From: Geosiphon pyriformis uo1
Taxonomy: Eukaryota; Fungi; Glomeromycota
Direction: 5' to 3'
Assembly (NCBI GenBank): GCA_016748015.1
Contig: JAAOMT010000303.1
Span: 124,001 to 188,000 of the forward strand
Length of the DNA stretch: 64,000 bases
Of the stretch, positions 1 to 64,000 are shown piece by piece. The position numbers were made by a program, and so were the translations under genes. Position 1 is the stretch's first letter; the number at the start of each line of letters is the position of its first letter. Under the pieces are notes generated by a model. That model searched no databases, was not told where the DNA came from, and was given only the letters and a program-made list of their open reading frames with translations.

Positions 1-2457
1 AATAACTTTTAATTATGGTTATTAATGAAATATTAATTTCTTATTTTTTTTCTTATTCTTTTTTATTTTTATTTTGTTTCTTTGTTATTTATTAATTAAT
101 TAAGAAATTAAGCATTAAAATATTGACATCAAAAATAGTCTGATAAAAAACTTGTGAAACAAAAATAAAAACTTAAGAATAATTTATCAAAAGAATACAA
201 CTGCCAAATTAAATTAGTTTTTACACTAAAAAAAATAATTCAAAAAACTATTATTAAGTGAATTTCTGTTTATTATATAAAAAACTCAATTAAAACCTTC
301 AGATTATGAAATTCTTTAGAAATCAACATTTTAATTAGATATTAAGCAATAAATTATGGATTTGTTATTTATTTTAACATCCAAATAATTATCTGTAATA
401 TTTGGTGTTTTTTGTAAGATATAATTCAACAAAAAACAAAGCACTATTATTAATCATTCAGAAAAGTAACAGACTTAAAAATTATAGAAACAAATTACTT
501 GAAATTTGCAAAATTTTTGTTCCAATAATATTAACAACAGTTGAAATTAATTAGCAATTATTTTCCAGCAGAATCAGCAATTAACTTCTATGTTAACAAA
601 AAAATTATATATTTTCTAAAAAAACAAACAGATTTTGAATCAGCAAAAGAAAATTTTTACAATAAATTATTTTAATACACTAATTTACTTCAGAATTACA
701 ATTTTATTTTAATTATTATTAAAATAAATTGTAAAATTAAAAGATATACTTAGAAAAAGTTTTTAATCATATTTGCAAACAAAGACAAAAACAGAATACA
801 AATATTAACAAATACTCTTAAAAACATACAACTATTTAACTAAAAAAAACTCAAAGTTGTTTTTTTATTACATCTATTTTATTATTATATACTAAAAAGT
901 ACTATTAACATGTTATCAAGATTCACATCATTATTGACAGCAAAACCAACTATTACAAAAGTTTTGTTTCAAAACAATTAAAAAAAATCCAAATTGCTAG
1001 GAACTTATAATAATTACTTTAAAAAATTTAAGTTATGACTAACAACTTTATTAAGATTTTGATTACCACTATCTTAACCTAATTTTGAAACTACTAGTAA
1101 TTGGGCAAATAATAATTCAAAAAAAAAAGAAAACAGTAATCAAGAAAATAATAGACAAAACTTAATTTCAAATAAACCAAAAATACAAACTCCAATTGTT
1201 TAAAATTAGCAAAATCCAAACAATCCAAACCCTGTCTCTATTATTCAACAAAACATATCTTCTATTATTGAAATTAATTTATCACTAATTGTATCAATAA
1301 TTGCCTCTTAACAATTACAATAACAACTATTTATACTAATAATATATATATTAATTACCAAATTAGAGAAGTTTATAGACAAAAAAAACAACACCCAAGT
1401 TTGGCTAAATAATATTGTAAAAGTCATTACGACTAACAACTAGGACAATATCAGAGTCTTTTAAGCAATCCTATACTTTTTACAGAATACTGCCAATTTA
1501 TGATATCAAAGTTTTGCAAACAAACTTAATAACTTTAACATATTTAAAACCATATTTCTATAGTATTTTAGTAATTATAATAGCACCAATTATCTATTAA
1601 CTGGCTTTACTATTATTAAACAAAATAACATAAAAGCAATTACTACTTATTTAAAACACTTTTATAGAAATCTGTGCCAAATTTAGGTCATTAATGTTGA
1701 CTATTTTACAGTACTTCAGATTTTAAATCAGTTTATTTACAGACTATACAGCAGCTTTTTGCAATAAGTATATTATTATACTCAAATTCACTCCAAGATG
1801 CAATTATTTATGCCAAATATTTCAAATCAATTAAGCTTGAAACCACTATGTACAAGCTGTAAATTTAATAATAAACAGATTATCTTAATTAGATTCTAAA
1901 CTAAAGCAGTTTAGTAAAACAATTAACCAAAAAATATAGGGATACTTAACTAATAATTAAGCAATTTATTAGTCTCTTCAATATTGTAACAATCTAAAAA
2001 ACCCCAATTAGTTTCAGAATTAGTTACATTTATTGTCATTATTAGTAAATTAATAGTGACAATAAAAAATATATATCTGTTACTATTATTACAAACAAAA
2101 ACATATTAAAGCAAACTATTATTTAAGAATAAATAACTTATAATTAAAAAATCAATATATAAACTCTAATTACAGGTTTTTAATTCAAACTATGTTAATA
2201 ATCTATTCTTAAACTATTATCAATATTAATTCTATTACTTTTAAATAATACAGCCAATATATGCACTTTCTATTTATCAATATTATAGTCTTAAGTAATA
2301 TATTAATTATTATAGTCACAAATTATTTATTAAACTCAACCAATTTAAATACTGTCATAAAATTTAGTTCAAATTTTAGCTAACAGCCAAAGACCAAAAA
2401 TCATGTACACACAACAAAATTAAAGATTGATAATAGTTATGTATTAATTAATTTTCA
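1..2457 (+). mobile_element. Heavily decayed Ty3/Gypsy fragment (copy Z): 3' part of the LTR (1-400), PBS, gag including the CCHC region
   Basis: The LTR ends tgtaata at 400 and is followed by tttggtgttttttgtaag, the PBS-like motif of the other copies. Downstream sequence is colinear with gag of the other copies but has many TAA/TAG stops. Confidence 0.8.
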
Positions 2458-2557
2458 GTATATTAAAGTATATTACAAAAAATATTTATCTAAATTAACA
2501 TTTTATTAATAATTTGATATTTAAACATATTAAACACAATTTTTTCATCTTATATGT
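2458..2557 (+). pseudogene. hAT-family transposase C-terminal dimerisation region, 5' half (interrupted by the LTR element at 2558)
   Basis: Reads KYLSKLTFY**FDI*TY*TQFFHLIC, a decayed form of YL.E....DIL.YW...QFPHLAR. It joins in frame to 31549 onward once the insertion and one TSD copy are removed. Confidence 0.6.
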
Positions 2558-3496
2558 TGTTATTCATAGAAAATACAAAGAAAAAAAAACAAATAGAAAA
2601 ATAAACCAATAGGAAAATAGTACTTAATATATAAGTACAATGTCAAAAAACTATGGCATATTATTAGCAAATTATAATACAATATTTAGCAATATAAGCA
2701 ATATCAGTAAATTAAAACATACTGTTTAGCAATATAAACAATATTAGTAAATTAGGGCATATTGTTTAAGAAAATGTGAGATCTTATAGAATAAAAAATA
2801 TGTATATATAGTAAGAATATTAAAAGCAAAAAAAACAGAATTGATTTAAAAATCCAGTTTATAATTAATATTCACAATTTATTAATTATTTCATATCTCT
2901 TTCTTCAAAAGATAGTTTTCTACAACTTAAAACAAAATCTAATTACATATTAATAAAATATCAATTACTATTTGAATCTATATTATTATCACTTAATTAA
3001 GAAATATTAATTATTTCTATTTTATCAATACTTTATGTTGATAAAATTCAATATTTGACCATATTGGACCAATAGCTTTTAATTATGGCTATTAATAGAA
3101 TACTAATTTTTTTTATTTTTTTTTATTTTTTTTGTTTCATTTCTTTGTTGTTTACTAAATTGATTAAAAGAGATTAAATATTAAGTAATTTAACATCAAA
3201 GATAGTCTGGTAAAAAATCCAGAAATAAGGGTATAGAACTTGAAAATTGAGAATAGCTTATCAAAAAAACACAACTGCCAAATAAACTGGCCACCACTTT
3301 AAAGAAAAAAATTTGACAGAATAATCATTTTAGGAGGCTACTGAAACAACTATTAAATCTTTGTTTATTATACAAAAAGCTTCACCAAAATTTTCAGATC
3401 ACAAAAATTTTTAGATATTATCAACATCATTTAGCTATTGAACACTAGTTATAAGTTTGTTATTTGTATTAATGTTTCAAATAAACACTTGTAACA
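2558..3496 (+). repeat. 5' LTR of copy E/D
   Basis: Termini TGTTATTC...TGTAACA, TATA-like tatatatag at ~2803, PBS immediately downstream. Confidence 0.9.
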
Positions 3497-3498
3497 TT

Positions 3499-3514
3499 TG
3501 GTGCTTTCTGTAAG
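3499..3514 (+). promoter_or_regulatory. Primer-binding site TGGTGCTTTCTGT(A/G)AG, possibly for elongator tRNA-Met
   Basis: Begins with TGG 2 nt after the LTR end. The same motif follows the LTRs ending at 400, 13919(-), 22599(-) and 40789(-). The tRNA identity is inferred from the implied 3' end CTCAC-AGAAAGC-ACCA. Confidence 0.75.
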
Positions 3515-3773
3515 ATATAATCCAGCAAAAAACCAGCATTAACAACAATCATCTAAAAAAGTGGCAGATCAAGAAAGTATAAAAAAAAATCATTTAGAAT
3601 TTGTAAAATCCTTATTTTAGTATTATTAAAGTCATTTTAGATTAACAAATAACAATTGGTTAGCAAAATTAGCTTTCAATTTTTATGTCAATAAGAAAAT
3701 CAAATCCTACTTGGAAGTCTAAGAAAATTTAGAAGCTGTTCTTAACAACTTTAATAGTAAATTATTTTAAAAC

Positions 3774-4604
3774 ACCTGTAATTTGGTGCTTAAATTTAAT
3801 TGTAGTTGATAGTAATCTGAAGGTTTGTGTCTGAAAAGTTTGTATCCAAAGAGTTTGGTTGAGTTCTTTGTATAATAGACAGAGATTCAATGATAATAGT
3901 TTTATCCGTAGCTTCTCGAAACCACAGTTTTGTCAATTTTTTTCTCAGCTTGATGGCTGGTATTCCTCCTGATAAGCTATCTTCAATCAAGTGTTCTACC
4001 CTTATTTCTGGGTCTTTTACCAGTCATGTTTATCCTGACATCAGTACTTTGCACGTTAATCCTTAATAGAGTTAGTAAACAACAATAAAATCAAAGCAAG
4101 AAATAAAGAAAAGAAAAGAAAATAAAGAAAGAAAAGAAATAAGCCAAGGCAATTTGCAAGTTAGTATTCCGTTAATAGCCATGATTAAGAGCTATTGTTC
4201 CAGTGTAGTTAAGTATCAATTACTATTAACATGAAGTGTTGATAGTGGCAGTGGGTTTAAGATAACAAACAGTTATTTATTTGTGGTTTGGAAAGTTGTC
4301 CAGATGAAATTTAAACTGAGAGGTCTGTCTTTTTAGTTTTTAATCCTACTGCTATATATACATATTTGAGATTCCTCAATTCCTCAATTCTTCACAACAG
4401 GAATTCTGGGATTCCTGGAATTCTGCAATTCTTTTGAGAGGAATCTTAGAATTCTGGAATCCTGTGATTCCTTGTAAGAATTCTGTAATTCCTGGAATTT
4501 TGCAATTCTTGAGAGGAATCCTGGAATTCCACATTTTACTACATCTACTTCTAATTGGTTAATAACTATGTTAATATATATTCTCTATATTTCTATAAGT
4601 AACA
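3774..4604 (-). repeat. 3' LTR of copy A (distal ~40 bp lost), preceded by a polypurine tract at 4605-4619
   Basis: The minus strand reads aaaaagaagaaataa|TGTTACTTATAGAAATATAG and aligns to 13959-14711. Confidence 0.88.
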
Positions 4605-4617
4605 TTATTTCTTCTTT

Positions 4618-5246
4618 TTAATATTGAGCTCTATCGAAATTTAACTCTGTTAATTCCTCTTCTTGAAGTATTTCCTGAATTTCATTTTCGAGAATTACTT
4701 GTGTTATTTAAGTCTGTAATTCTTCAAATTGAGCGTTGGTAATCTTTCCTAATTGATTACTGATAACCATATCTATTGCTTTGTTGAGTAAGATTTCTGG
4801 TCGATCCTAAAATGCTGTGTGTATTCAGTATATGGCTCAGGTCTGTGTGGATAAGTTGTTATTTCCCACAAAATGTTCTAATTGTTGTAGTATTCATGTG
4901 TCGAATAATCGCTTTGTTTTATCTGTATATAGATTCTGGATATTCCTGTGTTGTTCTAAGTAAAATAACAATAGTTTCTTGAAAATTGTTGTATCCACCA
5001 ATTCCAAGTTTCTTTAGTCAACTCTTGGTATAGTGACTTTTTTGTCGACTTTTTTATTGCTAATTTTACTTTCGCAATGATTTTGTCAACAGTATTTTCT
5101 GTTTTCTTCTGTGTTCTATGTGGCAATGTCTTTTTAGTGTCTTGATATCAGATGGTTTGTTGATTAATTGTAATTTTCATCTCTTGGTGTTAAATCAATT
5201 GAAAAAGTTGTTGTGTTAATGAGTGGATGTTGTCTGTGATTTCCAT
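4618..5246 (-). pseudogene. ORF3 of copy A: ~210-aa protein of unknown function between integrase and PPT
   Basis: Manual translation MEITDNIHSLTQQLFQLI...ETWNWWIQQ...YPE...RPEILL...NFDRAQY*. Homologous to 29983-30614 (MKIPDQIHTMAQQLF...YPEILL...NFDRAQY*). Confidence 0.7.
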
Positions 5247-5300
5247 TTTTCTGATATTTTTTGTTGCATCTATCATGTCTTTATATATTTTTTTAATGAA

Positions 5301-6683
5301 TTAATTTAACATGTTATTGTCAATGATGATGATTGGTTCCAAATTTCGTGAAATCTCCTCTGATTGGATTAGTATCTTCTGTACTCTTAATTGTAAAATA
5401 TTACTGGTGGATAGTGGTGTGATGTTGTGGTATGGTTTCAGTTAATCTCTATATGCTGCTTTGGTTAAAATTTTGTTATCCAGTCTTAATTTGTAAGCTC
5501 CATTCCCTAGAATTTCTTCTATGTAAAATGATCCATCCCATTTGGGGTTGAATTTTCTACTCCATTGTTTTTCCGCTTTGGTATGATGTAAGAGTACTTT
5601 GTTTCCAATCTTGAATTCAACTGGTTTGTCTGATAGTTGATTATCATGTCTTTCTTTCTGTTTCTCTTGTAATTTTTGTATATTATTAGCTGCTCTTCTT
5701 CATTTGTTTTCCAATGTTTCCATTAAGTTATATGTTCTTCTTAACAATGTTTCTTGGAAATTTTCTTCTGTTATTAGTTCAGTTGGATATGTGTTAACCA
5801 CTATTTCAACTGGTAATATTGCTGTTCTACCATATATCAATTTAAATGGTGTTGTTTGCATGATGTCTTGCTTTATTGTCCAATAAGCAAATAATACTGA
5901 TGGTATAAACAAATTCTATTTGTTCTGGTTTTCTTGGCTGAGTTTTGCTATTGCTTTACACAATGTTCTATTAAATCTTTCAACTAATCCATTGGTTTGT
6001 GAATGGTATGGTGATGATAGTGGTCTTTTAATTCTGAATCTTTGGCTTAGTTCTGTTAATGTTCTATTTACAAAATAGGTTCCTTGGTCTGATAATAGTT
6101 CTTTTGGACATCCATGTTGACAAATCAGATCTTAATAGACAAATTCGGCAACAGATTCTGCATCTGCTCTTTGAATTGCTTTGGCTTCTGGCCATTTAGT
6201 AAGATAGTCCATGGCTACTGCAATATATCTGTTGCCTCTGCTGGTAATTGTCAATGATCCAACTAAATTGATTCCAATATGGTCAAATAGTTGTTCTACT
6301 TTGATTGGTCTCAATGGTTTGCTGGGTCTTGTTCCTTCTCTTCTTTGACAAGCATCACAATTTTGCACATATTGGATGATATCTGGATACATTAATAGCC
6401 AATAGTATCTCTTTCTGGTTCTTTTCATGGTTGCTTCTTTATGAAAATATCCTGTAGTTGAATTTGAGTGCATGTTGAACAGTATTGTCTCTTTTTCTGG
6501 TTCTGTAATTATTCTGGTTGGTTGATCTGAATTTTTTCTATTTTTCTGATAAAGTATATTTTGGTAAGTGATAAAATATTTGGATTGTTGTTTAATCCTC
6601 TTTTGTTTTGGTTGAGATAATTTCTCCTTGAACTGTTGAATATCTATATAATGTTGAAGTTGTTGATATTTTTGTGTGTTCAT
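5301..6683 (-). pseudogene. Integrase of copy A (HHCC zinc finger, DDE core, GPF/Y module), own ATG, no chromodomain seen
   Basis: MNTQKYQQLQHY start; H..H..CDAC; GINLVG (D>N); HPQTNGLVE-type motif; KWDGSFYI. Confidence 0.9.
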
Positions 6684-6747
6684 CTTTTGTTATATTTTCG
6701 TGAGTATTGTTTTGGTTTTGTTATATTTTTTTTTGGTTGAAATGTTC

Positions 6748-8076
6748 TTAGATTTGTCTCATTCATGACAAACTGTCAGCATTTCTATTGTCTTTTCCCT
6801 TTTTATAATGTATGATATAAGTATATGTCAAAAGAGCCATTTTTTATCTTGACTGTCTTCCATCTCCAAATTCTTGTTTTTGAAGTGATGTTAATTTTTT
6901 GTGATCTGTGTACACCTCAAACTTTTGGCTCAAGTATTTTTTCTATTTCATAACTGCTCAATAGATTGCTAAATGTTCTAATTCTGGTGTTCCATAGTTC
7001 TTTTCAGCTGGTGTTAAACCTCGGCTGGCATATGTGACTAGATGTTTTCTTTCATCTGGTCCTCTCTGAGATAGTACTGTTCCCAATGCTTGACCTGATG
7101 CATCGGTGGTAATAATAAATAGTTTATTATGATTTGGATAGATCAATACTAGAGCTTGAATAAGCTTCCTTTTTAAGATGTCAAATGCTTCTTGCTGGGT
7201 TTCAGTCCATTTATACTTTGCATTTTTGGTTTGAAGATCATTGAATGGTTGTGCTATCTTTAAAAAGTTCTTTATAAAGTGTCTATAATAGCTTGCGAAT
7301 TCCAAGAATGATTTCAGCTTGGTTATGTTGGTTGGTATTGAAAAGTTCTTTACTATCTCTATTTTCTCTGGATCTGTTTTTATTTTGTCTTTGCTAACTA
7401 TGTGTCCCAAGAATTTTAGTTTTGTTTTGCCAAAAAAACACTTTGTTGCATTCAATTTTAATCCTGTTTGTCATAGTCTTTCAAACACTTGTTGAAGATG
7501 ATGTAGATGATCATCAAATGTTTTTGAGAACACATTGGTGTTATCCAAGTATATAACTACTGATTTCCACAATAAGTTGGTATACACAATTTCTATTAGC
7601 CATTGGAATGTAGCTGGAGCATTGATTAAGCCGAATGGCATAACTTTAAACTCAAAGTTTCCCTCTCTTGTGGTGAATGCTGTTTTTTCTTTGTCGGCTG
7701 GATCCATGGCTACTTGCCAATACTCACTATCCAAGTCTAACATTGAGAACCATTTGTTTCCACCAAAAGCGTCAAATAGTTTTTGTATCCATGAAGTTAG
7801 ATAGCTGTCTTTACAAGTTACACTATTGAGTTTTTTATAGTCTACACAAAATCAGATTTTTCCATTCTTCTTATAGATGAGTACTACTGGTGACAACCAT
7901 AGGCTCATTGATGGCTGAATTAACCCATTATCAAGCATTTGGTTGATCTCTTGACAGATGATTTCATGGCTTGCTGGTGGTACCCTATATGTTTGCTGTT
8001 TAATTGGTATTGCATCTTCAGTCTTGATCTGATGCTGGATAATATCAGTTCTGCCAAAATTTGTTTTTACTGGCAA
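6748..8076 (-). pseudogene. Reverse transcriptase + RNase H of copy A
   Basis: LDLDSEYWQV, FEFKVMPFGL, YLDN (decayed YLDD), FLGHIVS, ITTDASGQALG, NYGTPELEHLAI; ends MRQI*. Confidence 0.93.
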
Positions 8077-8584
8077 AAATGTTATTGAAATTATTGAGTA
8101 ACATCTTTAGTTGCATCTGTTAAAATGGGTCTAGATTTCCTATGTTTATCTGTTCCAATTGTTTTGGCTGTAACAGATAACATTTGTTTCGTCCATAGAT
8201 AATTTGTAATGTAATGTCCACATATCCACAAAGCTGTGGAAAATCTGGAATGCTACTTAGTGCTTGATCTTCAATTTCTGTGGTTAAATATCCAAGAGTG
8301 GTTCCTTCCGGTATTTCTACAACATTTCCGGTGTTGTTGTAGATAAGAATTTTGATATGGTTATGGCTTTTGGCTGATATATGTAGATTGATAAGTCCAA
8401 TTTTTCCTGATTTACAAAGGGTTGCTTCTGCTTCAAAAATCTGTTTTTGTTCCTTCTCTCTCCTTTCTATTGTTAACATGTATTGGCTATATGATGGAAT
8501 GAAAATTGTTTGACTGGTTGAGATAATTTTTCCTTGGCCAATAATTTTTTCCTCCACTATATTGACTGGTACATCTATTCTACC

Positions 8585-8960
8585 CATTGATCCAAATCTC
8601 TGTATCCCTCTTGCTGTTATCCCTAATTCTTTCCTATTTCCCACTGAAACTAACTGAGCTATTTTCACCAGAGGCAGGAATATTGCCTATGCTATTCTTT
8701 CATTTGGCTTTATAATATAGGCCTTTTCTGAGTTATTTTGTAGCATAGCAATGATATTTCTTATATATCCTGCATCAATTATTCCTCCTCTGATGTTTAT
8801 TTCCTTTTTCACTAAATTATTCCTAAATGCTAATTGAACCATTATTGTTGCTGGAATTTCTAGTGCTATTTTCAAATCAATGCAAGTGCATGAATAGGGT
8901 TCCAATTTGATGGCATCCTTTTCTGGATATCTCAGATCAAATCCTGCATCAGTATTATGT
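8585..8960 (-). pseudogene. dUTPase domain of copy A
   Basis: All five trimeric dUTPase motifs recognisable: DAGFDL, AFRNNL (decayed ASRSSL), GGIIDAGYIRNI, RIA*AI, RGIQRFGSMG. Confidence 0.9.
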
Positions 8961-9189
8961 ACACATTCTGGCATAATATCTTCATCATTATTACTGAACC
9001 ATTTCAGTTCTTGCTCTTTGGTGAGATCAGAGAGTGCAATATATTGTTTGTAGTTTGAATTGGAGTTTGAATCTGAGTTGGAATCATTATCATAGCCATT
9101 TTGAACAGAGCTAGAACCATTATTTTTGTTATTGTTATTGTTGGAGTTTGAATTGGAGTTGGAACTCAATTCCAATTCTGATGTGCAGT

Positions 9190-9900
9190 TGTTGATTGGT
9201 TCTTCTTCTTCGGGGATCGTGTAGATCATGTGTGGTGGTGGATTGTAGATAAAGTCACAATCATCACAGAATTGGAAGTTACATGGAATCAAACAATGGT
9301 CACATAATCAGGTGTTGATTTTTTCCAAGCGTTGCTTTTGCTTTTCTCTTGTAGGTGCTAGATTCTGATAGTGTTCATGAAATTCTTCTGGGCTGTTTTC
9401 TAAGTCAATAAAGGCATTTAGATTGAGAACCAAAACAATGTCTGTTGGTTCTAAAAGGTTATTCTTGATCTTCAGAATTTTACTGGGTAAAGTGCCTTCT
9501 ACTTTGGCATTGGTCATTTGTCAGATCTTGTTCTCGTCATGTAGATAGCCATTTAGGCGGGATATAGCTCAGTGCCATGCTGCTGTAATAGGCATATCAT
9601 GACTTACCCAGTCGCTAATGAGGATTGTGTATTGGCATGAAACATCGCATATTCCTCTTTAATCAGAAATGTTATTCCATATTCCTTTGTTAAGTAATTG
9701 TTTGCTGCAAGCAAGACATGGTTCATTGTCCTACTTGCCTTGTTTTTTTGGGTAGCTATATCATTCTCTATGATAGGGCTTGCAATAATAATGGGTTTGC
9801 GTCCAGTAGTCTTCATCTGGTGCTACCTAAGCTCTCATTGAAGACAGTTTTTTCCTATAGTTCTTGCATTTGAGAGGTATATATGGTGGCTCTTTTATTG
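9190..9900 (-). pseudogene. Cys-rich spacer domain between protease and dUTPase (copy A)
   Basis: Several Cys clusters (CKNY, YCKPY, PCLACS, CDVSCQY, CDHCLIPCNFQFCDDCD) are conserved in copies B, D and F. Confidence 0.65.
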
Positions 9901-10329
9901 GTTCACATGAATATTCCCTTTCCCAGCCATTAGTTATTTCTTCTGCAGTGGTGGTTTCTTTAGATATGTTTTTTTCTCTTCCTTTCCTTTTTTCCTTGTT
10001 TTTTTCTTCCCAATCTAGAATTGATAACATCTCACTTTGGTTGTTGTCGGTCCAAGCATTAATGATGGCTTTCCAAATAAGTTCTTCTTTTTGTTTCTCC
10101 TTTCTGTTGTCGTTGTTGTCCTAGGTGAGTATTAATGGCAGTTTGTTGTGATTGACGTTGGCCCATGAGACTTGGTATACTTCCCAAGTGGGTTTCGCTT
10201 TTTTTTCCTTGAATTCGATAAGTGGTGTTGATGGCATGGTGATGGGCTTAAAGTGGTCACACATGGCTGGTACTCGTGTGTGTCAACCATTTTGGCTAAG
10301 CTAGAGCTCTTGGGTGTTCCAATCTAAGA

Positions 10330-10630
10330 TTGCGTTGGTTTTGGACAGCCAATCATTCTCAATGAGTGCTTGGTATTAAGTGGTTTCTATGATAAGTATT
10401 TTGATTGGTACTATAATGCCATTGACTTCTATGGGAAAATCATCAATCTCTCCAATAAGTGTTTTGGTTGTTCCATTGGCTGTAATAATCTTGGCACTGG
10501 CAGCATAATCAATTTGGCAACCTAATTGATCTATGAGTTGTTTTGTGATGATGCTGCCAGCTGATCCACTATCTAAGATCAGTTTGATAGAGTAACCATC
10601 AACTTTCACATCAGTGTACATCATGGTGAT
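10330..10630 (-). pseudogene. Aspartic protease of copy A
   Basis: IKLILDSGSAGSIIT...IITANG...LIENDWL: retropepsin D-S-G motif. Confidence 0.9.
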
Positions 10631-10899
10631 GGGTTTCTCCTCAAGTGCTGCTCTACTGAACAAGAGTGGGTTGATGGTTTCCTCCAATTTGAAAAGAAAG
10701 ATGGCTGCGAGAGATTTGTTTTTAGTAACTATTGCTGGTGGAATATTGTTGGTGAGTGTTGTTTGGGGTGGGTTGGATTCCGAGTTGTTGGTAGTGGCAT
10801 CTTCTGAGATAACCAAGAGACTTAAATAGTTCTGGGAATTCGGGTTTTGGGTGGAACCAGTACTCAGATTCTGCTGTCAAGAGCCTGATGATTGGTAAA

Positions 10900-13859
10900 A
10901 GAAGCTGGGAATCAGTTGATAAACAACCATCACCAATATCCAGTTTTGAGTAATTCTAGATCTTGGGTTTCTTGATGTTATTTGAATGGAGTTTTGGAGT
11001 GGTGTTTAAATTGGTTGTTGGGGCTGATAAATTATTTGGGGCTGCGGCTGATAAATTACCAGTGACTGCAGTTAATAAATTGGAGGTTGATAGATTAGTT
11101 ACTGCATCATTGGCAGGTAAGTAGTTTGATATTGGTCTTGATTTGGGTAGTGATTTTGAGTCTGAAATCTGCAATTAAGGTTTTGATATTGATTTCCCGA
11201 TTATGAATTGTTGCTATAAAATTGACAGTTGGCTCTAATGTGACCTTGTTTACTACAGTTATGGCAAACATGCATTTCTGGCTGCCATAGCTGATTGGGT
11301 AATGATGATGATTTTGATGGATGTGGCTAATTTTAGAAACAATTTGTGTTTCCTAAATTATTGCGTTGTTGTGGTGGTTAATAGATTGCATGATTGTCAG
11401 CTAAGTATTCCTCTTGTTTCTGATTGATTGTATCACTGAATTGTTTTAGTTTGGAATTCAAGTCAGATGATCTGTTCATCACTAAATTTACAGTTTGGAC
11501 ATGGTTGGCTTTTAGTTTGGCTGCTTCAAAATCTCTGGCATGGGTGATGGTAGTTGGGAGGTCAACTGGATGCATTGAGCATACTTGCTGAAGGATGCTA
11601 CTGCACAATCCTCTGATGAACTGGTTTAAGATCTGTGGCACTATAAAATAATGAGCTTAAATTGTCTGAATTTGGCACAGATTTCTATGGAAGCGTTGTT
11701 ACTCATAGAAATATAAAGAATATATATTAACATAGTTATTAGCCAATCAGAAGTAGACGTAGTAAAATGTGGAATTCCAGAATTCCTTTCAGGAATTGCA
11801 GGATTCCAGGAATTACAGGATTCTCACAAGAAATTGCAGGATTCCAGAATTCCAGGATTCCTCTCAAAAAAATTGCAGAATTCCAGGAATTCCAGAATTC
11901 CTGTTGTAAAAAATTGAAGAATTGAGGAATCTCAATTATGTATATATAGCAGTAGGATTAAAAGCTGAAAGAATGGATCTCAAAGTTTAGATTTCATCTA
12001 GACAATCTTTCAAACACAATAAATAACTATTTGGTATCTCAAACCTAATTCCACTATCAATACTCTATGTTAATAGTAATTGATACTTAAACACACTAGA
12101 ACAATAGCTCTTGATCACGGCTATTAACGGAATACTGACTTGCAAAATTGTCTTGGCTTATTTATGATTTTTTTTATTTCTTTTCTTTATTTTATTTTGA
12201 TTTTATTGTTGTGCACTAATTGGTTAAATAAAGTGCTAGATTACTAACGTCAAGGATTGTCTGGTAAAATACTCTTACAAGAGGGTAGGACACGTACAAA
12301 AGATATGGAATACTTACCAGAGGATTGCCGGCCATCACACTGAGAGAAGAATTGACAGAATTGCGATTCTGGGAAGCTACAAATAAAATAACTATTGAAT
12401 ATCTGTTTATTATACAAAGAACTCAAACTGAAATCTTCAGATACAAAACCTTCAGATTAATAACATCAATGCAAATAACTTTTAGTACCAAGTTACGGGT
12501 TTGTTATTTGATTCAACATCCCAAATAATCACTTGTAATAGCATTCCAAGTAAGTGGTGACTGCTTCTGTGTCCCCTTGTTTGATGGTGGTAAATGTGTT
12601 GGTCAAGTAATTGATATTATTGTTATTACTAAAGTATCTTAAGAATTCTGTTTTGAACTCATTAAAGGTTTGTGGTTTGGCGGCTAGGCTCTGATACCAC
12701 AAGTTGGCAGTATCTTTGAGAAAATAGGAGATTGCTTGAAGAGTTCTATTGTCATTCTATCCATTGGCCACTATGGCTTTTTTAACATCATTGAACCATA
12801 TTTGGGCGTCGTCCTTTTTGCCAATAAAATTGTCAAGTTTTGTGATTGGTACATAGGCCATTGGATCTAAGTTGGGTTGTTGTGATGGTAGTTGAAGTGG
12901 TTGTTGTTGCATGATTGGGGTGGTAGTTGAAGTGGCGGTTGTATGGGTTCAACTATTGGATTAATTGGTGGTTGATTGATAACGATTACTGGAGGTAAGT
13001 TTTGTTGATTTATTAAATCAGGATTTCGATTATCCTGAGTTGGTGATGTCTGAATATTCGGAGTTTTGATTTCTGGATTTTTTGAGTTTAGATTTTGCTG
13101 GGTTTAAAGATTTGGAGTTTTAAATTCCAGGTTTTTAGCAATTGGGTTCTGGTAAGTGAATTCTTGATCTTCAGCTTTTTCTTCTTCTTCTTCTTCTTCT
13201 TCTTCTGATTCCGTTACTTCCCACGGATCAGAAATTCCAAAATCTGGAGGAGGTGGTGGCAATCAGAGTCCTGATGGCATTGATAATTGTGAGTTAAATC
13301 CTTCAAAATACATGCCATATGGTCCTAATAACTCTGCTTTCCTTTGTTTACTTTGGAATAGGAATTGTCCAAATGCTGATGTTGCGTTTGATGTGGCCAT
13401 GCTGGTAGATGTAATATTAATGGTGCTTCTGGATGTATAGTAGTATGATGGATTAGTTGGAAACTCAACTCTTGTTTTCTTCCAAGTAGGTAGTTGTATT
13501 CTTTTGGGTGTTACTGCTGGTGTTTGTAGTTTTCCTTTGCCTTTGTTCGCGTAAGTAATGGGGTATTTTTGCTGTGTATGGTGTTCAATTTTTTTGTTGA
13601 TTTCCATGATGATGGAGGCGAAATTGTGATTTGTTGGCAGGTTGGTATTTTGAATTAATTTACTGTAAAAGACTTCTCTTGCTAATTTAATATTTACTAA
13701 TGTTCCTAACAGATAGGCAATTCTTTCATTGATGTAGAAATTGAAAGCTGATTCTGCTGATATGTGGTTGTGATTTAATTTCAAATGTTGACAGTAGTGT
13801 TGAAATAAAGATTTTGCAAATTCTAGATAGTTTGCTTCTATGTTTTTTGATTCTGCCAC
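10900..13859 (-). pseudogene. Gag of copy A (N-terminal extension, capsid-like domain, CCHC knuckle), split by a solo LTR
   Basis: CHNCSKQGHIRANC at ~11230-11270; QILNQFIRGL; N-terminal VAESKNIEANYLEFAKSLFQHYC. Confidence 0.85.
11697..12540 (+). mobile_element. Solo LTR of the same family, inserted antisense into gag of copy A
   Basis: Termini TGTTACTCATAG...TGTAATA with flanks GCGT/GCAT. Removing it restores aagcattccaagtaag, matching the uninterrupted copy at ~39420. Confidence 0.92.
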
Positions 13860-13918
13860 TTTTAGATTTGTGTTGGTGCTGGTTTTCTGTAGGATTATAT
13901 CTTACAGAAAGCACCAAA

Positions 13919-14711
13919 TGTTACAGGTGACTATTTCTGGTGTTGAATTAGATAACAAACCTGTAACTTGGTGCTCAAATCTAGTTGTAGTTGATAGTGA
14001 TCTGAAGGTTTGTGTCTGAAAGGTTTGTATCTGAAGAGTTTGGTTGAGTTTTTTGTATAATGAACAGAGATTCAATGGTAATAGTTTTATCCATAGCTTC
14101 CCAAAACCGCAGTTTTGTTAATTTTTTTCTCAGCTTGATGGCCGGTATTCCTCCTGGTAAGCTATCCTCAATTGAGTATTCTACTCTTATTTCTGGGTCT
14201 TTTACCAGTCATGTTTATCCTAATGTCAGTACTCCATGCGTTAATCCTCAATAGAGTTAGTAAACAACAATAAAATCAAAGCAAAAAATAAAAAAAAGAA
14301 AAGAAAATAAAGAAAGAAAAGAAATAAGCCAATGCAATTTGCAAGTTAGTATTCCGTCAATAGCCATGATCAAGAGCTATTGTTCCAGTATGGTTAAGTA
14401 TCAATTACTATCAACATGAAGTATTGATAGTAGCAGCAGATTTAAGATAACAAACAGTTATTTATTTGTGGTTTGGAAAGTTGTTTAGATGAAATCTAAA
14501 CTGAGAGGTCTGTCTTTTTAGCTTTTAATTCTACTACTATATATACATAATTGAGATTCCTCAATTCTTCAATTTTTTACAACAAGAATCTTGGGATTCC
14601 TGGAATTCTGCAATTCCTAAAAAAAATCTGGAATTTCACATTTTACTATGTCTACTTTTGATTGGTTAATAACTATGCTAATATATATTCTCTATATTTC
14701 TATGAGTAACA
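13919..14711 (-). repeat. 5' LTR of copy A
   Basis: Minus-strand termini TGTTACTCATAG...TGTAACA, with PBS at ~13901-13916. Confidence 0.92.
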
Positions 14712-17700
14712 CCACTGATATGGTGTATTTTTTGTCTTTCTTTTGGTGTTTCAATAGCAAATTGTTTGGTTGTTAACAATAACTTTTATGTTTAAAGATT
14801 ATTGACTTAAGGCCTGAAATAATTGTTGAGCTATGGTGTGAATATGATCTGGTATTTCCATTTTTTTTGGTTGCCTTTGTTACATATACTGTGTTTTTAT
14901 ATACTCTTTTATTGTTTGATTTTTTACATGTTTGGTCCAATAATTATGATTGGTTCCAGATTTTATGGAATCTTATTTGGTTGAACTAGTATTTGTTGTA
15001 CTCTTAATTGTGGAATGTTATTGGTGGATGGTGACACTGTATGGTGATATGGTTTCAGTTAATTATCATGTGCTGGTTTGGCTAAGATTTTGTTGTCCTA
15101 TCTTAATTTATAAGCTCTATTTTTAAGAATTTTTTCAATGTGAAATGGTCCATCCCATTTGGTGTTAAATTTTCTATTCCATTGTTTTTTCTCTTTAGTA
15201 AAATGTAGAAGTATTTTGTCTCCAATCTTGAATTCAACTGGTTTGTTTGGTAGTTGGTTATTGTGTCTCTCTTTTTGTTTTTCTTGTGATTTTTGAATGT
15301 TATCAGCTGCTTTTCATCACTTGTTTTCTAGAGTTTCTATCAAGTCATATGTTCTTCTTAGTAATATTTCCTGAAAATTGTCTTCAGTTATTGGTTCTGT
15401 TGGATAAGTGTTAACTTTTATCTCAACTGGTAATATTGCTGTTCTACTATATACTAATTCAAATAGTGTTGCTTGTATAGTATCTTGCTTCATTGTCCGA
15501 TAAGCAAATAGTACTGATGGTATAAACAAATCCCATTCATTCTGATTTTTTTGACTGATCTTGGCGATTGCTTTACACAATGTTCTGTTAAATCTTTTAA
15601 CTAGTCCATTTGTTTGTGGATGATATGGTGATGATAATGGTCTTTTTATCCCAAATTTTTGACTTAATTCTATTAACATTCTGTTCACAAAGTGAGTTTT
15701 TTGATCTGATAATAGTTCTTTTAGACATCCATGTCGACAAATCAAATCTTGATAAACAAATTTGGCAACGGATTTTACATCTGTTCTTTGAATGACTTTT
15801 GCTTTTGGCCATTTAGTAAGATAATCCATAGCTACTGTAATATATCTGTTGCCTCTACTGGTGATTGTTAATGGTTTGACTAAATCAATTTCCATGTGAT
15901 CAAATGGTTGTTCCACTTTAATTGGTCTTAATGGTTCACTTGGTCTTGTTTTTCCTCTTCTTTAACAAGCATCACAATTTTGAACATATTAGATGATGTC
16001 TGAATATATTGATGGCCAATAATATCTTTTTCTGGTTTTTTCTATGGTTGTTTCTTTATGAAAATGTCCTGCTGTTGAATCTGAGTGCATGTTAAATAAT
16101 ACTGTCTCTTTCTCTGGTTCTGTGATTACTTTGATTAATTGATCTAAATTTTTTCTGTTCTTCTAATAGAGTATATTTTGATAATTGATAAAATATTTTG
16201 ATTATTGTTTTATGTTGTTTTGTTCCTTTTGAGATAATTTCTTTTTGAACAATTGATTATTTATATAATGCTGGAGTTGTTGGTATTTTTGTGTGTTCAT
16301 TTTTTGTTATATTTTTGGGTTGAAATGTTTTTAGATTTGTCTCATTTGTAATAATCCATCAGCATTTCTATTGTCTTTTCTCTTTTTATAATGTACTGTA
16401 TAATTAAATAGTGAAAGTTTTATTTTCCATCTGGCATGGCAATTGTTTGCAAATTTTTGTTTCTGGATTGAAGTTAATCCTTTGTGATCAGTGTATACTT
16501 TAAACTTTTGGCTCAAGTATTCTTTCTATTTAATAACAGCCCAATAGATAGCTAAGTGTTCTAGTGCTGGAGTTCCATAGTTCTTTTTAGCTGGGCTTAA
16601 GCTTCTACTGGCGTAAGCTATTGGATGTTCTCTTCCATCTGATTCTTTTTGTGATAGTACTGCTCCCAATGCTTGATCTGATGCATTGGTGGTGATTATA
16701 AATAGTTTGCTGTAGTCTGAATACATCAATACTGGAGCTTGGATAAGTTTTCTTCTTAATGTGTCAAATGCTTCTTATTGAGCTTCAGTTCATTCATACT
16801 TTACATTCTTGGTCTGTAGATGGTAAAGTGGCTGAGCCAGTTTTGAGAAATCTTTGATAAAATGGCAATAATAGCATGCGAAACCTAAAAATGCTCTTAG
16901 TTCTGTTAAGTTGGTTGGTACTAGAAAGTTCTTAACTACTTCAATCTTGTCTGGGTCCATTTTGATTCCATTTTTGCTTACTACATATCCCAAAAACTTG
17001 AGTTCAGTTTTTCCAAAGAAATATTTGGTTGCATTTAGTTTCAATCCTGTTCTTTTTAACCTTTCAAACACTTGTTGGAGATGATGCAGATGATCATCAA
17101 ATGTTTTTGAGAACACATTGGTGTCATCCAAGTATACAACTACTGATTTTTATAGTAATTCAGTATAGATGATTTCCATGAGCTATTGGAATATTGCTGG
17201 GGCATTCATCAAGCCAAATAGCATGATTTCAAACTCAAAATTTCCTCCTCTTATGGTGAACACTGTTTTCTTTTTATCAGCTGGATCCATGGCTACTTGC
17301 CAGTAACCACTATCTAAATTTAGTGTTGAGAACTATTTGTTTCCACTGAAAGTGTTGAATAGTTTTTATATCCGTGGAGTTGGATAGCTGTCTCCATGAG
17401 TTACACTATTAAGTTTCCAGTAGTCTACACAAAAACAGATTTTCCCATTTTTCTTTTGGACCAGTACCACTGGTGATGACCATGGATTTATTGATGGCTG
17501 AATTAGCCTATTGTCAAGCATTCAGTTAATTTCTTGACAAATAATCTCATGGCTTGCTGGTGGTACTTTGTATGCTCTTTGTTTTATTGGCATTGTATCT
17601 CTAGTCTTGATCTGATGCTGGATAATATTGGTTTGGCCAAATTCATTTTTGCTGGCAAAGATGTCATTAAAATTGTTGAGTAACATCTTGAGTTGCATCT

Positions 17701-18164
17701 GTTGAAATGGATCTAGATTTCCCATGTTTATTTGTTCCAATTGTTTTGGTTGGAGCAGATAACATTCATTTTTTCTATAGATGGTTTGTAATGTAATGTC
17801 CACATATCCACAAAGCTATGGAAAATCTGGAATATGGTCTGGTAGTTGATCCTCAACTTCAGTGGTTAAATATCCAATGATGGTTCTCTTTGGTATTTTG
17901 ATGACATTTCTCATTGTATTGTAGATGAGAATTTCGATATTTTTGGGGCTTTTGGCTAATATGTAGAGATTAGTAAGTCCAATTTTTCCTGATTTGCAAA
18001 TAATGATTTCTGCTTTAAACAACTGAGCCTGATTCTTTACTTCTTTTTTTATGGCTAACCTATACTGGTCATATGGTGAGATGGAAATTGTTTGACAGGT
18101 TAAGATAATTTCTCCTTTGCCAACAATTTCTTTCTCTGCTATATTAACTGATATATCTATTCTA

Positions 18165-18545
18165 CCCATTGATCCAAATCTCTGTATTCCTTTAACTGTT
18201 ATCCCTAATTCTTTTCTTTTTTTCACTAACACTAACTGAGCTATTTTCACCAGAGGTAAAAATATTGCTTGTGCTATCTTTTTATTTGGCTCTATAATAT
18301 AGGCTTTTTCCAAATTATTTTGTAGCATAGCAATGATATTTCCTATGTATCCTGCATCAATTATTCCTCCTCTGATGTTGATTCTCTTTTTGGCTAGGTT
18401 ACTCCTAGATGCTAACTGAATCATTGTTGTTGCTAGAATTTTCAACACTATTTTGAGATCAATGTAGATGTGCAAATGGGGTTCCAATTTTATGGCATCC
18501 TTTCCAAAATATCTCAGATCAAACTCTGCATCAGTATTATGCACA
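18165..18545 (-). pseudogene. dUTPase domain of copy B
   Basis: DAEFDL, LASRSNLA, GGIIDAGYIGNI, IAQAI, KGIQRFGSMG within ORF 17816-18751. Confidence 0.9.
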
Positions 18546-21500
18546 TGCTCTGGTCTGTTACCTTCATTATTGTTACTGAACCATTTTAGTTTCTGCTCCT
18601 TGGTGAGGTCAGGAAGCACTATAAATGTTTCGAAGTTTGGATTTGAGTCCAAATTGCTATTATCTTTGTTGCCATATTGAATGGAGCTGGAATCATTGTT
18701 TTCATTGTTATCATTATCAGAGTTTGAATCAGAATTGAAAATTGATTCCAATTCTAATATGCAGTTGCTTATTGGTTCATTTTCTTCTGAAATTGTGTAG
18801 ATTATGTGTGATGATGGATTGTAAATGAGGTCACATTCATTACAATACTGAAAGTCACAGGGGATTAAGCAATATTAACATAATCGAGTGTTCAACTGCT
18901 CTAAATGCTGCTCTTGTTCTTCCCTAGTAGGTGCCAAATGCTGGTAATGTTCATGAAACTCTTCTGGGTTGTCTTTAATGTTGCCAAAGACGTCAAAAGT
19001 TTGTATGTATTTGGGTTCAGGAAGAGATAGAGGGTTGTTTTTGATCTCTAGTAGTTCACTGGTTGTCACATCTTCTGTTTTTGCATATGCCATTCTCCAT
19101 AGTTCATTTTCATTATGGGGATATCCTTCCAATTGTTACAATGCTCATTTTCAGGCATCATCAATTGGTGTTTCTTTGCTTACCCAATTATTTATTAGTA
19201 TGGTATACTGGCATGTCTCATCGCACGTTCCTTTATGCCCAGGAATGTTATTCCACATTCCTTTGTTAGGTAAAATAGTTCCACATGCAAGACATGATTG
19301 GTTATCTTACTTTCCTTGTTGTTTTGGTTATCCAAAGCATTTTACGATACATGGGCAACAGTAAAATCTTGTGGCTGTGGAGTATTCCTCATTATTGCCA
19401 CAGCATGCACCCATTGATAATAATTTCTTGCTGCAATTGACGCATTCCAATTTTGGTTGATGATAATTGGATGGTGGTAATGAAGTATAAGCATATGAAC
19501 TATAAGTGCTACTGGTGAGATTGTTTTTTTTTTCTTTCTCTTTTCCTTTTCCCTTATTAATTTTTTCTCACTCCCAGTTCGCTGGTTCGTCTTGGTCATT
19601 ATCAGTTTCCCAGTTTTGGTTAGTATTCCAAGTAAGTTCTTTGTTTTCTTTTCCTTTTCCCTTGTCATTCTACGAAAGTATTGGTGATAGCTTATTGTGG
19701 TCTTCGTCAGCCCAAAAGACTTGGTATGCTTCTCAGGTAGGTTTCTCTTTTTCTTCTTTGAATTTGATAAGTAGAGCTGATGACATGATGATGGATTTGA
19801 AATGGTCACACATGGCTGATACATGTGTGTGTTGTCTGTTCTGGCTGAGCTGGAGCTCTTGGGTGTTCCAATCAAGTGTCACATTGATTTTGAACAGCCA
19901 GTTATTACCCACTAGTGTTTGGTATTGAGTGGCTTCCATGACTAATACCTTGATTGGTATGGTGATGCCATTGATTTCTATGGGCAAGTTATCTATTTCA
20001 CCAATTGGAGTCTTGGTGGCTCTATTAGTGGTGATTATTCTTGCACTGGCAGCTCGATCAACTCAATGACCTAATTAGTCTATGAGCTGTCTTGTGATAA
20101 TGCTGCCAGCTAATTCACTATCTAGGATCAGTTTGATGGACTGACCATTAATTTTGGCATCTGTGTATATCACCATGATAGGTTTTTTTTCAAGTGTGGC
20201 TTTACTGAACAAAGGGGTTTCTGTCAGTTCCTCAATTTTGAAAGGAAATATAGCTGCTAGAGACTCGTCTTCCATGACAGTGGCTGGTGGAATATTGGTA
20301 AGTGATTGCTTCTGTTTGGATTTCTGAGTGTTGGATAAGGCATCTTCTGAGATAGCCAGAAGACTTAAATAGTTCTGAAAACTCAAGTTTTGAGTATACC
20401 CAGTTCCTGAACTCTATTGTTGTAATCCTGATGGCTAGTTGGATGAACTGGGGATTGGTTAGTGAACAACCATTGCTGATTTCCAGTTTTAGGTAACTTT
20501 TAATCTGAGGTTTTCTGATGTCATTTGAGCTGGGTTTGATGGTGGTGTTTGAACTGTGGGTGTCTGATAAATTATTTGTGGCTGTGGTGGTTGATATATT
20601 ATTGGTGACTGTGGTTGATAAACTGGAGGTTGATATACGGATGGTTGATATATTGACTGTTGTGTCATTGGCAGATAAGTTGGTTAATATGGGGCTGGAT
20701 TGAATTGATAACTCAGAGTTGGGAACCAGTGATCAGGGTTTCAATATTGATTTCCTGATTATTGGTTATTATTATAAAATTGGCAGTCAGCTCTAATGTG
20801 GCCTTGTTTACCACAGTTATGGCAGACATGTATTTCTTGTTACCATGGCTAATTTGAAGATGATGATAGATGCATCTGATTTTGGAAACAATTTATGTTT
20901 CTTGAATTATTGCGTCATTGTGGTGGTTGATAAATTGCACGATTTTTAGCTAAGTATCCTTCCAATTTCTGATTAATTGAATCACTGAATTGTTTCAATT
21001 TGGAATCCAATTCAGTTGATCTATTTATCACTAGATTAATGGCTTGAGCATGGCTTGCTTTGAGTTCTACCAATTCAAAATTTTTGGTATTTGTAATAGC
21101 ATTTTGGAGAGTTTGTGAATGCATTAAACATATGCACTAGAGAAGGCTACTATGCAGTCTATGGATGAACTGGTTTAGAATCTGAAGTGCAGTAAAATAG
21201 TCAGCTTGAATTGCTTGGATTTGGCGTAAATTCCTGTAAAAACATCCTAAGTAAGTGGTAACTGTTTCAGTTTCTCCTTGTTTGATTGTAATGAAGGTGT
21301 TGGCTAAGCAATTAATACTGTTATTATTACTGAAATATCCCAAAAATGCAGTTTTGAATTCCTGGAATGTTTGAGGTTTAATGGCTAAACTCTAATATCA
21401 TGAGTCAGTGATATCTTGTAGAAAATAGAGAATCACTTGAAAAGCTCTGTTATTGTTTCATCCATTGGCTGCAATGGCTTTTTCCACATCGTTGAGCCAT

Positions 21501-22598
21501 ACTTGAGTGTCATTCTCTTCATCGGTAAATTTCTTGATTTTGACGATTGAAGCATAAGCCATTGGTTGTTGTTGTGGTTGCTACTGGTTTTGTTGAGATA
21601 GTGGTTGTAGCTGTTGTTGTTGTTCAGCATTTGGTGGAGCTGGTGGTAGATTGATCACAATTACTGAAGGTAAGTGTTGTTGGTTGATTGTTTTGGAGTT
21701 TCGATTATTCTGAGTTGGCAGTGTCTGAATATTTGGAGTTTTGATTTCTGGATTTTCTAAAGTTGAATTTTGCTGAGTTTAAAAGTTCAGAGTTTTGATT
21801 TTCAAGTTTTCTATGATCGGGTTCTGGTAGGTAAATTCTTGATCTTCAGATTTTTCTTCTTCTTCTTCTTCTTGTTCTTTTTCCAATTCAGTGATTTTCC
21901 ACGAATTTACTGTTCTGAAATCTGGTTGAGGTGGCAGGGATCAAAATTCTGATGGCGTTGGTAATCGAGATTTAAATTCTTCAAAATATTTGCCATATAG
22001 TCCTAATAGATCTTCTTTCCTTTGTTTACTTTGAAATAGAAATTTTTCAACTGCTAATGTTGTGATTGCTGTGGATGTGTCTGTTGATATTATATTGATG
22101 GTGCTTCTGGGTGTATAATAGTATGATGAGTTGGTTGGTGATTCAACTCTTGTTTTCTTTCATGTAGGTGGTTGTATTCTTTGAGGTATTACTGCTGGTG
22201 TTTGTAGTTTTTCTTTACCTTTACTTGCATAAGTAATTGGATATCTTTGCTGTATATGATATTCGATTTCTTTATTGATCTCAGTGATGATGGATGTGAA
22301 ATTATGATTTGTTGGTAGGCTGGTGTTTTGAATTAATTCATTGTAAAAAGTTTCTCTTGCTGATTCAATATTTACTAATGTACCCAACAAATATGCAATT
22401 CTCTCATTAATGTAGTAATTAAAGACTGATTCTGCTGATATGTAATTATGGTTCAATCCTAAGTGTTGGCAATAATGCTGAAATAAAAATTTTGTGAATC
22501 CTAGATGGTTTGCTCCTATGCTTTTTGATTCTGCCACTTTTGGATGGGGTTGTTGGTGCTGGTTCTCTGTAGAATTATACTCTACAGAGAGCACCAAA

Positions 22599-23415
22599 TG
22601 TTACAGGTGATTATTTGGGGTCTTAAATCAAATAACAAACCCATAACTTGGTGTTCAATTAATATATAATGTGGTTGGTAATATCTAAAGGTATTGTTAT
22701 CTGAAGGTTTTGGTTGAGTTTTTTGTATAATAGACAGAGATTCAATTGTAATAGTTTTATCCATAGCTTCCCGAAACTGCAGTTTTGTCAATTTTTTTCT
22801 TAGCTTGATGGCTGGTATTTTTTCTGGTAAGCTATCCTTAATCGAGTATTCTACCCTTATTTTTGGGTCTTTTATCAGTGTTATATCCTGACATCAGTAC
22901 TCCATGCATTAATCCTCAATAGAGTTAGTAATAACAAAATAAAAAAGAAAAAAAAAGAAAAATAAAATAAAAAAATAAGTCAAGGCAATACACAAGTTAG
23001 TATCTGTCAATAGCCATAATCAAAAGCTATTGTTCCAGTGTGGTTAAGTATCAATTGCTATCAACATGAAGTGTTAATAGTGAAGAGTGGATTTGGATGG
23101 TAAATAATTTATTTATTCAATATTTGAGAATAAGAGATTTCTAACTAAAAAATTCTCCTTTTTCTACTTCTAATGCTACCACTATATATACATAATTTCT
23201 TGAGCAATGCTCACATTGCTGAGTAATGTGCTCTAATTTTCTAATATTGCTTCACATTGCTGAGCAATATGCCATGTTTTCTAACATTGCTCCACATTGC
23301 TGAGCAATGTGCCATGATTTCTGATATTGCTCTACATTGCTGAACAATGTGCTTACGTGTTAAATACTATTCTTTTATTGGTCTGCTATATCTGTTTTCT
23401 TTTTTATGAGTAACA
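22599..23415 (-). repeat. 5' LTR of copy B with a 40-bp tandem palindrome array in U3
   Basis: Termini TGTTACTCAT...TGTAACA; array at 23200-23352. Confidence 0.9.
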
Positions 23416-26400
23416 CCAGTAATTTATCAATCATCCCAGTTCTAAATAATGTATCAACTTCAACAAATTCAAATCCAGCTCTAGAACTTATCTTTTAATA
23501 GAAGCCAAAGACTAAGAATAACTTAAATCTGCCAGAATTAAAGATTAATACACCAACCAATTTCCAGTTTAGTAGCCCAAAAATCTGGATTATAACAGTA
23601 AAATTCAGAAATTAACTACACCCAAAACCCAAATTTACAGAACTATTTAAGTTTTTTATTTACCCCAAAAGACACCAAACTCAACAAACAAGAACCCAAT
23701 TAAATCTAGCTACTTACCAACAACATTTTACCAGCAACCATTATGGAAAATAAATTGTTTGCAGCCATCTTTTTTTTTGAACCTGAAAGCCAATCTCAAC
23801 ATTTCTTTTTAGTAAAGCCATTCTTAATACCAAATTTATTATAACAATATATATATTAATGTTAAAGTCAATGGTCAGTTTATCAAACTGATCCTAAATA
23901 GTAGATTAGCCAGCAGTATTATTACATAACAATTCATAGACCAATTAAACCACCAAGTTGATTGCACTGCCAGTACCAAAATTATTACTGCTGATGAAAC
24001 AACAAAAACACCTATTAGTAAGATTGACAACTTTCTATTTAAAGTCAATGACATTACAGCACTTATCAAAGTTTTTGTTATAAAAGCCACCTAATACTAA
24101 GCACTAATTAATAATAATTAGCTATTCAAAACTAATATCATGTTTAACTGGAATACTCAGGAGCTATAGCTTAATAAAGATGGTCTACAAATACAGGTAT
24201 TTGTCACTTGTGGTTACTTTAAACCAATCACCACTACCCAACCATTAATTGAATTAGAAAAAGAAAAAAAAACCTATCTGAAAAGTGTATTAAGTATTGT
24301 GGATAGAAAAAGACTATAATGAGCTACCACCAATTCTATTGTAGAACAACAAAAAGAAAGAAAAAAAGAAGAACAAATCACAACCCACCACCAATATCAG
24401 CAAAACTGCCAACATTTGGCACACATTATATTTAGTAGACACAAGAAAAAAACCACCTTATATTTCTCTTAAGTATATTGACTACAAAAAAAAGCTTTCA
24501 TCTATAGAAGCTTGGATAGTGCTAGACAAAAACTACTAGATACATATCTTTTATTATTGCAAACCATGCTACTGAAAATGTTTTAGTTACCCAAAATAAC
24601 AAGGAAAATAAAACAATGAATCATGTCTTACTTGTGAAAAAATACTAATTGACAAAAAAATATAGAATAATATTTCTGGTTAAAAAGGAACATATACATA
24701 TTGTATTAATACACAATTCTTATTAGTAACTGGGTAAGCCAAGAAATATCTTTTAATACTACATAGAACTGAGCATTTTTATGCTTAGACAGTTATCCAC
24801 ATAACAAGAACAAAATCTGGTAAATAACAAATGCCAAAGTTGATAATGTTTTGTTTAGTGAAATATTGGTAATCAAAAATAACCCACCAGAATCTGTTAA
24901 AACCATTCTTATTTCCAACTTAGATATATTTATTAATATCTTAAATGATTCAGAATACTTTTATAAATATTACCAAGACTTGACATCCACATAAAAAGAA
25001 CAAGAGCAGTATTTGAAAGAACTAAATACATAATTATATAATTATTGTTTAATTCCATGTAATTTCCAGTATTGTAATAATTGTGATATTATTTACAATT
25101 TACTATCATGCATGATCTATTCAATTTCCAAAGAAGAAGAACCAATCAGCAAATATGCAATAGAATCAGAATTGAAATTTAATTCCAATTCAGACTTTGA
25201 CAATAATAACAACAATAGTTCTAATTCTATCCACTATGACAACAACAATGACAATTCAAATTTTAATTACAATTTTGAACAATATATTGCACTTCCAGAT
25301 CTGTTTATAGAGCAAGAACTAAAATGGTTTAGCAATAATAATAAAAGTATTATACCAAAACATGCACATAATACTGATACAAAATTTAATCTTAAATACT
25401 TAGAAAAAACTTCTATTAGATTAGAACTACATTTGTGCATTAGTATAGATCTGAAAATAGCACTAAAAATTCTGGCAACAACAATAATCCAATTAGCATT
25501 TAGATCTAGTTTAGCAAAAAAAGAAATTAATATTAAAAGAAGAGTAATTGATACAGAATATGTAAAAAATATTATTGTAATGCTATAAAATGATTCAAAA
25601 AAAGATACACAATTAAACCAAATGAAAAGATAACATAGGCAATATTTTTATCTTTGGTCAAAATAGCTTAGTTAGTATTAGTAAAAACAAGGGAAGAATT
25701 AGGGATCACAGCCAGAAGAAAAAATAGATTCTAATTAATAGGTAGAATAGACATATCAGTTAATATGGCAAAAAAAAAACCAATTAATAAGAGAGAAACT
25801 ATCTTCACATATTAACCAGTTTCTATTCTATTATATAACCAGTATATAATAGTTATAGAAAAAAAGATGAAAAACCAACTCCAAATTTTTGAAGTAAAAA
25901 CCAACATTTATAAATCAGAAAAAATTGGAATTTTCAATCTCTACATACTAACCAAGAACTATAAACACATTAAAATCTTTATCTATAATAAACTAGTGTT
26001 ACCAGAAATTTTTGGTCTTTTCTTTTGAATGTTACTAATATCTGTTTGTTGTAAATTCATGACTAAAAGAAGTAGTTAAACCTCCAATAACTGAATTTAT
26101 CTTCAAATTATTGCCTATAATTTGAACTGCTGAGCTTATAAATGGAATAGCCAATTCCTTGTCAGTTACTTTATGTAGTTATATTGTTGTAAATGTCAAC
26201 TTTTTCTCAGGAATTGCTTATTTGGAAGCTTACTAAAAAATGTGTAGTTACTTTGCTGTAAAAAGTCAATTCTTTTACAGGAATCTTGTCTGTAGACTAC
26301 CTTAATGATTATAATAAGAAATAGAATTATGTTAAGAGAAACGTTTTCTATCTAGGCTTGGAGTTACTAACAGATTACTGAAATTAGTAGCTAATCAATT

Positions 26401-28518
26401 TCAAAATATTAGTTGTGTTAAGAGAATTTCAAGTATAATAATCAAAGAATTTGGTTTTTAAATTTTTTATTTTTTATTTGAGATGTGTAAAAGGTGATTT
26501 GTTCTAATTAAAATATCTAAAGTAAAATACTATGATAAGATACTATGAAAAGATACATTTTCTTAAAAAGAAAAGCTCTTCTTTTATACAATTTGTTGTA
26601 GTATTAGTCTTTGAACTTGCATTTTTCTCTTTGCTCTAATTTTGGTGAACTAAAGATACATTTTGGTAAACTACAAGTTATTTCTACAATTATTAATTAT
26701 TTCAGCCAATTTTTATCAATTTTAGCGAATTTTGACTATATTAAATGGTTTAGGATATTGTGTAATTTGATCATCTTAATTTCTATAGTACAAATCAGAT
26801 TATTAATTGAGTAATAATATTTAATAATTTGATTAAATAATAAGTAATAATCGAAATAATAATAATATATGCTAATTAGTAATAAGAATTATGAAGGTAA
26901 TTTCATGCTAATTAATAGTTAAAATTCTACTAGTAATACTGGAAACATCATCAAAATACCAAACAAAACTACTATTAGATACTTAAGTACTGAAGTTGAA
27001 AGCCAATCACAAAACACCATTCCAGATTTTCTACAATTGTACAAATATATAAATATTATATCACAAACAATATACAGATAAGAAAAATGTTATTTGCTTT
27101 AATCAGAACAACTGGAACAAATGAACTTGAGAAACTTAGACCCACTTTAATGTATGTAGTTCAAAATGTTGTTCAATAACTTTATTAATATCTTTGTCAG
27201 CAAAAATAAATTTGGCAGAACTGACATTATTTAACACCAAATCAAGACAAGAGATATAATGTTAATTAAACAAAGAGCATACAAATATTATTAGCAAGTC
27301 ATAAGATTATCTGACAAGAAATTAACTGGATGTTAGATAATAAGTTAATTTAACTATCAATGAGTCTATGGTTATTACCAATGATATTAGTTTAGAAAAA
27401 AAATAGAAAAATCTATTTTTGTGTAGATTATAAAAAACTCAACAGTATAACTTATAAAAACAGCTATTTGACTCTACAAATCCAAGAACTATTCAATGCT
27501 TTTGGAAAAAAAATGGGTTTTAATATTAGACTTAAATAATGATTATTGACAAGTAGTCATAAATTCAGCTGATAAAGAAAAGATAATATTAACCACCAGA
27601 AAAGAGAATTTTAAATTTGATATTATGTCTTTTGGCTTAATGAATGCTCTAGCTATCATTCAATAGTTTATAAAAATTGTTTATACCAGATTACTATAAA
27701 AATCAGTAGTAGTTTACTTAGATAACACCAATATGTTTTTTAAAACATTTAATGATTATTTTCACTACTTGTAACAAGTGTTTAAGAGACTAAAAAGAAC
27801 TAGACTAAAGTTAAACACTACAAAGTGTTTTTTTAACAAAACAGAGCAGAAATTCTTGGAATATATTGTAAGCAAAGATGACATCAAAACAGATCCAAAT
27901 AAAATTGAAATAGTTAAGAACTTTCTAGTACCAACAAATCTCATGGAATTAAGAACATTTTTGGAATTTGCTAAATACTATTACTGTTTTATTCAGAACT
28001 TTTCCAAACTGGTTTAACCACTTTACCAGCTCCAAGCAAAGAAAGTGAAATATGAATGGACTAAAACTTAACAAGTAGCTTTTAACATCTTAAAAAAAAA
28101 GTTTATTCAAGCACCAGTATTAATCTATCCAAATCACAACAAACTGTTTACTATTATTACTAATATATTAGGTTAAGTCTTAAGAGCAGTATTGTCACAA
28201 AAAGGGCCAAATAGAAGAGAATACCCAGTAGTATACACTAGCTAAAACTTAAGTCTAGTTGAAAAGAACTATAAAACTTTAGCACTAAAATATTTAACTA
28301 TCTATTGGGCTATTATTAAATAAAAGAAATATTTAAGTCAAAAGTTTAATGTATAGACTGATTACAAAGAATTAACATTAATCCAAAAGCAAAAATTTGA
28401 AGACAACTGCCATACAAGATAAAAAATAGAACTATTACTATTTAATTATACTGTATATTATAAAAAAAGAAAAAAAAATGGAAATACCAATAGTTTGTCA
28501 TAAATAAAACAAATCTAA
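23416..28518 (+). pseudogene. Gag C-terminus, PR, Cys-rich domain, dUTPase (~25360-25745), RT and RH of copy E/D
   Basis: Colinear with the other copies; ORFs 25112-25588 (dUTPase) and 27778-28017 (RT); many stop codons. Confidence 0.85.
25997..26938. mobile_element. Solo LTR of an unrelated family (family 2) inserted in copy E/D
   Basis: Termini TGTTACCAG...CTAGTAATA form decayed 9-bp inverted ends; TSD CTAG/CTGG; interrupts the IYNN-TGNI motif; a reverse-complement relative lies at 62100-63070. Confidence 0.85.
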
Positions 28519-28548
28519 GAATATTTCAACCCAAAAATATAACAAAAA

Positions 28549-29940
28549 ATAAACACATAAAAATATCAACAACTCTAATATTATATTAATACTTAACAAT
28601 TCAAGAAAAAATTATCTCAAAAAAAACAAAACAACATAAAACAACAAGCAAAATATTTTATTATACATCAAAATATATTATACCAGAAGAACAAAAAATA
28701 TCCAGATTAATTACCCTAAGTAATTACAGAACCAGAAAAAGAAACAATATTATTCAACATGCATTTAGATCTAACAACAAAACATTTTCATAAAGAAGCA
28801 ATCATAGAAAGAACCAAAAGAAAATATTATTGGTTATTAATATATCTAAACATTATTCAATATGTTCAAATTGTAATGTTTGTTAGAAAAGAGAAGGAAC
28901 AAGACTCAGTGAACCACCAAAACCAATTAAAATAGGACAACTATTTGATTGAATTAGAATTAACTTAGTTGGATCATTAATAATAACCAGCAGAGACAAT
29001 TATTATATAACAATAGCTATAAACTATCTTATAAAATAGCCAAAAGTAAAAGCAATTCAAAGAGCAGATACAAAATCTATAGCCAAATTCGTTTATTAAT
29101 ATTTGATTTGTCAATATAAATGTTCAAAAAAATTATTATCAGATCAAAGAACTCACTTTGTAAACAGAACACTAACAGAATTGAGTCAAAGATTTGGAAT
29201 TAAGAGACTATTATTATTATTATATTATCTATAAACAAATAGCTTAGTTAAAAAATTCAACAGAATATTATGTAAAGCAATAGCCAAGATCAGCCAAAAA
29301 AACCAGAACAAATAGAATTTGTATATATCATTAGTACTATTTGCTTATTAAATAATAAAACAAGATATCACGTAAGCAACACTATTTAAACTTGTTTATA
29401 GTAAAACAGCAACATTACTAGTTAAGATAGATATCAACATATATTCAACAGAACCAATAACAGAAGCCAACTTTCAAAGAACATTGCTAAAAAAACATAC
29501 AAATTAAAAGAAACTTTGGAAAACAAAAAATAAAAAGCAGTTAATAATATTTAAAAGTCACAAGAAAAACAAAAAGAATGACATAATAACTAATTATCAA
29601 ATAAACCAGTTATATTCAGGATTAAAGACAAAGTACTCTTATATTGTATCAAAACAAAAAAACAATAGAATAAAAAATTTGACCTCAAATGGGACAAACC
29701 ATTTTACATTGAAAAAATTTTAAGAAATAAAGCTTATAAACTAAGATAAGACAACAAAATCTTAGCTAAAACAGTACATAAAGATAACTAAAATCATATT
29801 ACAATATAGCATCATTATCTACTAGTAATATTTCATAACTGAGAGTACAACAAATACTAATCCAACCAGATGAAATTTTATGAGACCTAAAACCAATCAT
29901 AATCATTAATATAAACACATCAAATCAATCTACATAATAG
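28549..29940 (+). pseudogene. Integrase of copy E/D (start codon decayed ATG>ATA)
   Basis: INT*KYQQL start; KWDKPFYI; ...DLKPIIII end. Confidence 0.8.
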
Positions 29941-29982
29941 TATATAAAGACACAATAAATACATTAACAGCAACAATAAAAA

Positions 29983-30614
29983 ATGAAAATTCCAGACCAA
30001 ATTCACACAATGGCTCAACAATTATTTTAAGCCATAAATCAACAATAATTAGACATAGAAATTGTCATTAACCACCAAACAATTTGCTATCAAAACACAA
30101 AAAGGGAAAAAAAACCCTCATATCAATGATTACAGAACCAAACAAAGTATGAATTAGATAAAATTATAGAAAAAGTAATAAACACTTTTGGAAAAATACC
30201 AAGAATAAGTTCAACAAAAAAACTAACCAAAAAAAACTAAAAGTTATGAATGAAACAACTTCTAATAGCATATTGTTATTATTAGCTAAAACAAAAGCTA
30301 AATATCCAGAATTATATATTAATAAAGCTAAAAAAATATTCAATCAAGAAATAATACAACAGATTAAAAAGTTTATTGGGAAAAAGACAAATTCAAGAAT
30401 ATACATCAAAACAATTTACTGACTATACATCATATTTTAAAACTATCCAGAAATACTATTACATCAAAAAATAGAAACAATAACTATTAACCAGTGAAAA
30501 AAAATGAACAACTCTCAATATAAAGAAATAAAGAACAAAATTAAACAAACAATATTAAAAAGAAAAGTAATAAACTTGATTTAAAACAAAAATTTTGACA
30601 GAGCTCAATATTAA
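29983..30614 (+). pseudogene. ORF3 of copy E/D
   Basis: MKIPDQIHTMAQQLF...AYCYLLA...YPELY...NFDRAQY*, ending just before the PPT and LTR. Confidence 0.7.
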
Positions 30615-30625
30615 AATAAAAATAA

Positions 30626-31544
30626 TATTATTCATACAAAATACAAAGAAAAAAAAACAGATAAGAAAATAGACCAATAGGAGAATAGTACTTAACATAT
30701 AAGCATAATATCAAAAAACTATGGCATATTGCTCAGCAATGTACACATTGCTAGTAAATTATGACATAATACTTAGTAATATGAACAATATTAGTAAATT
30801 AGGACATACTGCTTAGCAATATGAACAATGTCAGTAAATTAAAGCATATTGTTTAAGAAAATATAAGATCTTATAAAACAAGAAATATATATATATAGTG
30901 AGAATATTAAAAACAGAAAAAACAGAATTGATTTGAGAATTCAGTTTATAATTAATACTTACAACCTATTAATTATCTCATACTTTTCTTTTTAAAAAAT
31001 AGTTTTTTACAACTTAAAATAGAATCCAATTACATATCAATAAAATATTAATTACTACTTGAATCCATATTATTACTATTTGATTAAGGAATATTAATCA
31101 TTTTTATTTTATCAACACTCCATGTTAATAGAATTCAATACTTGACCATACTAAACCAATAGCTTTTGATCACAACTATTAATGAAATACTAATTTTTTT
31201 TATTTTTTTTTATTTTTTTTGTTTTGTTTCTTTGTTGTTTACTAAATTGATTAAAAAAATTAAGTATTAAGTAATTTAACATCAAAAATAAGAGTATAGG
31301 ACTCAAAAATTAAAGATGGCTTATCAGAAGAGCACAACTGCCAGAATAAACTGGCCACTACTTTAAAGAAAAAAATTTGATAGAATAACCTTTCTAAAAA
31401 GCTATTAAAACAACCATTAAATTTCTGTCTATTATATAAAAGACTTTACCAAAACCTTTTATATATTAATAACACTATTCAGCTATTAAGCACCAATTAC
31501 AGGTTTGTTATTTGTATTAACACCCCAAATAAATATCTGTAATA
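30626..31544 (+). repeat. 3' LTR of copy E/D
   Basis: Matches 2558-3496 and ends tgtaata. Confidence 0.88.
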
Positions 31545-31548
31545 ATAT

Positions 31549-31690
31549 ATAACTTATAATTATTTAGCAATCCAAGAATTATCTATTGTTTCTAAATGTG
31601 TCTTTTCTGCAGATAAAAATATGATTACAAATATAAGGTCTTACTTAATATTTAAAACTATAAGAGCAGCACAGTGTTTTCAATTATAAA
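31549..31690 (+). pseudogene. hAT transposase dimerisation domain, 3' half
   Basis: ITYNYLAIQELSIVSKCVFSADKNMITNIRSYLIFKTIRAAQCFQL*, a decayed form of MARDYLAI..SSV.SERVFS.GG..IT..RSRL..ETVRA..CL.SW. Confidence 0.75.
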
Positions 31691-31899
31691 TGCAAAAACT
31701 ATTGAAAAAAAAATTAAATAATAATATAGTATAATATAATATTTTTAATAGTCAAATCTAAACATATTTATAATAAACAAATTTTTTATTATTATTGTTT
31801 TAATAAAATATTATCTAATTATTAATTATAATTAAAAATATTAAGATTTTATATATATAATTAAGTTTTTAAGTTAATTAAAATTAATTAAAATTAAAT

Positions 31900-32081
31900 C
31901 TATAAAAAAAAACTTATTTTAAACAAATATTTTTTACATATAAACAATTAATAAATTACTGTTTTTTATCAAACTACTTAATTATATAACAGTTTTATTA
32001 GCACAAAATTTAATATTAGTTAATTATAATTTTTACAAAACTATTGTTTAAGTCTTTTATTAATACTAATATCCATAATAA

Positions 32082-32130
<49 letters not shown>

Positions 32131-33659
32131 ACCAAATTTTGTTTTAAGTTTTATAATCTTTAAATTTAAATTATTAATAAATTTATTAATACTATTTAAT
32201 TTAGTTTAAAAACAAATACATAAATTTTTTAATTCTGTAATTAAAGTTAAAAAACATTAATTAATTAATAATTAATTAAGCCAAAATACTAATAAATTTA
32301 ACAATTAATTTAATCAATAAAATTAAATTACTTATGTTAAATTTTATAAAAACTAAATAAAAATTAATTATAAAATTAATAACAATAACAATAAAAAAAT
32401 AATTAATAAATAACAACAGAAAAAGCTAATAATATAAAAATTTTAGTATATAACTTAATACTAATAAAAAAATTAAAAACTTTTAAAATTATTAATAAAC
32501 TTAAAAAAAAAATTAAAATATTTGTAATAATAACAATATTTAAAAATTTCTTACTAAATATAATATTTATATATAATACTAGTTTTTAAAACAGCAAAAT
32601 TCAAAATCTTTAAAAACTTAAAAGTTAGAATAGTAAAACATTAATAATAATAAAAATTAAAAAAACAAAACTATATAACCAAAAAAAATAATTAACTTGG
32701 TCTTAAAAATTTTAATATTGTTTTTTTTAAATTAATACAAATTAATAAATAAAAACAGCAATAACAAAAAAAATTATTAAAATAAACAATAATATATTAT
32801 TATAAGCTTATAAGTTTAATTTAACCAAAATAATATTACCAAAAATACTTAAGATATTTTTAATATTATTAAAAAATATATTAAAAAAAATATTATAAAA
32901 CACAATAAAAAAAACAGCAAAAGCTATTACAAAAAACTTTATAATTTTAAATAAAATCAAAAAAACAGAATTACTAATAATAATTTTAATAATAATAATC
33001 AAGAAAACTTCAAAAACAAAATTTATACAAAATAATATAATATTGTTTTTTGAAATTAATTTAAGTTTAACAAAACTAGAAAGTAAATAAAACAAAAAAT
33101 TAATAAAAACCAATTTAATTTAAATATAAAATTAAACACTAAAATAAAAATTATTTATTGAAAAAATTTTTAATAACTAAAAATTGTTTTTTAAATACTA
33201 TTAAAAACAATATTAAAAAAAAAATCAATTTGGTTTCTATTTGGTCAGTTTAATCTTTAAGATTAAATAATTTAATAAATTAATTAGTTAAAAACATATT
33301 TAAAAATATGTCTTGTTTTGTTTTTAAAACTAACAATAATTTGTTAAAAAATATTATATATTAATAATATAACTAGCAATTAATTTTGATTTATCTTAAA
33401 AAATGTGTTATAATTATTGCTGTTTATATTAAAAAACTAGATACTATTAAAAAAAATTTATTCAAGATTTTATTTAAAATAATAAAAAAATTTAGAATAA
33501 TAACAATAAATAAGAGTAACTGCTACTATTTTTTAAATCTTTTAGTTATTTTTAAAATAATAATTATGATAATAATAAAAGCAAAAAAACCAATATATTA
33601 ATTAATCTATTATTAAATACTTTAAAGTTTTTAAAAAAAGTAAAAACAATATTAAACTT
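31900..33659 (-). mobile_element. Extremely decayed LINE-like ORF1 copy (homologous to 48060-50410)
   Basis: Antisense ORFs 33386-33601 and 48008-48568 are homologous; the (TTA)n/(TAA)n tract sits at the equivalent position in both copies. Confidence 0.6.
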
Positions 33660-36354
33660 AATTGTCCAATAAGCAAATAGTATTGATGGTATGAACAAAT
33701 CTCATTTATCTTGGTTTTTTTGGCTGAGTTTGGTGATTGCTTTATACAATGTTCTATTAAATCTTTCAACTAAACCGTTTGTTTGTGAATGATATAGTAA
33801 TGATAGTGGCCTTTTAATTTCGAATCTTTGGCTCAATTCTGCTAGTGTTCTGTTTACAAAGTGAGTTCCTTGGTTTGATAATAATTCTTTTGGACATTCA
33901 TGTTGACAAATCAAGTCTTGATAAATGAATTTAGCAATGAATTCTGCATCCACTCTTTGAATTGCTTTTGCTTCTGGCCATTTAGTGAGATAGTCCATGG
34001 CTATTACAATATATTTATTTTCTTTGCTGGTAATTGTTAATGGTCTGATTAAATCAATTCCAATGTAATCAAATGATTGTTCCACTTTGATTGGTCTTAA
34101 TGGCTCACTGGGTTTTGTTCCTTCTCTTCTTTAACAAGCATCACAATTTTGAACATATTGGATAATGTCTGAATACATTGATGGCCAATAGTATTTTTTT
34201 CTGGTCCTTTCTATGGTTGTTTCTTTGTGGAAATGTCTTGTTGTTGGATCTGAGTGCATGTTGAACAGTATTGTTTTTTTCTCTGGCTCTGTAATTACTC
34301 TGGTTGGTTGATCTGGATTTTGTCTATTCTTCTAGTAAAGTATATTTTGATAATTGATAAAATATTTTGATTGTTGTTTGATGTTATTTTGTTTTTTTTG
34401 AGATAACTTTTCCTTGAACTGTTGAGTATTTATATAGTGTTTAAGCTGTTGGTATTTTTGTGTGTTCATCTTTTGTTATATTTTCATTGGATTTGGTTTG
34501 ATTTTGTTATATTTTTGGGTTGAAATGTTTTTATATTTGTCTTATTCGCCACAAACCATCAGTATTTTCATTGTCTTTTTCCTTTTTGTAATGTACTGTA
34601 TAGTTGAATGGTGAAAGTTCTATTTTCCATCTGGCATGACAATTATCTGCAAATTCTTGTTTTTGAATTGAAGTCAATCTTTTGTGATCTGTATATATTT
34701 CAAATTTTTGGTTTAAGTATTCTCTCTATTTGATAACAGCCCAATAGATTGCTAAGTGTTCTAGTGCTGGAATTTCATAGTTCTTTTCCGCTGGGCTTAA
34801 ACTTCTACTGACATAAGCTACTAGATGCTCTCTTCCATCAGGTCTTTTCTGTGATAGTACTGCTCCTAATACTTGACCTGATGCATCAGTAGTAATGATG
34901 AATGGTTTGTTGTGATTTGGATATATCAATATTGGAGCTTAAATAAGCTTTTTTCTCAATATGTCGAATGCTTTTTGTTGAGCTTCAGTCTATTCATACT
35001 TCACATTCTTGGTTTGTAGATGGTGAAGTGGCTAAGCTAGTTTAGAAAAGTCCTTGATAAAGTGGCAATAATAACCTGTAAATTCCAAAAATGTCCTTAG
35101 TTCTGGCAAGTTGATTAATACTGGAAAGTTTTTAATTACTTCAATCTTGTCTGGATCTGTTTTGATTCCATCTTTGCTTACCACATGTTCCAAAAACTTG
35201 AGTTCAGTTTTTCCAAAGAAGTATTTGGTTGCATTTAGCTTCAATCCAGCTCTTCTTAACCTTTTGAATACTTGTTAGAGATGATGCAAATGATCATTGA
35301 ATGTTTTTAAGAACACATTGATGTTATCTAAGTATACAACTACTGATTTCCATAGTAATTCAGTATAGACAATTTCCATGAGCCATTGAAATGTTGCTGA
35401 AGCATTCATCAAGCCAAATGGCATGACTTCAAACTCAAAATTTTCTTCTCTTGTAGTAAATGCTGTTTTTTCTTTGTTGGCTGAATCCATGGCTACTTGT
35501 CAGTAACCACTATTTAAGTCTAGTGTTGAGAACTATTTATTTTCTCCAAAAGCATTGAATAGCTTTTGGATCTTTGGAGTTGGATAGTTATTATCTTTTG
35601 TTACTCCATTCAGTTTCCAATAGTCTACACAAAAGTGGATTTTTCCATTTTTCTTCTGGACTAGTACCATTGATGATGACCATGAACTCATTGATGGCTA
35701 AATTAGCCTATTGTCAAGCATTCAGTTAATTTCTTGACAAATGATCTCATGGCTAGCTGGTGGTACTCTGTATGCTCTTTGTTTTATTGGCATTGTATCT
35801 CCAGTTTTGATCTGATGCTGGATGATATTGGTTCAGCCAAATTCATTTTTGCTGGCAAAGATGTCATTGAAATTGTTGAGTAACATCTTGAATTGTATCT
35901 GTTGAAGTGGATCTAGATTCCCCATGTTTATTTGTTCTAATTGTTCTGGCTGGAGCAGATAACATTCACTTTTTCCATAGATGATTTGTGATGTAATATC
36001 CACATATCCACAAAGCTGTAGAAAATCTGTAATGTAGTTTGGTGGTTGATCCTCAACTTTGGTGGTTAAATATCTAATAATAGTTCTCTTTGGTATTTTG
36101 ATAACACTTCCAGTTGTGTTGTAGATGAGAATTTTGATATTTTTGGGGCTTTTGGCTAATATGTATAGATTAGTAAATCCAATCTCTTCTGATTTGCAAA
36201 TAATGGCTTCTGTTTCAAACAATTGAGCTTGATCTCTTACTTTCTTTTTTATGGCTAACATATACTGGTCATATGGCAGAATGGAAATTGATTGATGAGT
36301 TGAAATAATTTCTTCTTTGTCAATAACCTTTTCCTCTATCATATTAACTAGTAT

Positions 36355-36735
36355 GTCTATTCTACCTGTTGATCTGAATTCCTGTATTCCTCTAACAGTA
36401 ATTTCTGTTTCTTACTGACACTAATTGGGCTATTTTTACCAGAGGTAGGAATATTGCTTGTGCTATCTTTTCGTTTGGCTCTATGATATAGGCTTTTTCA
36501 GAGTTATTTTGTAGCATAACAATGATATTTCTTATGTATCCTGCATCAATTATTCCTCCTCTGATGTTGATTTTTTTTTTCACTAAACTACTCTTAGATG
36601 CTAATTGGACCATGGTTGTTGCTGGAATTTCCAGAGCTATTTTGAGATCAATACAGGTGTGAGAATTTGGTTCCAATTTGATGGCTTCTTTTTCTGGATA
36701 TCTCAGATCAAACCCTGCATCAGTATCTTGCACGT
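36355..36735 (-). pseudogene. dUTPase domain of copy F
   Basis: DAGFDLRYP, LASKSSL, GGIIDAGYIRNI, KIAQAI. Confidence 0.9.
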
Positions 36736-39700
36736 GTTCTGGTATGATACTTTCATTATTGTCACTATACTATTTGAGTTCCTGCTCCTTAGATAGATCA
36801 GGAAGTGCAATATATATTTCAGAGTTTGAATCAGAGTCTGAATTGCTGATATTTTTGTTGCTATTTTGAGCAGAGCTAAAACTGGTGTTTTCATCATCAT
36901 CATTGTCAGGGTTTGAATTGGGATCAAAAACTGATTCCAATTCCAATATGCAGCTACTGATTGGTTCTTCTTCTTCTGGGATCATGTAGATCATGCATGG
37001 TGGTGGATTGTAAATGAGATTACACTCATTACAATATTCAAAGTCACTGGGAATTAAACAATAATGGCACAATCTGGCATTTAATTATTCTAGCCATTGT
37101 TCTTGCTCTTCTCTGGTGGGTGCCAAACATTAGTAATGTTCGTAAAATTCTTCCAGTTTCAATAGGTTTATGACTGGTTCTAAGTCCCAGTCAAGTTCTA
37201 TTGGTTCTGGTGAGTTGTTTTTAATTTTTTTAATTTCCTCAAGTGATGTTCCTTCTATTTTTGCAAGTGTCATTTGCCAGATCTCGTCATCATCATGTGG
37301 ACAACTGTTCAATTGTTGTACTGCTCTTCTCCAGGCTGCTTCTATTGGTGTTCCTTTCTTTACCCAGTCACTGATTAGAATTGTGTATTGGCACAATTCG
37401 TCACACATTTTTTCTTACCCTGGAATGTTGTTCCACATTCCTTCATCCAAGAGAGTTTTTCCACAAGTGAGACAAGGTTGGTTGTCCCATTTTCCTTGCT
37501 TCTTTGGTTATCCAAATCTTTCTATGACACATGTGCAGCAGTAGAATTTGGTTACCATTGCATATTCTTTGTCATCAGCACAACATGTGCCCATTGATGA
37601 CAATTTCTTGTCACAATTGACGTATATAAGTTTTGGTCGACAATAGATAGATTGTGGTGGTATAAAGTAAGTGTAGGAATTAAAAGAAGTGGTGTTGGTG
37701 GTTGTTGTTTCTTTTTTTTTTTCTTTATCATTTTTTTCTTTCTATTCCCAGTTTGATATTGCCTCATTTTTATCATTGTTGGTCCAGGTCAGATCATCAG
37801 TCTCTCAAATAAGCTCTTTTCTTTGTTTTTTCTTTTCATTGTCATTCCATGATAGTATTGGTAACAGTTTGTTGTGGTCTTCATTAGCCTACAAGACTTG
37901 ATATGCTTCCCATGTTGGTTTCCTTTCTTCTTCCTCAAACTTGATAAGTGGGGTTGTTGAGTTGATAGTCTTGAAATGGCCACACATGGCTGGTACACAT
38001 ATGTGTTAACTGTTTTGACTGAGTTGTAATTTTTGAGTGGTCCAATCAAGTATGGCATTAGTTTTGGATAACCAATCATTGCCTACCAATGCTTGATATT
38101 GGGTTGCTTCCATTACTAGGATGTTGATGGAAGTAATGATGCTATTGACTTCGAAAGAGAAGTCGTTGATTTCACCAATGAGAGTTTTGGTTGCTCCATT
38201 AGCAGTTATGATCCTGGCACTGGTGGCGCAATCAACTTGGCAACCTAATTGGTCCATGAGTTGTTTGGTAATTATGCTACCAGCTGATCAACTGTCTAGG
38301 ATCAGTTTGATGGAATGGCCATCAACTTTTGCATCAGTGTACATCACCATGATGGGTTTTTTTTTTAAGGCAACTTCACTAAATAGTGATACTATTGTGG
38401 TTTTCTCGAGTTCAAAAGAGAATATGGCAGCCAATGTTTTGTCATTGGTGACAGTAGCCAAAGGTATGTTGCTAGTAAGTACTGGTTGTCGATTGAATTC
38501 TGAGTTGTGGGAGGTGGCGTCTTTGGGAGTAACCAAGAGACTTAAATAGTGTTGAGAATTTGGATTTTTGGTGGAACCAGTACCCAAATTCCATTGTCAA
38601 GAACCTGATGGTTGTGCTGTAGAACTGGAAATTGGTTAATAGACCACTATTGACAATTTCCAGCTTTGCTGTATTAGTTTTGGTCTTTGAGTTCCATTTT
38701 GAGGTAAGTTCTGTGGCAGTGTTTGAATTTGTTGTGGCTGGTAGATTACCTAAAACTGTGGCTAATAAATGGGTTGAGACTGTGGGTGATAAATGACAGG
38801 TGCTGTTGGCTGATAAATTGGCGGCTGATAAATTTGTGACTGCATTATAGATATGTAATTTGGTTGATATATTTCTGCATTTGATTGATATCTCAGAGTT
38901 AAGAACTGGTGATCAAGGTTTTGATATTGATTTCTCAATTGTTAATTTTCTATTCTTAACTGACAATTGATTCTCAAATGTCCTTGTTTACCACAATAGT
39001 GGCAGATACACATCTCTTACTGCCATGGCTGATTGGCAGATGATGAGGGACGCAACTGATTTTCTGAGCGATTTGTGATTCCTAAATTATTGCATCATTG
39101 GGGTGACTGATAAATTGTGCAATTGTTAGCTAAGTACCTCTCAAGCTTTTGGTTAATGGAGTTACTGAATTGTTTCAATTTGGAATCCAATTCAGATGAT
39201 CTATTCATCACTAGATTGACAGCTTGGGCATGATTAGCTTCGAGTTCAGCTGCTTCAAAATCTCTGGCATTGGTAACTGCAGCTTGAAGGTCTGCTGAAT
39301 GCATTGAACGTATGCATTGGAGGATACTACTGCACAGACCTCTAATAAATTGGTTTAGAATTTGTGTCACTGTGAAATAGTTGGTGTCAATTGCTTGGAT
39401 TTGGTGTAGATTTCAATAGAAGCATCCCAAGTAAGTAGTAACTGCTTTTGTGTTCCCTTGTTTGATAGTGGTGAAGGTGTTTGTTAATCAGTTGATACTA
39501 TTATTGTTACTAAAATATCTTAGAAACTCTAGTTTGAATGCATTAAAGTTTTGGGATTTATTGATTAGGCTCTGATACCAGGAATTGGTAGTGTCCTTGA
39601 GAAAGTATGAGATTGCTTGAAGAGCTCTGACATCATTCTATCCATTTATGGTAATGGCTTTCTCAACATCGTTTAGCCATACTTGGGCATCGTCCTCTTC

Positions 39701-40788
39701 GCCAGTGAAATTGTTGAGTTTTGCAATTGGTGTATATGTTATTGGATCTACATTTGGTTGTTGCTGTTGAATGGGTGGTTGAAGTTGTTGTTGTGGCTGT
39801 TGAATTTGCTAATTTGGTTGTTGAAGTAGTGGTTGTGCTATTAGATTAATTGGTAGATAATTGATAGCAATATTTGGAGATAAGTTTGGTTGATTGATTG
39901 AATTGGGGTTTAGAATATTCTGATTTCATGGTGTTTGAATATTCAGAGTCTTGGTTTCCAGATTTTCTTGATTTAAATTTTTCGGAGTTTGAATGTTCAG
40001 AGTTTCAACTTCCAGGTTTTCTGGAATCGGGTTCTGGTAAGTAAATTCTTGATCCTCAGATTCTCTTTCTTCTTCCAATTCTGATGCTTCCCACAGATTG
40101 GCTATCCCAAAATCTGGTGGAGATAGTGGTAATTGGATTTCTAATAGCGTTGGTGTTTACGATTGAAATCCTTCAAAATATTTGCCATATGGGCCTAGTA
40201 ATTCTGTTTTCCTTTGTTTACTTTGGAATGGGAATCATCTAAATGTTGATATTGTATTTGATGTGGACGTGTTTGGTGATGTGATATAAATGGTACTTCC
40301 CAGAGTATAATAATATGATAGATTTGTGGGTGATTCAACTTTGTGTTTCTTTCAAATAGGTGGTTGGATCTGTTGAAATATTACTGCTGGTGTTTGTAGT
40401 TTTTTTTTGCCTTTACTTAAGTAGGTGATTGGGTATCTTTGTTGTGTGTGATGTTCAATTTCTTTGTTAATCTCAATGATAATGGATGTAAAATTATGAT
40501 TTGTTGATAAGCTGGTGTTTTGTATTAATTTGTGGTAAAAAGTTTCTCTCATTGATTTAGTGTTTACTGATGTCTCTAACAAATAGGCAATTTTTTCATT
40601 GACATAAAAATTGAAGGCTAATTCCGCTGATATATGATTGTAATTTAATCCCAAGTGTTGACAATAGTGTTGAAATAAGGATTTCACAAATCCTAAATGG
40701 TTTACTCCTATACTTTCTGATTCTGCCACTGTTGATTAGTTGTTGGTGCTGGTTCTCTGTAAGATTATACCTTACAGGAAGCACCAAA

Positions 40789-41607
40789 TGTTACTGATAA
40801 TTATTTGGGGTCTTAAATCAAATAACAAATCCATAACTTGGTGCTTAATATCTTAACAAGGCTGGTAACACTGGTACATTGGTTGTATCTGAAGGTTTTT
40901 AGAGTTAAGTCTTTTGTATAATAGACAGAAATTTAGTTGATGGTTTTATCTGTAGCTTCCCGAAACTGCAGTTTTGTCAAATTTTTTTCTCAGTGTGATG
41001 GCCAGTAATCTTTCTGGTAAGCTATCCTCAAATCTATGAGTGTTCTACCCTTGTTTCACAGGTTTTTTACCAGTCCCTATGACATCTGTATCTTAGCGCT
41101 TAATCTTTAATCAATTTTAGTAAAACCAAAGAAATAACAAAGAAATAAAAAAAAATAAAAAAAAATAAAAAAAATTAACAAAAAGCAATTACAAGTTAGT
41201 ATTCCATCAATAGTTGTGATCAAGAGCTATTGTTTCAGTGTAGTTAAGTATCAATTATTATCAACATAAAGTGTTGATAGTAAAGAGGGGATTAAGATAG
41301 TAAATAATTATTTATTAATATTTGTGATTTGGAAAGTTGTTTTAGATTAAATCTAAATGAAAAAGTTTTCTAACTAAGGATTCTACCTTTTCTACTTCTA
41401 ATACTACTGCTATATATACATAATTGAGATTCCTCAATTCCTCAATTTTTTACCTCAAGAATCCTACAATTCCTTTTGAGAGGAATTCTGGAATTCTGGA
41501 ATCCTGCAATTCCTCTTGAGAAGAATCCTGAGATTCCACATTTACTACGGCTACCTCTGATTGGCTATTTTATGTGCTAATATATTTTTTATATTCTATG
41601 AATAACA
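40789..41607 (-). repeat. 5' LTR of copy F
   Basis: Termini TGTTATTCATAG...AGTAACA; GGAATTC-rich U3 at 41430-41540. Confidence 0.9.
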
Positions 41608-42199
41608 TCAACAAAGTTTTGAACAATAGTTTTTATATTTTACAAGATCAATATAAAATAATTTTTAATAATCATTCTGTTTATAATACATGATTCAAAA
41701 AATATTACAAACAATTTAATTATTTATCTGTTGTAATAATACTGACCCAAATTATCAGCAAAAATCAGATATAAATAAATACACTATTCTCAAAACAGAG
41801 GTATTTTCAATCAACATAAACAATTATTTCCTGAATTAAAACATTTAAAATGTCATCTATACTTTTCATGAGTATTGAATTAAAAACTATCTAAATACTA
41901 TTTTGACTATTAGAAAACAGATTACTATAACTAATAACAATAGAACATATACTGTTATTAGACCAAAAAAAATTACTACCAGAAAAAAAAAATTAGTAAC
42001 AAAATAGATAAATATCTGCTAGAAAGTATAACAGCAGTGATACTTTTACTTTCTATTACAATTGAAAAAATAATTAAAAAAATCTTATTCATAGACAAAA
42101 ACTTGTTATATAAAAAGCAACTAGAACTTTATGGTTGTCTTGATAAAATTATAAAAAATATAAAACTTATGAAAAAAACAATTTTAAAAATATAAGTAA

Positions 42200-43100
42200 A
42201 AATTTTGGTCATTATACAATTAAATATCTTAAGAGTTTTGATTATTGTTAAAAGAGCCAAAACTTTTATACAAAGATTTGGTCTCTTAGATATAAAACTT
42301 ATTTTATCTCAGTTATTATATATTTTATTCACAAAAGATTTCAACAAACTAGTTAGTTTTGAGTTAAACAAAATCTTTTAAATAGATTATCTTATAAATA
42401 GCTTAATTTTGCCAGAGTTTAATCTCTTTAAAAAAGATAATATTATGATTAAAACTCATATTTTTTATTAACTATTACATGTATTAGCCATTAATGTCAT
42501 ATAATTAGCCATTTTATTTTTAAATAGTAATTAATAAACTGACTATTGATCTGATTATTAAATATTTTTAATAGCTATATAAGCAATAAGTCTTTTAACT
42601 ATAGAAGAATATGATCAAAGTAACGAAATAAAACTCACTATTGATTACTTCCTTTCATATCACTTATTCTCATTTTCTTATTTTCAAGTATTTAAACATC
42701 TTGAGATAAAAAATTACTTGTTGGTATTACATATTTTATCTTTTTTTTTGATTTGTATTGTTAGAATTAGCCTAAAAAGTGAATGTTTACTCTTGTAATT
42801 TATTGAATAAAAAAATAGTTGAAAAGCACAACAATATCTGTTATTGATTTTAAAAATTGCTAAGTTGAGACATAAAATAATAGCAGCAGTATTATTTTGT
42901 TAATAATCATAAACTATTTCTCTATCTTCAGATTTCTAGAAAAGATTCATGATTGTAATTTTTATAAGACTAATCATGCACATTAAATCTTTACTTATTT
43001 AATTTACTCTTTTATTGTAATTCTCTCTTTAATTATTTTTATTATCCTACAATCTTGTTCTTTCTTGCTATTCATTAGCTTGTTATTCCAATCTGTAACA
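42200..43100 (+). mobile_element. LTR family 3: 3' internal segment, PPT and LTR (42441-43100)
   Basis: aaaaaagataa|tattatgattaaaactc...aatctgtaaca; reverse-complement match to 52576-53518. Confidence 0.7.
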
Positions 43101-43107
43101 ATATAAT

Positions 43108-43423
43108 TGTAACATTTGAAAATTATTAAATAAAATGTAACTGAAAAATATATTTAATATCTAATATCAAATTCTAAAAATACTAACATAAGACATAAAA
43201 TTATAACAATATGTTATCATTTGTTAATAATATAAACTATTTCTTTACCTCAGTTATTTTTTGAAAAAATAGCAACTGAAATATTTTATAAGACTGATCT
43301 CACATATTGAATTTATATTTATTCAATTCATTTCTTGAAGTTGAATTTTTTTTGATTAATTCTAATATCTTATAATCTTGTTTTTTTTTGCTATTTGTTA
43401 GTTTGTTATTTTAATCCATAACA
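43108..43423 (+). repeat. Partial family-3 LTR (3' half)
   Basis: Similar to 47030-47359; ends ccataaca. Confidence 0.6.
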
Positions 43424-43486
43424 GTATGACTACTAAAAAAAAAAAATTCATATAATACTAGAGCTTAATTTCTTTAAAAAAAATAA

Positions 43487-44198
43487 TATTATGATTAAAA
43501 CTCATAATTTTTATTAGTTATTACATATATTAGCCACTAGTATTATATAATTAGCCACCTTATTTTTAGATAGTAATTAATAACTTAATTATTAACTTAA
43601 TTATTAACTTAATTAATAATCTAATTATTAACTTAATTAATAATTTGGTCATTGACCATTTTTAATAGCTATATAAACAATAAGTTTTTTAGCTATAAAA
43701 AAACATAATCAAAATAATAAAATAAAACTCACTATTAATTACTTCTTCTTATATCACTTATTTTTTTTCCTTACCTTTAAGTATTTAAATATTTTGAAAT
43801 AAAAAATTATTTTTTGGTCTTTATATACCTTATTTTTTCTCTTTTTTAATTTGTATTGTTAAGAATTAGTTTAAAAAGCAATTGCTTGTTTTTGTAATTT
43901 ATTAAATAAAAAAATAATTAAAAAACACAATAATATCTGTTATTGATTCTAAAAATTACTAAGTTAAGACATAAAATAATAGCAGCAGTATTATTTTATT
44001 AACAATTATAGACTATTTCTCTATTTATAAATTTTCAGAAAAAATTTAGAATTGTGATTTTTATAAGACTGATTATATATATTAAATTCTTACTTATTCA
44101 ATTTACTCTCTTATTGTAATTTTTTTTTGATTAATTTTATCATTCTACAATTCTGTTTTCTTTTGTTATCTATTAGCTTGTTACTCTAACTTGTAATA
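43487..44198 (+). repeat. Family-3 LTR preceded by a PPT
   Basis: aaaaaaaataa|tattatgattaaaactc...ttgtaata; internal ~12-bp tandem repeat (ttaattattaac)n. Confidence 0.72.
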
Positions 44199-44299
44199 TT
44201 AAAGTTCATATTTATTATAAATAAATACAAAAACATTGATATAATCTAATATAAAGCTTTGAAAATATATATTGAATAACCAAATACCAAATAATCTTA

Positions 44300-45870
44300 A
44301 TATAATGCAAAAAAATACTATTTACATCCAGATTTCTAATACTTTACTACCACAATAGAAAAACATTCAAGAAAAATTAAGACTCAAAAAAGATCTGAAA
44401 ATATTAACAGATGACTCATTAATAAAACCTAATTCTAAAAACACTAAAAAAGCAGCTGTTTTTGTAATACATAAAATAGAAACCAACTTTAATATAACAA
44501 TAGATAAAACACTTTCATTAACAAAAATTAAAGCAAAAGCTGTACTGTTAGCTATAGAAGCAATATCTTACAAATACAAACTAATATTAAACACAAATAG
44601 TTAAACAGTAGTGTTAACAGCTTAAAAATAATTGGCTAAAGATTTTTTTCTGTTTATTAAGAAGCAGTTCAAAACTCTCAATTAGTATATATAAAATGCA
44701 ATTAAATTAGTAATAAGTAAAAAATAGATTGATTTTATTATAAACAAAATAACTGTTTATACTAGAATACCTAAAAATAAAAAAACTAACAAAATAGCCA
44801 AAGAAGCTACTGCTTTTAATGCACTAGAGTGAATTTATAATACTAAAAACACCAGTTACATTCTTTTTTGTAAAAAAATTAAAATAAATTTAAATATTAG
44901 GTACTTTATAAACTGACAGGCTGAATTTTAAACAGCTATAAATTGAATTGGTAATAACAAAATCTAAGAAAAGTCACCAAGATCTTTAGATTCTAAAATA
45001 GATTAAAACTGCTCAATTAAAGTTTGAAACTAAAATAAAAAAATATTATTAGGCTTTAACTTAGCTAAATTTTCAACAATATGTACATTTATTATGAAAT
45101 TATTTTACAATATGCTGTTAACAATAACAGTATTATATAATAGATAGCTTCTAGTGTATTTAAACAACTTGTACAAACAATATTACATAAAAGTTAAAAC
45201 CAATTAACACTTTTGAAAATGCTCTCTGAATACTGAAATAGATAAGAAATTGGTAGATAAGATCAAAAATAAATAGATACAGTGCTTATTAAAAACTGTG
45301 AAAATAAAACATAAAAGTACAAATTTTAAAGAAAAAACTAATTTGTCTAAAAAATATATTATGTCAACATTTAATATAGATTTATTATACAGAGAATTAA
45401 TTAATAAGCAGTTTGAAAAAATTAATGCTTTTGCTAATATTAATTTAAACATTAACAAAACATATTAATTAAAGTATGTAAATAAATAATAACATAAACA
45501 AAAAAGATACTATAAAAAAATTGTTGTAAAATACAGATTAAATAAAAAAAATTAGCAAATATTGAGTTCAGAGTTTAGAAAAGCCCATTATATATATCAC
45601 AAATACAAAAAATATTAAGAGTAAAAACTGCAAACTTAAATTAATAAAGGTAATAAATTTACAATATGTAATAAAATTCTGATCAAAGTTTTTTGTAATA
45701 AGATTACTTTAAGTAATTGTGTAATACTTTTTAAATTTTCTGGTTAATTAATATATAGTTAGACATAACTATTTAGTAATTAACCATATTTTGTAATTTA
45801 GATTATTGGATAAGTTGGCTTTATGAAAAAGCCACATTTTTAAGTATGGTTAAACTAATAAAAAACTAGT
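44300..45870 (+). mobile_element. 3' portion of a LINE-like element: RNase H, CCHC knuckle, 3' UTR and A tail
   Basis: LTDDSL (TDGSL)...KAKAVLLAIEAI...NTNS* (TDSQ)...KITVYTRIPKNKKTNKIAKEA (KVAAHTG..NE.AD..AK); C..Y...H..C at ~45170-45222; ends ctaataaaaaa. Confidence 0.65.
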
Positions 45871-45899
45871 ATATATTAATAAAAAAAAGTTTTTTAGTT

Positions 45900-46530
45900 T
45901 ATAAATTTTCTAATGTTTAAATTTATTTTTACCCTCTTATAAAAAAAAATATAACTAATGCTTTTACTATTATAATTCTATTCTAATGTGTTATAAGCAG
46001 TAGCTTTTTTAATTAATTTATTAGCTCTTTTATTTTTAAGTATTTTAATATAAGCAGTAACTTTGTTTATAAGAAGATCAATATATTTTTTAGTTATTAT
46101 TGCTTTAATCATATTCTATATTTACTAATTAAAAGTTTTAAACTGCTTTCTAATTAATAAAGTATTGTTTTTAGCCAACCATTTTTGAGCTGTTAATACT
46201 ACTGCTTAACTGTCTGTGTTTATTATTAAATTATACTTATATGATATTGCTTCTGAAGTTAATAATACAGCTTTTGTTTTAGTTTTTGTTAATAAGAGTG
46301 TTTTATTTATTGTTATATCAAAGTTGGCCTCTATTTTATATAATACAAAAACAGCTGTTCTTCTAAAATTTTTAGAATCTGGTCTTACCAATAAATCATC
46401 TATTAATATTTTTAGATCTTTTTTGAGTCTTAATTTTTCTTATATATTTCTCTATTATAATAGTAAAATATTAAAAATCTGAATATAAATAGTGTTTTTT
46501 TGCATTGTGTTAAAGTTAAGCTATATTAAT
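45900..46530 (-). mobile_element. Inverted second copy of the RNase H segment
   Basis: ORF 46206-46391 (…AVLLTSEAISYKYNLIINTDS) is homologous to 44420-44600. Confidence 0.65.
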
Positions 46531-46650
46531 CTAATTGTTATAATTATAAGTTTATTAAAAAATAAATAAAAAAAACTTGGTTTATACAAAAAACCAAGAA
46601 TAAATAAGTTTTTTCAATAGTAGTAATTTCCAAGAAAAGTAGAATCTTAT

Positions 46651-47359
46651 TGTTATAGTTAAAAATTATAGTTTTTATTAATTATTACATATATTAGCCA
46701 TTAATATTATATAATTAACCACTTTATTTTTAAAAAGTAATTAATAATTTTATTAATAATCTAATCATTAATCTGATTATTAACCTAATTATTAATCTGA
46801 TTAATAACTTGATTATTAACTTAGTTATTGATTACTTTAAATAGCTATATAAATAATGTATTTTTTAGTTTTAGAAAAATATGTTCAAATATATAAAACA
46901 TATATATATTAAAGTAATAAAAATTACTTTTAAATATTCAATTCTTTTTAATTCACTTATTTTTTTTTCTAATTTTTTTTAAGTATCTAAACATTTTTGT
47001 AATAAAAAATTACTTGTTAATATTTATCTGTAATTGTTAGTTTTGAAGATTATTAAATAAATATTACTAAAAAGTACAATTAATACTTAATATTAAATTC
47101 TAAAAATGCTAATATAAAACATAAAATTATATTAGTGTGTTATTTTTTGTTAACAATATGAACTATTTTTCTATTTTTAGATTTTTTTTTACTTTTTTAA
47201 AAGAATAGTAACTGAGATATTTATAAGACTAATCTTACATATTGAATTTCTATTAATTTAATTTACTTTTTGAAATTGAATTCTTTTTTGATTATTTTTA
47301 TTATTATACAATTTTGTTTTATCTTGCTATTTATTAACTTATTACTTTAATCTGTAATA
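46651..47359 (+). repeat. Family-3 LTR
   Basis: Termini TGTTATAGTT...TCTGTAATA; no matching TSD found. Confidence 0.7.
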
Positions 47360-48059
47360 TAAAAGTAATATTCTTTCTAATATTGTCAAATTTGACTTTG
47401 TTTTCTATTGTATAAATAATTATTCATATTTATTACAACAATTAAAAAAATACTTTAAAGCTTGCAACAAAAATAATCTAAACTTTATTAAATTCAATTT
47501 TTTATCTTTTTGCTTAATTTGCTTTTCTGTTTAAAATCAATTTAATAGACAATTTCAAGACTTTTGAAACTAATTTTTAAATGAATATTCAGCTAAAACC
47601 TATACAGTTTATACTATATATTTCTTTAACCAAACTTATTTTGAAGATTTTTTTTAAAAAAAAAACATTAATTAGCTCTTATATTTGACAATCTTTGAAT
47701 AACAGTTTCTTAATTTCGAATATTTGAATTACTAAATTCACATTTAAATTACTGCCTACCAGTTAGCTCAAACTTTTTTTAAAACAAAAAAAGAAAATTA
47801 TTAAACTGCTCCTGTTTTTGATTTTTTTTTAAATGAATTAGATCTTTTTACAAAAACAGTTACTTTTGAACCAATGGCTAATAATCTCATATAAACAAAT
47901 ATTTTGGCTGTTCTCCAAGGCATACAAACAGTTTTAAAATAAAAACAATATTCTACTGCTCTTATTTAGAGATAATACACAAGATTAAATTAAATAGTTA
48001 AATAATTTTAAAAAAACAACAATAAAAAAACTCTTTTTTTCCTATTTTTTATAACTATA

Positions 48060-50410
48060 ACAAGAACTAAGAGTAAAAAAGTTGTAAACATTACTTTTTT
48101 TATAGTAACTAATAAAGTTTTAACACAAAAAAGTTTTTTTGTTATTGAAGCAACTAGAAAAAACGTTTTAGCTATATTTCTTTTAAAAAATATTAGTAAA
48201 AAACTGCTTTTAACAGCTTTTAATTTATTTTCTTTACTTTTGGTTGGTAATTCTTCTTCTGTCAAAGTTTTTTCCAAAAAACACACTTGAATTAGTTCTA
48301 GTATTGTTTTTATAACTTCTAAAAGCCCAAAATATTTTAATAACAGACTAGTTAACAAGTTAATTTTTTCTGCTTTTATTATTCTTACTACTATTACTAC
48401 TACTATTTTTGCTTTACAAATTGCTAAAAAAGCCAAAAAACAGCAGCAAACACTTGTAACTATTATAATTATACTGAATCTCTTTGTGATTTTAAATAAA
48501 ATCTTGAAAAAAATTTTTACAACAACAGCCAACTTTTTTTCTAATATAAATAACAACAGCAATAGCATATCTTCTAAAATAAAACAGAATTAACCATTGG
48601 CTGTATTGCTTAATATGATATTTTTTGGCAAATTATTACTGTTTATAAAAACAAAACAATTTATAATCACAGATAATTTTAAAGTTTGAGCTGATCAAAT
48701 AAAAATAGAATTATATCTTCTTTTTTTAGTTTTTAGTATTGTTAATAGTAATGTTTGAGTGAATGTAAATAGCCATCAAAGATTTTCTAAGTAGATAGTC
48801 TTTGTTTTGGTATTTAATGTTATATTTAAAATAAAAATAGTTTTGTTCAATTTCTTGTTTTAATTGCTATCTGGCTATATTGGGCTTAAGTCTGTTTTAA
48901 AAGATGCTGTTAAGTTGTTCTATGTAAAATTTGCATCTTAGAAGAGTCTAAATAATGTTACCAAAGTAATCATTAATAATAAAATTTTTTTGATCACTCT
49001 TAAAATTATATATTTTTTTTTGATAATTTCTGTTTTTTTCTTCTCTTTTTTAATTACATCTTATAATGTATCTTTAGATATCTTTTCTAATAACATTAAA
49101 ACTGCTTTTGACATTTTTGGTGTTATTATTTTAGTCAAATTGAAGCCTGCTGGCTTGTGACAATATGCTGTAATTTACTTTAAAGACACTTTTTCTGCTG
49201 CTGCTTTTATTCACTGGTCTGTACTGGTTAAAAAGAACAGAATTAAAATTTTTTTTGTAGTTAACCAAAAAAAATTATTATTTTAAAAGATGCTTTTAAA
49301 GCAAAGTTAATCAATTTTTTTTTTGGCTGTACTGTTTTTGAGATTAATAATTTGGTCTTTCAAGTTGGTAGTCACACATGTTTTATTTTCTGCCTTTTTA
49401 AGTTGTACTAATATCAATGCTTTGTTGTGATTATTTTTGATTTTTTAGAATCTTTAAACAATGCTGTATTAAAAATTAGTATCTTGTATAACTACTGTAT
49501 CTGATAAGAAACTTCTAAATATTGTTATTATTACAGATGTTAAAATTTGGATTATTTGACTATAGACTATAAAGTATTATCATTTTTTTCTTCCAAATTC
49601 TCTTTCAACTCTGTTGGTAGCTCCAAAATTTTTAAATTGTTGTTTGCTGAAGCTAAATTTTATGTCAAAGCTGCTGTTTTTGTGGTTTTTTCTATTGTTG
49701 CTACTGCTAATATGAATCTAATATTTAGTGTTTTCTCAAAGTTATAATATTTATGTTGTTTATTGTTTTTGTTATTTCAAATACTACTGTTAAATCTAAG
49801 TTGGCTTTTCTGAAATTTTATCTTAATAAATTATCTTTGTTAATAAAATTTATAGTTGAACCTATTGGCTTTTTGGTTGTATTAATTACTACTTTTTTGT
49901 TTATTTTTATCTGCCATAGATGTAACAATAAAAAAAAGTGTGGCTGAAATAACAAAACAAATTAAAACTGTTAATGTTGTGACTTTTAAGCTGCAAAAAA
50001 ACATGGTAAACTTAAAAAAAAGTGTGAATAAGTTTACTTGGTAGATGTATCTAATAATAATAATAATAATAATATAGATAATAATAATAATAATAATAAT
50101 AATAATTTTTCAATTTATAATAATACCTTTGACAAAATAGTAGAATTATAAGCAGTTTAATTTTTAGATATTGAATTTAATTCCAATCAAATTACTAAGT
50201 AAATAAATAGTCTTGTTAAAAACAGTTATAAACTTATTAATATTATAAATAAAATAGATGAATTAGATATGTTTAATATATTAAATAACATAAATAATAT
50301 TAATATATAGTTATAGCTTTCTGTTTATAATTAGCCACATCTTGTAATTTATATTATTGAATAAGCTGGCTTTATAAAAGTGTTATAATTTAGTGAACAA
50401 AACTAATAAA
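48060..50410 (+). mobile_element. LINE-like ORF1 remnant (RRM-like region and CCHC knuckle) with the 3' UTR motif also seen at 45750-45870
   Basis: KLKPAGL*QYAV..F (RRM-like); CYYYRC*NLDYLTIDY at ~49520 (decayed CxxC..H..C); 3' motif ttgtaattt...ataagctggctttat. Confidence 0.6.
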
Positions 50411-50419
50411 TAACTGGTA

Positions 50420-52570
50420 TGACTACATATTAACAAAAAAAAAACAACAACAGTTAATTAATATAATAACAACTACAAATTTTAAATTATTGGTGGCTAT
50501 TTTCAAGACTTTTTTGCCACTTGGTTTTTACAAAAAACTATTATTAGTGTTTTTAAAAAAACAAAAAAATAGACTTCTAAAAATATTGAAAAAAAGAATA
50601 CTTTTTTTACTATTTGGTTTGAACAAAAGTTTAAAACTCTTATTTAAATCTCTAAATAGTATATAAAACTAGAAAAAAAACAAAAGGTCTTAATAAAGTT
50701 GTAACTAAATATGTCAAAGCTATAAAAAAGTTAATTAAATAAGTAAATATTAGAAAAAACTGAATTAAAAAACAGAAGATTTATTTTTTTACAAAAGATT
50801 TAAAAACCAATCTATTCTATGCTTTTTGGCTTCTCTTAACTTTAAAAAATAATTCTACAATAAACATGATTATTGAATTTACCCAGTAAATAGAGAATAA
50901 TAAAAAAATGTATTTGGAAAATACACTTTCAGTTTTTGTTTTTGCTTTTGTTCTGGCTTCTGCTCTTCAAATAACTGTTATTTTTTTACTGTCCAAACAC
51001 AAAATTTCAATAAACAACTAATAAATAGACTTATTACTAATATTGCTTAATTGTTAGAATTTCTAGTTTAAACAATAAAAAAAATTAACAGCTCCAAAAA
51101 TTCAGATTTAAACTTTACTATAATCAGCTCTAACAGTTATTTTATAATCAAAAACAGTAAAACTGTGGCCTATTTGTGTGTTATTACTGTGGATTAATCA
51201 GATTTTTTTTAAGAAATTACAACAATTTTTTTTTGTTTCTTTCAGCTTTCAAAAACAATAACAATTAATAACAGATCTAATAATAATAATAATACTTCAA
51301 ATTAAAGACTAAATTTTATTAATCTGAATTTTTTTGAAAAGATTTTTTAGTTAAAACACTACTTATTAGTCTTTATATTAATAGACACATTTCTAAAAAA
51401 TAAAAGTACAAGCCAACCAAAAAAAAACTCTTTTTATTTTTTTATTCTAATTGATAATAATTATATCATAAATAAATTAGCTATTAATTTTTTTATCTTT
51501 ACAAGAAAGAAAAAGAAAACCAAAGTTGAATTTGCACCAAATCTTAATAAAACAATAACATTTATAACTGACAATAATGAATTTTCAAAACCAAAAATTT
51601 TCAAAAATTTTTCAAAATTAGAATCTTTAAAAATTATACAAAAATTTGGATTCTATTTTATTATAAAAGATCTTATAAAAATTCCAGTTTAGAAAAGATT
51701 TTTGTAAATTCTTAATTTTAAAAAAAAGACTTTAAAGATTAATAAGCACTTTTATTAAGCAGAACTTATTAACATTAGCAATATTACCCTATTAATTTGT
51801 AAAACACAAGTGGTTGGTTATTTTATTGATCTGATCTTAAACAGTAAATCATTTATTAGTGTTATTGCTAAACACTTTTAAAAGCTATTAAAAAAAAAAT
51901 TAATGATTTTTAACAAGACCAATAACCAATGTACATAATAACAAAAAAAAAGATCTTAATATAATCAAAACTGTTTCTGTTTGAATTAATAATATCTGTA
52001 TTGAAACTGATATAAAAGTTTTAGGGACTAAAAAATACATTATTATTGTTGGCAATAAATAGTTTAAGAAAGCTAAAACTTTGCTTGATTATAAACTTTG
52101 GTGAACTAACTATCAGATATAGTAAAAAACCTATTGTAATTAAGTACTATTATTAAACAATTCTTCTAAAATTAAAACCAAAACAAAAAAAAAAGCAATC
52201 AGAAAATAAACAAAAAAAGACTTTAAACTTGTCTATATTATTTTTTCAAGCAATAACAAACTTTTAAATAATATTAAAGCTAACAAAAAAAAATTATAGT
52301 TAATGGCAAAATAATTTGTTAATCTTATTATAATATTTTTCAAAAAACTTTTAGCTAAAAACCTAACATAAAAGCCAAATACAATTATTAATAACATGAT
52401 CTTTATGTTTAATACTAGTGTAATAAACTATTATATTTTTTTTGTAATAAATATATGTTTTGCTTAATCTATTACAAAGATTGAAAATCTATTAGCTTAA
52501 TATTTTTAAAAAAAATAAGAGAAGTACAAATATTATTTTAAAATAAATTATCTAAAATACAATTATAAAT
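50420..52570 (+). mobile_element. Decayed gag-protease of a different Ty3/Gypsy family
   Basis: F*IIGGYFQ...ATWF; knuckle CYYCGL at ~51180; FIDLILNSKSFISVIA (decayed LDSGS) at ~51825; IIVGNK* end motif. Confidence 0.6.
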
Positions 52571-52575
52571 AATAT

Positions 52576-53518
52576 TATTACAGATTAGAATATTAAGCTA
52601 ATAAATAGTAAGAGAAAATATAATTGTAGAATAATAAAAATAATTAAAAAAAATTTACAATAAAGAAGCAAATTGAATAAGTAAAGATTTAATATGCATA
52701 ATTAGTCTTATAAAAATCACAATTACAAATTTTTTCTGAAAATCTAAAGATAAAGAAATACTTTAATATTGTTAACAAAATAATACTACTGCTATTATTC
52801 TATGCCTTAAATCGGCAATTTTTAAAATTAATAATAGATATTATTGTGTTTTTTAATCATTTTTTTATTTAAAAAATTATAAAAGTAAGCAATAGTTTTT
52901 TAGGCTAATTTTAATAATACAAATTAAGAAGAGAAAAAAATAAAGTATGTAAATACCAACAAGTAATTTTTTATTCTAAAATGTTTAAATACTTGAAAAT
53001 AAGAAAAAAAAAATAAGCAATATGAAAAAAAGTAATTAATAATAAATTTTATTTTATTACTTTGATTATATTATTACTTTAATCATGTTTTTTTACAGCT
53101 AAGGAACTTATTGTTTATATAATTATTAAAAATAGTCAATAATTAAATTAATAACTAAATTAACAATTAGGTTAATAATCAGATCATTGATTAAGTCGAT
53201 AATTACTATCTAAAAATAGAGTGGTTAATGATATAATATTAGTAGTTAATACATATAATAACTAATAAAAACTATAAGTTTTAATCATAATATTATTTTT
53301 TTTAAAAAGATTAAACTTTAGCAAAATCAAACTATTTATAAAGTACTTAATTAAAAAGTTTTGTTTAATTTAAAACTAATTAGTTTGGTAAAACTTTTTG
53401 TTGATAAGATATACAAAATTTGAAATGAGATAAACTTTTTATCTAAAAGACCAAATTTTTATATAAAAGTTTTGGCTTTTTTAATAATATTCAAAATTTT
53501 TAAGACATCTAAATATAT
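52576..53518 (-). mobile_element. Family-3 LTR (52576-53292) with PPT and 3' internal segment
   Basis: Reverse complement of 42200-43100. Confidence 0.72.
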
Positions 53519-54274
53519 TGTTATAAGTTGAAGTAACAAGTTAATAAATAGCAAAAAAAAATAAAATAATAAAATAATAGAAATAATTAAAAAGAAAATT
53601 TCAATAAAGAAGTAAATTAAATAAGTAAAAATTCAATATGTGTAATTAATTTTATAAAAATCATAATTGTAAATCTTTTTTGGAAATCTAAAGATAAAAA
53701 AATAGTTTATAATTATTAACAAAATAATATTATTGTTATTATTCTATGTTTTAACTTGACAATTTTTAAAATCAATAACAGATATTATTGTGTTTTTTAA
53801 TTATTTCTTTATTTAAAAAATTACAAGAGCAAACAATTGCTTTTTAAGCTAATTTTAACAATACAAATCAAGAAAAAAAAAATAAAGTATGTAAATACCA
53901 ATAAATAATCTTTTATTCCAAGTTATTTAGATACTTTAAGGTAAAAAAATAATAATAAACAATATAAAAAAAGTAATTAATAATGAGTTTTATTTTATTA
54001 TTTTGATTATATTATTACTTTGATCATGTTTTTTTTACAGCTAAGGGACTTATTGCTTATATAACTATTAAAAATAATTAATAAACAGATTAACAATTAG
54101 ATTAATAATCAGATTAATTAATAATTAAATTAATAATCAAATTAATAATCAGATCAATAGTCAAGTTATTAATTAGGTTAACAATTACTATCTAAAAATA
54201 GAATAGTTAATTATATAACAGCAGTAGTTAATACATATAATAACTAATAAAAATTATAAGTTTTAACTATAACA
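53519..54274 (-). repeat. Family-3 LTR, possible solo LTR (flanks ATAT/ATAC)
   Basis: Minus-strand termini TGTTATAGTT...TATAACA. Confidence 0.7.
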
Positions 54275-54889
54275 ATACTATTTTATTTAAGAAAAGTACT
54301 TTTATAAATTATTATTAAATAATTTTAAAAATTATAAATGCTTTATTAATAAAAATATTATCAAATACTTTAAAAAATAAAAAATTACAACTTTTTTGTT
54401 TTTTGTTTTGGTTATAATTATAAAAATATAAAAAAAAGTTTTTTATTTATTAAATAAACAATTTAAACCAAATAATACTTAAAAAAATAAATATATAAAA
54501 TTTATTAATATTCTATTTTTAACTATTTTGTAAGTTTAAAATATAAGTAATAATTATAATAACTTTGAATTTAATATTTTTTTATAAGCTTTATTTATGA
54601 AGTTGATTATTTTTGTGTTTTTAATTTAAAATTTTTAATATATTTATGTTAATATTCAAACTTGTAAATTAAAAAACCCCAATTATACTTTATAATGATT
54701 ATTTTATTCCAAAAATTATGCAAACTAATTTTTATAAATATAATATAATGCAAATTTTTTTCGAATGGTTTATTGAATGTAGTCCATTTACCTACAATTA
54801 TAATAATGCTAAAATAATGATTTAAGTATTCACACTAGTTTACAATTTTTTCAGATCAACTCTTTCATCCTTTCAACAGTTATTATATT

Positions 54890-56577
54890 ATGGCCGATTC
54901 ACAAATGCACTACTCCGAAGCTTCAAGCAACACTGAGCGTAGCAAAGGGGAACAAGAAAACGGAAGCCTCTCGCACGAAAACGCAGATAATGAGGGTATT
55001 TAAGAGTTTTGCGCGTTTAATAAAAAGATGTGACTTACCCACAATGGCACCTTTTTTTCAGAATTTGTTGATTTTCCGGAAGAGGAAGAGGTGGATTTCT
55101 GAAAATTTTATATCATATCTTACTTGAGGTTGATTTTAACGTCTCTTAGTTGATAGGAAATTGAGCTCACTCATTTGCGTCTCAAAGACCTTATAAGTCT
55201 GAAGCTTGAGAGATTTAGGAACTTGCAGGTAACGCTTTGATTATTTAACTTTGCATTCAACACAAATGATAAGCATTAAAACTTTCTTTCGACATAAAAG
55301 AGATTGTGTCTCCGTCAAAACTTCATCACCAAAATTGAAGGTCTTGAACATCTGGCAAATTTAAAGGAATTAGACTTATATGATAACAGGATATCATATA
55401 TTGAAAATTTGAATGAATTGATCAATCTTGAGTAAGGGTAAAAGGAAAAGTTCAACTGTTAATAATGATTCTTTTTTGCCTTTGTTTCTAATAATGTTAC
55501 CCTTTTATTGCTTTATTGCTTTATAGGTCCTTGGACCTTTCATTTAATAAAATTCGAAGAATAGAAAACCTCGAACATCTCGTTAAACTTAGTAATTTAT
55601 ATTTTGTTGAAAACAAAATCAAGACCATTCAGAATTTAGATCATCTGATAAATTTGAGAAATCTGGAGTTGGGTGGTAACAGTATTTGGGTAATTTTTTA
55701 AATTCGACAAAATCACAAACATTCTATCACTTTTTCAAATGATGAATTTCTGCTGACTATTTTTCAATTCGAAGCATGTTGAAAATTTGGAAAATCTCGT
55801 CAATTTGGAGCAGCTATGGCTGGGGAAAAACAAAATAAAGGAATTAACGGTCTGAAATATATTAATATCTGTCTTTTTCCGCTAAAGGTTTTTTTATTCA
55901 TAATATTATCATATTTGATGACAGAATTTGGAAAAGCTGAAAAATCTGAAAATCTTGAGTATACAAAGCAATAGATTAACGGAGTTGAAAGGGTTAGACA
56001 GGCTTGTAAACTTGGAGGAGTTATACTTAAGTCACAATGGCATCAAAAAGCTGGAGGGACTAGAAAATAACGTAGGTCTTTCTGTCCTGCCCATGCCTTC
56101 TTTTGAACTTGTTTGCAGATAATTGTTATCTGTCTTTAACTGATAAATCGATAACAGTTAAAATTACGGGTGCTTGATATTGGCAATAATTTTATCAAAA
56201 AAATCGAAAACGTTTCCCATTTAATATTATTGGAAGAATTTTGGGTAAGATATTTTTATTCCTTATGAGAAAGTGTAATAAAGCATATGTGTTAAACTTT
56301 TAACAAAATAAATTTTTATTTCTTTTAGGCAAGCAATAATCAGTTGAATGATTTCCAGGAGCTCGAACAGCAGTTAGGACATCTTAAAGAATTGCGCACC
56401 GTCTATCTTGAGGGAAACCCAATTCAAAAAAATAATGAAGCTATCTATCGACTAAAAGTAAAAACGCTTTTGTCCCAATTAACCCAAATAGATGCTACGT
56501 GAGTATAAGTTTTTTCTCTCCGTTTTAGCAGTTATCAAATTAATTCAATTAAATTCACTCGTAGTTATGTCCGTTGA
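54890..56577 (+). CDS. SDS22: Protein phosphatase 1 regulatory subunit Sds22/PPP1R7 (LRR protein), 10 exons
   Basis: Manually spliced exons 54890-54995, 55062-55090, 55157-55228, 55301-55431, 55527-55689, 55775-55849, 55925-56071, 56158-56244, 56329-56498, 56565-56577, all with GT-AG introns. Contains SDS22-type LRRs (LCLRQNFI, LDLYDNRI, LDLSFNKI, LWLGKNKI, LSIQSNRL) and the cap TVYLEGNP...QIDATYVR*. Confidence 0.93.
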
Positions 56578-57005
56578 TCATTCTCATTTATCACTACTGT
56601 CAAGCTCCCGCTCAACCCTCTTGTTTCACAAATTATCTTCACCCAGCTTACGATTCCTATCAGCATTCATACTAAAATATTGGGTAGATATATGTTTAAG
56701 ATAAAAGCTTCACCATCTTTCTAGCAATGGCTTTTCTTATCTTTAGTCACGTACGTGTGTCGTAGATGATTAGGCCTAAAAGGATTTTGTTATGGAGTTG
56801 GCTGTTTTATTTTTAGGCATCATTGATTAAGAATTCACTCAATTTATTTATCGTCAATCAAGCATAAATTATATACTGATTTACATTTAAAGTATATGTG
56901 TATCCAAAAATTGCTCAAGTTTTTAATCCACTTTTATTTTCTATGACTAATTAGCGGAATGTATATTTAACTTTTCTAACCCTACCCTCGATATAAATAA
57001 AGTGG

Positions 57006-59147
57006 TTATAATTCATCATGAGCATCTAATGGCTCTTCTTTAGTAGGTGGTGGTGCGTCTCCACTCGAGTACAACTTGCTTGTAATAGGGTTAACAATCG
57101 CTTGAAGTTCTTCTTTATGCTCATCAATATCTTCTTTGGTAGCGGAATTTCCATGTTCATCAAACCAATCCTGGGCCTTCTTTATTGCGTCTTTGATCGT
57201 CTTCTTTTCATCATCACTGAGCTTCTTACCTAGGTCCCCATCATCTGCAACCTGATTCTTTAGCGAGTAAACGTAAGTTTCGAATTGATTACGCGATTCG
57301 ATACGCTCGCGCTGAACTTTATCTTCCTCAGCAAACTGTTCAGCTTCCTCTACCATACGATCAATCTCTTCTTTGGAAAGACGTCCTTTGTCATTTGTAA
57401 TGGTGATTGATTCGGATTTACCTGTACCCTTATCAGCCGCCGAAACCTTCATAATACCATTGGCATCCATTTCAAAAGTAACTTCAATTTGAGGTACACC
57501 ACGTGGTGCCGGGGGTATTCCGGTCAGTTCAAACTTTCCGAGTAAATTATTATCCTTGGTTAGGGTGCGTTCACCTTCGTAAACTTGGATAAGTACAACA
57601 GGTTGATTATCGGCAGCGGTCGAGAAAATTTGGGATTTTTTGGTAGGAATAACAGTGTTACGGGGGATCAATTTGGTCATTACACCACCAGTTGTCTCTA
57701 TACCCAAAGTTAAAGGGCATACATCGACCAACAAGAGTTCCGATACGGTATCATCTCCACTGAGAATACCACCTTGGACCGCTGCGCCATATGCAACAGC
57801 TTCGTCAGGATTAATATTCTTTGAAGCTTTTTTACCATTGAAGAATTCTTCAAGAAGTTGTTGTACTTTGGGAATACGAGTAGAGCCTCCAACTAAGACG
57901 ATATCATGTACATCCTCCTTTTTCACACCAGCATCTTTCAAAACTTGTTCAACAGGTTTCAAAGTTTTTCGGAATAGATCATTATTGAGTTCTTCAAATT
58001 TAGCCCGAGTTAAAGTTTCAGAGAAATCTTTTCCGTTATGGAAAGATTCAATTTCTATACGGGTTGACATTTGTTGTGATAAAGTGCGTTTTGCTTTTTC
58101 AACCTCACGCTTTAATTTGCCAACTGCTTTAAAATCTTTGCTAGCGTCTTCCTTGGTCTTCTTTTTATAGAGTTTCAAGAAATAATCAATAACTCGGTTA
58201 TCAAAATCTTCACCACCTAAATGAGTATCACCAGCAGTTGCCAAAACTTCAAAAACTCCATCTTCTATCGATAATAAAGATACATCGAATGTACCACCAC
58301 CAAGATCATATACAAGAATTTGTCGTTCACCACCAGTTTTATCAAGACCATATGCAATTGCTGCGGCTGTTGGTTCGTTCACAATTCGCATCACGTTCAA
58401 ACCAGCGATCACACCAGCATCCTTTGTAGCTTGACGTTGGGCATCATTAAAGTAGGCTGGAACAGTTACGACAGCATTGGCCACTTTCTTTCCAAGATAA
58501 GACTCAGCGATTTCCTTCATTTTTCCAAGTACCATTGCAGATATTTCTTCAGGTGTAAAGGTTTTGTCTTCCCCTTTAACTTTGACTTGAATTACTGGTT
58601 TGCCATCTTTATCGATAACCTTGAACGGGAAGTGTTTGATATCATTTTGAACATCTTTATCGTTAAATCGTCGGCCAATTAGTCGTTTGGCATCGAAGAT
58701 TGTATTGTAGGGGTTTGCAGGTGCTTGATTTTTGGCAGCATCACCGACTAGACGTTCCTCATCAGTGAACGCCACGTAGGATGGTGTTATACGATTGCCT
58801 TGGTCATTAGCTAGGATTTCAACACGTCCATTAACATGAACTCCGACACATGAATAAGTTGTGCCAAGGTCGATTCCTATTACTACAATATTAAAAACAA
58901 TATATCTTGGGTTAATAAAAATTCTAGGAACTATTTTTTAGAAAAGCCTACTCTTTTATCGAACTTTTTAGACCTTTTATAGAAAGATTGCTTATACCAA
59001 GATTTAACTCAAACTTCTATTAATTTAAATACCTGTGCCGACTTTTTGTTTCTCTTCTTCCTGGGCAACTTCTGCCGTGATAGGTGTTAAAAGAACACAA
59101 GCCGTAATTATTAAAGCCAAATATAAATAAAATGTTGGTTTTTTCAT
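57006..59147 (-). CDS. KAR2: ER Hsp70 chaperone BiP/Kar2, 2 exons (59147-59033, 58882-57006)
   Basis: Signal peptide [25 protein letters not shown]; [14 protein letters not shown]; Hsp70 signatures; C-terminal HDEL. Confidence 0.97.
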
Positions 59148-62099
59148 ATTTCTAGACTATTTGAAATGTCCCAAGGGGAAACCCTAAGTTATTCTTCCAG
59201 GAACTCTTCAAAAGTTAAGGGAAGAGCTTTTAAAAATATAGTCAGATGCTTTTTTAGTTTTTCAAAATACGTGAGAAAGTTGTCTCTTCTCAAGAGCAAT
59301 AAAAAATAGAGGCAGACAAGTGAAAAATCAAAAGGTGAACGACCAAAATCGTTTCCTTTATAATAGTGGTCGAGATGTTGGTTGAGATATGAAAATTAAT
59401 ATCGTTGGCATATTTTAATTGGACGACTGTTGACATCTTTGTTGGCGATTTTTCATTGGCAACATATGTTTCACGGACTTTAAATTGAATTCTACATGTA
59501 CTAATCTGAAACCTGTTTTTAATTGTATGTATTGGCTTTTTGAAACAGAACTACTGATCGATTATTTGCTTTTTCAAATAAGGATGTACGATTTGCGACA
59601 GATTAACAAAATCTACATAGCTATCATTGATGCCACGTTTATTCATTAAACTTAAGACACGTTATAAAATTTTCTTGATGAAATATTTGGAATGTGAATA
59701 ATTTCTACATTCTAAGTCTTTCTTTACTGAACAATGTTTCAACAGCGGGATTTTGACGAGCAAATATTACAATTCAATTTAATCATTATTTACTGATTCA
59801 AAAATATTTCTGAATATGATAATTTGAGTTTTAAAATAATAATTCATAGTGAATGGAATAATTTATTTTTTGAAGCCAACTATGAAAGTGGGAAATTTTA
59901 TGATCCTAAATTTTTTGTCTATAAATTTTTTAATTAAAAAACACGCTGGTATGAGGGGGCACTGCGAAAGTGAGAGCAGGTGAATTGGTTATGCTTATGG
60001 TGGTTGAACACCGCAAATTAATCTGGAAACCTACCCCCCAATCCAGAGCTGAGCTGGAGACTGGTGGGGTTGATGAGTGAGGACTCAATGTTGGTGGATT
60101 TGGATATTCCTACTGAACCTAGGCGTTCTTGGATGAGTTAGTCAATTTTGTTGTATTGTCATATCCTGACGTTTTAGTTACAATAGTGATGTGAATTTAC
60201 CTCATGTAATATAGTGTGGTACATGTACTATTGTAGTAGATCGTGGAAGACTTGATAATAATAATAATTTAAAAAATGTATATTTAAACATATAAAATAT
60301 TTTATTTTATTTTATTATAAAAACCAATATATTCTCTAAATAATTATTTCTTTTTGTTTTGATTTTTCTGAGCAAAAGGTAAAAAAAAAGCACTAGTAAT
60401 AACACAACCCAATGATTGTAAAAACACCTTTTTTAAATATTTTTAATACAAAAAAGTTTTTAACTATTTTAAAAGCACTTTTTTTGTTTTAGGTTAAAAG
60501 TTTTTTTTTTAGTTTAAGTCTATTAAATAATACACCAAAATTAGTTTTAATTTTGTTATTATTGCTATTATAATTCAATTTTTTAGTTAGTTTTATTAAT
60601 TATTCAATTATATTTAATTATATGTATTAATTATATATTAATTGTTTTATATTTAGAATTAATATTAATGTAATTATTAACTAAATTATTAATTTGATTT
60701 TTGACTTAATTAATTTTTAAAAAAAAGTATATAAGTAAAACTTCTTAAAGCTGTAAAAAAATAATAATTTCTTATCAATTTTTTTTAAAATTAATTATAA
60801 AATCAATTTTTTAATTTTTAATTTTTTTTGTTTGTATTTATGTTAATTTTTAAATAATATATTAAATAAATATTTATTAAAAAATACAAATAATATTTGT
60901 TAATAAATTCTAATATTCTTAATTAAAGCATAAAATTATATTATTTATATTATTTTTATTAACAGTATAGATTATTTTCAAATTTTCAAATTTTTTTAAA
61001 AAAATAATATTTATGATATTTATAAAACTGATTTTATATATTAAATTTATATAAATTTAATTTGTATTTGATTAAATTTTTCTTCATTTTTTATTATATA
61101 ATTTATTTTTTATGATTTATTAACTAATTATTTTAATTTATATTACTATTATAAAAAATTCTAAAGTTTTAACAAATAAAAATTTTTATTTATAAAAAAA
61201 CAATTTTTTTTAAAAGTATTTAAAAATTTAATTTCAAGTTTTTTAATAACTTAAAATTTTTTACTGTTGTAAAATTTGTTTTTTTTGGTATTTTAATTAA
61301 TTTTGTATTATAAATATTAATTATAATAATATGTTTAAATCTAATTATAAACAATAATATTTTTTTAATTTAAGTTAAAAACAAAAAACTTTTTTTCTAT
61401 TTTTATAGTTATAATTAAAACAAAAAGTAAAAAAATTGTAATTTTTTTATTTTTTAAAGTACTTAATAATATTTTCAATAAAATATTTGTAGTTATTAAT
61501 TGTTTAATACCATTTTATAAAAGTATTTTTTATAAATAAAATAATAATTAAGTAATTTTTTGCTAATTTTAAAGCATTATTTTTATTTTATTTTTTTAAA
61601 AAATTTCAAAGTTTTTAATAATTAAATTATTATTATTTTGTTTTTTTATTATTATTATTTAAATAATTAAAAAAACCAAGTTAACTAAGAATTAATTTTT
61701 TGATATTTTTGATTATTTTTTTTTTATAAAATATAAAACTTTGGTTTTTTCTGTTTTTTTGGCTTTTTTACCAATTTTACATTATTTATTAATTATAATA
61801 TTTAATTTTATTATGGCTATAAATAAAAAAAAATTAATTTAAATAATAATAATTTAAATATAATGATTAATTTTAATTTAAATTAATTTTTAGTTGTATT
61901 TTTTAATATTTTTGATTAATTATTACTAATTTTTAAAGTAAAACAAGTTATATATTTACATATTACTATATTTAATTAATTTATTAAATTACTTAATTTT
62001 AAATTTTAAATTAATTAGATAAAAACTAAAGTTATTTTTTTTTCTGTTTTTTTTTATATTTATTTAATAAATAATCTAAATACTACTTAATATATATTG

Positions 62100-63070
62100 T
62101 ATTACCAGTAAAAATTTGAAATATTAGTTAGCATGAAATTATTTTTATAAATTTTATTATTAATTAGTATATATTATTATTTTAATATATCACTTATTAT
62201 TTTACTAAATTATTCAAATTTTTATTTAATTAATAACTTAATTTGTAAAATACACAAATTGTGAGAATTAAATCACATAATACTTCAAACTATGTAATAT
62301 TTAAAATTCACCAAAATTTGTAAAAATAATTAATAGTTTATTAAAATACTTAATAGTTTATAGAAATAACTTATAGTTTGCCAAAATGTATTATTAGTAC
62401 AGTAAAATAATAATAAAGAAAAAAGTGCAAGTTTATAGACTAATACTACAACAAATATATAAAAAAAGCTTTTTTCTTCAAGAAAATATATTTTAACTAG
62501 AATTATTTTCACTAAAAATATCTTTTTTAATATCTATATAAACTACTTTAATAAAAAGTATATTAAAAACAACAAAATTTATAAAAGTAATTTTTACTTG
62601 AAAATTTCTAAATTCCAATTAACATTTTAAAATTAATTAGCTACCAATTTCAGTAATTTGTTAATGATTTTAGATTTAAACAAAAGATGATTTTCTTAAC
62701 AAAATTTTTTTTCTTTTATATATATTTTTTCTTTTATATTTCTTTTTTTTCTTATTATAATTATTAAAATAGTTTATAAACAAAATTTTTATAGAAGAGT
62801 TAACTTTTACAACAAAGTAATTACGTATTTTTAATAAGCTTTTAGATAAGCATTTTTTGGAAAAAAGTTGATTTTTATTGCAAAATAACTATATAAATAA
62901 TTGGTATAAAATTGATTATTCTATTTATAAACTTAATAGTTTAAATTATAGAAAATAATTTGAAAATAAATTTAGTTATTAAAAATTTACTAATTTCTAA
63001 TAATTAGAAATTAACAGCAAAATAATAATAACAACATTTAAAAAAAAAAGACCCAAAATCTTTGGTAATA
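62100..63070. mobile_element. Decayed family-2 LTR (reverse complement of 25997-26938)
   Basis: tattaccagtaaaaatttg...ttagcatgaaatta start and ...aaagacccaaaatctttggtaata end align to the 25997-26938 termini; no TSD found. Confidence 0.75.
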
Positions 63071-63259
63071 ACAATTAAATTTCTATAAAAAAACAATTTT
63101 TTATAAAAAACATTTTTTTATAGAACTAATTAATTAATTAACAATTTTTTCTCTATATAAAAACAATTTATAAAGGAACAAAAACATAATTTTATTAAAT
63201 ATTTATTTATTACTTTTGATCTTTATTTTTTGACTGTTTTTTCTTATTTTTTTTAACTT

Positions 63260-64000
63260 TATTTTTTTTTATTGCAATAATAAATGAAATCCAATTACTA
63301 TTTGATACAATACAACTATTTAGAGTTTTAAATTAAACATAAATTATGTACTTGTTATATATAACCAGCCATTTGGCCAATCAAAACTATACTATGAGTT
63401 TATATTAACTATAATATCTCTAATTGTATTAAAAAAAAACAAACAACCTATTCTTAAACCAAAACTAATAATATAACTTTCTTTAATTCTTAACAACTAA
63501 ATAATATCACTTAAAATCTTAATAAAAAGACTAAAAACAGTTTTAAATAAAAAATTGTCCTTATTCAACAAATCTCTATAATTTATATTAGCTCAAAGTT
63601 TTGAATTAGGTATTTATATCTACTTTCTATAATCAACAGTTAAGCTTTAAACAAACTCAATCAACTTAGTTGTAGTAAATTCAGTGTTTTTAAACAAAGT
63701 CTTAGTTTTTACTAACCAATTTTTAAACACAATTTTCTTGAACAAAACTGTATATAAATTCATATCAAAAACACATAAAGCCAATAATTGTAGAATCATA
63801 AATGAAACTAAAATTGTATTGGTTAAAGATATCTAAAAAAAAGTACTTATTTAACAGATTTTAGTAAATAGACAAATTTAGACTACAAACAAAACTGTAA
63901 TCTGAAAACTTCATTTCTTTACAGCATATACATAACATGCTTGGATAATTACAATTATATAAGCACTTTTTGACTACTACCAGCAATCTTCTATAAAGGG
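63260..64000 (-). mobile_element. 3' end of a LINE-like ORF2 (C-terminal CCHC) with A-rich tail
   Basis: Minus strand LYRRLLVVVKKCLYNCNYPSMLCICCKEMKFSDYSFVC, a decayed form of LH.RLPVA.RK.LY...YPS.LC..C.E.E.SDH.F.C; A run at ~63262. Confidence 0.65.

What the first reader, a model, noticed from the sequence alone, without database searches (positions are those of the whole stretch)
11693..12544. 4-bp target sites are centred on CpG: possible (methyl-)CpG-directed integration
Seen TSD pairs: GCGT/GCAT (solo LTR 11697), ATGT/ATAT (E/D), CTAG/CTGG (family-2 LTR) and possibly ATAT/ATAC (53519). The homologous unoccupied site for the family-2 LTR in copy A reads acaCCGGaaat, and the hAT codons A-R-M imply an ACGT site for E/D. 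Unpaired flanks CCAC (14712), CCAG (23416) and TCAA (41608) also have CA at the centre. Every central dinucleotide is CG or a deamination product (TG, CA, TA). Inference: these integrases prefer NCGN, which in a TE-methylating genome would steer them into other TEs and could explain the nesting without a chromodomain. Caveat: small sample, and TA/CA/TG are common in this background.
Basis: partly seen in the sequence, partly recalled or inferred. Interest (0 to 1): 0.78.

Follow-up and report, generated by a model that had tools for sequence, protein, structure and literature searches.

The report
Fungal retrotransposon landing on CpG sites
In a stack of dead, nested retrotransposons, four of the five insertion sites whose history can be read sit on a former CG dinucleotide, so this integrase likely prefers CG-centred targets as the related Ginger1 transposons do, but the sample is tiny and any role for methylation is untested.

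Summary
The 4-bp target-site duplications are real for three insertions (GCGT/GCAT, CTAG/CTGG, ATGT/ATAT). The three unpaired flanks are as stated. The 53519 pair is spurious, and one discordant family-2 copy was omitted.

Reading ancestral states from empty homologous sites is stronger. Four of 5 testable sites fall on ancestral CG columns (P about 0.001 under a YR null, 0.006 if TA is excluded; mostly post hoc). No site is TA-only, and the TSDs are G+C-rich. Only one site shows CG directly at insertion.

The integrase resembles Ginger1/GIN1, whose TSDs are CCGG/CCGT/ACGG, so CG-centred targeting is known for a related integrase. My searches found no report of it for a fungal LTR element.

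Methylation dependence, and the idea that it explains nesting, are untested. Genic DNA here has 4-60 times more CpG than the transposons.

No genome was available. Verdict: a plausible new variant (about 0.6); methyl-directed about 0.17.

The parts
11693..11696 (+). Left TSD GCGT of the solo LTR; the only site where CG survives in a TSD copy
11697..12540 (+). Family-1 solo LTR (TGTTAC...GTAATA) inserted in the gag region of element A; 80% identical to A's 5' LTR
   Evidence: 12,361 contigs of run X1 lay on 11640-12600 and several skip the LTR
12541..12544 (+). Right TSD GCAT of the solo LTR
3768..14711 (-). Element A, Ty3/Gypsy: 5' LTR 13919-14711, PBS, gag, protease, dUTPase, RNase H, integrase; 3' LTR 3768-4604 cut by a deletion. 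LTRs 90% identical
14712..14715 (+). Unpaired flank CCAC (A inserted in B, downstream of the integrase end); the only empty homologue (D) reads TCAT, so no CG evidence
14712..23415 (-). Element B: 5' LTR 22599-23415, internal region interrupted by A; 3' end lost
23416..23419 (+). Unpaired flank CCAG (B inserted in D); empty homologue in A reads CTGG, implying ancestral CCGG (B CCAA or CCAG, C CAAC and F TAAG are less clear)
2554..2557 (+). Left TSD ATGT of element E/D, inside a hAT dimerisation-domain codon
2558..31544 (+). Element E/D: 5' LTR 2558-3496, 3' LTR 30626-31544 (84% identical); host of B and of the family-2 LTR
31545..31548 (+). Right TSD ATAT of E/D
31546..31689 (+). Decayed hAT dimerisation domain continuing the frame that ends at 2557
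   Evidence: Pfam PF05699 weak, E 0.16; 5 clear hAT homologues among 6 hits
25993..26942 (+). Family-2 solo LTR 25997-26938 with TSD CTAG/CTGG in the dUTPase-to-RT region of D; empty sites A CCGG, C CTGG, B TGAG
33657..41611 (-). Element C (5' LTR 40789-41607) with unpaired flank TCAA 41608-41611; no homologue of the flank
62096..63074 (-).
53515..54293 (+). Family-3 repeat copy; the proposed ATAT/ATAC duplication is not a TSD

Best explanation
These are nested, decayed Ty3/Gypsy elements without a chromodomain that make 4-bp target duplications, and their integrase likely prefers a CG at the centre of the target (NCGN, Ginger1-like), a CG that later decay has mostly turned into TG, CA or TA. 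Shown: the duplications, the nesting order (hAT < E/D < B < A < solo LTR, and family 2 in D), one surviving CG, CG-type ancestry at three more sites, and strong CpG loss. Inferred: that the CG was still there at insertion in those three sites; that the intasome reads it by base contacts plus the kink that 4-bp integrases impose on the central YR step; and that the host is an early-diverging fungus that methylates TE CpG. Nesting is most simply explained by TE density plus selection against genic insertions. Whether methylation sharpens the preference is open.
For: 4 of 5 testable sites on ancestral-CG columns, against 13-20% expected for YR sites. 0 of 6 sites are TA-only, P about 0.02 under YR with present local frequencies. 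TSD G+C is 14 of 24 against 6.5 expected (P 0.001), or 11 of 24 with the least favourable copies (P 0.036). Extra flanks from run X1: CTGT, ACAT, ACAG, plus two contigs aligning through GCGT; CTGT and ACAG are one decay step from Ginger1's CCGT and ACGG. Precedent: Ginger1 TSDs are CCGG 75% and CCGT/ACGG 24% (PMC2836005). The top Atlas cluster for a relative's integrase is GIN1, score 0.95 (a lead only). An integrase search returned a TIR element without RT, with TSD ACGG/ACGG and 43% core identity to P0009 (L100); a second terminus of that family is flanked by CCGT.
Against: n = 6 sites, and three of the four positive sites prompted the hypothesis; the one new site alone has P about 0.2 (14 of 59). 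The hAT null rate was assumed, not measured. Neither old pair shows the diagnostic TG/CA discordance, and a TG/TA pair is about twice as likely from TG as from CG (0.39 against 0.19, frequencies). The family-2 site is a wobble position. CCAC and TCAA give no CG evidence, and the 62 kb copy may be centred on AA. In one search the majority flank of 42 contigs after a decayed LTR end reads TTAG (agreement 0.46, possibly mixed with PBS). In one search only 2 non-self contigs of 60 reach the CG position; each loose-end row is a consensus of two contigs, and ACAT and ACAG share a 9-base upstream stretch, so they may be one event. The quick tree does not group the window clade exclusively with the Ginger1-like rows. 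The YPYY proline is K in 4 of 4 window copies.
Confidence: 0.58

Rival explanations
1. Generic central YR-step preference: the intasome kinks the target at the centre of a 4-bp stagger and favours any of CG, TG, CA or TA. The CG ancestry at several sites is luck plus post-hoc selection.
For: All four 4-bp-TSD retroviruses tested enrich central YR by 63% on average (PMC4422553), and MLV behaves alike (PMC4477651). Many Drosophila Gypsy families use ATAT (PMC3276498). Ty3 and PFV integrases are the closest solved relatives. 5 of 6 family-3 left flanks are centred on TA (it is uncertain that they are true flanks). TG/TA pairs fit a TG start better.
Against: P 0.0065 (3 of 4) and 0.0014 (4 of 5) under this null, or 0.02 and 0.006 when TA is excluded. 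No TA-only site among six, and the TSDs are G+C-rich. The published YR enrichment is mild (about 36% of sites), whereas here it is 6 of 6.
Confidence: 0.28
2. Methyl-CpG-directed integration: the integrase itself favours 5mCpG (or its TpG mimic) at the kink, so new copies land in young methylated TEs. This would explain the four-deep nesting with no chromodomain or MBD.
For: All six sites are in TE DNA, five with an identified TE host. The genic 5.4 kb holds 143 CpG and no insertion. No chromodomain or MBD was found. AM-fungal TEs are CG-methylated (PMC8647823). Cytosine methylation created strong target preferences for an avian retroviral integrase in vitro (review sentence, PMC11054761).
Against: No methylation data. 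Purifying selection and about 85% repeat content of the window explain TE-in-TE insertion equally well. The Ginger1 passages read report CCGG specificity with no mention of methylation.
Confidence: 0.17
3. No real preference: a small-sample coincidence in a TG/CA/TA-rich background.
For: Six sites; one proposed pair was spurious and one discordant copy was left out.
Against: 6 of 6 YR has P about 2e-4; 3 of 4 CG-evidence columns has P 1.3e-4 under random siting.
Confidence: 0.06

Closest known systems
Ginger1 DNA transposons (PMC2836005)
   Same: Gypsy-type integrase with H2C2, DDE core and GPY/F; TGT..ACA ends; 4-bp TSD centred on CG (CCGG, CCGT/ACGG). The window's TSDs can be read as decayed CCGG, ACGT, GCGT.
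   Different: Ginger1 has TIRs and no RT and was described in animals. These are LTR retrotransposons of a probable fungus. The outer TSD bases here vary more, and the YPYY proline is absent in the window copies.
Central YR-step preference of 4-bp-TSD integrases (PFV, MLV, PERV, XMRV; PMC4422553, PMC4477651)
   Same: 4-bp stagger; every observed centre is YR.
   Different: That preference is mild and not restricted to CG. Here ancestral CG is over-represented and TA-only sites are absent in the six sites.
Drosophila ZAM/Tirant errantiviruses (PMC5408687)
   Same: LTR retrotransposons with a CpG-containing 4-bp target (CGCG) and GC-rich, partly heterochromatic insertion.
   Different: CGCG is centred on GC, not CG; different lineage; host without CpG methylation of TEs (own knowledge).
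CopiaMBD (PMC6673714) and chromoviruses
   Same: Proposed steering of integration to methylated or heterochromatic TE regions.
   Different: They use an added reader domain (MBD, chromodomain). None was found here, so any steering would have to come from the integrase-target contact itself.

Membership tests
Ty3/Gypsy LTR retrotransposon | Order protease - (RT) - RNase H - integrase | tested here: met
   Pfam on A's ORFs: protease 10376-10876, dUTPase, RNase H 6958-7470, H2C2 6132-6689. RT itself was not among the 14 ORFs scanned but is present in relative L010.
Ty3/Gypsy LTR retrotransposon | LTRs TG..CA, PBS, short TSD | tested here: met
   5 LTR-end+PBS matches, 0 expected; three 4-bp pairs
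Ty3/Gypsy LTR retrotransposon | GPY/F motif in the integrase C-terminus | tested here: met
   KWDGPF in copy B
Chromovirus | Chromodomain after the integrase | tested here: not met
   No chromo family in 120 listed homologues (length-limited) or in 9 proteins including the complete L010 integrase. The window frame stops shortly after the SH3-like part.
Ginger1 | TIRs and no reverse transcriptase | tested here: not met
   Direct LTRs, PBS, gag-pol
Ginger1 | 4-bp TSD | tested here: met
Ginger1 | TSD CCGG or CCGT/ACGG | tested here: inconclusive
   Two sites imply CCGG, one ACGT, one GCGT, two unresolved
Ginger1 / YPYY-group Gypsy | YPYY motif before the zinc finger | tested here: inconclusive
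   Homologues: Y 22 of 24, P in 11 rows, F/Y 23 of 25, Y 24 of 25. The window copies have K for P in 4 of 4. The column assignment is mine; the paper's alignment figure was not visible.
Ginger1 / YPYY-group Gypsy | Integrase groups with Ginger1 in a tree | tested here: inconclusive
   Quick tree, 130 rows, 158 columns: the window clade, other Gypsy rows and the Ginger1-like rows share an open node (SH-aLRT 85) apart from the 5-bp-TSD rows, but not exclusively
CopiaMBD-type methylation reader | Encoded methyl-CpG binding domain | tested here: not met
   None in 14 window ORFs or 4 of 5 ORFs of L010; gag and short decayed frames were not scanned
Methyl-CpG-directed integration | Preference for methylated over unmethylated CpG | not testable with these tools
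   No methylome, no genome

The most novel reading that the evidence does not exclude
A fungal Ty3/Gypsy lineage whose integrase reads methylated CpG directly at the kink of its target. It would use the host's silencing mark as a landing signal, nest in young TEs without any reader domain, and lose its targets as methylated CpG decays, which makes the burst self-limiting.
Probability: 0.17. Interest if true: 0.82.

Novelty: new variant of a known kind. Interest (0 to 1): 0.52.

Why it matters
If confirmed genome-wide, it extends CG-centred targeting from Ginger1 DNA transposons to an LTR retrotransposon lineage, which bears on the Gypsy-Ginger1 relationship. It also gives a domain-free route by which an LTR element could track methylated repeats in fungi with TE-swollen genomes. 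The test is cheap once an assembly is at hand, because the family has a very high copy number. If only YR is found, the result is ordinary.

Tried and rejected
GENOME-WIDE COUNT: no whole genome is held, so this could not be run.

PATTERN SCANS: an LTR-start pattern in viral contigs gave 0; the integrase in viral contigs gave 0 and 3 bacterial-type hits; an LTR-end+PBS pattern in metagenomes gave 0.

RELATED LOCI: the 80 metagenome loci gave collapsed or circular elements with no TSD pair for the close clade. The 80 loci from prokaryote genome records held only distant Gypsy elements, some with clear 5-bp TSDs, plus the Ginger1-like L100. No convincing TIR pair was found for the other six Ginger1-like rows.

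READS: runs X2 and X3 hold next to none of the sequence. X1 may be this DNA's own source, so it is not independent of the window, though its other copies are other insertions. I could not convert the depth steps into copy counts: two readings of the contig lengths disagreed.

OTHER: the family-3 far end could not be found, so there is no pair. The careful tree did not finish; the quick tree left out 18 loci lacking a 125-residue stretch. A RIP-like CpA process was rejected as the cause of TSD mismatches because C>T is similar in CA, CC and CT (11.8, 10.8, 13.9%). The 1992 methylation paper is not held.

Full report
SETTING. The window is AT-rich with CpG at 0.26 of expectation. About 54 kb is decayed repeats. 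A genic stretch at 54.8-60.25 kb (Hsp70) keeps 26 CpG per kb against 0.4-6.6 in the repeats. No genome is held. The main repeats are Ty3/Gypsy elements with protease, dUTPase, RNase H and integrase. The host is inferred, not shown, to be an early-diverging fungus: the nearest integrase relatives are about 55% identical proteins, mostly from metagenome assemblies, and one top Atlas cluster is mostly Mucoromycota.

ANATOMY. Element E/D (LTRs 2558-3496 and 30626-31544, 84% identical) sits in a hAT dimerisation domain; the frame ending at 2557 continues at 31546. B and a family-2 solo LTR inserted into D, A (LTRs 90% identical) into B, and the solo LTR of the finding into A's gag. A deletion at 3767/3768 removed the partners of the CCAC and CCAG flanks. 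Run X1 carries very many copies: 12,361 contigs lay on the 961-base stretch, and some skip the LTR exactly, confirming the empty site.

CHECK OF THE OBSERVATION. Three pairs and three unpaired flanks are as stated. The 53519 pair fails, because homologues run on past the supposed end. A second family-2 LTR at 62100-63070 was not listed and gives TTGT/CAAT or TAAT/CAAT. Passages of PMC4422553 show that four retroviruses with 4-bp duplications enrich central YR by 63% over a 22% background, and passages of PMC4477651 agree. C>T decay outside CpG is 11-14% per copy in CA, CC and CT alike, against 3-4% for T>C. So 6 of 6 YR (P about 2e-4) shows a preference but not which one.

SEPARATING CG FROM YR. 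I scored alignment columns of the four internal copies as CG-type if any copy has CG, or if both TG and CA occur. Such columns are 3-5% of all columns, 13-20% of YR columns and 19-32% of non-TA YR columns (much lower for the two-copy region). The solo site (CG present; homologues CA, CA, TG), the family-2 site (CCGG in A) and the CCAG site (CTGG in A) are CG-type. CCAC is not, and TCAA has no homologue. P for 3 of 4 is 1.3e-4, 0.0065 and 0.02 under random, YR and non-TA YR siting. At the hAT site, 4 of the 5 homologues that I fetched (of 6 hits) cover the codon and read R, H, C, H, the decay set of a CGY codon. With an assumed null of 0.2-0.3, 4 of 5 gives 0.0014 and 0.0064. No site is TA-only (P 0.02), and TSD G+C is 14 of 24 against 6.5 expected, or 11 of 24 with the least favourable copies (P 0.001 and 0.036). 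Laying X1 on 11689-11736 gave 60 contigs; the four flank-side loose-end rows read CTGT, ACAT, ACAG, and two contigs align through GCGT.

AGAINST. Three of the four positive sites suggested the hypothesis; the new one has P about 0.2 alone. An ancestral CG column need not have been CG at insertion, and only the solo site shows that directly. In D, CG-type columns end as TA 0.38, CA 0.30, TG 0.25 and TG columns as TG 0.50, TA 0.39, so each TG/TA pair is about twice as likely from TG. The family-2 base is a wobble position. The rows are consensuses of two contigs, two of them may be one event, and the aligner may have crossed a mismatch in the GCGT group. In one search the majority flank of 42 contigs reads TTAG at low agreement. 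Family-3 left flanks are TA-centred in 5 of 6 cases, in DNA too decayed to interpret.

MECHANISM. The most likely mechanism is that the intasome cuts with a 4-bp stagger, kinks the central step (established for PFV; Ty3 and PFV are the closest solved relatives) and adds base contacts that favour CG. Later CpG and general C>T decay then turns the copies into TG, CA and TA. The precedent is Ginger1, with 4-bp TSDs CCGG 75% and CCGT/ACGG 24% (abstract and passages of PMC2836005). The link to this family is suggestive only. GIN1 is the top Atlas cluster for P0009. The integrase search retrieved a TIR element without RT, with TSD ACGG/ACGG (L100, 402-10926), and a second terminus flanked by CCGT. 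Three of four YPYY positions are kept, but the proline is K in the window. The quick tree puts Ginger1-like rows and the window clade under one open node that also holds other Gypsy rows, which I take from recall to include plant Athila/Tat with 5-bp TSDs.

METHYLATION AND NESTING. No chromodomain or MBD was found. That is possible. TEs of Rhizophagus are CG-methylated (passages of PMC8647823). Methylation created strong target preferences for an avian retroviral integrase in vitro (one review sentence in PMC11054761; the original is not held). CopiaMBD elements accumulate in methylated regions through an added domain (abstract and passages of PMC6673714). Nothing here tests it, and TE density plus selection explain the nesting as well.

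NOVELTY. CG-centred 4-bp targets are known for Ginger1, and CGCG for ZAM/Tirant (passages of PMC5408687). Drosophila Gypsy families otherwise use ATAT or TATA (passages of PMC3276498). Searches, and passages of PMC11952901, PMC6839031 and PMC12440569, showed no report of a CG-centred TSD in a fungal LTR retrotransposon. I saw listings only for most hits, opened no supplements, and the library lacks Repbase reports and most subscription papers. The scan's earlier notes held nothing on this.

VERDICT. Observation partly confirmed. CG-centred preference about 0.58 (this includes the methyl-directed case at about 0.17), generic YR about 0.28, chance about 0.06, and the rest mixed. New variant of a known kind; interest 0.52.

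Noticed in passing
window 5871-9765, 15488-19341, 24575-29349, 33657-37520: C>T decay is high and about equal in CA, CC and CT contexts (11-14% per copy against 3-4% for T>C), on top of CpG loss. It is not RIP-like CpA, and copy D is far more decayed than A, B and C.
   Followed up: partly
window 8687-9307 and 17816-18874: A dUTPase domain lies between protease and RT in these Ty3/Gypsy elements; the relative L010 has none in its pol ORF.
   Followed up: no
window 22599-23415: B's 5' LTR looks recombinant: the outer 210 bp match the E/D-type LTR (30649-30841) and the rest matches the A-type LTR.
   Followed up: no
window 3767/3768: One deletion joins E's gag to the inside of A's 3' LTR, removing about 35 bp of the LTR end, B's 3' end and part of E/D.
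   Followed up: partly
window 54800-60250: A sharply bounded genic island with normal CpG: an intron-rich leucine-rich-repeat gene (by eye) and Hsp70, with no transposon insertion seen.
   Followed up: partly
window 42214-44224, 46653-47380, 52566-54293, 60765-61148: A third repeat family starting TGTTAC, six or seven partial copies; the far end was not found.
   Followed up: partly
window 44297-44914 and 45896-46513: An inverted pair of 618 bp, 80% identical, that by eye resembles a non-LTR RNase H; not tested.
   Followed up: no
L100:402-10926: A 10.5-kb Ginger1-like TIR element with TSD ACGG in a record labelled as a bacterial MAG. This and loci such as L097, L102 and L115 are probably eukaryotic contamination of those records.
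   Followed up: partly
L010:7458-9179 and L022 3' region: Relatives carry extra ORFs between the integrase and the 3' LTR (two in L010) with no convincing Pfam match.
   Followed up: partly
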